From Lophium mytilinum (Eukaryota), in NCBI GenBank assembly GCA_010093605.1, contig MU004201.1, positions 342,289 to 406,288 on the forward strand: a stretch of 64,000 bases of DNA. Direction: 5' to 3'. The position numbers and the translations under genes were made by a program. The notes under the pieces are model-generated. The model saw only the letters and a list, made by a program, of their open reading frames with translations, did not search any database and was not told the DNA's origin. Position 1 is the first letter of the stretch; each line of letters begins with the position of its first letter. This document shows, one piece after another, positions 1 to 64,000 of this stretch.

Positions 1-690
1 AAATTCTTTTATACTTATTTACTTTTAGACTATAGATCTAACTATACTTCTTATAGCTTATTTAACCGCAATATAGAATTAAGTATATTTAGAGGCGAGC
101 CTAGATCTAGCTTAAAGTTTATATTTAATATAGGCATTAATTTATTTCTAACCCTATTCTACAACTAGTAATACTCTTCTTTCGCCAGGGCACGTACCCT
201 AGACGTGTCTAGATTTATTTCTAAAATACCTTTTTCTCCTCTAACTCTACTGCAACTCCCTGCTAAGGAATTAATTATATTCTTTAATATCTTTCCTTAA
301 CTGCAGTCTTATTCTATGTTAGATATATTCTATACCTATTCTAGAGAGTGTAATTATCTACTAGTCTATCCACTACCCTAGCTTTTAGGCTTCTCTATTA
401 AGTAGAGTTATCTATATCTAGAGTATATCTAGATAGAATTAGCCCACCGTAATCGCGTTTAAATATATCTATAGTATACTAGGGACTAAATTTAAATATA
501 TCTAGTACTTATAATTCCCTATATAGCGTACTAATAAGTAGATACTACCTAAGTAATAAGAAACTAAAAGATTACTAAACTGAGTTTCATTGTGTTTTAA
601 TTATAATTAAGCGGTAATTAGTAGATAAACAGTAAGCCTTCTATAGAGTAACTTACAGGTATCTAAGAATAAGTGCGGGCAAGCATATTA

Positions 691-1450
691 TAGAGCGATT
701 AATTAGGTCCCTTAAGATTAATTAAATTAACAGCTTAGTTATTAGAGGCTATGATTAAGTAGATTAATTAAAGGTCGATTAAGTTAATTAATTAGTTTAA
801 TAGATTAAAGACTTGCCTTAGTACACGGTTAGTATTAAGGTTACATTACTTAGCTATTATATTAATTATTATTAGAATCCTTCTCTAGCTTCTCTATGCG
901 CTTCTCTTTCTCTATAAGATTCTCTATAAGCTTATTCATCTTATCTATAGTCTTATCCTTAGCTCTTAATATTACTTCTGCTATTTCTATATAAGTCCGT
1001 CTATTATATTATTTACGCCTCTCTATCCTCTAGGGTTAATGTAATTTAAGCCCCGACAATATTTGCGTGCAGGGCGGACCTCCTCGGGTTCTAGAATAAG
1101 CTAGTTTAATTAAAGTCTTGTTTATTAGATATACTTATAGCAGGGATAAACATTAGGTTAAGAGCTTTACGTGCTAACCGAGAGATTTAATAGCCTTTCA
1201 TCTTTACAGTCTAATACTCTATTAGGTTCTCTACTAATATATTCTTATTATATATTCTACCCGTAAGCTACCTTTTATACTTATTATCTATAGGCCGCCG
1301 GAGTACTGGGTATTAATAAGTATAGCGTAAAGTCTATAAACTACCTATAGAACGCGTTATTATTAGATACTAATACATGCGGCGGTTGCTATCTTAGGTG
1401 CTCGGCAACTACTATTAGCTTAGATTGTTAGGCCTTGCGGGTGATATTAG
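691..1450 (-). mobile_element. RIP-degraded 3' fragment of a hAT transposon related to, but distinct from, copies A/B
   Basis: Reverse complement of ~1050-1180 reads as (W)NPRRSALHANIVG and aligns with the hAT C-terminal dimerisation region at 46010-46130. RIPed subterminal (TGATTGA -> TAATTAA-type) repeats lie at 695-810. Boundaries approximate. Confidence 0.7.
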
Positions 1451-1674
1451 CTTATAAGGGTATAAGTAACTAGTATTAGAAAGTAAGATTGCTTCTTAAT
1501 TACACTCTTTTATGGCGCTGTAGTAAAACTAGCTGCCCGGCCTCATAGCTTATATATTAATATGCTTAGTTAGGTAAAAAGAATAGAGTAAGAAATACTA
1601 GTAGAGAAGGCGCTTAGGTTTTCTACCTTATAAGTACCTGCGTATATCTAGAAATAGGCCTCTTACCTTAAGTT

Positions 1675-4600
1675 TAGGGCTACCGTTACTTTAATTAATT
1701 AATTAGGCTAGTCAATATTAATTAAAGTAACGCCTTACTTAGTAGAGGTTGCAATTAATTAAAGTAATTAATTAATTATCAAAGTACTTAATTAATTATT
1801 AAAGTACTTAATTAATTAATTAAGTAAAAGTGCAGATTCTTAGCAAGACTATAGTATTTAGGCTACTTATCTTTATCCGCATTCTTCTCTATATCGCTAT
1901 TAACGTTCCTAATAGGCTCCTTAATTATATTAGCTTAACGTTGCTTTAGCTAATTTCCTTGCATAAGACCTATATCTAGTATATTAATTACCCCCTTCTT
2001 ATTCTATAATAAGAGTAATATATAAGCACTAATAACATTTATATACAGCGCGGATTTTCTCGGGTTCTAGAGTAGGCCTATTTAGTTAAAGTCTTATTTA
2101 TTAAATATACTTATAGCAGGAATAGATAGATAATTAAGAGCTATCTACGCTAACCGGTGGAATTTACCTTTAAGCTAAACGTAGTATTCTCCTAGGTTAG
2201 TTACCTAGATATTATTATTATAGTTTCCGCAAGCAAGCTACTATATATATTTATCATCGCGGCCTATAATAGCACCTAGCGTGCCTAGTATTAAGGCTAA
2301 TACTAAGGCTAAAGCTGTTATAGTGCCGCTTATAAAGCTACTTATAAAGCTAGTACTAAGCTGTTTCTTATTATTAATAGCTAACAGCTCTAGTAGTAGT
2401 AGAGGATTAGCTTTAATTATTACTATATTTCTGTATTTTAAGTTCTATAGCTATAGTCACTTCTTTTAGGCAGGCCTAATCTAGTCTACCGGCCACCTCT
2501 TCTCTACCTATACCTACTTGTGCGTAGGATAAAGAATAATAGCAGTAATATATACTAGTAAGCGGTTAGTAATGCAGTAGTATTTATTAAGCTTTATCTA
2601 GGCTATTATTACTTATTAGCTAATAGTATATAAAATAGGAAGGCTGCATAATATATATACCTAGGTTAATACTATTTTAAAGTGCGTTTCCGGGTACATA
2701 GTATACGTAATCTTACTCTTTTTAAGATAAGCTAATAGGCGTTTAAATATAGGCAACACCTTCTATATAGAACTACCTCTTCTTTTATAGATTTAACTTT
2801 TAAAGTGCTTTATAGCTAGTTTAAATAGGTATTAGAAGCTCTGGGTATTATATACCTATAATCTAATTATTATTTAAGAGGTACTAGTTAATAATCTTTA
2901 GTTTAGTGCGTCGCCTTACAGGTGCTTATTATGTACTATTTTAGGTAATAGTAGTCTAGTACGTGTTCTATTTTATTTTTTATAGATTAGTATAGAGCTA
3001 TAAAAGGATATAGGAAATAGAAAGAATATAATAGGCTATAGAATATAGCGAGTATATAGATAGCGAGTATATAGATAGTAAGTATATAGGAAATAGAGAG
3101 TATATAGATAGTAAGTATATAGAAAATAGAGAGTATATAGATAGCGAGTATATAGATAGAAAGTATATAGAAAATAGAGAGTATATAGCCTACTAATTAC
3201 TTTCTCTATTACTACTATATTAATAGATGCCCGGATTTTAACTACACGCTCTATTATTACTTTAAGTATATTCTATTTTATAGCCACCGGCTTTATAGGT
3301 AAGAGGCTCTTCTTTTTACTAGCTTCTATCTACCGCATAGTAAGGCGTCGCATGCGCTACTCGCCGTTAAATAGCTATATTATAATATAGCGAAGCTTTA
3401 TAATTAAACTAATATAGCGCTAGAGCTATAGCTCTATTACTATCTACTTGTCTATTAAGTTATAGTTGTAGTTCTTAATAAATTCTCCCTTCTATTTACC
3501 TATAAACAGTGCGCTAACTACAAGGTTAATAATATAGCTAAGGTAACGTAGCCGTTATTTAAATTTATTAATGCTAATAGATGCTATTTCGCGTAGAAAG
3601 GTATTAAGGTTCGTCGCGTTATTAGCGATAATATAGCTAACCTGCTCCGATCGGATTCTAAAGAGCTAGGTATAAGAGACGTTAGCATGCAGAAAGAATA
3701 TATAGTAAATAGAAAGGCTAAATATAAATAGGAAGGCTATCTATAAGGCTAAATACGTACCTAGAAAATCTATATAATAATGTTCTTAATATTAACGCTA
3801 CTATACTCTACTAGTAGCTCGGGTAAAGCTAGAACTATTAACCGGTATATATCTATAGTGTCTATTAAGTAGATATTAATGCCTAGTAGTACTTTTTAAT
3901 TGCGAGCCGTCTAGATATCTATTAAGAAGTGTAGTTTTCTAGGCGCTGTATTAAGTAGATTCTTAACCGTTTTTAAATAGCGATTAAATTCTAACATTTC
4001 TATAGTATAGATAGAAGTACGACCTATTAGATGGTCGCCTACTGCTGCGGCATTATTAAGGTAGATAAGAAGGGCACGGAAGTAGGTATTCTTAATAGCT
4101 AGGAATAGCATCTTTGCGTGTACTAGCTATTAAATAAGAAGCTAGAAAAAACAGTCTAGTTAAAAGCCACGGATAATAGTATTAATTATCCTTTAGCCGG
4201 CTAGTTATAATATACTTAGCTTAAGCTATTCTATTACTAAAAGCTTCTTAGAACCTTCCTGCGCCTGCTAGCTAATAAATATTCTATACTCTCTAGTAAG
4301 ATAGCTTCTATAGTTATCTATTCCTCTATTACTATAGATATAGCAGTTATAAGCCCTTTACTAATAGTAGATTTTATAGTACTAGTATCTCTTTCTATTT
4401 ACCTCTTTATAGATATTGTAGCTATAAAACTATAACTTAGTATAGCGCGTAAAAGTAGTTTATATAGGCTAATAAAAGCTAGTAAGGCGAGTCTAGTTAA
4501 TTCTATTATATATTATATTCTTATCTAGTTATATAGCTTTCTACTATACCGCCTCTATATATTAAAGGGTAGCGTTTTTATCTATAGGCGCATTAGTAGG

Positions 4601-5163
4601 AGGGCATAGAGAACGGGATAGAATAGTATATTTATTAGCGGCGGCAATAGGAGGATAAGAATAAGCACGGTATATATTACGGTGCTAAGGACGTTAAGTA
4701 TAATAGCCGCGTGCGGCAGGAGGTATAATGGCGGCGATAAGTATAGGGGCGATAGCAGTAATAAGAAGAATAGTAGTTATACTATTATATGAGAGCTATT
4801 ATAAAAACTCTATATTTTACTAATTATATAGCTAAGTAAAATAGAAAGGCTATAGAAAACAGTAAGTATATAGTCTATAGTAAGTATATAGATTATAGTA
4901 AGTATATAAAATATAGTAAGTATATAGTTATAGGCTAGTTAGTTAGTAAACTAATTAGAGACTAAGAATTGCGGACCTCTAAGCTAAACTATAATACTAA
5001 ACCTATATACCTTTATACTATTAATTAATTACCCACTTTAATATTATAGGACTTAATATTAATTAGTTGGACCTTTTCCAAATAGCCAATTTATTAAAAA
5101 GTAATTCACGAAACCGTTAATCACTTTAATTACCGGGTCACCTAGGTAGTTACGGCAGCCCTG
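1675..5163 (-). mobile_element. hAT DNA transposon copy A, full length, heavily RIPed
   Basis: Termini tagggctaccgt (1675) and acggcagccctg (5163). Perfect 8-bp TSD cttaagtt at 1667-1674 and 5164-5171. Colinear in reverse orientation with 42887-46493, e.g. ORF 3911-4111 FLAIKNTYFRALL. Confidence 0.95.
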
Positions 5164-5267
5164 CTTAAGTTGCCCACCTAATCGCGGAAAAAGTTACATT
5201 AATAAGTTCTACCTCTATAGTACTTATAACCTTTTTTAAGAATCTGCATACACTGTAGTATAGAATC

Positions 5268-6107
5268 TCAATGAGTTGCTGCGTAAGCGGAAAGTTTCTC
5301 TTTACGGTCTCTCTTGCGTTGGAGCTTAAACAAGGAATCTTCGCTTTTCTTGAAGCGGTTGTAATCGTTATTTATCTGGTTGTAGAGCTCTTGAAACGCT
5401 GCAGTGGTATTACAAATATCTGAGATGATTGTAGTAAGATTAGAACGAAATCTCTTAGCGCGAAGTTCCGTGTCTTTAAGGATAGCGGCGAGGTGTTCAA
5501 TTACGCCGCAATCTTGTAGGTTTTGCTGAATCTTCTTAATAGAAGAGAGAAGGCTTCGTCGATTGTGCAAAGCGAGGCGCACTTAATGCGCGGAGATACC
5601 ATTAGTGAGCACAATTGCGTGGGCAAGTCGCTAATAAGCGTCTACTCCGACGATGGTGGTATTAAGGGCGCTGAGTAAAGCTGTAATATTGGAGCACATC
5701 CAGTACACTTTGGACTGTTGCCCGGCCGGGCTTAATAAAGGAGAGCTGGAAGAGAAGAATACTCTGATTAAGAAAGCAAGTAGTGCCAAGACTAATACAA
5801 TCCCTGGCAAGCCCCTTGTAGATTGTGGGGCGTCTTCTATTTCTTCCTGCTCCAGTAACAGTGTCTGTCGCCCGTCTAGAGCTCGGTCTCAGGCTATTAG
5901 TTCCCGCCGTAGTCGCAGCGATGAGCGCCGCGAGCTCAGGTCTTGGATTTCGCCTGCATGACGGCGCAGTTGATTGTCGTCTCGATTGATAACTGGAAGC
6001 TCTTTCGCGGGTGGGGGAGTTAGTTGCTATTTCTCTAAGAGGCGCTTGGTCCACTCAGATCCAAGCTGCTGTGCGAGTGCCTTATTTTCGGGACGGAAGT
6101 TGGGCAT
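5268..6107 (-). pseudogene. Single-pass membrane protein with C-terminal coiled coil, RIP stops
   Basis: One frame from ATG 6107 (MPNFRPENK...) through hydrophobic GLPGIVLVLALLAFLIRVFF into ORF 5268-5582, interrupted only by TAA/TAG. Confidence 0.5.
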
Positions 6108-7103
6108 GGTACTGTTTCGGTGTTCTCGAGGTAGGTATGCTTTGGAAAACCTGGTGGCAGTAATCCATTACCTAGGTATATGCACGTCCCTCATCACTCT
6201 TATTAGTAAGTAAGCTTAGCCACTTCCGACTTGCATTAATCCATCCACCATAATTTGTCTCGCTAAGCGATCCACACCCAGCTACTATGTCTCTTAAGCT
6301 TAGCTCACCAACTAAAGATTGGACCGAATCTGACATTAACTCAGGATAGCCACTTTGTTAGGAAAACAACCGCCTCCAGACAGAGAATGAGAAACTTCGC
6401 GCAGACGCAAACACACTCCACGCAGCGAGTAATACTCTGGCAGGGAAGGTGCACCTCTTTCTTTTGGGCGCTGATAAAATACTTTGCACTTGTTTAGGCG
6501 TTGAGAAGGCTAGCGCACTAGGCAGGTTCGTTGAGGATTGGAATGAGGGGTTTAAGAAACTACTAAATAATAGAGTCTAAGAGGTACATATTTAATTTCT
6601 CTATAATTGCTCCCAATAGTGTCGTTATAATATCATTACTAGCGAACGCAAACCCCCTAAAACCTTGCCGTCTTCTAATAGTTTAGAATGTCGCTTCTGT
6701 ATTATCGGACAACTTATTATTGCCTCCTCCGCCGACTCTTTATACTCTAATAAATACTCGTCCCGGACACCCAATAAATACTTGTCCCGGACACCCCATC
6801 TTCATCTGGCGACTTTTTCCTCGACTTACCCCTATAAATCTTCACCCCTAATTGCAACGCGCCAACAGGGCATTACATTTGACGCTGAACGGTACAGATT
6901 GGGCACTCTAGATGGTGGCAAGTAGTTGGAAATGTTGTGTAAATTTTGGTCCTATTGTGTGTATTTAACAATCTGAAGCCATTATTAAGCTAAAACCTAA
7001 ACCTTTAGCGAAAGCCAAGTACGCATGCATATTAAAGAAATGAGACCCAGCGAGTAACCCCTCCGCCTGCTGAGCACTATACCCTATACAGGGCCCACTG
7101 AAC

Positions 7104-7865
7104 CTATCCAAGCAGATTATTGGACAACTCCTCCTTTTCCTGCTGGCTCGCTATAGCCTCCCTTTCCGTCCTTGCTAGAAGCCCCGCTGCTTCTTTCTCC
7201 ATTATCGCCCTCTCCTTGGCCATTTTCTTCTTCTTTATCCTCTCGTTTCGACCCGTAGTGTCCGGGAGGCCTCTCCTTAGAAACGCAGTATTGTTCGCGT
7301 TAAAACTCTTTCCGCGGATCTTTTTTGCCACTACTCCCAGTACTGAAGACCCAGTCTGCTTCCTTTTGGCCGACTTTAGCCCGTCTGCGTTATACTCCGA
7401 GACTTGCTTCACCTTCTCCATATTGTGCATTATCCGAGCTACCACTATCTTTTTTATCTCGAGCGTCTCTTGTGCTTCCTTCTCGCGCGCCTTTTAGGCT
7501 TTCCTAAGGTTTACACGGTATTGCGTCGGAGGCGTCGGAGCCGGCGCAGACATTAAAGATGGGCGGGGGGCCGTATGAAATGACCATGGCCTTATAGGAG
7601 GGGACGGCGAGGGGGCACTCTGGCTTAGGATGATGTTGTTGACGGTGGATGGTGCATTTTCGTCAAGGGATCCGTCTATCGGTTGGTCTCGGATTGTGTT
7701 GGCATCTTGTACTCCATCGTCTTCCACAACGTCTTTCATGTTAGCCTCTGCACACAATGTCTTTGAAGGTGGGAACACTTTTACACTTATCCTCGGCGTC
7801 GTAGTATATCTGTTTTCTGCACTCCATGGATAAGAAGGCCTCTCTATAATGTCTATTGTGTTCAA
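7104..7865 (-). pseudogene. Pro-rich / Lys-Glu-rich hypothetical protein
   Basis: ORFs 7494-7865 and 7104-7445 are in the same frame, separated by one TAA. Confidence 0.5.
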
Positions 7866-8149
7866 ACTTGCAAGCGGTCGATGAGACAGATGTTTCTTAA
7901 CTGAACTTTTTTAGAGAGAGCAGGAGGAAAACATATATTAGACTAGAAGTATAGAGCTACAAGTTGAAAGAAACAAAAGAGTTTATTTAGATCCTAGTGC
8001 GAAAACAGCTATACATATTACTCTAGTTTAATTGGAAGTAGAAAGAAGATATCCACGCGGACCGTCCAAAGCACAAACATCCCGCAGAGAGCCCCTTCCA
8101 GTTTTCTTAAGTACGCGCCGAGGTAGCATTAACACTTACTTAAGTCCCT

Positions 8150-9535
8150 ATTAAAAGGAAGAATAAGTTAACATAATCGTTTGCATAACAGACACCGTGC
8201 CCAGGTAAACTTACAATAAGACGAAGCAGTTAATCCAACAAATGGGTAACCTCCACAGCCATCCATGCCTCGAATTTATAGACTCGATGGGCGATAGCAA
8301 ACAGTAGTAACCTAACGGGCATAAGAAAGCCAGCTGCCACATTTTCGCCGACTAGCAACGCAAGAAGATCTTCAAAAGTCAATATTAGAACGAGAAGACT
8401 TCGATTAACCGACTAAGAACGTGTAATTGCCTCTGCAAATGCCAGGATTGCGTCCCATGCATGCGTGCCGGTCGTTCGGAGCTGTATGCAAATCGGGTCC
8501 GGGAGGGCATCGCTTAGTGAGATGAGGATGCCCTTAAAGATCTATAGTGCGCATGTTAATCGATTTGCTCTATAGTGTAACAGGAGCTAATCTAACTAGA
8601 CTGGCTTTAAAAAGCGGATCTATGGTCACGACCCTTACGCTTAACCAAGCGTACGAGTACATCGTGCGGATATGCAGCTCTATAGAGGCCCAGGAGTCAT
8701 CTATACAAGGTTGGATAATATTATAATAGTGCGCATATACTACCGCCATAAATATACACAACGTAATAGTATATATAAACGAGGACATTTGGAACTTGGG
8801 GAAGTAATAAAAGAGTTTGTGTTGGAGTAAGGGATTGAAAAATTCCCGAGCGGAGGGATGAATATGATGTCGAACGCGTTGGAGATGTCTACGGAGATTG
8901 AACAAATGCAAGCTAAAATAAATGTTGAGGACAGCAAATAAAAGAGGCGAGGTTGTAGAGCGCTATGTAGTCCCGTAGATATACGGATAACGCTAAAAAA
9001 TAACACTAATAGTCTTGTTCAAACCGTGTCTATTTAAAACTATCTGAAATCTCTGCAATAAAAGGTAATAGCAATCTATGGCTGGGCTTCGCACTGCATT
9101 ACTAAAACATTGCCTTGTAGATGTTGAAAGCTAAGGTTGAGACAGCTGATCCCGATTTAGGTTATTCTAATCTAGCTATTCCAATCGTTCTATAGCCTTG
9201 TTAGCCGTGTTATAATTATCTTTTATAACAAAGACTGTTTCATTAACTATGAGCATTGCCCGAACCTTTTAGTGCGCTCGAATATACTGTTGAATGAGAG
9301 TAAGACCTCCTGTCTCCTGGAAGTGAGACCCAGCAGAACCGCTTAGCGGAAATGTAAACCGAGCAGTGCCTACAGATAGATATTTTATCATCGAAGCAAT
9401 CCACACCCTCAACTAACCGACAGCAATAGTTGAATTTCCGGAGCTAGTACGCAGAGCGTGGAAGTTTATGGAGAACTTGGGGGACTTCTTGGTAAGAGAA
9501 TGGGGCATCGTGAACCAGGGGCAGTATCCTTGGCA
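8150..9535 (-). pseudogene. Degenerate hypothetical gene
   Basis: Overlapping protein-like frames (8570-8911, 8740-9006, and a Leu-rich frame ~8150-8535) with stops and frameshifts. No recognisable domain. Confidence 0.3.
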
Positions 9536-12016
9536 TCGGAGCGGTTCAAACGAGCGACGGTAGCCTTCCAGGCGTGCTAGATGGTTTCTTGGCGGTCTTA
9601 GGGGTATCGTATTAGCAGTAGTAGCTTATCTGGCCTTATCCTCTAAAATCCCAAATCCAAGTGACAGTTAACTACTCTACTTGAACTTTACGTCATCCCT
9701 TTATATAGTCGAGCGCAACTTCCGCCAGGAAACCCACCGCGATAGAAGTGTTCTGTCACATATTGCCAATATCTCCGCTTATTTACACGAAACTAATCGC
9801 AAAGAGCAACACCTGATTCTTATCCTCGAGAAGCGTGTCCTTTGCGAACTCAACCGAACGGATAGGCACCTAAAAAACAGTCGAGCTCACCTGCGACTTA
9901 GTGTTGCCCTACAAGACATCCTTTTACAGGTTGAATATATCTGCTCCACCGTACAAGCCCTATAAGATGTTAGCCGCTAAGCCACCCATAGAACATTTGT
10001 AATTAGGCGTAAGGCTAATCTCTAGATAACGGTCTATAAAAGATGGCCATTTGCTGCCCAGGTTACTAACTACGGGATTAAGTATGGGGCACAAGTAAAG
10101 ACGATTTAAAAGAATTAATTAGAGGCGATGATATTATGAAATGGATAGAGCGCACAACGGCAAAGGAAGTAGAACGATAGGAACTGCTAAGGCGCGGCTT
10201 TAGCTAGCTTGTTCTTTATGGCGACTTCCCCGGCACAGGACAACCCTGCAAGAACCCCGTCAATGGCATCGTCTGGCGGGGGTGTGTTTAGATGTTAGCT
10301 CATTTTGCTATTTATGGGGATTCAGCAACCCATATTCTTTTACCTATGATGCAGATATGGGGCGTCGCCCTAGGGTGGAGCGGCTTGTAGTGGGAGGACC
10401 GGCGGCACTAGTCTAGCTTACAACACGCCCCCCTCCGCGAACGGATGGAAAGTGGTGCAGGAGAGGGATTTAGCAGCGGCTTGGCAAATGGCTAAGTGTT
10501 GTACTGATTAATGAGTGAGGGGAGGAAGCTAACACTGTGAATGGAAAGGCAACGCATGTTATAGTAACTTAGGGGCATGCTTTTTACCAAGAGTATAATC
10601 AATACCTTTTAGTTTTCCTATAGTAATTGCCGAATATTCTAGTCTTTATGTAAAGTTCCACTTAAATCCTTATTATTATAAAGTATTCTTGTTCGCGGTA
10701 ATATATAAAAAGGAATCTATCGCCCACCTCAAGTAGCTATATATTTCTGAATCGCATCCAGATTCTCATCTTTATAATAAACACCTCTGTGGTCCGCTAC
10801 GTTGTTATATCTGGAACTATACTCGCATATCTACTAGATGACGTGCACCAACGCATCTTAATTTGTATTAAACGGGGAGACGCAATTTCTAAAACCATTA
10901 TTCGAATAATATTGGGTCGGGTTTTATCCCTACTTGAGAGCGCTTCCAACAGCACCGCATTACGCATTGTTTTGACGATAACTAATAGAGCTGCAACTAT
11001 TAGCTACGCATATCTACTGCATACATCACAGGGACTAGGCCATAAAGCGCTTACTGCTGGAAATACGCAGTGGATGCATCTAATGCTCTTTCCTGCGTAC
11101 CCAAGGCTTATGTTATTCGGTCCGAGGTATCCTAGTCCACCGGAGATGACGGCAGTAGAAAGAAAAGAGGTTGGATTGCTAGAGGGGGGCGGACAGGAGA
11201 GTGCACTACTAAAAGAAGAAACGCCGCCATCGACTAGCTCTCTAGAAGATGATCGTTAAGACTCTCGAACTTAGGATACAATCCGCTGTCCAGGCGTTTG
11301 TGAAGGTGGGAGACGTTGCAAGCGGACGAAAAAACTGGCCTCGGGCAGTGGGGAGATGTACTTCTATTATAACGCTCATTAACAATAGTAGAATAAGAGT
11401 CACGAGATATAGATGTAGAGCAAGCTACGTTGGATAGATTTCCGGGGAGGGGCTCGAAGGCAAATTTAGAGTGGGCACGGGACAGTGTATACTAGCTTTT
11501 CCAGCATTCCTCTTACTCCCGCGTTTCCCTCTTAGATTACCTACACTACCACGTGTGGCCATCCATCTTGTTAGAGTTGAACCGCAACTCGTGTCGGAGT
11601 TTAATCGCAACTCGTGTCGGGCGAGCGACTAATGTTAATGCTGAGGACGCCCTTACTATAGTTGGAATTTTTAATCTACTCGGGAGCAGTAGATTATGCC
11701 CCTGCATGTGTGTATAGTTCTTACATAAACTGCGCTAGCATAAAGACTAATAGGTTGCTCCGTTGGCAAGACCGCAAGCGACATAGAATGTTGCTGGGTG
11801 GAAAGGTGGCTAAGAGCGCGAGCATGCAGTGGACGAGCTTGATATTTTATCCTAGTGCGGAATGGAACAACCACCTCCGCTATTTCTACCTCACGATTAT
11901 ATTCACACCTCTAAACACACCATTAATAATAAATTCACTGCCACTAAGCCTGAATACTGCCCAGGGTTCTATAATTACCAGAGTAGATACCACCCAATGC
12001 CTTAATAATAATCTTA

Positions 12017-14239
12017 TTACTTGCTAACGTCCGTGTCTTCTTGGATGTTACTTGCAAACGCAAGCGTTGGTCTTATGGCTTTTATGCTATTGCGCATATT
12101 GATATGCGTCAAGAGAAGGACGCTGGGGTGTAGATTTAGTGGCATGGGTAAGCATCCGAGTATGCATTCGCTGAGCTGTGAAGCATTAGCAGGCGCCGAC
12201 AAGATAGAATGGGTATTACCTGCCCCACTCCGATTATTTCGAACCAATCTTCGAGACGGAGATGATCGATAACTCTTTAGCAGTGTATGAAGGGCAGATC
12301 TAGACGAGTTGATTAAGATCGTTTTGTTGGGGTTAATAGAACCTTCTAATAGTTCGCCACCAGCCAAGTCAACCAGGTTAAGGTGTGGTGGCCTAGTCAC
12401 CCCTCCGCTTCCAGCTCTTTACTTAATACCCTGTACTGCTATTTCAATCTTTATGTGGCTTCTCGACGACTTCATGTTATAGCTGGTTCTGCCTTTCTTT
12501 CGGTAGGAACTTGCATAGGCGAGAAGGCAACCGAGGGCTTCTATATCTGAGACGACATAGTAGGGCAGTGTTTTACGCCGGCCAGATTCAGCATTTTTCA
12601 ATTCTAAGCCGTGCTGACTAGAAAGTCCTCCGCAGGCGATGGCATGGCCGTTTTCTCCTCTCCAAAGATTTCTGTGCACCCAACAGCAAGAGATACAGTC
12701 TCGGGATGTCTAAAGAATCTACGGCCAGCTTCAATTGCAATTGGATTTTCCCGGGTGAATATAGTTAATGACTTTCCGCTGCCACTATATCCATCGGCGA
12801 TGATATAGGCGTTATAGCCAAGCAACACGGTGTCAATTAGGTACCTAGTAGCGAAATTGATATCGCTGTTCTTTTCGTTCTACTTGAAGACATAGTTAAA
12901 ACAGTACGTTTAGCTATTCAATACGATAAGGGCGTTCGCATTGCAAGTGTAATCCGATGTATATTGTCGACGGTAATAGTGTATCCTTCGTTCCCATAGG
13001 TCTTAGCTTTACTACCTTTAGCGTCGGGTGGGATCTCGTCGTCTATTATCTGGCCCATTACTAGCATTCGATTAGTCCTTACGCCGAAGAGAGAAGCCAT
13101 GGCGCGACTAGTCTTTTCTTCCGCTACTGTGGGAGAGGCTTTTGTACTTTCGCACTCGTTTTCCTTTGCAAGTAGCTGCTCTGACGTCTCCGAGTGTTTA
13201 ACCCGCTCATTCTGCAAATCTCAATAGGCTCCTTGCTTGTCGCAATACTATTCTGCAATTATTCTTTCAGTCTTGCCACTTCTTTTCTCTCACTGTTCAG
13301 CTCTGCAGACAATTGAGATTTTGCTTTGTCTTTACTCTGCATCTCCCCCCCAAGCGCTACGATGGTGACATCTCTCTCGAATAACTGTTAAGTAATGGAG
13401 CTGTGATCCTTCTTTATTGTTTCCAAATTCCGAGAGACAAATTCGTACTGGGACTTTGCCATTCTCAGATTCGCCTCTAAGGTTTGTAGCTCGGTTCGGT
13501 ACTGCCTCACTTAGGTTTTAAGGTTCCTATTCTTTGTACTCCCGTCGCCTAGACCCCGGCTGGAACCGTTGCTATCACAAAAGCCTCGTTTTTGCTCCCT
13601 CCCAGCTTCCAGCTTATTAATCTTTGCCTGTTTCTCTCTTACAGTTTCTTCTAGGCTTCCGGTTCGATCATCGAGGTTCCGCACGGTTCTTCCCTTATTA
13701 ATTGCCAGTTCGGTAATCTCCTTATATTTCAGTTGGAGCTCCGCAATCCAAGCCTCGCACAGTTCGCAGTAGAGCTCGCTTTCGGGTAACGCGGGCGGCT
13801 GTCGATGGTTGGCCTCCACTGGAGCCGCTATTGGAGATGTCGTAATAACGGAGGCATAGTTATTTGCATTTGCGATCATGTCTAATTGCAAACTATCCGT
13901 AAATTCTCCACCGACAAGCGGTTGCAGTAATGGAGCTCTTATACTGCAATCTTAGGTTAGCAAAAGGTTTATCTCAATGTGCGGTCCTTATCGTTGTAGC
14001 CCCAGAGCTAAGAAGATGAGTTACCTCTTTACCGCTAGGATGCATCTTGAGATTACGGTAAGTAACGCAGGGAGGACGATGATCACGTGGGTGTTCCAAA
14101 TTACGATCGTTTCTCTAGCTTCACTTTCTAGGAGTTCTGATCGATCTAGAACGAGCAAAACTGCTATATCCAAAACCGTGACGAGTATGTAGAAAGCCAA
14201 GGCCTCTAAAAAGGTCTTAAGAATGTAGGTGAAAAGCAT
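12017..14239 (-). pseudogene. Kinesin with C-terminal motor (kinesin-14-like layout), coiled-coil stalk and hydrophobic N-terminal exon
   Basis: Motifs in order: YCFNYVF..N.D, VLLGYNAYIIADGYSGSGKS (P-loop), GCTEIFGE, RTSYNMKSSRSH (switch I), LNLVDLAGGE (switch II), INSSRSAL, PTLAFA. Heptad-rich stalk at ~13100-13800. Intron 13944-14024 (GTAACT..GCTAAC..CAG) splices the upstream exon in frame. Several RIP stops and frameshifts. Confidence 0.85.
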
Positions 14240-15269
14240 TAGAGAGTAATGGCTAATAACGCGAATCTGAGGTCGATTAGGATTAGCGGGCCTTGCTCCT
14301 CGACAGGGTACTGATGACGGGTGCTTACGCTTTCTGTAGCTGATTCCCCGAAAGTGATTGTAATAGTCAAAGAAGTAAGTTAGATAAGGGGTAGGACACT
14401 GTGATAATCTAAATCTGCAGAATAGCACTGAAACATAATTTACAAAATCTCATTCGCGGGGAGACTAGCCGCGTCGCTCCGGATCCGAGTTGGGGGAGTG
14501 TCTTGGAACAAGAAGCGCTTAACTGCAGCAGGGACTACTCTGGCACATAGACAATGGTTCTAAATTACCCGCGGTGTCGAGAACGAACGTTTCTTGCTGC
14601 TTTGCTATTAATGCACAACGCCGACTAATTTATCCTTTTATCCTTTAGTCTCATCGCCACCTTTACACTACCATGCACGCCAAGAGAAGTAGAGGCAGAA
14701 AGATGATTATGTACGTATTGCACACTTGGAATGTCTCAGCCGCATTGCCATGCAGCTAATCAGTCTCTTATAGAATAAAGACGAAGATGACGTTAAAGAA
14801 CTAAACCCCTATACAGTATAATATCAAGCCCAATATGAGTTCCATCGCGTAGTCTTCGAGGGCATGAGGCCACTAGTAAGAATTGTCGAAGAGATGGGCC
14901 ATAGTAAGCGTGTAGTTGAAAGGACTTATAGTGGGATGGCGTTGGCGGCGGTTACAAAAGGTGGGAGGATTAACTCTAGACCGGCGATCCTGGTTATATC
15001 GGTCATCTAAATTGTAATTATTTAGAGCAAGATGTTTGTCCGGAAGAGAATAGATTAGAAGCGTCATTTCTAGACTGGAACCATATCTACTCAGTTCCAG
15101 GAGCGGTTCTCTCGGACGCCGCTTAATCCATAATGGCGGTGTCTCACACAGCCAGTGTAGATAACGCCCTGTCTGTCATTGTAGTATCCTAGCTTTCTTT
15201 CAGGTAAGAAATTAAGAATATAAAAGAAGTCTAAAAAAGTTCCTAAGAAAAAACGTTAATTACGGATAG

Positions 15270-16210
15270 GATTATCTAGTGTACCGTCTAGGTGCTAAAC
15301 CACAGGACTATGGCTAGGACCAAGAATCATCGTACCCTTTTCCGCCTCTTAGGAGATCCAGAGATACTAGAAGCAGCGCTCGACTAGCCCGTTAAGGGTT
15401 TAAGCGAGGAAGGGAAAGATGGACTACGGCGACTCGATGTTCACTTCAACGGAAAGAAGAGCTCACTGCGTAGAGCTGGGGGCTCTCAGAACAGGGTTAG
15501 AAAGTCTGGCGGAGGCCGGAACGATGGTCCACGAAGTCCGTTTGCCCGATTTCTGCGGCTTACCTTACTTACTATCCCACTAGAGGTTTACGAGTACGTG
15601 GGCAAGCACGGTATAGATCCGCAACCTTTCCTTAATCGTGAAGGAATGCGGCATAGCATAGGTGCTTGGTCTGGGGCCCAATCTAGAGATGCATTTATTG
15701 CATGCTACTATTACACCATGACCCTTAAGGGGGAGATGGAGAGCGACCATGTGCGATGGCTATTCTATATGCTGCTATACTACGATATTATGCAGCTCGT
15801 TAGGCTAGGGAGCACTGGTCGCCGAATGGGCCTTATTATGCTTAAGGACATACAAACTTTCCTAGAGCCACTTGTCGGCCAAAACTCGTCCATCAACATC
15901 CATGTTGCTGCCAGATAGCTCTAGCATTGGTGCGTATGGGGCACGAAGATAAATATACTCTGCTCCGTGTTTGGCGCAGGCTGCATCTTCGCCTTGGCCG
16001 AATATCTTTCCCAAGACTTCCTCAAGACAAAGATTAGGGAGTCGGGTCGACACTATAACGAGGCAATGGGTTACCTTCGAGAAAATCTGCATATGGAATC
16101 GGTACTATTGCAGAGTAGAGCGGACCAGCTTAGGGAGAGACTTTGAGATCGCCTGCTTAGGCCCTTTAAGGAAGCCGTAGAGGCGGCCGCAGCTGCGGCG
16201 AAGGCTAAAT
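15270..16210 (+). pseudogene. Degenerate hypothetical gene
   Basis: Protein-like ORFs 15598-15918 and 15971-16180 flanked by TAG-interrupted frames. Confidence 0.3.
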
Positions 16211-17199
16211 AGGGCATGGCAGGACTACATTGCGTTAATAGCCGCTGGCTGCGGAGGCGAACGCGAAGTTTAGGAGGATAAAGAGGACTAGGGCCTAGCT
16301 GAATCCGCATAAACTTCTAAGCAACACCATGTGAATAAAAACCTTAATACCCCCCGTTGTTAATCATCTGCGAATTTTCCAATAATGTGTCGCTGCACGC
16401 GCAACAGGTCGGATGTTACGACGTCGCTATGCTTGATGGTCCATAGTTATATAAATTGCATGCGCGCTAGTAGATCTTATGGAAACGTCTAGGTAGTATA
16501 GAATCTGCCGTAATGGTTGCTATATAAAGATGCTAGAGGTGGGGCGCAAAACTTTGTATCCCGGAGTATTTCTTAGTTGAGCTCGTGACACTATTAAAAG
16601 TCACCACCTGCGAGCCTCTAGAAGCGCTTAGTCTGTTCCAGCCATAGGAACTTATACACTCTCCTATAGACTATTTAAAATTCTCGTTATTAACCTCTGG
16701 AGCCTACTGATATTCTAATCCACGTAAAAATTATACAGCCCTTAGCCCGGCCTATTACCTTGTTTTAATGTCCCAGAGCACCATTAAGTTTACCGCTTTC
16801 TTTTTCGTATCATGATTCGACTGAGTTCGTCTCAGCTAGACTCTCCTCATCCAAAATCCTCTCACCTGGGGTTCTCGCCACCTGACTCTATGGTAATTAC
16901 AACCCCCCTAGAGAGCTAGGCCTTAGGTTACCCTTGCGGTCAGCTTAGCGTGTTCCGCATGTTATTTAATATTCCACGCTCCTATCTTTACGCGCGTCCC
17001 ATAGACTGCAACGCCTCTCTTAACTGCAAGTACCATCTAAAAAAAATCTGAATTTGAAATGCTACCCGAATAGTGTTTTGTTACAATAAGATGTAACTAT
17101 GCTCGTGTATAGCGAGCTTTATCAAGATAGTAGAATACAACACGAGCGCTTTATCAACCTGTACCTCTATTAAATCTCACCAACAAGGCCATTGCACTT

Positions 17200-18275
17200 T
17201 TATTCTGTCAAGTCTACATCTTCGTTACTTGAACTTGCTTTCTGAGATCCAGCACGGCTATTTTGACCCTTGGAACCTCCACGACCTAGCACTCGTAAAC
17301 CGCACCTCGAGCTGGCATTGGTAAACTTAAAAATGGTACCTGTACTCAGCGGTATCCTAAGTTTAATGCCGAGCTCAGGCGACATGCACCGGGGTAAGCC
17401 TGCGCAAAACTTCTCTGCAGAGTAGCTCGCGGGCATATAAGCGCAAGTGCTAACGATCATGTTATATAGAGCGTCTATATCGATCCGCGCATATCGTGCG
17501 AGGCCTTCTGGATGGTTTCCTTTAAAAAGACCTTTCGTCGTCCTTAATTGCTCCCGGTCCTTCTTCGGTTTCTTCTTATTCCAACCAATAGCTTCCCGTA
17601 GGGCTGTAGTCTCCATGGCGTACAAGGTTAAAGGTGTAGCTATAATAACAAGCTGCTCCGAGGTCGTCTTAAAGACTAGTTGCACCTTGCTATGTATATA
17701 TTGGATCCCGTAGAGGGAGACATTGCCAGGTAAGAGTGCTATTAAACTATCGCATCGCATGTACCGTAATCGGGGAGATTATTTATAATAAGAGGCTTGC
17801 TTAGCAGCGGTCCGCGCATACTATATGTAGAGGAGGTTCGGCAAATTCAATCTATAATTATAGATAATTAACCTTATGCACAATAAGTTAAAGGATATAA
17901 AACGAGCTTACTTAGGATTAGGAAGCTTTCTTAATGCCGGCATTAATGCTTCACTTAAGGAAAATCCGCCGTTCGTGCTGATGGCCATGTCTTTGTCTGT
18001 CACTTTCACCTAAGGTTCTTGGAGCATTCTCTAGCAGGTCCAAGTACGAACATGGAAGAAGAAGCCATATCCTCGCATTGCTGAAATATCGTTCAGCGCT
18101 AATGCTGCAATCTCGTTACTGAGTAGATCGCGATCGTAGCCCCAATTATCCCTGTCTTTAACTTGCTGTGAGATGAAGTCGACATAAGTTTGCTTTTTGA
18201 AGTCGTGAGATGCCGGTAGTCTTCTCAAGTAGTGGTCTTTGTTGGACAGGTTTTACTTATTCTTCGTTGTAGCCA
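17200..18275 (-). pseudogene. Two-exon hypothetical gene
   Basis: ORFs 18031-18228 and 17200-17760, with a GTAAGC donor near 17910 and RIP stops. Confidence 0.4.
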
Positions 18276-18532
18276 TGTGCGCAGATTGAAAAGTAATATA
18301 AATATATACTGGTGATGTTAAGAGATATTGCTTTAAGCGCGGTAAATCTTACGGCCTAGTTAGTGAATTAGAGAGTTGCATGGCACACGCGACCAGGAGA
18401 TTTTTAACCTGCTTCCTTCCGCCCTAGTCGTATAAGTAACAGCCTTATTGCTGCTTCATTCCCATTACTTATGTCACAAGCACTTATTTCGCTCCTCTCT
18501 CGTTTACTAAGCGCTACTTACGCAGCACGGCC

Positions 18533-19444
18533 ATGGCTGCCAGTCATGCTACCGATAGAGATTTCATCCGCTAAATGAACGACATTAAGCGACAAGACTG
18601 CCCTAACCAAGCTTTGCGACTTTAGACTCTGTGTGAGATCTTTTAGGAACGTCTTTATCGTGACAACGACGACACTTCGCTCGAGCCTATTGAAGTGTTC
18701 ATCCGCCTTCTACAAGATAAAGACAGCTATGCGCTCGCGATGCTTGTAATTCTAGACTTTTGGATACTATAAAAGTTGCAGCATCCGATTAAGCACGTAT
18801 AGAGGGTCATGAAGGGAATAATAGACGTTTAAAATAGAGTTCTCTCATTCGCAGACTGCAACTTTAAGACGGCGCTCAATTAGGAGGAGATAATAGAATT
18901 TACGGAGCAAGATATCTTTTGCGCAGGAGTCCTTCTTTACGATAAGGGTTACCTTAACCCTGACCAAGCCAAGCAAGTTCGCGACTGGCTGGCAGCTCGC
19001 CCGAAGTTTGAGTAGCATCGCGTAATGTGCCGGGTGAGGTGTGCCTGCGCATCTTTAGATGTCCTGTTAAGAGCCCGTCAATACGCAATACGGGGTAGTA
19101 ATAGAGAATGGTTCTAGACTATAAGGGTGACGAGCAAGTTAACGGAAGGAAAGAATAGGCTCTATACCTAACGTGACTGCTTAAGGTTAACAGTCGACAA
19201 CGACAGCCTCTCGATCGACACAACCGATATTGAGAGAGTTTTCCGGTTAGCATTCGCTCGGTTTCTTCACTCTTAGACAGCAACGACGTTTAGAGTTAAC
19301 ACCCTACCCTTACACCTTCCTGTTAAGAATTAAGGAACAGCAGGCAGGCACGATGAGTTTATACGACGGTCAACGCTGTTTAGCTATCTAACTACGCTTA
19401 CCGGACGTGGGTTCTCGGTATGCAGGACAAAAGCTGCCGAGTAA
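18533..19444 (+). pseudogene. Intronless ~300-aa hypothetical gene destroyed by RIP stops
   Basis: ATG 18533 (MAASHATDRDFIR) to TAA 19444 is 912 nt in one frame, with about a dozen internal stops, all TAA/TAG. Confidence 0.6.
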
Positions 19445-19612
19445 TTAACTACATATGAAGGGGACAACATTTCACCTGTTTGTGGCACAAGATAAAGAAA
19501 GGGAAAGATAGGCTTAATTTATTTAGCAATGCCATCCGTTGGGCCATTAACCATGAACTGTGCTGAAATCTGGACGATTACACCGCCGCCGCTACTGTTG
19601 GTAGTTGGGCTC

Positions 19613-20040
19613 CTAGAAGAGCCTGTCCTCCCAATCCTTAATTTCCGCTTCCCACGCTTTGTTGTCCTCTTCAGTTCTGCGAATGTCGTCGCGAAGACTA
19701 ACCCGCTCATTTATAAGCCTGTCGATATTCCCCGCATCGCGAACCCGTTTCTCTTCTGTCCGCCCGCTGCATCTCCAGTGACGCCTAACAGCCTCGACCT
19801 CCTCTCGTGTCTTCTCGACCTCAAAGTGCAATTCGGAGAGGACTATTGTCCTCCGCAGTCTCTCCTCTGTGATGGTTAGAGGCATTGGTCTAGTGGACGG
19901 GGATACAAGTAGGCCGAAGCGGTAGGTGATGCAGACGCGTAAGATTTCGGTGAATTATGAGCGTGATCCGGATTACAGGGGTGGGGCGAGTGGGGGAGGA
20001 GGGGAGAGTGATTGGAGGGAGAGCGTAATGGTATGGCGAT
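19613..20040 (-). pseudogene. Pro-rich / coiled-coil hypothetical protein
   Basis: ORF 19613-19885 is Glu/Arg-rich and helical, with a Pro-rich upstream extension. Confidence 0.4.
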
Positions 20041-20982
20041 GGTATAGAATATCTCTAGTTGGTTTTGTTTATTGAGAGATTAGACGTCTAAATGTGTGGA
20101 TATGGTTGGGTAGAATAGAAAGCCTGGGGGCATAAGGATATATAGTTTTATCTTTTGGTTTGTCCATCGCTAGAATACTCTTTTCCATTTCTTTCGATTT
20201 CGGAACCAAACGAAACAAACTTGAAGGAGCCGCCTTGACGATTCTAAGAATGCCATAGGTCGACCGCGTCAGCACCCGCACTTCCACTCTTTCCGCAAAC
20301 TTCCATCTCTTTGACTGCCACTCACTTAAATGCGGTATTATTTATCTTTCGAATCAGGGACGGGAAGAGTTGAAGAAGAGGGAATTTGAAGAATATGAGT
20401 AATTAAAGGCCGCAACTGAGATGCTTTGTGGGCTATTCGTTGAGCGGAAGTTATTTGTAGCTTTCAATGCCCTCGTGGTTATAATAGTTTAGCTAACTGC
20501 GCATAGCGCATAGCGGCCCTGGCGAGTATAGAACTATTCTACACGTGATTTATTAATCTTGGCAACAGGCGGACGCGCCAGAATTAAATTTCTCAGCCAG
20601 TCCTCTATTAGTGGATGTGAGTCCGAAGTCGCCTGGCTACCAGGCCATACCGGCCAGCTAATTCACTATTAAAGTATTCTTAAGCTTTGCATTGAATATA
20701 AAGGCGAAGAAAGACTGCGCTTAATCTTTTCTAAAATGTTCCAAGCCTTGAACATAATTATGAACGCCAAAAGCTTTATGGAATGCGTAAGAAGATAATT
20801 CACACTTGTGACAAGCAGCGGAACACAGACATAGAATATAGAATGAATCCATCTCCTATATCTATGTCGTTCTATGGAAACTAGCCAGATAAAGTAAAGC
20901 TGTAATTACTAAACAGCTTATAAGTATAGGATATACTCTAACTAGCCTAATCTTGTTCTGCACCTCTGACACAGACATTAAA

Positions 20983-21780
20983 ATGCTAAATCTAGCCCGC
21001 CTCGCACACTTCTACGAATGTGTCTAAATCGAGCCTGGGAAGATTCTTATCGCCGGTGGCACTAACAAAGAGCTAAACAAAGCAGTGCTCTAATTACTAG
21101 ATAATCTCTCCTTTGCCTACATTATTAGAGAAAGAGACCCCGATCTCACCAACGCCCTCTTTATCAAGCCAAGCGAGACACAGGATAGAGATACTAAAGC
21201 TCTACTCTCAGGCGACCTTCAAAAACCCGGGGTTGATCTTGTGCTCTGTCTCGGCTGCCCGGAGCTTATTAGTGCAACCCACGTCAAATCATCTTTTTAT
21301 ATGTGGGAGGGGTACCTTCGCTTTAGCGGCAGAATCGTAATCTAGTTGTATTAGCAAGGTCGGGATGAGTCTATGCGCTCAGTGGCTAGGCGTTATGATA
21401 TTCCTGCGCAAGAATCAGGCCTCAAGCTCGTCGCCATTAACGGTATCGAGTACGATGAAGACTTTCTTCCGGTATATGGAGCAAGATCTAAAACGCCGTG
21501 GGTGCATTTCCAAGCAATGCGCCTTCGGGTAAAAGATATTGAGAGCAAGGCGGACGCGGACGTGGTGGAGTGGATGCAAACAGACATCTTAGATATAAAG
21601 AAAGACTAGGAAACCGCTCAAAAGTACTACCGCAAGATTACTTCGGCATCTTCTAACCAGAATTAAGTGCAGGAAGCGCTTGAGCCAGGGCTTGTCATCA
21701 TGAATAATTACTGCGATTTAGAGGAAATTCTCTATAGCATATTTTATCGGGGATAGAGGATATATAGCTACCATTTAAAA
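20983..21780 (+). pseudogene. Possible class I SAM-dependent methyltransferase-like protein
   Basis: Single frame from ATG 20983 continuing into ORF 21373-21609. IEPGKILIAGGT (motif I-like), GVDLVLC and YLRFSGRIVI (LKPGG-like) occur in the canonical order. Confidence 0.4.
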
Positions 21781-21799
21781 ATAGTGGTTTGCAACTAAT

Positions 21800-23310
21800 A
21801 ATTATTGAACTGTGTACTGACTATGGATTTCCAAAACTTCGAGATCTGTTAGTTAGACAGCCTAACCTCACAGCTTCTGGCCATTCCTTGTGGTGGCCCC
21901 CTTCCCTTCTATTTCCCTTCTGCTGCCTTCCACAAATGATCGCAGCGTTATAAATGGCATCTCCACTCAGACATTCTAATTCTATGTTATACCGTTATTT
22001 AAACTCTTTAATCTACGTTGAAATGCTTTAAATTATTATCCCACGTCTATAGTACCTGCCAAATTAGCAAGAAGGTCTTTAACGTCTCGCACTAGGGATT
22101 TATGGGCGCGACTGTTTCCTATAGCCTCCGCACTCATGGGAATAAGTGAGACCGTAAGTTGGCGGTCGTTGCTAACCCTTGGATGGGGGGTGCAGTCGGA
22201 CAAGTTGCAGTAATGGTTGCTGGGGGCGTAGCCGGAGGGCTAGTTAGGAAAAAAATACTCTTCCGAGGCATGATTGGATGATTGTCGGGACTTAATGCAT
22301 TATTACTGAATAGAAAGAGACGTTATTTCCAAGGTAAGTGCTTTTTTATCTTAGACCGGGAATAATACCCTATAATAGGGGAGACTAATATAATAGGTCT
22401 TCTTAGCAGCTCCTAGCCACATGGCGATTTCATCATGGAGAAAAAAGTTAGTTCTAATTACTACTATAGTATCCAACAACTTCTCGGTTAGTAAGAGTAA
22501 TATGGGCGAAGTAAATCGCTTTACACAACCTCGATATGCGTCCTCCTGTCGTGTCATCCTCTCGAAAACCCCGAGCTGGCTGCGCTGCGAGATGAAGTTC
22601 GCTATCAAAGCTCCGCAGCCCTAACGCCTGACAAAGGTCGAGTGTTTTAAGCGACGGGGACTTTGTAAATTAATTAAGTTTTGTATTGCGGAAGACTATG
22701 GGCACTGGGTTGCCTCGGGTTAGTATGCGGTATAATTTAGACAATCGAGGAGCGTAGTACACACCTATCGATACACTAATAGCTAGTGCCAGTGTAACAC
22801 CTCTAACAACAACACCTTAAAGCTGATGTAACGGACGGCATGCATAAGGTCTATCGTCTCCAACTTCTTGATATTTCCATTTTCGGCATAGCTAACCATT
22901 GCGCGTAGTACCTAAACAGTACCGTGGATAACTCTAAGGAGTCGGTTTTATGTTTAGGTTGCTTGCTTCCATATAAGGAGGGCGCTCATTTTCGACGGGT
23001 AAGAGGGTGTCGCTAGTTCTAATATTGCTCCGCGGTAAAGGTGTTCTAGCATACTCTAAGTTGATGTCTCTAGCAGTTATCCGGTCTCCTATGCGGCATA
23101 TAGAGTTAAATAGGACCGACCAGAGCTTTATAAGCTTTTCAACGGCAGGGACGCCGTATGTAGCTAACATGTCGCGCGTAATGTGCTAGAGTAAAGAAAG
23201 AGGCGGGCCTAATAACTATTCTAGGTTCCGGCAGATAGTGAACAAGGTGTCTAAGACCGTGTTAGAGGAACAGGCGACGATCAGCAAGCTGGCTGCATAG
23301 ATAAACATGT
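21800..23310 (-). pseudogene. Degenerate hypothetical gene(s)
   Basis: ORFs 22934-23170 and 22351-22608 with read-through; contains CLGTTRNG*LCRKW. Confidence 0.3.
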
Positions 23311-23529
23311 GAAGTATTAAAGTTATGCGACTAGCTGTGGTGATTATGCAAGCAAAGGAAACAGAAATAAAAGTTGAGGGTCTTAAGCTCTATAAACACG
23401 ATAATGCGAGTGTATGTACGCTGCTTATAGAATAATCTTAATACTCGCTTAAGATATGCCTAATCCGGTTCGATTAACGCTATACTAGAAATAGCGAGAA
23501 GAGCATCTAAATATTACACACCGTACACT

Positions 23530-25790
23530 AATTGGACGCAACTGTTGGAAGCTTAGTAGACACCCTGGGCTCCTCAACTTGCAATTGCTCACACTCGCCA
23601 CCATCATTATAGTTATTCCACGTCTTCTTCGTCAGTGTCTTTGTCGATACTAGTTTCTGTACCAAATCCGTACTCATCTACGAGGCGTTGATGCAACAAG
23701 GCCAAAGATGGTCGGTACAGTGAGGCTTCGCGAGTGCAGCCTAACGGATGATTTACTTCCTTAGCTATTGTGAAGCTCTGCAGGAGGTGCCAAACGTCGG
23801 TCGTCTAATTTCTCGCGCTAAACGCAAGCGGTCCCCCATTCCTAACCGCGTACTGCGATACCAGTAAACCTGAACTTAGTAGAAAGTTCATCTTGGGCGT
23901 TCTAGCAGGGAAGGTTTCTCTGCTTCTCTTGCCTAATTCTAGGTATAGTGCCCTTTAGTTAATAGTAGGTTAAATATCCTTAGACGGGATTACTATTAGT
24001 AAAGGTTGTTCTTCGTTATTAAGTCCCATGGCATTCCAGATTAAGAGTCGGGGAGTTGAGGAGCCATTAAGCCGACGAAATTTGGCAGAGGTAAGCATTA
24101 GGCCTAAGAACATGCCCGTAGCTACTCGTACTTAATAGTACATGTGAACTAGGGGCGTATTTAAAGGCAGATCGGCAAGTGTTTTGGGTGGTCTAGCAGT
24201 TCGCCGAAAGCTCTCTTGCTCCTCTTGCGTCCACTAATACCTACAGAACCTAAAGTCGCCCATTAGATGGTTATTGGCCAGCACTACCACCAGACCGGAA
24301 CCCCTAGTCGCGATAGTAAATCTTGCATACAACTGCTACAGTCTATCTTACCTGCTTGCGCAATACTCTATCATTCAACTGAAGAAGTTTCAATAGCCTA
24401 TAGTTGTGACTCGCCTCTTTCGCATAGTTAATGAGTTCTCTCCCTTTTTAAGACCGCGTACGGGTTGAGAGCTCGTGTCCAGTGCAAGCAAACGCTTTTT
24501 CTTAATGTCCTGGTCCGTCTCGCGGCGAATTGGACGGATACCCAGGCGACGAGGAGTAGGGTTCTCCTAAATTATCTCAAGTACACGCCTCACCCATTAT
24601 TCTTCCCTGTCTATGCGGATCCTATACTTCCTAAACTCATCTATTTTAAAGCTAGCCTCGATGTCTAGTGTCTCATAGAACAGGTCGGGTATGTCTCGCT
24701 CGGGGATGAAAAAAAAGTAGGTTGTGCGGCTAACATGCGGCGTGGACAAGTCAAATTAGTACTAGAGGAAGTGGAAGCTAGTATCTTGCTATTAGCGGTG
24801 GCCCAGAATGCAGGGTAAATATACAATGAACCATTTATATGCCGTAAAGTAGTATCTAACTACATCTTGCCTATGTGCACCGTCCTTTGCACGCTTCTTA
24901 CTGCTTCGCCCGATAGCTACTTTGTATAGCAGAGTATCTGCGTTTCTCTCCCGGCCATCAATCTTGTGTTAAATTAAAGCCTGTCTTCCAGCGCCAGGGG
25001 TCGTCTTAGACTCGAGGACCAGTTTGAAATCGGCAAGCCGAGGCTGCAGCCCAATGAAATTAAATTGTAATCGCATTTTAGAGCTATAATTGTGGGGTTT
25101 CACGCACCGGTATATCTCTATAGCGGCCTTATACGCTGTAAAGTGCTGTGTGTGTTTAGCTGGTGCCATAAGTGCGGCCGAGCGGGTAGTCTGAGGTTTC
25201 CAGTTAGGAAACCCCGCCTAAGTCCAGGGGTTGATATACGGGCCTTTACCCATGGCGCAGCATTGTACTTAATGTATAGCCTCTCCAAGCAGGGAAGCGG
25301 GCATTCGGTATGGAGCACGGCTTAGATCAACTCGATAGGTGGATTGTGGAAGTTTTGAAGAACGACTGAAGCTAATAGCTAGATCTCTATCCTCTTGCGC
25401 TTGTCCTTGGGCCTAATTAGGTATAAGCTTAACAAACGAGGGATCTATAGCGCAAATAGCGACGTAAAAGGCAACGTGTTATCGCTGCTGCAGCCCACTT
25501 ATAAATTGCTGTTCTCCGGCATTCTAAGCTGCAGAACTCTTAACATCAAAGAGGATTAGTTCAAGGCCGTTTACCGTGGCGCGACTCCTCTGTTCTGTAT
25601 ACCACCAGCGCTCTGCATAGCTTATATCTAAAGGGAAATTGTAATCGCACGCCACAGCTCTATCTACCGTCGCGAATTCCCACGATCGAATGGTATGAGG
25701 CAAAGGACGCATAATTGCAAAGATGTGGTGCTCTCCTACGCACCCGCGATTGCCAAGGAAGTTATGATTAAATACGTCGGAAGCTGACAT
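23530..25790 (-). pseudogene. Large hypothetical protein with up to three degenerate PD-(D/E)xK nuclease-like units
   Basis: Mostly one frame from ATG 25790: ACDYNF..LILFDVKSS..KLIPN / RLADFKLV..ALI(Q)HKID..FFFIPERDIP / LMGDFRF..LIVIPSKDI. Confidence 0.35.
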
Positions 25791-26214
25791 TGCGTATGAC
25801 GGGCAGTATGAGGGATGTGGTAATGGCTTCGATTGGGGTTGCTAATAGATGAGGAGGCGGTGTTGGCCGTGCGGCCCGGGCCGTCTAAGTTTCCGACACG
25901 CTGGTACATACATAATTTCTCGTCATTGAGACAGTAGCTAATCCTTGGCGCCGAGTCCTGCTATACCTACTTTGATTTGTATATAAACAGATTTATAAGT
26001 TATGTTAAGGCTGAGCTTGTGATATTTCTGATGAAAAGTGTGGAAGTTGTGAGTAATAATGCTCAGCATTAAGAGCCATTGAGTGGCACAACACGAACAG
26101 CTCTTCACCAAGCAGCTGCACCCACCCCATTTAGCGAGATTAAAATCTCGCGATAATCGGACATCGCTAAATGGGGGGTTGCACACTTCCCTAATCTGTT
26201 TGAAGCCTTACCCT

Positions 26215-26582
26215 TTAGAGGAGTTTTTCGACATACACTTTCTCATGGTCCGAGCGGCTCTCGATAGCCGCAGCGGCTTTCTTCTTCGGGTTCTTGCGGG
26301 CCCTCTTCGGGGTCTCGTTGCCCTGTACGCTGGCATTCTTGCGCTTCTTAGGGGTGCTTGAAGCGGTGGAATCGGCGACCTTAGCTATCGGGGTGCTGTA
26401 AAGTGTATCTAGTTAATACAGTTAGGTTCTTAAATTAGCCTGCTAACTAGCAGCCATGAAGATCTAGGGGCATGTAATGGTCACTTACAGTCGTTTCAGC
26501 GGCGAAGCATTGCCAAGCGAGAGCAGGAGGGCTCGTCTCTTTCCCGTATAGGCTCGACGAGATTGCTGGTTAGAACCCCATG
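26215..26582 (-). pseudogene. Small basic two-exon protein with NLS-like tail
   Basis: Exon 2 reads STPKKRKNASVQGNETPKRARKNPKKKAAAA. GTAAGT donor near 26488. Confidence 0.4.
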
Positions 26583-26749
26583 GAGCCTGGCTTTATAGGT
26601 CTATCTATAGAACCTTACAGGATCCGTGGAGATCCTTACAAGTTCCGTGGAGATCTTTACAAGTTCCGTATATTCTAGAATAGTAAACACTGTTTATAGC
26701 CAAACTCGACCACGCTATAAGTATATTTAGTAATACTGCTTTTGCTGCA

Positions 26750-29130
26750 ACTAATACAAGGATTGCTATAGACACTCCAGGCGATAAGCTGGAGATTGAA
26801 TGCGCCGAGGCCGAGAAAGTTGAAGGGGGAGAATTAATCCGGCAGAAGACTGTATAGACTACTACTAAGCATATAACAGAAGACTTGTGGACTAAAGCCC
26901 GTACGTTATTTAAGTTGCCAGATGACGCGAATACTCGGGGCGTATTAGTTCTTGGGCTGAAGCGGAACCTCTACACCTATTAGGTATTTGCAATTACTTG
27001 GATACTACACCAGAACACAATAACAAGAGGAGGCTTCAACGGAGACAAGCAAGGTCTCGGAAAGAGCGCGGAGATGCTAGTAATGTGTTGGGCGAACGCT
27101 GTACTAGAGGACTGCCGTGTCGAAGTTGACTGGTCGCGGTCAATGGTGGGAATCCGCAGAGCTAATGGCCTGACACACGACGGCAGGCATCTACATAATA
27201 ACGCCAATCCAGGCCTCTAATGCCCAAGCAGTACACGGTGTCCACTGTAATGCGTGTGCGAGCCTTATAGCATCTCCGCCAAGCTGCACTTAATACAGGG
27301 AAATGCTCTGATTATTGTTCCTCCGTCCTTAAAAGGTAACTGGATAAGAGAGTTCCATAAGACGTTTAATAAAGACTGGGCTGGTTACAGAAGTATAAAA
27401 CTTTACGTCGGTCATCGCGACACAAGCGGCTCTAACAAAGACATTAAAAGCCGTTAGTACTAGCTTTGCATAAAGAGCGGACAACTAGAGGCTGGCATTT
27501 GTATTAAGGGATATGGACCAAGAACAGGGCAAACCAGCAACATTTTTATTACAACTCCTCTCTCGTTTAAGAGCTGTGTGCTAGACAAGCTCTGCCGCCA
27601 TATACTATCCGCCAGGACTAAAGAGCCTAGAGAGGCCCCAGGGGTTCATGTATAGTTTGGGATTATTAGGGTTAATAAAGCCTACACGGAAAGGCTACCT
27701 ACGTTAAATCTCTTTCAATGAGTGTTGAAAGCATCTTACATTAACCCTGCCACACGGCCTATCATGTGGGCGCTCTTAGGAACGCCATAGGAAAAGGGAC
27801 CAGATGACATGATTGAGTACGTTGAATTTTAGGAGTAGCAGTGGGACCTTAAAGCTAAAAGGAGTCTAGTACCTTAAGAGATATAGAGTGTCTAAGCTGC
27901 ATGCTCTAGCAATGTTTTCGGTAATATCTAGAGAAATTTCGACCGGATTATTGCCGATTATGAGGACAGTCCGAAGATAAGACGATCGCGCCAGCAGTAC
28001 GAAGGCCAGATTAATGTTTAGGCTGAGCAATGGGCTAATATACTTAGTCTTATCATAATTCGTTAAACAATAGAGACGGCGAGCTTTCGGACCAGCGGCA
28101 AAGACGGTAAAGGCGGTAAAGGATAGAAGCCTCTCATACCGCTCCCTCGCCTGAGAGAGCAGTCTCGGCACTACTACCTACACCTAACGGACCGGCTAGA
28201 GGTCTAAGTAGGTATTGACTACATAGCAGCACAAGTGCGGGTAGCTTACCTAGCAAGCCTAAGAGAGTGGGAGCGCTAAGGTAAGAAGGGGGACCCACCA
28301 GGTTATCCAACGGGCAAATTTGCCAGCCTAACCTACTAATGGCGCCCAGTCTTTAGTTTTCTAGTACTGGGACGACTACAGAGGGATAGGCATCTTGAAT
28401 GTGGATTAACGGGGGGGGTAATTAAGGAAAAGCAGTGGTATCTACATAACTCTGGCTCACCATTTAAGAAGTTTGCCCGAGAGATTGCAGCTTCAAGCCC
28501 TAAGACACAGGAAATACTACGTATTATAGAAGACATAGATAGAGAAGACGTGGAGTCTGCCCTAGACCGATAGAAACGGAAGGCTACTGCAATCTCAACC
28601 GGCGTTCCCGATATGCTTGAAGATTATCTTCAGCAGCTGGTAATTCTTACATCCTTTCCAGCAGCGGCAGTATCGCTCTATAAGCAGATACGGCTGGCAT
28701 GTCCGCACCGTGGAATCCAGCTATTTAGGACATGGCTTAGGGATTTCGAGCGAAAAGCTATAGTTGATGGGTTTTAGAAGGAGCGGCTGTACAAAGTGGA
28801 CGGGAATGTATTGCGGGACGGACACGGCAACATTAGATATAGGGAAAATTCCACGCCAACAATACTAATTGGGACAATCAGCACTCTTAGTGTTGGACAT
28901 ACCCTTCATCGAGCGCGGCGGATTATTATTCTTGAGCCACAGCTGTCCTACAGTGCTATTTACAGGCTATCAAACGTATCCACCGAATAGGGCAGAAATT
29001 TGACTGTATATCCTACTTGATGCAGTCGGCGGATAACCCGCTAGAGGTGGCTGCTATTAGTAGTAACGCGCTAGACGCGTTCTTAGCATAAGCAGTAGGT
29101 CAGGTTGAGCAGCCCAAACTAAGTCTGTGA
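26750..29130 (+). pseudogene. SNF2-family (SF2) helicase-like ATPase
   Basis: Motif I GGFNGDKQGLGKS (~27030-27065); Ia LIIVPPSLKGNWIREF; II DEAH RIP-converted to NKAY (aat aaa gcc tac, ~27674); III ALLGTP; V LSVGHTLHRARRIIILEP; VI QAIKRIHRIGQ (~28963-28995). Confidence 0.9.
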
Positions 29131-29299
29131 GGCGGGATGTGGAGAGTATGGTAGTTAATTAAGAATTTGGTAAGCGATGTTCGCCGCCGATAGATTAATG
29201 ACGACCAAAACCCCAACTTAGAAGCAAGATTCTGTTAAGCAGCTAGTACCTATGTCCGTGGCTATATAGTAAAATGTAATTCTTAATGAAAGACATTAT

Positions 29300-30180
29300 A
29301 CATGATTTTACAGCGACAATGACTACATACTATCTTACCGTCTTTTCCAGCCCGAAACACCGGCGGACCGTCTTAGCATTAGCTGCATCTTTCCGGCAGG
29401 ACACGTCTGCTCCTGCACCGGCTCTTTATAACAACAGCCTATATGGCCTAGAACTCTCCCTCTTTATGCTTAACTGGAAGTCCTCTATAAATCTTCGAAC
29501 CGTTAACCGCTCCGGAGCAACACCGCCTTCCAATTCTCTAGTCTTGACCTCTACAAGAAACTTGCAGTCTTAGCCAGAGCAATGGTTTATCGTCCACGCT
29601 ATTAAGCTAAGCAGAATACTACTTGCGTAGACTCTAATTATACCCACACTCTAAGCCATTAGAGGCTATCTTATAGAACGGGTCACATTAGCAGTTGCAA
29701 CAGCTTAGTTATTGCACGGGGGACACTTTACAAGCAGTTCACTCGGCCTTGTTTAGGAGCTTTTAGTGCGGTCTATGGAAGCCGTTGCGCATTTTATAGA
29801 AGCCATCGGGCCACTTCATGCAGTCATTAACATGCATCTTAATTAACTCGTCCGACCAACCATCAATAAAACCCCCGCGACTGTCCTTATAATTCTTCCC
29901 ATATTCGCGGCCTTCTACATCTTAGAAAAGGTAATTCGTTGCCGTTAAATACACGCATATAGTCAGGAGATGGCGCTTTAAGGAAGTATGACGGAGGTGC
30001 CGATGGGGTGGAAAAGGACGCGGATTAATGGGGCTCGTAGGTATTTACGATTGTCGATTTCTTGAAGGTTAATGGGCATGTGTACTGGGAAGGCGTTTCG
30101 TCCTTGTTGAGTACGCGCGTGTTAGGGAGGCATATCGGAGAGGTAGTGCTGTAGGGATTCATAGTTGTTAATTTTATGAA
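29300..30180 (-). pseudogene. Cys-rich (Zn-binding) hypothetical protein
   Basis: Read-through ends in ERCS*C*DGPPVFRAGKDGKIVCSHCRCKIM, with further CxxC pairs upstream. Confidence 0.35.
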
Positions 30181-30749
30181 TGTTGATAGCTTGTATTTAT
30201 AACTGCCGCATCTTTCCATGACCCCTAATTCATATACTTTCTAAGTAAGTAGTACTAACCTGTAATATGTACTGTAAACTGCAGGCATAGAAAATTAATA
30301 AACAGCAAGCTACAGTAGAGAGGGCTAGTATCGTCGGCAAGCTTGGGACTACTGAGTTTTCCGAGCAAATTCAGTCACGTGATATGATCTTCATGGCAAG
30401 TTCCGTACCCCTCGAAATAGTAAGACGCCGCTACACTGCTCTTGACAGGCTATCTTAAGTATAATTTTTCAGCGTATTAGGTCAACGCCAGCGACTTGAA
30501 TTATACCGTACCGTTTTCCACCCCTGAGCGAGAATCACCCACCACCGAGAACTTAGTATGTAGTAATTTTGATGGAGCGAGCCGCTAGACTAAATACTGC
30601 TTAAGCGAGACCCTAGAATGTATAAACCCTTCCTTCTCTTCCATCCATCTCTATTATTTCCCCTGCTAGCTAGCGCTAGGAATGCTCATCTGCACGCGCT
30701 CAACGCATATTATTGCTGCAGCCTAATCATCTTAGGCGTTCTTGCAGGG

Positions 30750-31900
30750 TGTAGAATGGACTTAGCTACGTTGAAGCGAGGTTATATGTACTTAGGCGCA
30801 AGACTAAAGCGCCGATGAATGTAATCACGCTGTTGCTACTACTCTAAGAGATAGACCCGAGCTATAGCTCAAGGTAGAAAACGACAGCGACAATTACCTA
30901 AGCATCCATCGCTCACTGGAAATGAAAGCTGCGTTGAAGGAATAGGTGGATGGTTCATTTACTAGATCTGTCTTACTTTGCCTTAGAGAATCCATAAAGC
31001 AATTGTAGCATTAAACAGAAGCTATAGATTCCTTAAGAATATTAACGCCCTATTTATAAGTGGGTCTTCTCCGCTCACTGCTCTCCGCCACCTCCCATCT
31101 TTGCGCAGACCTAACTCTCTGCAAGACCACTTTATTATGCGTACTAAACTTCTTATTATGTTTATTATCGTCTTGGCCGGTAAATCCTTTTCTAAAGTAA
31201 TGGACCAGTTTAATAAAGCTACTCACCCTAGAGCTATTTGCGGATACCTTAGTATAGTGTTGACTGACCTGGAAAACATTATGCGCAAAGTCAACTAGGC
31301 TCTCACCAGCACGCCCAGCCGTCCCCTCTCGCTATTTAGGACGGTAATTCGAAGTCGTTTACCTAATTCGCTTGGAAGATTGTGTTAGTTACTTGGCCGC
31401 TCTATTATTGCTTGCAGGAATACGTCCGCACTGGTGTATCCCGCGTTGGATGCGATACACTGGGTCATATCCTTTGTACTCAGACTGCTCGAATGGGCCC
31501 TGGGTCTATTGGTAGCTGCAAGCATCCAGCGTGTAGTTATAGTCCTTCTCCCGTATATTGCGCTTAAGCTTGTTTTTTGGGGTTCTTTCATGCCTGCTTT
31601 GGGTAATCTGTCTACCATTTCGCCTCTGTCGAGCCGTCTACCGGGCCGTCTACTGAAACTTGAACTCGGAGAGCTTAAAGTCGCGCTATCAAGAACGGGC
31701 ATGGAGCATGTACGGACGACTAATAGTTATAGGTGTTGGGAGAGATTCTTTTTTCCACCAAGCGGGGCCCATGTAACCGAAAGAATGTAGTTGAAATGCC
31801 AAGTTCTATCGCCATCTTAATGTTCCGTAGGTTACGCTTAAGCTCGTTCTGTGGATAATTTCGTGGATCCTTTTCGCAATCTGCATTCCGTTTTGTCTTC
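30750..31900 (+). pseudogene. Hypothetical protein with hydrophobic segment
   Basis: ORFs 31101-31298 and 31434-31790 are in the same frame, separated by TAG stops. Confidence 0.35.
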
Positions 31901-32299
31901 TCTAAGGTTTACCTAGCGGACTTAGACAACCTGAACTCGCGTCAGTTGAGGATGTAGAAGGAGCTTGGAATGCCCCTAGTGTTTTTAAGGGTATCGGCGC
32001 CCGAGGAGGGCTGGTATGTCACTAAATTAGTAGCGGTAGAGTAGTGATTGGAATGACAAACTCTATTAGTATCTTCGCGCGCAAATACTTCTGATCTGTA
32101 TCAGCCTCTCTGACCTCTTCCCTCCTTCCCTAGCTCTATCTGTATTCTATAGACATCAAATTTAAGTATATTAGCGTTTAGGAATATCTAGTCTACAAAA
32201 CCCTAATGCGCCTTTAGCATATCCATTATTCTTATAAGTGTGACGGCCTATGGATCATTAAGATACCTCCTTATTTTCTGCTATTCCCTTCTGCTCTAG

Positions 32300-33850
32300 A
32301 AGTCGTGGCTCCCACTGCGTTAGTAGGTTGTACCACTTTTAAAGACCGAGGTGATCTGGCCCTCTACCGCAACGTGCGGTCCCCCGCCTGTCTGGATTCT
32401 TCTAAATCTCCTTAAAGAGTTCCCGCAGTTTTTTGAATACCTCTGTCGAAGAGTCGAAGCCGTTCTTAAGGTTAAGCGTGTGAGCGCGTTCTCGAGAGGC
32501 TCGAATGCCTATCTCGTTGCGTCTGTCTATTACAAACAGGAGGCCATATTCTCGCGATGTAGGATGCTTGTTCAAAACACTCTAATCGACATAGATAATC
32601 TGCAGCGGCCCGCTCCAGTACTCTACATCCTCTGGTTTTCTACTAATTTCTTAAGTCTCTATTAAATTTATACGAAGTCTGGACGTTCTAGGGGCGATTA
32701 ATCTAGCCCTAACCAGGTGTACAGGTATTAAGAGGACTAATTTATCGCTACACGGAGTATACATGTTAGTATGTAAGAATCTTGTAAAAATAAGGGAGCT
32801 TGGCCTACTTTATCCACTTAAATTTACCTTCCAGTATTGCACAGCTTGCTATCTATCTTTCCACTGTGTCTTTACTCTATTCTTTTATGTAATTGTCGTT
32901 TGAATCTTGCTGCGCCATAAGTAAGCAGGATTTGCTGGCCCATTTTTGAAAATGGTAACTTTCCACTAGTACTGGTACCGCCCTTAAAATATAGATGAGT
33001 ACTAGTAAGTAATAGAAGAGAAGGATATAAAACCTACGATGGGTACTATCTTGGCTATCTTGTCCGCTGCTATATAGGGCAGCACTATTTAGAGATGTTG
33101 CTATGCATGGCATATAATAAAATGCCCGACGGTTTAAAAAGCTTCCTTCTCGGCCTGTCATCCAAGCGCTATGGATCACCTTCTTAAATTTTGTCGCCCT
33201 TTCTGCATCAAGCTCATCTTTCAATGCTCCCTGGAATAATCGGTCTATTTAAGTCGATAGAGCAAGATGCCTGCAAAGGTCCTTCAAATTGCTTTTAGTA
33301 TTTGTAGCGTCCTTTATTCCTGGGACGCTTCGGCGAAATTTAAGAATGTGAAGAAGGGTAGCATAATACTGCTGGTCTTGTAGAAAGTTTAATGCAACCT
33401 CTAAGAACTTGTTCGTGCACTCCTTAGCTTTCTTTAAGCATGCTTGGCACTTCTTTTTACTGGCTGTAATTCTGCACTAATTTTGTAAAACGTCCCGTAG
33501 ACACTAGTCGCAAGGGCAGAATAGGTTTAGAACCCTTAGATTCATCTTGGCCTAAATATGTGTAAGCCTCTTGTCTATAAATGCTGTGACCCTCTTACTA
33601 GGCTTAATAGAGAGTGGCGCTCTTCTCCGCTTCTTGCTAGGTCCCTTTAGTTTAGACTAATTCTCTTCTTTTAGTCTGAAAGATGATAGAGCTTGAAAGG
33701 ATAATGTGGATTAAATTTAACGCAGGCAGCATACAGTAGAGAGCGGCATGTAGTCGTGATAGATAGATATAGGCATTAGAGCAAGCTACGAAGCTAATAG
33801 CTATATAAATCACTAGATCAGCGAATGGGATAACGGACAACCCCTGTGGA
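32300..33850 (-). pseudogene. Multi-exon protein with N-terminal basic patch and Cys cluster
   Basis: SKKRRR followed by CPCD*CLRDVLQN*CRITASKKKCQACLKKAKEC (Zn-cluster-like spacing), in frame with ORF 32877-33224. Confidence 0.35.
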
Positions 33851-34252
33851 TTTAGAATTGTGTGCGAGGTCGCATGCTCCTGCTAAACCGCACTGCCGTG
33901 CAACGCATTTTGAATCATGTTTGATTCTATGCTGGTAAAAACGATAACCCTCTGCACGTGTTTGCGATCGTTTTTAGGAGTTTGTCGAGGCAGATTGTTT
34001 AAATAAGCTTGTTCGATAAATTAATAGCAAATCAATTACTTCTAACGTTTGATTGCCTACTTCTTGGATTGATTGATTGCCGTATTCACAAATTTAAAGG
34101 CTAGAGACCAGCTAGCTACTCGCGCTCCTTGTACGCATACTCTATCGCTTCATTCTTATATGCACACGAACTTAAAGTAATCGCATTCGAGCACATAGAA
34201 GAGCTATTGTTGGCTTAAGTTTATAGTTTCTGTGAGACCCTAGCATCCGAAG

Positions 34253-35145
34253 ATGTCTTCTGAAGACTAGCCTGATTAGAATTACACAAAACAACTATGG
34301 GTGCGAGATCGCGTTACCGCAGCCTATTCTTTCTGGATTGGCAAAATTCCACTTGCTGCGAATGCGAAGCCGGCGGAGCACTCCTCTTCCTAGAGATCGA
34401 TGGCCAACATCCTTGCGGTCAAGGGTGGTATACCACTCACAATTGGACTAACGAGGAGAAATGGAACTAGAGAAGTTACTGAAAGCTTCTAATACCCTTG
34501 GATCCTGCTAAAGACCTACATGACTGGATGACGAAGAAAGGTGTGCTTCTCCGGCTAGAGGCTTAAATGAAAGATTCCGATTTAGTATCGCTTTGTTTTC
34601 GTTATAGCCCTGGGCAAGTTCTCGCAGTAGAAAGACCCCTAAAATCTCTACCGTTACTTGTATCTCCACATTTCTTTTTCTTCCTTAGCAATTGCGACAC
34701 CTAAAGGTACTGCGAATCCGGCGGAAAAAAGCCTCCATTCTACTGTATCCCACACACTGAAATTGAGCTCAAAGACGGAAACAATACACGCAGTGACACT
34801 TGGGTTGGAGATCTCTACAAATTATTCTTTTCCGGTTTCTTATTTAATATAGAGACTGGCATACTTAAAACAGGCGTTTATAAGGGCTGCTATAAGCTTC
34901 GGGGCTATAAAACGGCGCTCGGTCTGCTTAATAGGACCCTGGAAGGTCGCAGCGAGATAATAATGGAAACTACGAATTTTCGGACACTCATTAAGGTCTT
35001 AAATTACTTGGTAACCTGCCAAGACCTTGCTCGGGCCTGTACAGCCGTCGGTATCCTAGGGAATCCTACCCCAAAGGCTGGAGAGGTAGAAGGAGAAGGC
35101 GAAACCGCACGCCCAAAGGTCGCAAAAGGTAGAGAAGAATGCTAG
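34253..35145 (+). pseudogene. Degenerate hypothetical gene
   Basis: Long read-through frame ending in ORF 34963-35145. Confidence 0.3.
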
Positions 35146-36129
35146 GAGTAAGGGGTAGTGTTGGCTAGAAGTGTAGTTTTATAGGAATAGACTGTATATA
35201 TAACCCGGAGAGGGCATTACATGTATCTACTTATAATCTCAGGGCTCTACGTCCACATTAATACACGTACCAGCTCCTATTATTATAGGTTGTGAATGCT
35301 AAATGCGTGAACTTTCACCTGTATTTACAAGGTCGAGGCTATATCTCTGCGTTGGCCCTACAATACGCAGGGTTCTAGACAACACCACGAGGAGGTTAGA
35401 GGCCAATTTTATTATCTGTTTACAGACATTAATATACTATTATGTACAGCTCAGCACGGTGCATCTAGGCTTAGCAACCGTGCGTGGACCCTAGCGTGCG
35501 AAGGGATAGTTCTCCTTGCTCCTAGGGCTGTGAACAAGATCAGATAGCGGCGTTAAGTGGCGCGCTCGAGATTTTCGTGTAGATGTGGGCCTTAGAACTT
35601 GAGGCATAATTTAGCCTTGAAATGAGTAAATTTAGTTGCGAATTGATGTTGTGTAGTTTATCTAATATTAATTTATAAGAATCGAATTAGGGGCTACTGT
35701 ATACTCTGGCAATAGTAAGACGCCAGGCTTGGCACGCTTCAAGGGGGGTGCAAGGGGGGTGATCGGCAGGTAACGTAGTGTAGTTTAGTGTATAGATAAT
35801 GGATAAGAATATCACATTAGATTTTCGCGAGTCTCCTTATCACCCGTTTCCACGCCCACAACCTTACTACTAAAACGTCGCTTTTTGATTGTATATATAT
35901 AATAAGAGTTGTAGAGCTCGCGATTTCCTATTAATCGCGCTTGGAATTACGAAAATCGGATTAAAATTGAGACGTAGATAATTTTCGGTGTAATCTCCCT
36001 GGGGTGAACGTGCGGGTAGCTAATAATCATAAACAATAACAAACCCCCTTTTTTTAACTTACCTCCATCACTTTACTATAACTTCCTTAATACTTATCAC
36101 TATACCAAGTCCTTTTGTTCTGTGATACA

Positions 36130-36710
36130 ATGCCTCTCCAAGAACTAGATCTAAACGTTGTTTCCGGCCGATCTCTAAAGCGACCGGAGAAATCAATCAC
36201 TCAACGAATGGGACGAAAAAGATGGAATTAGACGCTAGGAAACTTACTAAGAGATCTACGCCTAACAAACGAAAGCTTACGTCGTATTCTATCACCAAGA
36301 AGCTCTAGGTTCTTACCTGGTGGCACTAAACCCGGATAGAAATTAAACCTCACGAGAGGAACTATATATTTCCGGGTTCACTTCTCTACACACGGAATTG
36401 TAACCTACGGAAACCAAAGTTTAATAAGGCAGAAGCCTTCTGGAAGATTGCTAGGGTAGATATAGCTAGATGGTCGTTGCAGAAGGATTTACTCGTATAA
36501 AGCCTCCGTTCTGGCCGCAGACTAGCTTATGTGGACTACTCTTGTAGATAGAAAGAACTCGAAGAAAGGTTGTATATAGAGTTTGCAACTGCGCGATTAA
36601 GGCGCCAACAAATTTGCCTTCATTAGTTCCGCAGGCGCTCAACGGAGCTCTTCAAAGAGGTCTATCCTAATGAGGAAGAGAAGTTAATTCTACTAATGGA
36701 ATCTGACTAA
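36130..36710 (+). pseudogene. pogo/CENP-B-type HTH DNA-binding region (transposase N-terminus, no DDE domain seen)
   Basis: KRKLTSYSITKKL*VLTW ... DIARW ... (W)KELEERLYIEFATARLRRQQICLH*FRRRSTELFKEVYP. Confidence 0.5.
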
Positions 36711-36940
36711 GATTGAGCGTGCTGTTAGCCCGCATGCACGCCGTTAATCTATCCAAAGCACGTAACTATTGCTCAATAATTGGCCGAGTTACTGCTCTCT
36801 AGCAGATTCATGGCAAGACTGCGCGCAGCCGTTCCGCAGACTTCCCGTTTTGTGTAGTCTATCACGAAAAAACTTACAACTCATTTAAATTTTCATCAAC
36901 CTTGTTCATTTCTGGACTAAATTGACCGCATTTGTCTAAT

Positions 36941-37430
36941 CTATTCACTGTCCAAAGCAGAACTCCACGCGACCGTTGTGGATGTAGGAATCTGTGCCTT
37001 GGAACTCGGTAAAATATGCACCACCATTGTACCAAACTTCATCTTCCGCTTAACACCCAGGCGACTGTCTAGACGCTTGTAGTCTCTGCCTAGGCGTGTT
37101 ACACGTCCAACAACACGCCTGCCAGCGCGCAGGCGCGTGTTAATAGGCACGCGATTCTCTTCCTTCACCCAACCTCGGTGTCGTCCCTTAGCATCTTAGA
37201 GAGAGATCCCGGGACCTCTAGATGCATTATATGTCTAATCTGTAGGCTGACGATAGATAAGGACATACTCCTCATCTATTTTAAAGCGTGGAGAATCGAT
37301 ATAGTTATATGTAGCATCTACAAGATAAGAATTAGTAAAGTGATGCATGAGAAAAGTAGAAAAAACACGTACGAACTGCCTCAAATTCCCCCAAGGCGAT
37401 TGGGGCTTCATTCACGGTTGCATAGGCCAT
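36941..37430 (-). pseudogene. Small protein with HIRAN-like signature
   Basis: YVLIYRQPTD*TYNASRGPGISL*DAKGRHRGWVKEENRVPINTRLRAGRRVVGRV; GTACGT intron ~37323-37371. Confidence 0.3.
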
Positions 37431-37638
37431 TATTAAATGGAAAGATACATAGATTTAAGTACGTTTATATAGAGGATTGATGTACTAAGGCACCGAGCGG
37501 GTGCGGCGGATGAGGAATTAAAATTAGAGCCCCCTACTAGCGCTGCTAAGCCTAGCGTCTCACTATTGCGAAAGTATACGGTATTTAGAGTTAGGGCCCG
37601 TGCCTTAAAATCGGAGGTTATTCCTCCGCAGTAGAGAA

Positions 37639-37799
37639 TGGTCAGCCCCTGTACGGGCTGCGCTGGTCAATGCTTAATTAAGGGATTTTGACCCTTGTTC
37701 AGCACTGACCCGCACAGCCTATGCAGGGGGGAGATTGTGTACTACAGAACCCCTTAAATGTAAGCACGGACCTGCACAGCCCGCACAGGGGCCCGACTA
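37639..37799. mobile_element. Degenerate MITE-like inverted repeat with an extra internal arm
   Basis: 37639-37690 (tggtcagcccctgtacgggctgcg..aagggattttg) is an imperfect reverse complement of 37745-37799. A third arm lies at ~37692-37742. Confidence 0.6.
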
Positions 37800-37802
37800 T
37801 AC

Positions 37803-37920
37803 TACACTCTCCCGCCCTGTATGGACTGAACACGACCGTGCGTAGAATAGGGGATTTTACATACAAAACCCCTTATTTTGCGCACGGTCGTGTCCAGTTC
37901 GTACAGGGCGGGAGAGTGTA
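37803..37920. mobile_element. 118-bp palindromic MITE with TA ends (Tc1/mariner-type)
   Basis: Arms 37803-37858 and 37865-37920 are near-perfect reverse complements (tacactctcccgccctgta...tacagggcgggagagtgta), with a 6-nt loop. Confidence 0.85.
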
Positions 37921-39016
37921 TACAACACGCGAAACCTTTAGGCTCTAGGTAGGCAAGGTACTATGAATTCTACTCTACGGGCACCGGCCTAAGCAGTTTC
38001 TCTAAGAACAAGAGCGGCTGGACGGAAGATAGGCTGCGCAATGCTAATGTTCGTGCTGTCCGAGCGCTGGACGTACCGGTGCAGGTGCCACTTTAACTTT
38101 TTTTAAACTTAATTATCTACCCTGCTCGGTCCTGCATCACCCCGCGCGCGCTACCCTCTCCCTTAATCTATACATGCGATCCACCCTATCTATCTAGCTT
38201 ATTAGCTCCAACTGTACTTAGACATCTACTCTCTCTATTCTTTCCTATTATAAACTCTTACCTCCGCTAACTTTACCAGCTTCATTAGCTAACCTTCTCC
38301 GACGCTCATTATCCAACTGCTCATCCTACCCTCCTTACCCTCCTTACTATCCTTACCCGCCTTACCACCTTTATTAGCGGGCCTTCTCCTGCATTCAGTT
38401 ATCTACTCGCTTTTCCCACCCTCCTCATCTACCCATCTAATGCACCCCTCTGCGTGTCCGCCAATTAACGCCCTACTTCCTTCTTGTCTTCAAAGCTAAG
38501 CTATTTAGGGGCCGCCGGTCCACTTTAAGCTATCTCTACAACTCCTCCGCTATCTAAGTCTCTGCCATGTAAACCTTCTACGCTATCTATATCTTCTAAA
38601 TATTCCCGCGTTACGTTGGAACGCCCTCTAACTGGTCTTACCCTACTGCATATACACGATTGCGTCCGCTTCAGCCAGCTTTAAGAGTGCTTTGGCCTTC
38701 CCTCTACGTGTGGAATATCCTCGTCTACAAGTACGTCTAAACGAAAAGCCAGGGTGTGTTATCTTTAACACCGAACAAGGCCAATCTATCCTCTTTTAGA
38801 ACCCCCCTTTATGCGCTAACAATTTTTATAGCAGTCTCTAACTAATTCAACATCCTCCACGCGGCTTTAAAACTTGTCGGAAACTAGCCAATAAGCTCAT
38901 TAACCCAAAGCCCTCTATCCTAGATTTGCCCCGCCGAAGTCCTTTTCAAATGCACTTCCTCCAATTCATCGCCTCGTTAAAGTGTAAAAATTTCCGCTCC
39001 TGAATCTTATTACAGC

Positions 39017-41780
39017 ATGATGCCAATACCTTCAGCGCTGTCCCGCAACGATGAGAAGAGATATTTGCTACCATTACCCTGGGAAGGTGTTACCCCCCTA
39101 CCTAAAGATGACGAAATTGAAGTTTGTTCTAAGGATCTTTGGGAGGACTATGACGCCCGCCTTAAACTTGAAATTCACCTTGGATCTTCTAACGAGACCG
39201 ATGAATTAGAAGTGGACAAATACTACCGGGTGTGCGGCGACTATTGGCATCGGCAGTCCTACCTCAAGAAATAAACTAATAAGCTTAAATCTACCAATGA
39301 AATATCGGTTGTCAAGGTAATACAAGCAGCTTTCGAATCAGGTAGCAGCTTAGACCCGCCGGCATACTTAGTTATGTGGCTACTACAAGCTAATAAGATC
39401 CATGCTGTTAAGGATAACTTCAGCCGTAATGAATATATGCTTACAAATATTCTAAGCCTGCTACCTCGCGCTTCCTTCATGCCTTTTAAAGAAGAACTCA
39501 GCCTACGGCCATGGTCGATATTGCACGAACAGAACCCTAACGTAAGCGATTTCTACTACTATCGCACTGGAGCAATCTATTCCACGGAAGCTATCTGGAC
39601 CGACTACCGATTTCTACATTGTACGGTGTGTAACGCTGTAATTAATCCAGATACGGCATATTCCCACTGTATTAGTTGCGAACTTACTTTCCATAATAAA
39701 TGTGTCCTTCCCGAAGGGTTCGTGGCTCAGCTTAGTAATAGCGAGCTTGTGTGTCTAAATAAGAACACCGGCGCAGACTATAAACCTGTAGAGTGCCCTA
39801 CTCCTACATGCAATGGTAAAGCTATACAACTTCCTCCTTAGCCCCGCATGCCATCTAAAACCCTACGAATTTGTGGCGACTTCGGCATAAAAGGTGTCCG
39901 TATTACCTTATGTATTATTAACAAAGACGCTTAAGAAGCGAAAACACGTTACATGGAACTCCGTCCATCTTCAGAGGAGAAATATTATTCCACGTGTGCT
40001 ATAAGCGTTGATGAATTGTCTCCGCCAAAGTATTCCGCTAAAGTGTTAAAGTGTGGTAGTATCTATTCTAAAACGGATTTTATTATAGTCCCGTTGAAGG
40101 CATTATTTATTACTTTATTACATCGTTTAAAGCTAATAGACGCAAAACTCGATCTAACCTTGGCCCTAATAGAAGTGTTCAACGAAGTTGTTCTTAAGGT
40201 AGCTAAGGGACGAGTTGACACCTGCAACTATGTTACGAAGTACAAGAAACCGAACAAGGCGCTGAAGGTAGGCTGTGTACCTCGGGAAGACCTTGAGATC
40301 TGCTTTGCCCGGCCTGCATTAATGAAACCCGAAGAGCTTACGGAGCTTCTTACGTCCATGAAAAGAATAGCTCAACGCGTTATTAATGTGGATGAGCCGT
40401 GAATGGCCTTTTACTATTTGGTTAACAGGACTACTATTACACCCGGCTTTTATATTGTCTACGATATTGGCGCTTTAACAACCGTGGGTTCCCCTCTTCT
40501 AGCTGGACTAGTGTAACCCTGCTAATTAATGCGTGTATGTATAGGATGCGGCGGTTATTAAGTACACTCCTAATAGTCCCCACCCAATAATGCGTATTCG
40601 TGTCACTCATTCAGCGAGTTTTCCGTTGGGTCAAGATCATATAGATTAAGCCATTGTAAAGGACTTATTGCCATCTTATAAAGGTCATTAAACATTTTAC
40701 AATGTTCTGCGCAAAGTTCGGGAGCTAATAGACACCCAACTAAAAACAGACCGACTAGTAAAAGAAGTGACTTTCGGCGTTAACAAAATTAACCTTGTTC
40801 CCATGTATAATAACCGCCAAGAAGAACACTTTTTGAAACTTCTTCCACATCTAGAGGGCTTTAAGAAGTGGCTAAACAAAAAGAGACGCACCTACGAAAG
40901 GGTATACCTCTGCGGCGGAGGGGCCAACGACGAAGGCATAGTTGAATTGTTCAAGAGGGTGCATAAAGCTCCGCAAGTAGTTGAGCTGGTTCCTATGTAG
41001 AGTAGAAGGTAAGTTCTTTCCATGCCGATGCTTAGGTATGTGGGAGAAGCTTGCTAATTCTGTATAGCACTAGCCAAGTCTTACTAGGCCAGCAAATGTA
41101 TCTAGACATTTTCGAAAAGAATAGTCTTTCACCGATTTCCGTGTTCGTGGAACAAGACGCCGAGAAGGGTAGGAAGAAGGAGTACATTCCCCTTATCGAG
41201 AAGGGGGAGCCATATATCTCTCCGAAATTAATATCTACGCGATAGAGGCCGTAGAAATGGCTTCTACTACACGTTAAACCGGGGACCACAGGGGTCACGG
41301 ACTCTGTATTTAAGCTCTTCGGCTTGGAGACGGATATCGCGACTAAAGGGACATCCGGAACCGTGGGGAAAGGATTAGAGATGGTTACCAACGCGCAGGG
41401 ATTTCAAGTTGTCTAATCGCCTTTGAATGACAAGTATGTTCTGGCCGAACACAATTTTCGAATCCCGAAGAAGAAAGACTTTAACAGCAGGAAAGATGAG
41501 CTATATAATCTCGTAAAGGTAACAATAGACGTGCCTGCAGGAGTAGTAAGCCTATATTGCGTCTTTGCATCGCAACCTATAGGATTAGGCTATATTCACG
41601 AGGACCTAACCAAAGACGTAATAAGGGACAACCCTAACATCCATATGTAGGCGAGGGTGGATAAAACAATATCCCTCCAAGTCTAGCCAAGAATAGAGTT
41701 TAATTTTGCAACGGCGACTATAGATGATTTTGTCCAACCGGAATTACTAGAATACCAGGAGCCTATGGATGCGTCTTAGG
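39017..41780 (+). pseudogene. BAH-like + PHD finger + Hsp70/actin-like ATPase fusion
   Basis: ORFs 39017, 39374 and 39953 share one frame. BAH-like YLVMWL..FSRNEYMLTN..FYYYR; PHD CTVC..CISC....HNKC..CPTPTC; then ICGDFGIKG, VDEP, IVYDIGALTT and VYLCGGGAN (Hsp70 NBD motifs). Introns ~40484-40544 and ~41009-41068. Confidence 0.7.
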
Positions 41781-42886
41781 ATATACTATCTAGTAAAGAT
41801 CCTTAACCCTCTTACGGGACTGCTGTCAGTCAACAGTATACCAGGCGAAAGGCAACCCCAACATTATCAAACGCGTCAATAAAACGTCAACGTCAGGCGT
41901 AAAGCTTCTTATCTATCACCCTTGGTCAGTTACGTAATTAGATAGACATCTTTCTCCGGCTATTACTGCTGTCGCCTCTTCTATCCTCTAGTCATTTCAA
42001 TTTCGAGATTGGTTTAAAGATTTTGGGATTCGCAACTTCAATATCTTAAAACTGGTGTACGGTGCTTCAGTACTCTTGTAACTAAACTAAGCTTGGGGTC
42101 TTAGACGGCCTAGGAGTCTTTAAACGAATATATGGACGCGGAGCTATTATAAATTACAATCCTTATCTTAGTCCTATTTGGTCTTGTGTTTAGGCATCCG
42201 GGATAGATTTTAGTTGCATAAAGGCTAGGAGTGGACTCTCTCTACTCTTCTAGGTGTTCTTTATATACGATCTCAAGCGCGGAGGTTTTTTGTCCTAGTC
42301 GACGACGCGGGTGTATATGGCGAATCTCGACCTTTATTTTAGTTTCTTAATCTTAGATCTTGGTAATAGGCACGGATTTGAGTTGTATTCAGGCTGAAAG
42401 TAACTTCTCGCTTGGACTAGGAATGACCTTCCTTAAGCCTCCTAGGTATTTCGGAAAGCCGCAAATATAGATTATAGAGAGCAAACTTATAAAGACAACA
42501 TCGTGGTCTAAATTCCGCAGCTACTGTAGTAAGGTAGGCTGGTGCTCGTATACGAGCGACACGTAATAAGCGTTTAGGCACCTTCTTAATTACTAAGAGC
42601 AGCGCCCTATTAGATATTATGTCCTCTTCTTATAGATTCGGCCCTAGGCAGCACCGCGGTTACGGCCTCTTCTTTAATATGATACAAATATAGTTATCTT
42701 CTTCCACTCTCTAGTAACTAAATCTATACTTCTATAATTATCCCGCCCTCTACTACTACACTACTACTACTTCTAAGTCCTACGGTATTAGTGTAGGCGT
42801 GCCCATGCCGAGATGGAGACTAGCTAGAATATCTACCTCGCAAGTAGAAGAGTAGTAAGATTCTCCACCTAACTTCTACTCCTCTT

Positions 42887-45800
42887 TAGGGCTGCCGTTT
42901 AATCACCCAGGTGACCCAGTGATTGAAGTGATTGACGGTTTTGTTAATCACTTTAATCAATTGGCCATTTGGAAAAGGTCCAATCAATCAATATTAAGTG
43001 GCCTATTTTGTTAAAGTGGGTGATTGATTGACAGTACAAAGTTATATAGGTTTGGTGTTGTAGTTTGGCTCGGAGGTCCGCAATCCTCAGCCTCTAATTG
43101 GTTTGCTGACTAACTAGCCTACAACTATATACTCGCCATCCTTATACTTGCTATTTTCTGTTTATACTTGCTATAAACTGTATACTTGCCATGAACTGTA
43201 TACTTACCATAATCTGTATACTTCCCGTTTTGCGTAGCCTTGATTTATCGCTAAAATGCAGAGTTTTCACAATGGCTTCTATACAACAGCACCACCACCG
43301 CTATTTTCATCGCCATTGCCCCTATACTTATCGCCGCCCTCCTCATCGCCGCTATGCCTCCTGCCGCACGCGGCCGTCGTGCTTAACGTCCTTAGCACCG
43401 TAATGCACGCCGTGCTCATCCTTATCCTCCTGTTGCCGCCGCCCCCAACAAATACAATATTCCATCCCGTTCTCTACGCCCTCCTACTGTTGCGCCTACG
43501 GATGAAAACGCCACCATCGTGCTATAGGAAGCCGTAAAGCTAGACTAGAACACAATGTATAATGGAATTAATTGGAATCGCCTTGCTGGCTTTTATTAGC
43601 CTATACAGACTGCCTTTACGCTCTATGCCGAGTCTTGGTTTTATGGCTACGACATCTACAAAGAAGCAAATGGTAAGAGGTACTGGTGCTGCAAGATCTG
43701 CCATTGGCAAAGGGCTCATAACCGCTATATCTATAGTAATGGAGGAACAGATAACTACAGGAGCTATCTAGCAAAACGGCATGGAATTTTCATCGGCCAG
43801 CAGGCGCAGGAAGGACCTAAGAAGCTTTCAGTAATAGAACAACTCAAGCTAAGTGCATCACAACCAGCCGGCCAAAGGATAATCAACACGATTATCCGTG
43901 GCTTCCAGCCGAACCATTTTTTCTAGCTTCTCATTCAATGGCTAGTACACGCAAAGATGCCATTCCTAGGTGTGTACAGTACAATTTACGGATGCACAGC
44001 ATGCAGGCGGCAGGCTAACACGTTCTAGCTATTGAGAATACCTACTTCCGTGCCCTTCTTACCTACCTCAATGATGCCGTAGCAGTAGGCGACTGCCTGC
44101 TAGGTCGTACTTCTATTCGTACAATGGTAATGTCAGAATTCAATCGCCATTAGAAAACGGTCAAGAATCTACTTAATACTGCGCCCGGAAAGCTACACTT
44201 CTCAATGGATATCTAGACGGCTTGCAAGTAAAAAGCACTACTAGGTATTAATGTCCACTTTATAGACGCTGCAGATATATACCGGTTAATGGTTCTAGCT
44301 TTGCCCAAGCTGCTGGCAGAGCACGGTGGCGTTAATATTAAGGACGTTGTTGTACAGATCTTCCAGGTACGTATTTAGCCTTCCCAGTTACGTTTAGCCT
44401 TCCCATTTACGTTCAGCCTTCTATATACTTGCTATTGTGCAGCCTTTGCTATTGTGCAGCCTTCTACATACTCTCTATTATCGTGCAGCCTTCTGCATAC
44501 TCTCTAGATTGTTCAGCAGCCGACGTACGTCTCAGCTATTTGGAATTCGCCAGGAGCAGGTCGGCTACGTTGTTGCTGACAACGCGACGAACCTTGATAC
44601 ATTCCTACGCGAGATGGCGTCCTTTGGCATCAACGAAACTAAACAACGGCTGCGTTGCCTTAGGCATATTATTAACCTTGTAGTCAGCGCACTATTTACA
44701 GGCGAATGGGAGGGAGAATTCGTTGAGGATCACGACTACAACCTGATGGACGAGCAGACGGTAATAGAGCTGCAGGTAGGAACTTGTCGAGGATCACGGC
44801 TACAACTTAATGGACGAGCAGACAGTAACAGAGCTACAGGTCTAGCGTTGCATTGGCCCAATTGCAAAGCTTCGCCACGTCACGATGTAACTGTTCGACG
44901 GCGAGCAGTGCATGCGACGCCTCACTGCGCACCAGATAGAAGCTGGCGAGAAGAAGAGCCTCTTGCCTATTAAGCCGGTGACCACGAGATGGAATACGCT
45001 TAAAGCAATAATGGAACGTAGTGTAAAGATACGAGCATCTCTTAATGCAGTAGTTACGGAGGAGGTAATTAGTACGTCTGTCGCATCCTCAGCCTTGCCA
45101 TCCTTAGCCTTGCCATCCTTAGCCTTGCCATACTCTATATACTTCCCGTTCTCTGTTTACTAACGTTGTGATAGAATGGAACACGTACTGGACTACTATC
45201 ACCCAAAACGGCACACGATAAGCGCCCGCCAGGCGACGCACCAAACTAAAGATTGTTAACCAGTACCTCTCGGATGACGACTGGGTTGTAATTATATAAT
45301 ACCTAGAGCTCTTGAAGCCATTCAAACTTGCTACAAAGCACCTTAAAGGTCGGATCTGTAAAGAGAGGAGTGGTTCTATATGGGAGGTGTTGCCTACGTT
45401 CGAAAGCCTATTAGCTTATCTTGAAAGGAGCAAGGTCACGTATATTATGCACCCGGAAACGCACTTTAAAAACAGCATTAATCTAGGTATGTATACCGTG
45501 CAGCCTTCCCGTTTCATACTCATACTTGCTATACTGTGCAGCCTTTCTGTTTTGTGTGCACGGCTAACAAGCAACAACAGGTTAGACGAAGCTTGATGAA
45601 TACTACTGCCTTACCGACCGCTCACCAGCATATATTACTGCTATTATTCTTTATCCTGCGCACAAGTGGGCATGGGCAGAGAAGAGGTAGCCAGAAGAAT
45701 GGATCGCACCAGCTAAAGCGAAAGTGCTGCAGCTATAGGACTTAAAATACAAGACTATAGCGGTTGTTAAAGCTGTTCCTCCAACGCTAGAGGCATTAGC

Positions 45801-46493
45801 TAATAACGATGAATGGTTTAGTACTAGCTTTACAAGCAGCTTTATAAGTGGTACAACGCTATTAACACTAGGCACGCCAGGTGCAGGTCGTGATGATGAA
45901 TATACAAGGTGGCTTACTCGTGGAAATTATTGCGATGATATCCGGGTAACCAACCCAATACAATACTGGGCTCAGCTTAAAGGCGAATTCCCCCGGCTAG
46001 CGCGGATGGCTCTTAATCATCTGCCCGTTCCTGCTATGAGTATGTCTAATGAACGAGACTTTAATCAAATAGGCCTACTCTGGAACCCGAGAAGATCCGC
46101 CTTGCATGCGAATGTTGTTGGGGCCTGCATGTCGCTCTCTTTATGGGACAAAGAGGGGGTAATTGATATGCTAGATGGTGGTCTTGTGCGAGGAAACCAA
46201 CTAAAGCGACGTCGAGCTGATACAATTGAGGACCCTGTTAAGAATGAGAATAGCGACATAGAAGAGGATACTGATGAAGATGAGGATAGAGATGAAGATG
46301 AAGATGAAGATAAGTAGACTCAACACCACGGCTGTGAACTTGTGCCAAGAATCTCTACTTTTACTTTGTCAATCAATTAATCACTTTAATAATTGATCAA
46401 TCACTTTAATCACTTGCGACCTCTACTGACTAAGGCGTCACTTCAATCAATATCGGATGGCCCAATTGATTGATTGAAGTGACGGTAGCCCTG
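42887..46493 (+). mobile_element. hAT DNA transposon copy B, full length, mildly RIPed
   Basis: Termini tagggctgccgt / acggtagccctg. Perfect 8-bp TSD ctcctctt at 42879-42886 and 46494-46501. Subterminal TGATTGA/TCAATCA repeats. Confidence 0.97.
43272..46317 (+). pseudogene. hAT transposase (BED zinc finger, DDE RNase H fold, dimerisation domain), 5 introns
   Basis: WCCKICH..KRHGI (BED), HFSMDI*T, YVVADNATN, RLRCLRHIINL, PVTTRWNT, LPVPAMSMSNERDFNQ and an acidic tail; a few in-frame stops. Confidence 0.92.
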
Positions 46494-46884
46494 CTCCTCT
46501 TAAAACTGTGCCGGATGCACCTTACTCGTCGGCGTTATATATATGCGCATAACGGGCAGCTCGAGCAAGGCTAGAGAGGTGCAAGGAAAGCTGCGCAGAG
46601 TTGCAATATAGCGGGGGGGCTGGAAGAATAACGGCCGAGTTCTTGGAAACTCCATAAGTATAATTATTATAGAGGAGGAGGGTTTCTAGACGCAAAATAT
46701 ATTTAATATATAAGTAGGTATAATAGTAGATAATTAAGGAGGACGCTGTTAAGAAGATAGAGAGCTTTTCCTCCCCTAGAGCGCTTATTAACGGCAACCT
46801 AAGCGTGTTAATAGCTGAGCTTGTTAAATATAGAGTAGTCCTTATATCCTGCTAAGGCGGATACAGAGGCCACACTATATGTAA

Positions 46885-47605
46885 AATATCTAGCCGTGTT
46901 CCTAGCATTAGGTACATTAGTAATCTAATTGCGCGTTAGTACTAGTAAACTAAGTTAGCTCTAGCTTAATAGTCTAGCGCTGATTTCTATAAACCTAAGA
47001 TATCTATTAGGGTTTCTACTAGTTTACTATTAAGTATATAAAAGTCTTAGAGGACTTTATAAGTAAGCGCTCTTTATAGGAGCCTAACTATATAAGTCTA
47101 TTAATCTTAAATAATCTATATACCTAGGTAGAAGGGGTACTACCTAGATTAATTTTTTTAGACCTTTCTAATAGTGCTGCGTTACTTTATTTATATTTAC
47201 TAGGCTTAGGCTAGCTATAAGTAGATTATCTATATAGATAGCGATAAAGTAGACTCTTTAATAAATACTCTAGTATCTAATATTATTAGTTTAAGCCCCA
47301 ACGCCCTAAAGAAGTCTAATAGTAGCTAGTACTAGATTCGGGCTAATTATATAATATTATAGAGCGCCTTATTAAGTTTATACACCTATATAGTACTGCT
47401 AATATTTAAGCTAGTTAGGTTCTTAATATAGATTTCTTTATTAATATTGCTATATAGAAATGCCGTCTTAATATCTATCTAGTAAATCTTAAGGTCTATA
47501 GCGGCCGTAATTATAAATAGCGCCTTATAGCTTTTCGGCTTTACTATAAGTGCGAATGTTTTATTATATTTAATTCTCTCCTGCTACTTAAAACTATAAA
47601 CGGCC
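46885..47605 (-). mobile_element. Ty1/Copia reverse transcriptase fragment, heavily RIPed
   Basis: Reverse complement reads close to FK*QERIKYNKTFALIVKPKSYKALF..DLKIY*IDIKTAFL and AIRLLMYLMLGTRLDI, matching RVT_2 motifs after RIP reversal. Confidence 0.85.
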
Positions 47606-47622
47606 TATTCCGCCTAATACTT

Positions 47623-47975
47623 AAACTTAGGGGTATAGATAGATTTTAATTTACTAGAAACGCCCCTTTAGCTATAATTTCAAACTTAAGGATATAGAAA
47701 GATTCTACTTTACTAGGAATACCCCTTTAGCTAAAATTTAAGCTTAGGGGCATAGAAAGATTTTACTTTACTAGGAACGCCCCTTTAGCTATAATTTAAA
47801 CTTAAGGATATAGAAAGATTTTACTTTACCGGGAATGCCCCTTTAGCTAAAATTTAAGCTGGGGGCATAGAAAGATTTTACTTTACCGGGAACGCCCCCT
47901 TAGCTTAAAACTTAAGCTTAGGGGAATAGAAGGAATTTACTTTACTAGAAACGCTCTATGCCCCCTTAGCCTAAA
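47623..47975. repeat. 58-bp tandem minisatellite, 6 units
   Basis: Unit starts at 47623, 47682, 47740, 47798, 47856 and 47914. Core tagaaagattttactttactaggaacgcccctttagct. Confidence 0.95.
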
Positions 47976-47984
47976 GTTAATTTT

Positions 47985-48780
47985 AAATTAGTACTATATG
48001 TATAATAAACTAAATATATTCTAAATATACTTAAATACTAAATAATAAATATTCTAAATAGACTAGTACTAAGTGCATTATAAATTAAATATACTCTAAA
48101 TATATCTAGATGCTAAATAATAGATATTCTTAATAAAATAGTACTATATATATTATATATAAAGTATATTCTANNNNNNNNNNNNNNNNNNNNNNNNNNN
48201 NNNNNNNNNNNNNNNNNNNNNNNNNNNNNNNNNNNNNNNNNNNNNNNNNNNNNNNNNNNNNNNNNNNNNNNNNNNNNNNNNNNNNNNNNNNNNNNNNNNN
48301 NNNNNNNNNNNNNNNNNNNNNNNNNNNNNNNNNNNNNNNNNNNNNNNNNNNNNNNNNNNNNNNNNNNNNNNNNNNNNNNNNNNNNNNNNNNNNNNNNNNN
48401 NNNNNNNNNNNNNNNNNNNNNNNNNNNNNNNNNNNNNNNNNNNNNNNNNNNNNNNNNNNNNNNNNNNNNNNNNNNNNNNNNNNNNNNNNNNNNNNNNNNN
48501 NNNNNNNNNNNNNNNNNNNNNNNNNNNNNNNNNNNNNNNNNNNNNNNNNNNNNNNNNNNNNNNNNNNNNNNTAATTAAACTAGTACTCTTGCTATTATAT
48601 ACGAAATATATTTTAAATTTATCTATATACTAAATAGTAGATATTCTAAATAAAATAGTACTATATATATTAAATAAAAGATGTAATTTAAATATATCTA
48701 GATGCTAAATAATAGATATTCGAATTAAATTAGTACTATGTGCATTATATATAAAATGTATTCTAAATATACTAAATAAG
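47985..48780. repeat. AT-rich ~75-bp tandem array interrupted by an assembly gap
   Basis: Palindrome tagtact recurs at ~47989, 48064, 48140, 48581, 48656 and 48731, with shared atctagatgctaaataatagatattc. Confidence 0.85.
48174..48571. other. Assembly gap (398 N)
   Basis: Run of n; the same repeat lies on both sides. Confidence 1.
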
Positions 48781-48895
48781 GGGTTCTAGTATACCCCTTT
48801 CTAACTTATAGTATACCTCTTTTTTTTTATCTATCTACACCCCCTTATATCTAATCTTATAATTAGCCTAGAGGGCTTAGATTACTACTCTAACG
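48572..48895. repeat. Left arm of long inverted repeat
   Basis: gggttctagtataccc..cacccccttatatctaatcttataattagcctagagggc is the reverse complement of 58285-58400, and similarity continues into the 75-bp array. Confidence 0.9.
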
Positions 48896-50886
48896 CTTAG
48901 AGTAGGCAGGTCTTACTATTTTATTATATATTCCTACCGTTTCTAGCAGGCTATATACAGCCGCACGCTGCGCGTAAGCTATAAATAAGGCTGTAGATGA
49001 GGCTATCAACAAGGCCGTGCATGAGGCTGTACTTATAATAAAGCTATATAGTAAACCCGTTTTAATATTTATACTTCCTGTTTCCTACAGTATATATAGG
49101 CCGTTGTAACGCTACTTATATGCCTACATGCCTACGTGCCTATAAGTAAGTTGAAACTATTAAATCCTTACCTTATTACGGCCTTTCCGCATTAAGTCTG
49201 GCCCCCCTACATCGCCACTGCACCCCCCTAGCTATCCTAATCTATAAACCGCTCCAGTTCCTGTTTATATAATGCTATCTAACGTTAGAGCGTCTTAAGA
49301 GTAAGCCGCGCTGGCGCTGCCCAAGGCTGAGGAGTAAGCGAAGGCTGAGGATTGGCCTGAATTTATCATAATCCGGCATGCTCGCATCCGACTAAGCAAC
49401 GGATGGAGTTCTCTGCGGAGGACCGGGAGAGTCAGCAGCAGGATAGAAAGATTGCATGGGCTGCATGGGCTGCTGCTAACATTTATCCGGAGCGTTCTCA
49501 ACAGAGGCGGGCTGGTAGCCGCCAGGCTGCTGGGCATGTTGAGCTTAAGGCTGCTGAGACTGCTGTTGAAACTGAGGCGGCTCTTAGACCACCGGGGCCT
49601 GGTGCTGCATAATAGGAGCGTTCGATGGCTACCCTTGCGCATTTAATGCAGCGTCGGGTCGATTATAATCCAAGGCGTAATCTACCATTCCTCATTAGTA
49701 CCGATAGCTATTCGCAGGTGGGTTGAAAGATGGTGGTCCTTAATAGATGGCGCAAGGACCAAAGGTAGTTGGGTAATCGTGAATAATGGGGGGAGCCGTT
49801 ATAGGGGCGGAGCTAATAGTTCAACGGGAGCAGTACTTTGCTCAGCCTGCGAAGCCAACGTTAGATTAGATGGATTGATAGACATGACGCCTTCTTAGGA
49901 GAGTCTTTAAAAGAGTTCTTGAAGACTATATCGAGCTGGTCGAGAGCGATGAAGATATTAAGAGCTTCTACCAGATAGAGAGAAATCACGACGGGGGTCT
50001 CAGGACATTTAAGAAAGAGTAGGAAGAAGTGATGATAGTAATACGATCGAAGCAAAGAATAAGGAAAGGTGCTATTGTGATAAGGATGTGCTTCTTCCTT
50101 TAATGGCTTTGAGTTCTTATCGGGGAGAAGGCCTCTCCTCCGCTATCCTCACGTAAGGATTTCCAATTGCCGTAAGACTATCGGGCTTTGTTAAGCCACG
50201 ATGTCAGGTTCTAGTCATTCTTCTCGCCTTCCTGCTATCGATCTTCCACGGGCAGTTGGCAGAAAGCGTAGTCAGTTGTGTAGCTGTGTCGTAGGAGTGT
50301 TATAAGGGATAAGACAAATCCCTTTATAACGCCTAGCTGGGCGCCCTTTAAACTTATGTCGTTCCAAATATCATAAGGAGGCTCACGACCTAGATAGGAT
50401 AGGTTACAACGCGGCTCGTTTGCGTTGTAAACACGGCTCGGTAAGTTGTTGAGACGGCTTGGCAAGTTGTTTAGTATGTTGTTCTTAGTTTAAGATCTAC
50501 CGATCCTGGAGCTAAGTTATTTAGCTTCGGCCGAAAGGGTATCGTAAAGAAATAGCGCTTAGCTAGCTCCTAACTATTAAGTTCACTGACTTGATAGCCC
50601 TCCGAGGAGGCCGAAGAGGCGGCTGGAAACTGCAACTAAGCTACTAGATGTGATTTCTTCGATCACGTGATGCAGGAATAAGCTCTCGATTTTATATAAA
50701 GAATCTAGCTAGGTATATACACGAAAAAAAGGCCCGTGCAGACCCTATATTTACTAGATCTAGTATGGCAAATATCTATTCCAGATCTATACGTTACGTG
50801 CATAATACACCCGAATGTTAACTGTATATCGAGAATTCCACAATAGTCTTACCACGGTGTGTGTCGGTGAATTCGCGTTCCCTTTG

Positions 50887-50955
50887 CTTCCGCTCTCTTC
50901 CTTGCCTCCGCTCTCTTCCTTGCCTCCGCTCTCTTCCTTGCCTCCGCTCTCCTCC
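50887..50955. repeat. 18-bp tandem repeat (encodes ESGGKE on minus strand)
   Basis: cctccgctctcttccttg x ~4 inside ORF 50787-51107. Confidence 0.9.
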
Positions 50956-51882
50956 CGGGGGGTGGCCTCTTCGTCGGTAAGGATCTCGCCCTTCACGGAG
51001 GTCTTATCTATTACAAGGACCCGTTTAAGGAAGTTTAGAGAGCACTTAACTCGACCTCTCTTTTTAGCTTGAAAATCTTTTAGCTTAACGTGGCGTCCAC
51101 GCTGCATGTTCCTGTCCTAACCGACCGCGTTAACCTCTTTTATCTTAAAGATCTCCGGCTCAACATGCCATCCACGCTGCACTTTCCTATCTCAACTAAA
51201 CGCGGCAACCTCTCTCTACGTCGTTGTGCTAAGAAAACTCCACGTCTTCCATAGAAAACGATTTACTAATTAAATACCCGAGTGGCTTGGTTAGTGCGAC
51301 ATGCCGACGCAAGACCCCTCTTGATCTCAAGTAAATCGTCTTCACACACGAATGACTTTGACATTAAGGCCCTTTGCTTAGTTTTGACCCGGATATAGAC
51401 TTCATGTAATAATAAAACTATCTAGCTTAATATTAACGATGGCGGCGGCGGTAACAATATAATGTGCAAACACGAAGCTATGTCTAAAAGGCCAGACTCT
51501 AAACAGAAAGGACTAACGTCCTGGTCTTGGGGGATAGCGAGTAGTAGGCGTTTAAAGAGAATACGAGTTCCGCGGTAAGTGGGATTCTTCGAAAAAGCTC
51601 TTGGGTCTTATCGTCCGCTTGGCAGGTCTCGCATATCAGTTAATGGAGAGAGACGAATAAGGAGAGAGTAGTAGAAGTAAGGGGTACTTGCGCTGCGCGA
51701 AAGTTAATATGCAATTCTAAACCGGTTTCAATGTTTAGCATCTAGCGTGCTATTCGCGAGCTATAGGAATTCTTAGAGAGACTTTAAACATTACGTAACA
51801 CTAGAGCTTTAGAGTAGATTTGAAGTAATTTAGTAGTAATAATACTACTCTAACTACTCAACAGCATCTAATGCTAGCAAAT

Positions 51883-52950
51883 CTAGGAAGGGAGTGTATC
51901 GGGCAATGCCGTTGTTGGAAGATCTTCTCCCAACATAGCCAGCTCTAAAAAGCTAAACCACTTAGCACAATAAGCGGGCCCAAAGATTGCATTCATCTTG
52001 CGCCGATTTCCCTCTGGTCTTTCCGTTTTGAACCGATAGTAGTCAAGGAGACAAGAGCCCATGTACTTTCCGTTCGGCTTAAAAGTAGCAAGTATGCTAC
52101 CAGAGGGGGCAGTTAGGTCAACCCTTTTCTGAGACGATGAGTGTTTAGCGAGGAAGTCCTTTACTTGTTGACTGTTAACTTCTACCGGGCGTTTCTCGAC
52201 TCGCGTATCTTTAGTCACCGCAGAAAACTCTTCTAAGACTTTCTCTAGTTCCTGAAGTTTGCTTTTAGCTGCAGGTACGCATAAATCCTATATGCGTTGC
52301 CTTTGCAGCGTCCAATACGTTAAAGATAGTACTGGGAGCTGCTGAAGAGATAGTGCTCGTAGTTGCCGAAGTACAAAATTGTATTTATCATAGGTTGCCG
52401 TGATGATATTTTTGTTGCCCGGTCTGCTAAGAACCATAATACACGCTAGTATACCAGGAGTATAACGGTAGTTATGGACTTTTTTGAACCGTTTTTCTTC
52501 GTGTATGTCCGTCATCAGTTGCTGAATTTTGCCCGGGTCAGACGAGACCATACCACGGGCCACAGCCATCTTCAAGAAAAGTATAATAAGGCTGGGGCAG
52601 CCTACTTCTTTTGCGGAGTACATGAAATGAAAAGGGTTATTTTCTCTCTGTTGTGATATTAATGTCCGCAGAGATTCCATCTCGACTAGCTTCTCGTGCA
52701 GTCTATTCTGGGGGCCTACTGCCAGGATTGTAGTCATTGCATTCGAAATTATGCTCGTGGTGTAATAGAACATCAGATCTAATAGCTGATTCTTTCGACG
52801 CTCGTACATCTTGGGACAATAGTTAGGAAGCGGGTCGTGGCGTGCGACTTGCTGAATAAGTTCCAGTAGACGGTTGAAGTTGTAATGAACAGCTGTCCAT
52901 TCTCTCACAAACTCTCGTTCGAAGGCAGAAGAACCCTCCGGAGATGTCAT
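51883..52950 (-). pseudogene. ~355-aa hypothetical protein with one in-frame TAG
   Basis: ORFs 52288-52950 and 51883-52218 are in the same frame, and the linker DLCVPAAKSKLQELEKVLEEFSA is open. Confidence 0.65.
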
Positions 52951-53582
52951 TTTGCTTCCTTAAGAATGACTTAGACTATAAAGAAAGGCAAAACAGGTGT
53001 TTAATCTTACCTATGAAAATTGGCTAAGCTTTTATATTAGACGTGGCTACTATATAAGTATCTAAGTGAGATTAATAGTTTCAAGGCTAAAGTTTGGGCG
53101 CTACTATTGTTTTCACATGAGCACAAAAATTGGGGTTTGCGTTAAAACGGTGGAACAAGCAACTGATAACGGCGCTTGTATTTACTATAGTTTTTCTATT
53201 ATTTAGACTACGTAGTTTGCCGTTTCTAGGCGCAAACTATATGTTTTCCGAGTTTGCTGGCCATTCACGTGGCCGGAATAATTAGACAGAGGCCACTACC
53301 GCCGGCGTCCTATGACAGGGTCTTTCTTACTGCCTAGCTTTATTTATAGCCAAGCACGCAACCACGTTTAAAATCGAGTTTAGCTACCTTTCCAAGCTGC
53401 AAGACTAGAAATAGTCTTACACCCTTAACTCCTTTGCACTACAGGGCCTTGGATATCTTACTGATAAAGCTTTGTTTAACCTACCACCCTACTTTAACGC
53501 TGCATTTGGCAACCTCGGGCTACTCTACTATTAGCTTGTCTTGACATTGCTATTACCTGCGAATACCTCACTGTATTGAAGA

Positions 53583-54803
53583 ATGGATTGTGTCGGTACG
53601 TTAGCATCTGCGTATTAGACTTTACTTAACCTCTTATCTACACCACGACGTTATAGCTAACTTGTAATCTAAGGGCAAATAAACGCGGATTGGACTCACG
53701 AAAGTCTACCTCCAAACAAACCATCCTCTGGCACTAGCAACACCGACACAAGTGAACATAATGACTCCAACGGCGAATACAACAACCACAACGACTATGA
53801 CGACTATGACGAGGATGATGTCGACATTGCATCAACACACGACCGCAATTCCGAGTTGTCTAATCGCATAGAGGTGAAAAAATTCTTCAATGAACTCAAT
53901 ACCAAGTCAACTCTATAGGAAGTAGAAACGCTTGACTGGCTTAGTGAACTCCCTCTCCGCATCTGGGATGATGCTATTCCGCTCTTTACAGATGGGAAGC
54001 CCGAAAAAGAGTCTTCAACGGATTACCAGCTGCATCCTTGTTACACCCGCCTTAAGCTTGGTAAAGCGGCTAAGCAGCCCCACCCAGATATTTTCTAAAT
54101 CTCTGCGAAGGGTTAGTCTATTGACAAGAAAGTCGTCCAGGGTATTGGCCGCCTTTTCGTCAATATCAATACCAAGAATGGATAAAAGTCTAAGTGGACT
54201 GGCTACAAGATGTTTATTGACCAAAGTTTAAGGCTTCTTATGGTTTTCGACTATAGATCACTCCAGTATCCAGCCAAAGACTGGCATCCACTTGGGTGTA
54301 GGCTCTCGTTATTATGCCTTTAAACGACTGGCGACGACCAACAAAAAGTCGGCCAAGTACTAGAGAAAGCACCTTTTACTTAGGCTAGCTTTCCAGACTC
54401 CTCGAAGTTTATTGGTCGAGTTTCCTTTAAGGAGGTTGAAAAGGAGGTGGCCAATACCTATGACAAAGGCACAACAGAGGAGATCAAGTTGGACCAATTC
54501 GAATACTACGATACTGACAAGATGTTCCCGAAGACTACTCCGGATGCTTGTCCGGACGACATCACAACAGCTATCAAGACGACGGCGCAAGGAGATAAAG
54601 ATGGCAAGAGGGGCAATGGTGTAAAGAAGGAAGAGGCGCTCCTGCAGGCGCTAGCGTCGAGTCGTCCCAAGCTAGAGGTCCCGATTTTTAAGCACAAGAA
54701 AGATGTGCAGACGCTCGACAACCGGCCTGGGAAGGACAGCAACAACGCGAAGAAGAACTACGCCGCGGGTAGTTCGGATCGGAGTGTGAAACGAGTGATG
54801 TAG
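53583..54803 (+). pseudogene. Hypothetical protein with acidic N-terminal patch
   Basis: DYDDYDEDDVD region, a long read-through frame, and ORF 54447-54803. Confidence 0.45.
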
Positions 54804-55774
54804 AGAGGAGATTGTAAGAGTGCTTATCTTAAGAAGTAGGCATGAAAGCGGAAGGGGGTTGCAAGTCTAGGGTACATATTAAAACTACGCTTCTATAGGC
54901 GTACAAAGTTAAGTATGCAAGAATATTTCCGATCTAGCGTTTGGGAGGCAGTAGGGAATAGGATGCGGCGGCACTTATGAAACTGCTTGTCAAAGTGGAT
55001 AAATAAGACCTGGGCCGCCAGTTAAGAGGCGCTAAGCTAAGATAGTAGTTTAGAGTCTGGAGGTGAATGCTATAAGCGTCTTGTTTTACTCTTATTATAA
55101 ATTGGATACCGGGCCACTATGAGATGTTTAGCCGGGCATAATCCATGCCAGGCTATAGTACTGGTGCTTTGACCTAATTCTTTCTTTTTATAGATTTCTG
55201 GATACACAGAAGACGTCGAAGCTATAGGTTGTTGGCAATTACCGGAAGATGAATTATCTGCATTGCAGGAAAGCCGGACGCCCATACGTGATAACAGAAA
55301 GCGCAGCAGGAAAAGAAACGGTCGTGCCTGTTAGTACTTCCTGTGGACGAGAATTTAAATCTAACCAAGCTAGAGCAGTAGATCCCCTAAAAAGAGAAGA
55401 TCCCCGGGATAAGTTTTGAAGTTCTATTATAACATTGCGTTGGGCTTTTCCAGGAAGCGAGGGAATACTATATTTGTAAAGAAAAAAGAAATCCATTTTA
55501 ATGAGCTCCTAGGCCCGGTAAATAAGCCAGCGTATGAATGCCACTGCTCCATGTAGGCCTTAAATTAGGCATCTTGCGCTCCGCGCCCGCTGAAATCGGC
55601 TGCAGGCCTCTGGCATTTTATCGCGTTGGCATCGTTAGTGGCGAAGCTGCTTTCGTCCCGAAGTTCGGATGCTGAGGCTAGACATTTTGCGACCTGCTAG
55701 TCCCCTTCAAGTAGTAGGTAGCAATCTTTGAGGCTGCTGGACAACTCTACCCTCTTGTTATTATCATCCTTCTC

Positions 55775-55960
55775 CGGTTCGTCCTTATTTGAATAGTTAA
55801 ACGTGAGATCCCCCATCGCTAGGAGATTGCGACAGACAAAAAGTGCGATATTGTAGACTTTGCAATCGTTCTTACTATAGAACACGGTGTACTATATGTA
55901 ATACGGCTCGCATAAGCGGTTCCTGAACTTGATCGGCCCTCCCATATATTCTCCGTCGAC
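55775..55960 (-). pseudogene. Fragment of SET domain resembling DIM-5/Clr4 (H3K9 methyltransferase) C-terminal half
   Basis: VDGEYMGGPIKFRNRLCEPYYI*YTVFYSKNDCKVYNIALFVCRNLLAMGDLTFNYSNKDE follows the DIM-5 pattern VDGEYMxGPTRFINHSCxP...DLALFA..DI..G.ELTFDY. Confidence 0.8.
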
Positions 55961-57307
55961 ACTTAGAGCCGTTCTTAAGATAACCCCTCCAACTCTTCAA
56001 ACTTGTTAAGGAGTAGAGATAATAAGTTGGGCTGGTGGGTAGGCGACTATGTCTTGGTCTAAGAAAGACGCATGCCGAGCAAAGTAAGTAGAGTTTGGGA
56101 ACGACATGAGCTGGAGCGGAGGGAATTAAATGAGGACGATATGCAGCGCTTCGTACGATAGCGTTTGGTAGACAGTGATCTTGAATCCTTGCGCTCTTGA
56201 CTTATCGACATTAATGGACCTACGGACGCCTATTACGTGGCGATTACTTCTCCTTCTTGTTTTTCCTTTTCTCTTCATCTTATTCGTTGTAGATTTGGCA
56301 TACTAGTAATAATGGTAACGCGGAAGTATCTATCAAACAAGTAGCACGAGGGCGCGGGGCTCTTTTAGAAAGAGGAGGAGGATGCATTAAAACCACGCAA
56401 CCCGAAGCAATATTGAAACCCAAGAGACTTTAACGAGAGAGTTTTCAAGAGAGACCAATGAGCTACGAAGAAGAAGACGCCCGAGAAAGTCCAATTGACT
56501 TTTTCCAGCACTTTTTACTAGCTTTATAATCACATAATATGGAAAAGACGGCAACACTGTTATATTACACGCACGTACCTACGCATAAGCCAGAGATAGA
56601 TTAGAATGAGCCCGATATTCTTGAAGGAGCTAGTAGTTATAAAACTCTATACAATACGCTAGTACTAGACCGCGGAAATCATCGAGAGAACCTCGAGAAC
56701 TACCTAAGATGGCGAGGGGACACCTAAGGAAGGCTTCGAAAGTCACTCAGAAGAGTGCGGAGAATATCTAAGGGCTCTACACGGTGGGATTACAATAGGA
56801 CATTAAGAAACGCTATAGGGTCGCCTTAGGGAGATGATACCGGAATCCGAACCAAAAGTGCTGCGGAGCCTTATAATGTTAAGATAATGTTGGGAGATTC
56901 CGGAAGCTCTAATAGACGTTTAGAGAGCGACTCCAGCAGTAATACAGGTAGAATAATTACGAGAAGTAACGATGGTATTAGAGATGATTTTTCTGCAGAT
57001 GGAGAAAACAATAATGAGAACGGCAAGGTTAAGAAAGGTTGCTGTCCCACGCTAATCTGACCCGCGGTTCGTGATATTTAGCATAATATTACGCTGCCAC
57101 GAGAGCAGGCATATACAGAGCCAGGTGGCTAGGGTGTGCGCTAGTTATAATACTTTGTAGTGCTACGGTTTATTCTAACCTTCTAAAGGGCGGGAGTAGC
57201 CACGTGCTGAATTGTAGCGCGAGTCGTGGAGCGGTTGCCACTATCTGGGCATAGTGGCACAATATTACGTTTCGCCAACAGCGCGGGCGTGGCCGGCAGG
57301 CGGGATA

Positions 57308-57490
57308 CCGTATAGTTTCTGAACATACAGACGCCAGTCTTGGCAAGCCCGCTGATTCTCTAAACTCAACAGCGTTGGAAAGTGGGTCCTAGCGTCAATT
57401 CAGCTCGCTGGCGTTGACCTGATACGCTGAAAATTCATACTTAAAACAGCGCTGCCAAGACTAACGTCCGTATGTTTAGAAACTATAGGG
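57308..57490. mobile_element. 183-bp MITE with ~40-bp TIRs and TA TSD
   Basis: ta-ccgtatagtttctgaacatacagacgccagtcttggca ... tgccaagactaacgtccgtatgtttagaaactataggg-ta. Confidence 0.85.
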
Positions 57491-58284
57491 TAGTTATAAG
57501 GGAAATATGTTAGGTGCCCCTAGTGCTCAACGTCTAGCCTTAGCAGCTTCTATACCACGGCTAACTCCGAATTTTATTTAGCATCATCTTATAAAGCCGG
57601 AGATTCTTAGAACTATCTTTCTCGCCGCTCCGCTAGCGGTGTTCTAGAAGCTTAGACTCCCTAGGAACCGCCCACGCGTAGCGAAGATGATAAAGTACCG
57701 TTGACGAAGCCCGACTCTGCACCTCTACGTGGTGTTGCAGAGGAACGTTCCTCTCTCTTAGAGAGAGGGAGAGCTAGAGCAAAGCAGAGAAGCCTTTATT
57801 TACACGGCTGGCCACGGCCTAGTAAGGTCGCTGGGACGCCTGGCAATAACCGGTGGGCGAAGTGACTAGCTCCTAGGGAGTATACTAGGAGAAGACGGAG
57901 AGCTAGTTGTAGTGTTGGAGAGTAAAAGGAGAGCTTTAAATAACTGGCTAGCTCCCAGTAAGTAAGTTAAGACGCATTCTTCGATCTCCGCTATAGTCGT
58001 CCAGTCTGCCAGCGGAGTAACTTAGAGCGGCTCGGTTGCCCCAAATATATCCGCTATTCGCATCACTACTCTTTACCTGTAAGCTTGCAGGTGCACAATC
58101 TAAAGGCACGTTTTTAAGAGAGTGGGAATTATGTATACATTATAAAGGTGCCCGGAGGCACGTATATATGCATGTATCGGACGCCAAGTTCTATAATAAT
58201 TAGCCTCTCTAGGCTTACATACCTACCCCCTTATATATAAATGTGAAGTAGAAGCTGTAGTAGTTATTAACGTTGTAAGGTACT

Positions 58285-58905
58285 TGTAAGAGCAGTAATC
58301 CGAGCCCTCTAGCCCAATTATAAGATTAGATATAAGGGGGTGTAGATAGATAAAGAAAGGGGTGTATTATAAGTCAACAGGGGGTGTACTAGAACCCCTC
58401 CCTTAGTATAATTAAAATACATTTTATATATAATGCACATAGTACTAATTTAATTAGAATATCTATTATTTAGCATCTAGATATAGTTAGAATGTATTTT
58501 ACACATAATGTAAGTAATATTAATTTATTTAGAATAACTATTATTTTATATCTAGATATATTTAGAATATAATTCTTTTATAAATATAAAAAACTAATTT
58601 ATCTAGAATATCTATTATTTAGTATATAGATATAATTAGAATATAAATAATAGTTATTCTATATAAGTTAGTACTACGTGTATTATATAAAAATTATATT
58701 CTAATTATATCTAGATACCAAATAATAGATATTTAAAATAAATTAGTACTACGTGCATTATATAAAAATTATATTCTAAATATATCTAGATACTAAATAA
58801 TAGATGTTCTAAATTTATCAATCTATATACGTTATATATAAGATCTATCTTAAGTATATCTACATAGTAAACAATAGATATTTTAGATAAATTAGTACTA
58901 TATGT
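58285..58905. repeat. Right arm of long inverted repeat plus ~75-bp AT-rich array
   Basis: Starts tgtaagagcagtaatccgagccctc. Inverted relative to 48572-48895 until ~58640, after which the units switch orientation. Confidence 0.88.
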
Positions 58906-58910
58906 TGCTC

Positions 58911-59245
58911 CAGGGTGTTTTCTTCAGCTCCTCTCGGTCGGGTTTCTCTCACTTTCACCTTGCGATTGGAGCAGACTTTTCTAAATCGCAGCTCCGTACT
59001 ATACCGCGAGGACATGGATCCAATAATCAAATCGGGAAAGTTGCAGATTGGTTTGATTGATTCGCCATCTAGAAATGGTATCCGATGGATCGATTGGTTG
59101 GTTTCGAGTCCTGCCCTAGGGTGTTTTCTTCAGCTGCTCCCAATCGGGTCTTTCTCGCTTTTAGCTTGCAATTTGAGCAGACGTTTCTAAATCGCAGCTC
59201 TATACTATAATGCGAGGACATAGATCCAACATCTAATCGGGAAAG
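58911..59245. repeat. Two diverged ~130-bp direct repeats
   Basis: agggtgttttcttcagct...ttctaaatcgcagctc...gcgaggacat.gatccaa...aatcgggaaag at 58912-59040 and 59118-59245. Confidence 0.85.
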
Positions 59246-61470
59246 AATACTAGCTTTAGATGAACGCGAGGCTATTATCTCTTCCTAAAGATTGTACGGT
59301 ATCAGTGCCTTTATTCTTTCTTAGTAACTTCTCCGGGCCTTTTAAGTAGCCACCAAGAGCTATTAACATAGTGGCAGGTGTGTTCCATCTTATACATTTG
59401 CGAGGTTTCTAGTTCGTGGCAGCTGTATTTTGACGTATACGTTGTGAGGTTTGGAGGTTCCTGGTCCGTGGCAGCATTCGGTAGAGCTCGCTGCCTACTA
59501 CTTATCTAGCGGACTGGCAGGAAGCGTTCAACATTGCGCCGGATGGTAAGGCAGCTAAGTGGCGGACACAATACATATTGTCCAGAATCTTCGGTTTAAA
59601 TGACGGCCTAGGGACAGCTAGAAGAAAAACGGTCAGCTATATCGGAATCGCGTTTTTGGGGGGAGTTCGGGCCAAGGTACTTATATCCGGCGCGATCTGA
59701 TCTTATAGGGATTACCACTATTCTTAAACGCGCACTATTTCCTGTAGAACTTGCGTGCATTAAGTCGTTAATGGGTTTCATGTCTCCAGCATTCCCACAA
59801 CTCCGCTTTCACACGTGGTCCTCTTCCAGCAGATGCTACCAGCTTCTCAAACGATCCTCAGTCGCCTCAACCTGATCTCAGCCGCCCAGAACCTTTGGAA
59901 AGAAGTGGAGGCGCTAAGGCAGTGCTTTCAACAAGCCTTAGTATTGGTAAAGGGAGCTAGGGTGGATTGCAAAAGTCTTGTATTACTACTGCCTAGAGGA
60001 TCATCTTCCGCGCAATGCTGCCAGCTTAAGGCAATTGATAAACTCCTATTAGGCTTAGCAGGAGTTCAACTGTATATTACACCACGTACGCGGCTTTATA
60101 CATTGGGTAGTTTTCGTTATTTTTTATGCGTCGGGTATGTGTCTTCCCACTTACTGAAATTGGTTGGGGTCCACGGCACCATCACGAGCTAAATGAAGGA
60201 CTTAGGATTGAGTAGAACGTTTTAGAAGGGACTACGCAATAAACACTAATCAAAATGGTAAGCCTTGCCATAGCGACGGTAACGAGGTCGTTTTAATACT
60301 ACTGCTTACTCTACTTGCATTAAATATGCGCGGAAAGCAATAGCTGCAAGGTAAGGCGCGTGAACGTGCTTTCGGGAGATTTCTTATAAAGCCGACTGCA
60401 ATTGTGTCTAGATATCTTTGATAAGGGGTCACGTTGTTATAGCGCATTTAGATCTAATACATCCGAAGTTCGTCTTTAAAGGCGAGTCGTCGCCATAGCC
60501 AATCACGCAGGAGAGTTTCGCGTTTCGAGTTCTTAAGGTTGTTTCTCTAATACTGAAGTACTCTACGAGGCTTTGCGAGCGCTAACACTGCACAGACTAC
60601 ACAGAACACCTAAATTCTCGCTGCTAAGTATGTTATTTTTAAACTTTGGGAATTCAGAGTCTACTGCCTAGATATTGGGCGTCTTGCAAACGAGCCGGAG
60701 CCATTACCAGAACGTTACTAGGTCTTAATTTACTATTTTTCGACAGATAGGAAGTATCGTGAAAAGGGTACGAGCAGAATCATCTGCACTTTGCGGTTGA
60801 CTGAGTGACTCCCAAGTACGCTAAGCCTTATCCGGAGGGCATTGGCTTCGCATATTCCTCTCCCCGCCCTTAGCCGACCCACGCCTGCTCGATAAGACAG
60901 CTGACCATCTATAGTATTCTAGTATCTGGACGTCACGCTATATAAGGATGGTTGCGTCTTATTTACTGTCACGGTCTAGATTATGGCATCTAAAATAAGG
61001 AACGTCTTTAATGCAGCTAAGGAGTCTTGCTTCACAATTACGCTCTTGGTTAAGTAATGGCTTCAAAACCATAAATAAGATCCTCGAACGCAGCCGAAAG
61101 GATATTTCTTGTTAAACCTAACCATTAAGACAACAGCAACCGTTAATTGGGTTTTGCTTTACGAGGGTCTTAACGGAACCAGCAAAAGAAGTCCTATATC
61201 CTACTCACGGTCCGATAACGGCAACGGAAGGTGTCTTTGGTTGGCATTACGGTTAAGGTTTAGACAATGGTGTTTAATATAACCAGTTACGAGTGGGAGA
61301 AAGTGATTGATTGAGTATAGAGGAGCAGTAACCTAAGAAGTAGCTATATACTATTAATTATGTGATACAGTTACGTAACTTTATTAAAAACTCCCCTTTG
61401 CGGCTTAAGCTGTAGGTAAGCCTTATTAAAACCCAGTGGGAAAAAGAGTGCCTGTTACGTCTCCCCTAGA

Positions 61471-62200
61471 TCAAGCATAGGTGATATAAAGGAAGCCTTC
61501 AACCCTTGGATCTTTTTCTTTAATGATTCTATCTCCTCCAGCCATAATTTCCTTGATGAAGCCGAAAGCATAATTCATGCATTTATCGTTAGGTAAGCCT
61601 ACTGATTGAATATAGACGTCGTAAGTTCTGCGCTTTGCCAGGGCTTTATGGACTTGATACTGTCGATGGCTAAGCAGGTCTTTTCGTCCCTTTAGGCGTA
61701 GGTTGCCTTTTGTATCCGTGGTCTCTAGTGGGTGGTTAAGAAGGTCGCTGTTAAAGACATACAGCGCCTTACCGCCCTTAGAGCGCTTCCCGATAATTGC
61801 AACCCAGGCATGCTGATTTGTAGCCTTGTTAAATTCCATGTAGTCTTCGTGCCCTACTAGAGCATTTACAGATGCGATTATATAGGTGAATAGCCCAACT
61901 TGGATGTTTTAACCGTCTGTGGCGTAATTGACGAAGCCGGAGATAGTATTAAAGACCTGTGAATCGTCGAAGCCACCGGCAAGGATCTTCTTCATTCTGC
62001 GTTTTCCATCTTTATAGATGTAAGCTCCCTTTTTATCTACCTCTGGAGTTTAGTAGGTGTGTTGGATTGCCTTCTTCTTTGAGTCGCCACTGCTGTATGC
62101 AATGGGTACGGTGTGGAGACGAGGGCCGTTAGGATACTAGTTGACTGTATAGCGTAGCCAGGCTGCGATTTCAGTGCCTGTTGAGGTGCCTATTGGCTTA
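61471..62200 (-). pseudogene. Putative clan CE (Ulp1-like) cysteine protease
   Basis: His-Asp-Cys order: HAWVAII...LYVF(N/D)SD...IQSVGLPNDKCM. The frame extends upstream through RIP stops. Confidence 0.4.
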
Positions 62201-62579
62201 GCTAGGGGTCTTATATCCTAAGGATTAAACCGTTTTATTAAGTGCTCGTGCCGCGTAAGTGATAGAACGTAAGGAGGGTTTTTAAATAAGCTTCTAACGA
62301 AGTTTGCACAAAGTCTATGGGCCGAGAAATGGAGTCCCGAAGTAGAAGGGAATTCCAGAGTGGAGGGTTTGATTTGGAGGGCACGGTTTCTCCCCTTAAA
62401 CCGAGACTTGGAGGTACCGAGAGGCGAGGGTCGTCTATAGTGGAGCTTGTTGGACGACAGTAAGTCTAGGTAGGAGAGATAGCGCAGTACTAGTACCCTT
62501 GTGTGGGTGGCTGGGAGGGGTGGCTGGGGAGGGCGGCCAGGTGAGGTGAGGCCTTATAAGTGACGGGCGGTTTACCGAA

Positions 62580-64000
62580 ACGCCCTGGTATTCTAGGAGG
62601 CGGCAAGGTATAGCTTTGTCTTCGATAAGCTTCCGCCGATGGCCTGTTTTGTACGCAAGGGCCTTGCAGCTAAGAGGACGGAGGTGAGAGACATCAGGCT
62701 TCGAGCCCCACCAACCTTCATAAGGGGTCATTTTTATTCGGGAATGCCGGGTAAGGTTACGGAGATAGGCGATAGACTTAACAATAAACGGCCAAAGGGT
62801 TTTAGAATACGTTCGGCATCTATTGTGGTATATGTGTATACGGCAATGATGCGAATTGTAACTTCCGCTATACCGTTTTGTTGGTATTAATCGGTGCCTG
62901 TTATTTTTATTTCAATTCCTTGGTCCCGGCAGAATTCCTGAACTAGATCGGACGTACTCTCTCCTGCTTAATTAAGGCGTACTCGATGGCAGCGTCGTTT
63001 AGGGCGCTCAAATGTCTCTAGTAGGTCCTTAAAGGCAGCTGGAAATCCAGTCTTGCCTTAAAGGGCTTTGACCCAGGTGTAGCCCGTAAAGTTATTAATA
63101 AAGACGGCGTGGTTTTCTAATCTATTATAGCCCTTGTTGAGACGGCTAGAAAGGTCGGTGTGGATGAACTCTAGCGGATACTCCCCTCTACGAGAGGGCA
63201 AATTATGCGGATTCTCGCGTTGCTTTGCCCGCACGCAGCTAATGCACATGCTATAGTGTGGTAATAGGCGCATGCCTATGACCAGCGCAGCTGTGTCTTG
63301 CAGGCTTTGCTCCCCTGGATGGCCAAATCGTGCATGCCAGGCTAGCAGCCGGTCATCCTTAATGCTGTAGGCTGGGAGGGTAATGTTAAAGCTATTCTAT
63401 ATAGTCTTTCCTCTCTAGAGGCGCAGGGGTAGGAGTCCGTATCGTTCGTCGGCATGGATGACACCTCCTGGAGCTAAGATAGCAACGCCAGTGTCTGTAA
63501 ATGCATACTCAGCTCCTTTACACTTAAGTTGAGATGGTGCAATAAGGTGGCACCCGGCGGTAGGGTTGTAAAGCGTGTCCTCCAGCATTAGCCAGACTAG
63601 TCGGCCATCAACATCGTAGGGAATTCGAGCAGTACCAATGTGTGTAGATGATGAACTGTTGCCTCCAAAACTAGCGGTTTCTTCGCTGTTGTAGGGTTGT
63701 AAGGTATTAGGAACAAAGAAAGTCTTGTTGTCCGTAGTGTGCTGATTACAGCCAGTATTAAAGAGCCAGTTTGCTTATAGAATTAACCGCGCGTTGCTAG
63801 CCACAAGGTGGATAATACCAGCTTCAGTGGGTGGTTTATAGGCCACTGTTGCCATTAGGCTAGGGTCGGCTTGCTTTTCTGCGTTCTTGTTTTCTCGACT
63901 CCTGCGGCGTCTGTCTCTCTCCACAGCAAATGCCTTTCTCTTGTCTGGGTGGAACCTCCTTGGGATTCAGGAATTTGCCGGTGACGAGATCGACGGGCTG
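62580..64000 (-). mobile_element. Ty1/Copia gag-pol fragment (protease, GAG-pre-integrase, integrase), truncated before RT
   Basis: WLFNTGCNQH (protease), AWHARFGHP, CISCVRAKQ, LEFIHTDL, QNGIAE and TPYEGWWGSKPDVSHLR; runs off the window end. Confidence 0.93.

Follow-up and report, generated by a model that had tools for sequence, protein, structure and literature searches.

A RIP-mutated relic gene of Lophium mytilinum with a PHD-like zinc finger and a putative, very divergent ASKHA-type domain

EPR-1 of Neurospora and BP1 of Fusarium have been described as BAH-PHD proteins that read H3K27 methylation (10.1101/868117; PMC8501951), and an ATPase domain is absent from their descriptions in the parts of these two sources drawn on here. 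The leakage of RIP into single-copy DNA has also been documented, in the part of the source used here (PMC9453070). The locus analyzed in this work lies in a window (i.e., the whole stretch of DNA under investigation) of 64,000 nucleotides. It resembles EPR-1 and BP1 in carrying a predicted PHD-type finger after a region of ~200 residues, and it is set apart from them, judging by their descriptions alone, since a BAH domain was undetectable in the Pfam and PDB sequence searches reported below. It is also similar to the RIP-inactivated genes of repeat-rich ascomycete compartments, with which it shares a single-contig sequence, a RIP-type composition, TAA/TAG stops, and adjoining RIP-diverged repeats. 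Taken as a whole, the locus is probably what RIP has left of a fungal protein-coding gene restricted to its lineage; it occurs once in its genome at a likeness of at least 80% and would have encoded a zinc finger together with an ASKHA-type domain.

The gene can be modelled on the forward strand as three exons (39017-40483, 40545-41008, and 41068-41779), for a total of 880 codons, separated by two canonical introns:

39017..40483, + strand, exon 1: 489 codons; N-terminal region, PHD-like finger, and first half of the ASKHA-like domain
40484..40544, + strand, intron 1: 61 nt, GTGGGT..CTAAT..TAG
40545..41008, + strand, exon 2: 154 codons and 2 further nt; remainder of the ASKHA-like domain, with VYLCGGGAN at 40902-40928
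41009..41067, + strand, intron 2: 59 nt, GTAAGT..CTAAT..TAG
41068..41779, + strand, exon 3: ~237 codons, C-terminal; terminal TAG at 41777-41779

In exon 1, the coding frame contains four stops over 489 codons (39272, TAA; 39839, TAG; 39932, TAA; and 40400, TGA), compared with 23-50 for each of the remaining five, i.e., a 6- to 12-fold depletion. The frame of exon 2 contains three over 154 codons (40647, 40689, and 40998), against 7-14 in the other frames. The frame is judged real because one frame is depleted of stops and switches exactly at the two canonical introns, and the single reading frame with two introns proposed by the initial annotation was thus confirmed, except that its end has to be moved from 41780 to 41779, the last nucleotide of the stop codon. 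The evidence that exon 3 is coding is weak: its frame holds six stops over 237 codons, the terminal one included (internal ones at 41243, 41252, 41414, 41648, and 41684), the same count is found in one frame of the opposite strand, and no Pfam family matched it at E<=10. The original stop of the gene may have been located upstream of 41777.

Rather than the one TAG initially noticed, the three-exon model counts 12 internal stops (five TAA, six TAG, and one TGA), and 11/12 are TAA or TAG, matching the CpA>TpA expectation for RIP. An alternative genetic code was ruled out by the presence of TAA, TAG, and TGA all in frame and by a window without long ORFs. The locus is a dead gene, a RIP-mutated relic without present function; with 12 internal stops in a RIP-killed relic, the gene cannot act now. 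RIP is indicated by a TpA/ApT index above about 0.89 and by a (CpA+TpG)/(ApC+GpT) index below about 1.03. Over the gene the two values are 1.25 and 0.87; in 500-nt windows from 39000 to 41999, the former is at least 1.06 in 6/6 and the latter is below 1.03 in 5/6. Among the copies of the flanking repeats, C>T (54) and G>A (51) changes account for 105/122 changes in sequencing run X1, and run X2 gave 76 C>T and 72 G>A among 181 changes. Both indices and the C:G>T:A transitions among copies therefore place the gene and its flanks among RIP-affected sequences, and a RIP-like composition extends across the entire 64-kb window.

The copy number of the region and of its surroundings was counted at a likeness of at least 80% in the sequencing runs X1 and X2:

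38136..42407, no strand, single-contig stretch at a likeness of at least 80% in the source runs: flat depth, accounted for by one 5893-nt contig (37517-43409) in both X1 and X2
36000-38135 and 42408-43742, no strand, multi-copy RIP-diverged flanking repeats (runs X1 and X2)

At this likeness the gene is present once in its genome, a result that is not an independent one, because X1 and X2 may be the window's own source. Coverage by a third run, X3, is confined to the repeat at 37488-37898, and blastn and tblastn searches of the window with the region retrieved only the region itself. No RIP gradient leading from the flanks into the gene was detected in the 500-nt windows between 39000 and 41999, which sets the locus apart from the leakage cases as described in the part of the source drawn on here (PMC9453070); both leakage and a duplication of the gene itself are conceivable. 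RIP might have spread into the gene from the repeats on either side, or have acted on it following a duplication, the second copy having since been lost or being now less than 80% alike.

The second of these routes is taken further if the gene is regarded as one carried along in a large segment that was duplicated, or in a giant mobile element, and mutated through its own duplication, with a partner lost or less than 80% alike and with no leakage at all. This account is possible, even if clearly less probable than that of a single-copy relic whose route to RIP is left undivided. It agrees with the even RIP-like composition along the gene, lacking a gradient from the flanks, and with a window that is RIP-like throughout and harbors other dead cellular-type genes (kinesin fragments and an SNF2-related domain). 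Against it, no second copy at a likeness of at least 80% was found in the source runs and none in the window, no terminal repeats surround the gene in 34000-47000, and no recombinase or captain-type domain was found in 152/156 ORFs of at least 70 aa plus 117/443 ORFs of 42-69 aa, Pfam scanning of the window having been performed on stop-free ORFs and small read-through pieces. Of the element in which the gene had been initially placed, nothing was found around it; one contig covers the gene at the likeness given above.

As for the encoded protein, the N-terminal region is followed by a cysteine-rich segment:

39620..39811, + strand, predicted PHD-like cross-brace zinc finger, aa 202-265: C-x2-C-x12-C-x2-C-x4-H-x2-C ... 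C-x4-C

The ligands are C202-x2-C205-x12-C218-x2-C221-x4-H226-x2-C229, followed by C246 and by C260-x4-C265. The six-ligand core was obtained in 1/100,000 shuffles of the product and occurs once across the six frames of the window. PHD fingers follow the pattern C-x2-C-x(8-25)-C-x(2-4)-C-x(4-5)-H-x2-C-x(12-46)-C-x2-C (C4HC3). The first six ligands fit it, but the last pair is C-x4-C instead of the canonical C-x2-C, and the strict pattern is not matched. The best Pfam families were PHDvar_NSD, C1_1, zf-HC5HC2H_2, and zf-HC5HC2H (E 0.0025-0.0081), with PHD at E 0.045, all of them below cut-off: 14.2 bits for PHD (cut-off 24), 16.6-18.3 for PHDvar_NSD (27), 17-17.4 for zf-HC5HC2H_2 (27), and 16.8-16.9 for zf-HC5HC2H (29.1). 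In the ORF 39275-39838, each of the four Pfam families matched with E<=0.01 is a PHD-like or a C1 finger, the C1 domain (E 0.0035) scoring about level with the PHD-like families; the power of the Pfam test is low because the sequence is RIP-damaged. For the same ORF, the ESM Atlas returned PHD clusters at 0.77-0.80, which are below 0.9 and serve as leads only. In comparison with PHD fingers (PF00628) and PHD-like families (PF13832, PF13771, and PF23004), the relic has a similar core spacing and two further cysteines downstream, whereas its last pair is different and its scores, at 14-18 bits, remain under the cut-offs. Of the C4HC3 PHD finger initially annotated, the six-ligand core and the C4HC3 composition are present; the last pair is not canonical, and the scores lie under the gathering cut-offs. 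From its ligand pattern, a PHD-like cross-brace zinc finger appears to be present at aa 202-265.

Downstream of the finger, an Hsp70-like ATPase had been annotated on the basis of four motifs, which are located where they were placed, i.e., GDFG (aa 287), DEP (459), YDIG..TT (482), and LCGGG (611). Those preceding or spanning intron 1 are the following:

39869..39895, + strand, phosphate-1-like motif ICGDFGIKG, aa 285-293: string present, no match to the DnaK P1-block profile
40385..40417, + strand, NVDEP*MAFYY, aa 457-467: connect-1-like DEP motif with internal TGA, from the DnaK pairwise alignment
40457..40646, + strand, phosphate-2 (P2) motif VYDIGALTTD (spanning intron 1) through PLGQDHID, aa 481-523: from the Hsp70 NBD profile

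Only the P2 region is above chance. A profile of 82 DnaK-type Hsp70 NBD sequences matched the spliced product at aa 476-536 with 9.8 bits (0/2000 shuffles, maximum 6.4), aligning it with DnaK 188-243, and the P2 block profile gave 9.2 bits (0/2000 shuffles), with the caveat that this significant segment crosses a modelled splice junction that was chosen when the resemblance had already been noticed. It is the removal of intron 1, joining YDIGALTT to DAAVIK, that produces the only significant Hsp70-type match. Conserved columns are matched in 9/134 cases, all within DnaK 192-233 (shuffles: mean 0.49, maximum 6, 0/300). When E. coli DnaK was aligned as a single sequence, aa 460 to 535 were paired with DnaK 171-245, with EP on E171-P172 (1/2000 shuffles). 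Five E. coli ASKHA proteins (DnaK, HscC, MreB, HscA, and YegD) align their own P2 to aa 453-535, a result reached by 1, 2, 11, 14, and 21/2000 shuffles, respectively. ASKHA proteins are marked by a P2 strand-loop DxGxxT(T/F)D followed by a helix of the (L/v)GGxDxD type, and the segment agrees with this feature; the likeness to DnaK, HscC, and MreB consists of this P2 strand-loop and, ~30 residues later, the start of an LGxxxxD helix.

The other motifs are weaker. The P1 and connect-1 (NEPTAAA) block profiles of DnaK did not match the product, and the adenosine block (GGxTRxP; string LCGG) scored -2.9 bits, a value matched by 235/2000 shuffles and hence at chance level. A low-confidence AF2 model places ICGDFGIKG in a beta-hairpin (E284-291/E294-302). 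The order and the spacing of the P1-like, EP, P2, and GGG motifs resemble those of DnaK (P1 - 172 - EP - 23 - P2 - 130 - GGG in the relic versus 163 - 23 - 147). The best Pfam match of exon 2 is MreB-like_C, an ASKHA C-terminal domain (E 0.025, or 0.0094 on the ORF 40692-40997; 15.6-17 bits versus a cut-off of 27.8); it lies downstream of P2, as the order of the domain expects, and represents the sole hint of lobe II. Pfam HSP70 (PF00012) gave no match with the exons scanned separately, no Hsp70 substrate-binding domain was found by Pfam in exon 3 at E<=10, and neither an ASKHA nor a PHD chain was retrieved from the PDB sequences with exons 1 and 2 at E<=10. The PDB matches at E 0.13-3.3 (RhoGAP, ribosomal S10, and others) were attributed to chance, and the ESM Atlas returned nothing with a family for the ORF 39935-40399.

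In comparison with Hsp70, actin, and MreB, the relic is detectable only in the P2 segment, adds an N-terminal zinc-finger extension, and has a P2 loop without the glycine pair (DIGALTTD), whose A and L, by codon logic, would not arise out of glycine codons by either C>T or G>A transitions. The phosphate-2/LGxxxxD segment, which includes the YDIG..TT of the initial annotation, stands above chance; the P1 and DEP blocks and LCGG do not add to it. The Hsp70 label is partly supported, and it is weakened in that it depends on one segment of 55-60 residues that E. coli MreB matches as well, and the safe label would be that of a very divergent actin/Hsp70/MreB-superfamily (ASKHA) domain.

Whether the finger and this domain belonged to one protein depends on a short stretch between them:

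39839..39850, + strand, TAG 39839-39841, two codons, and ATG 39848-39850: context cct TAG ccc cgc ATG

This TAG is either a RIP-made stop within a fusion or the boundary of two ORFs. According to the second reading, a zinc-finger protein of ~274 residues would end at a genuine TAG 39839 and a separate Hsp70-like protein would start from ATG 39848, the two being adjacent or bicistronic and both hit by RIP later. The ATG does come two codons after the stop, nine residues upstream of the phosphate-1-like motif, and P1 of E. coli DnaK starts at residue 6, so that a methionine nine residues before ICGDFG is what would be expected for a stand-alone Hsp70-type start; a retained methionine is, however, likewise expected after a gene fusion. 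Moreover, the 6 nt between stop and ATG leave no space for a terminator and a promoter, so short an intergenic gap being unusual for fungal genes, and both parts share one frame. With 11 other in-frame stops of RIP type, roughly one in every 73 codons, a further one in the linker would be no surprise. Two separate ORFs are thus rather unlikely, and we infer that TAG 39839 is the RIP product of CAG or TGG and that the finger and the ASKHA domain were once part of one polypeptide. The presence of the two in one continuous frame makes the core of the proposed architecture plausible. Before inactivation, the single product would have had about 880 residues: an N-terminus of ~200 residues whose fold is not assigned, the PHD-like cross-brace zinc finger (aa 202-265), a linker of ~20 residues, a highly divergent ASKHA nucleotide-binding-type domain (about aa 280-650), and a C-terminal tail of ~230 residues.

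A much more specific proposal was that of a BAH-PHD reader of H3K27 methylation, comparable to EPR-1 and BP1, that is joined to an Hsp70 chaperone ATPase and would help a mobile element by anti-silencing or by tethering to heterochromatin. It can draw on the finger and the ASKHA-like domain sharing one frame, on the description of EPR-1 and BP1 as BAH-PHD readers in the parts of the sources cited above, and on some hydrophobic patterns of the N-terminal region (YRVCGDYW, LVMWLL, NEYMLT, and DFYYYR), which by eye look similar to the BAH consensus. Nevertheless, it is very improbable. The BAH family (PF01426) was matched neither by exon 1 at E<=1 nor by aa 1-200 at E<=10, with the HMMER filters discarding most matches above about E 0.1 even at the latter setting, and a phmmer search of PDB sequences at E<=10 retrieved no BAH chain, so that the BAH-like segment of the initial annotation could not be upheld. 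The Hsp70 part is indistinguishable from MreB or actin-type domains and is accompanied by no substrate-binding domain that could be found; no element boundaries were found, a single contig covers the gene, and the gene is dead. The AF2 model obtained for exon 1 from its sequence alone (pLDDT 33.5, pTM 0.20) was unusable and served for no fold search. A past chromatin role would follow only from the general behavior of PHD fingers, and anti-silencing or tethering is speculation.

In a less demanding form, the gene before its inactivation, like any orthologues that may still live on in relatives yet to be sampled, might have joined in one polypeptide a histone-reading module (a PHD finger and perhaps a BAH-like domain in degenerate form) and an actin/Hsp70-fold ATPase; this is a tentative proposal, with the balance lying well against it. 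Were it true, the protein would be an ASKHA protein recruited to chromatin, comparable in function to the actin-related proteins of the nucleus but equipped with a reader of its own, and the combination of a PHD-type reader with an actin/Hsp70-fold domain would represent an unusual route for bringing an ATPase-like module to chromatin, in a family for which 1.84 billion representative proteins contain no detectable relative. An intact form is worth seeking in related fungi. A literature search for fungal fusions of a PHD finger with an Hsp70-like domain met no report among the papers listed, which is weak evidence of absence. The locus, a non-functional orphan relic in RIP-degraded DNA, is of value mainly in illustrating the destruction of a single-copy gene by RIP, and it suggests caution, in that motif-level BAH or Hsp70 calls on RIP-damaged sequences need intact homologues before functional stories are built on them.

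The phmmer search against the 1.84 billion representative proteins, carried out with the frame-1 read-through (921 aa, in which exon 2 is out of frame), gave no match at E<=0.001. Word-seeded searches yielded 7996 candidates for the whole query, none at E<=0.001, 6481 for exon 1, and 160 for exon 2 against longer proteins, in both cases none at E<=10. These empty searches and the sub-threshold family matches would suit a reading in which there is no gene, the frames being open by chance within decayed repeat DNA and the motifs picked by eye, an already disfavoured one that is hardly tenable in the face of the 6- to 12-fold stop depletion of exon 1, the frame switches at two canonical introns, the zinc-ligand core (1/100,000 shuffles), and the P2 segment (0/2000). 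In metagenome contigs, none of the 103 pattern matches of exon 1 was confirmed, and the 195 of exon 2 included one apparent relative, which was rejected as a homologue: the match extends for only 34 residues, was seeded by the search's own 8-mer, and sits in an open frame of 528 aa that appears similar to a bacterial transposase.

The three-frame translation of 38981-41800 revealed a single coding frame with two frame changes, each coinciding with a short intron that bears the canonical fungal splice signals; two introns had also been mentioned in the initial annotation. The dead gene (hereafter, the relic gene) is organized as follows:

39017-40483, + strand: exon 1
40484-40544, + strand: intron 1, 61 nt, GTGGGT..CTAAT..TAG
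40545-41008, + strand: exon 2
41009-41067, + strand: intron 2, 59 nt, GTAAGT..CTAAT..TAG
41068-41779, + strand: exon 3, with the terminal TAG at 41777-41779
39272, 39839, 39932, 40400, 40647, 40689, 40998, 41243, 41252, 41414, 41648 and 41684, + strand: internal stops

The spliced gene consists of 880 codons plus the terminal TAG and, rather than the single TAG previously reported, it contains 12 internal stops (5 TAA, 6 TAG, and 1 TGA). Since stops are depleted with respect to the other frames in exon 1 (4 in 489 codons, versus 23-50 in the five other frames) and in exon 2 (3 in 154 codons, versus 7-14), this is a real former coding frame; the coding signal is weaker in exon 3, where one antisense frame equals the 6 stops counted in 237 codons (terminal one included). 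An alternative genetic code was rejected, as TAA, TAG, and TGA all occur in frame and the 64-kb window has just 13 stop-free frames of at least 150 aa. Just upstream of the ATG, a CT-rich tract with a strong C-over-G skew (38000-39000; GC skew -0.24 for 38001-40000) may represent a pyrimidine-rich promoter/leader, as is common upstream of fungal genes, and, with the acceptor-like cttattacag directly 5' of the ATG, a further upstream exon may have existed.

All internal stops except the single TGA (11 of 12) are TAA or TAG, the expected CpA>TpA products of CAA, CAG, or TGG under repeat-induced point mutation (RIP). The composition of the gene (TpA/ApT = 1.25; (CpA+TpG)/(ApC+GpT) = 0.87) exceeds the first and falls below the second of the thresholds commonly used for RIP (~0.89 and ~1.03, respectively); of the six 500-nt windows across it, all do so for TpA/ApT and five for the second index. 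The copy number was checked by aligning the contigs of two DNA runs on 36000-44000 (at least 80% likeness); as the window itself may come from these two runs, the outcome is not independent. Under this threshold, a single contig (5893 nt, 37517-43409) accounts for all the coverage of 38136-42407, whereas several copies of each flank (36000-38135 and 42408-43742) are present. Between these copies and the window, 122 changes were counted in run X1 (54 C>T, 51 G>A) and 181 in run X2 (76 C>T, 72 G>A); this excess indicates that the genome carries RIP-diverged repeats, with the relic gene lying between them as a stretch found on one contig. The 64-kb window contains no further copy of the gene, nor were terminal repeats bracketing it found within 34000-47000. 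RIP might have reached the gene by leakage from the flanking repeats, a phenomenon documented for single-copy DNA adjoining repeats (PMC9453070), or it might have followed an old duplication whose partner was lost or is now less than 80% alike. No gradient of the indices from either flank into the gene is visible in the 500-nt windows, and neither explanation is favored over the other. The multi-copy flank also harbors a near-perfect palindrome (37803-37920; 56-nt arms, 88% complementary, 6-nt loop); run X3, whose organism code differs, also has contigs with pieces of 37488-37898, so that the palindrome may be a small MITE-type repeat of wide occurrence.

In the spliced product, read through its stops, residues 202-265 display C-x2-C-x12-C-x2-C-x4-H-x2-C, followed by C246 and then by C260-x4-C265. 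When the product was shuffled 100,000 times, the six-ligand core turned up in 1 shuffle, and the six frames of the window contain it a single time; this region is considered a real cross-brace zinc finger of the PHD-like type. The strict PHD ending C-x2-C is not matched in it, and the Pfam matches of ORF 39275-39838 (PHDvar_NSD, E 0.0025; C1_1, 0.0035; zf-HC5HC2H_2, 0.0051; zf-HC5HC2H, 0.0081) and of the whole exon 1 (PF00628 PHD, E 0.045) are all below the cut-offs; an Atlas search gave PHD-family clusters at 0.77-0.80, scores that the Atlas itself classes as leads only. With all the family matches sub-threshold, the finger would be assigned as PHD-like only, so that of the C4HC3 PHD finger originally described the ligand core stands, whereas the canonical ending does not.

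The BAH-like segment that had also been described was not recovered: Pfam BAH gave no match in exon 1 at E<=1 or in residues 1-200 at E<=10, and no BAH-containing chain was retrieved by a PDB sequence search at E<=10. The N-terminal strings YRVCGDYW, LVMWLL, NEYMLT, and DFYYYR bear, by eye, some resemblance to the BAH consensus, which may be why such a segment was described. H3K27 methylation is read by the BAH-PHD proteins EPR-1 and BP1 (10.1101/868117 and PMC8501951), and it is on BAH that membership of the relic product in their group fails.

Downstream of the finger, four strings recalling Hsp70-type motifs are present, i.e., GDFG (aa 287), DEP (aa 459), YDIG..TT (aa 482), and LCGGG (aa 611). 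On the separate exons, Pfam HSP70 gave no match and phmmer against PDB only chance matches, the sole hint being MreB-like_C as the top Pfam match of exon 2 (E 0.025 and 0.0094, below cut-off). Since intron 1 interrupts the P2 motif, these searches could not see it whole; therefore, a directed profile test was performed on the spliced product. The profile comprised 82 Hsp70 nucleotide-binding domains (E. coli DnaK, HscA, HscC, and YegD, plus 78 of 80 DnaK loci from bacterial and archaeal genomes, two having no clean frame) and was run, with all filters off, on spliced residues 270-660 and on 2000 shuffles of them. The score was 9.8 bits, reached by 0/2000 shuffles (best 6.4), and the alignment covers only aa 476-536 (profile positions 188-243), i.e., the P2 strand-loop VYDIGALTTD and LGQDHID; the splice junction within this segment belongs to the gene model proposed here and was chosen when the resemblance had already been noticed. 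A Smith-Waterman alignment to E. coli DnaK returned the same P2 segment (z = 3.0; 4/300 shuffles reach it), and hmmalign matched 9 of the 134 highly conserved columns, all within DnaK 192-233 (shuffles: mean 0.49, maximum 6, 0/300 reaching 9). Likewise, each of five E. coli proteins, searched singly, places its own P2 region on aa 453-535:

Block profiles and single-sequence searches on the spliced product
P2 block: 9.2 bits, equalled by 0/2000 shuffles
P1 block: no match
Connect-1 (DEP) block: no match
Adenosine (LCGG) block: -2.9 bits, at the expected place, equalled by 235/2000 shuffles
DnaK: 171-245 on aa 460-535, with EP on E171-P172, score reached by 1/2000 shuffles
HscC: score reached by 2/2000 shuffles
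MreB: score reached by 11/2000 shuffles
HscA: score reached by 14/2000 shuffles
YegD: score reached by 21/2000 shuffles

Locally, these comparisons support a homologous relationship with the ASKHA superfamily, in its actin/Hsp70/MreB branch; they do not establish Hsp70 in particular, and the label would be best kept at the level of the branch. The Hsp70/actin-fold motifs first noticed are all there as strings and the P2 segment is significant, whereas the P1 and DEP blocks find no match and the LCGG block is at chance. The spacing (P1-EP 172, EP-P2 23, P2-GGG 130) can be compared with that of DnaK (163, 23, and 147). Unlike usual P2 loops, the relic one has no glycine pair, and the codons GCT and TTA that it carries instead would not be derivable from Gly codons by RIP-type transitions, suggesting that this divergence is older than RIP. 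The Ile codon (ATA) of GDFGIKG may have arisen by RIP from ACA (Thr), in which case the motif would have been the common DFGT. No substrate-binding domain was detected in the C-terminal tail (Pfam, exon 3, E<=10).

The finger and the ASKHA-like part might also have been two ORFs: only two codons separate the TAG at 39839 from an ATG (39848), and this ATG, 9 residues ahead of the P1-like motif, is placed as the start of an independent protein of the Hsp70 type would be (in E. coli DnaK, P1 begins at residue 6). However, stop and ATG are separated by 6 nt only, the two parts share one frame, and the gene has 11 other RIP-type stops (~1 per 73 codons); a fusion is thus considered considerably the more probable arrangement.

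A phmmer search of 1.84 billion representative proteins gave 0 matches with a query in which exon 2 was out of frame, and neither three word-seeded searches nor two metagenome scans with the relic gene found a homologue. The metagenome contig L089, matched in the exon 2 search, was rejected as a relative, its match being due to chance and seeded by the search's own 8-mer. The single-sequence AF2 model of exon 1 has a pLDDT of 33.5. With the 12 stops as a rough guide, RIP seems to have affected between a fifth and a quarter of the susceptible codons, and damage at this level should not hide kinship with close relatives; accordingly, the family would be narrow and fast-evolving, or else unsampled.

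On the whole, the former product would resemble a reader of the PHD type to which an ATPase-like ASKHA domain had been joined. The initial observation is partly confirmed and its interpretation partly supported; being dead, the gene has no present function. No description of a PHD/Hsp70-like fusion was found among the papers listed in a literature search, which is weak evidence, and the case for an unusual finger plus ASKHA-like architecture is a thin one.

Other relics of RIP type are scattered over the window, including:

12422-12879, - strand: dead kinesin-like gene, two adjacent ORF fragments (kinesin motor, E 1.3e-4 and 8.9e-5, below cut-off)
about 26984-29300, + strand: SNF2-family helicase relic, with SNF2-rel_dom near 26984-27442
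43600-46314, + strand: RIP-degraded hAT-family transposase, with the C-terminal dimerisation domain in ORF 45739-46314 (E 3e-10, above cut-off)
62438-63774, - strand: copia-type LTR retroelement relic (SH3_retrovirus, E 6.5e-7; gag_pre-integrs, E 4e-8; Pol_BBD, E 1.5e-7; above cut-off)

The Pfam scan covered 152 of the 156 stop-free ORFs of at least 70 aa (the other four lie at 2224-4126) and 117 of the 443 ORFs of 42-69 aa, namely those starting within 26000-39000 or 41800-47000; among them, no recombinase or other element-defining gene was found beside the relic gene. SNF2-rel_dom matches aa 162-314 of the 26501-28000 read-through (E 6.7e-5; 22.6 bits versus a cut-off of 24.9), and a helicase-C-like string, seen by eye downstream of it, was not confirmed by Pfam. 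The N-terminal ORF of the hAT relic (43600-43923) is Cys/His-rich, with a weak Rua1_C match (E 0.0026), and the same relic contains a 62-nt unit in tandem duplicate at 44716-44841 (85% identity). Within the window, the RIP-type indices are most extreme in two AT-rich blocks (1-4000 and 46000-50000; GC 0.31-0.37), where TpA/ApT rises to as much as 1.69 and the second index falls to as little as 0.33, and an assembly gap of N is located at 48174-48571.
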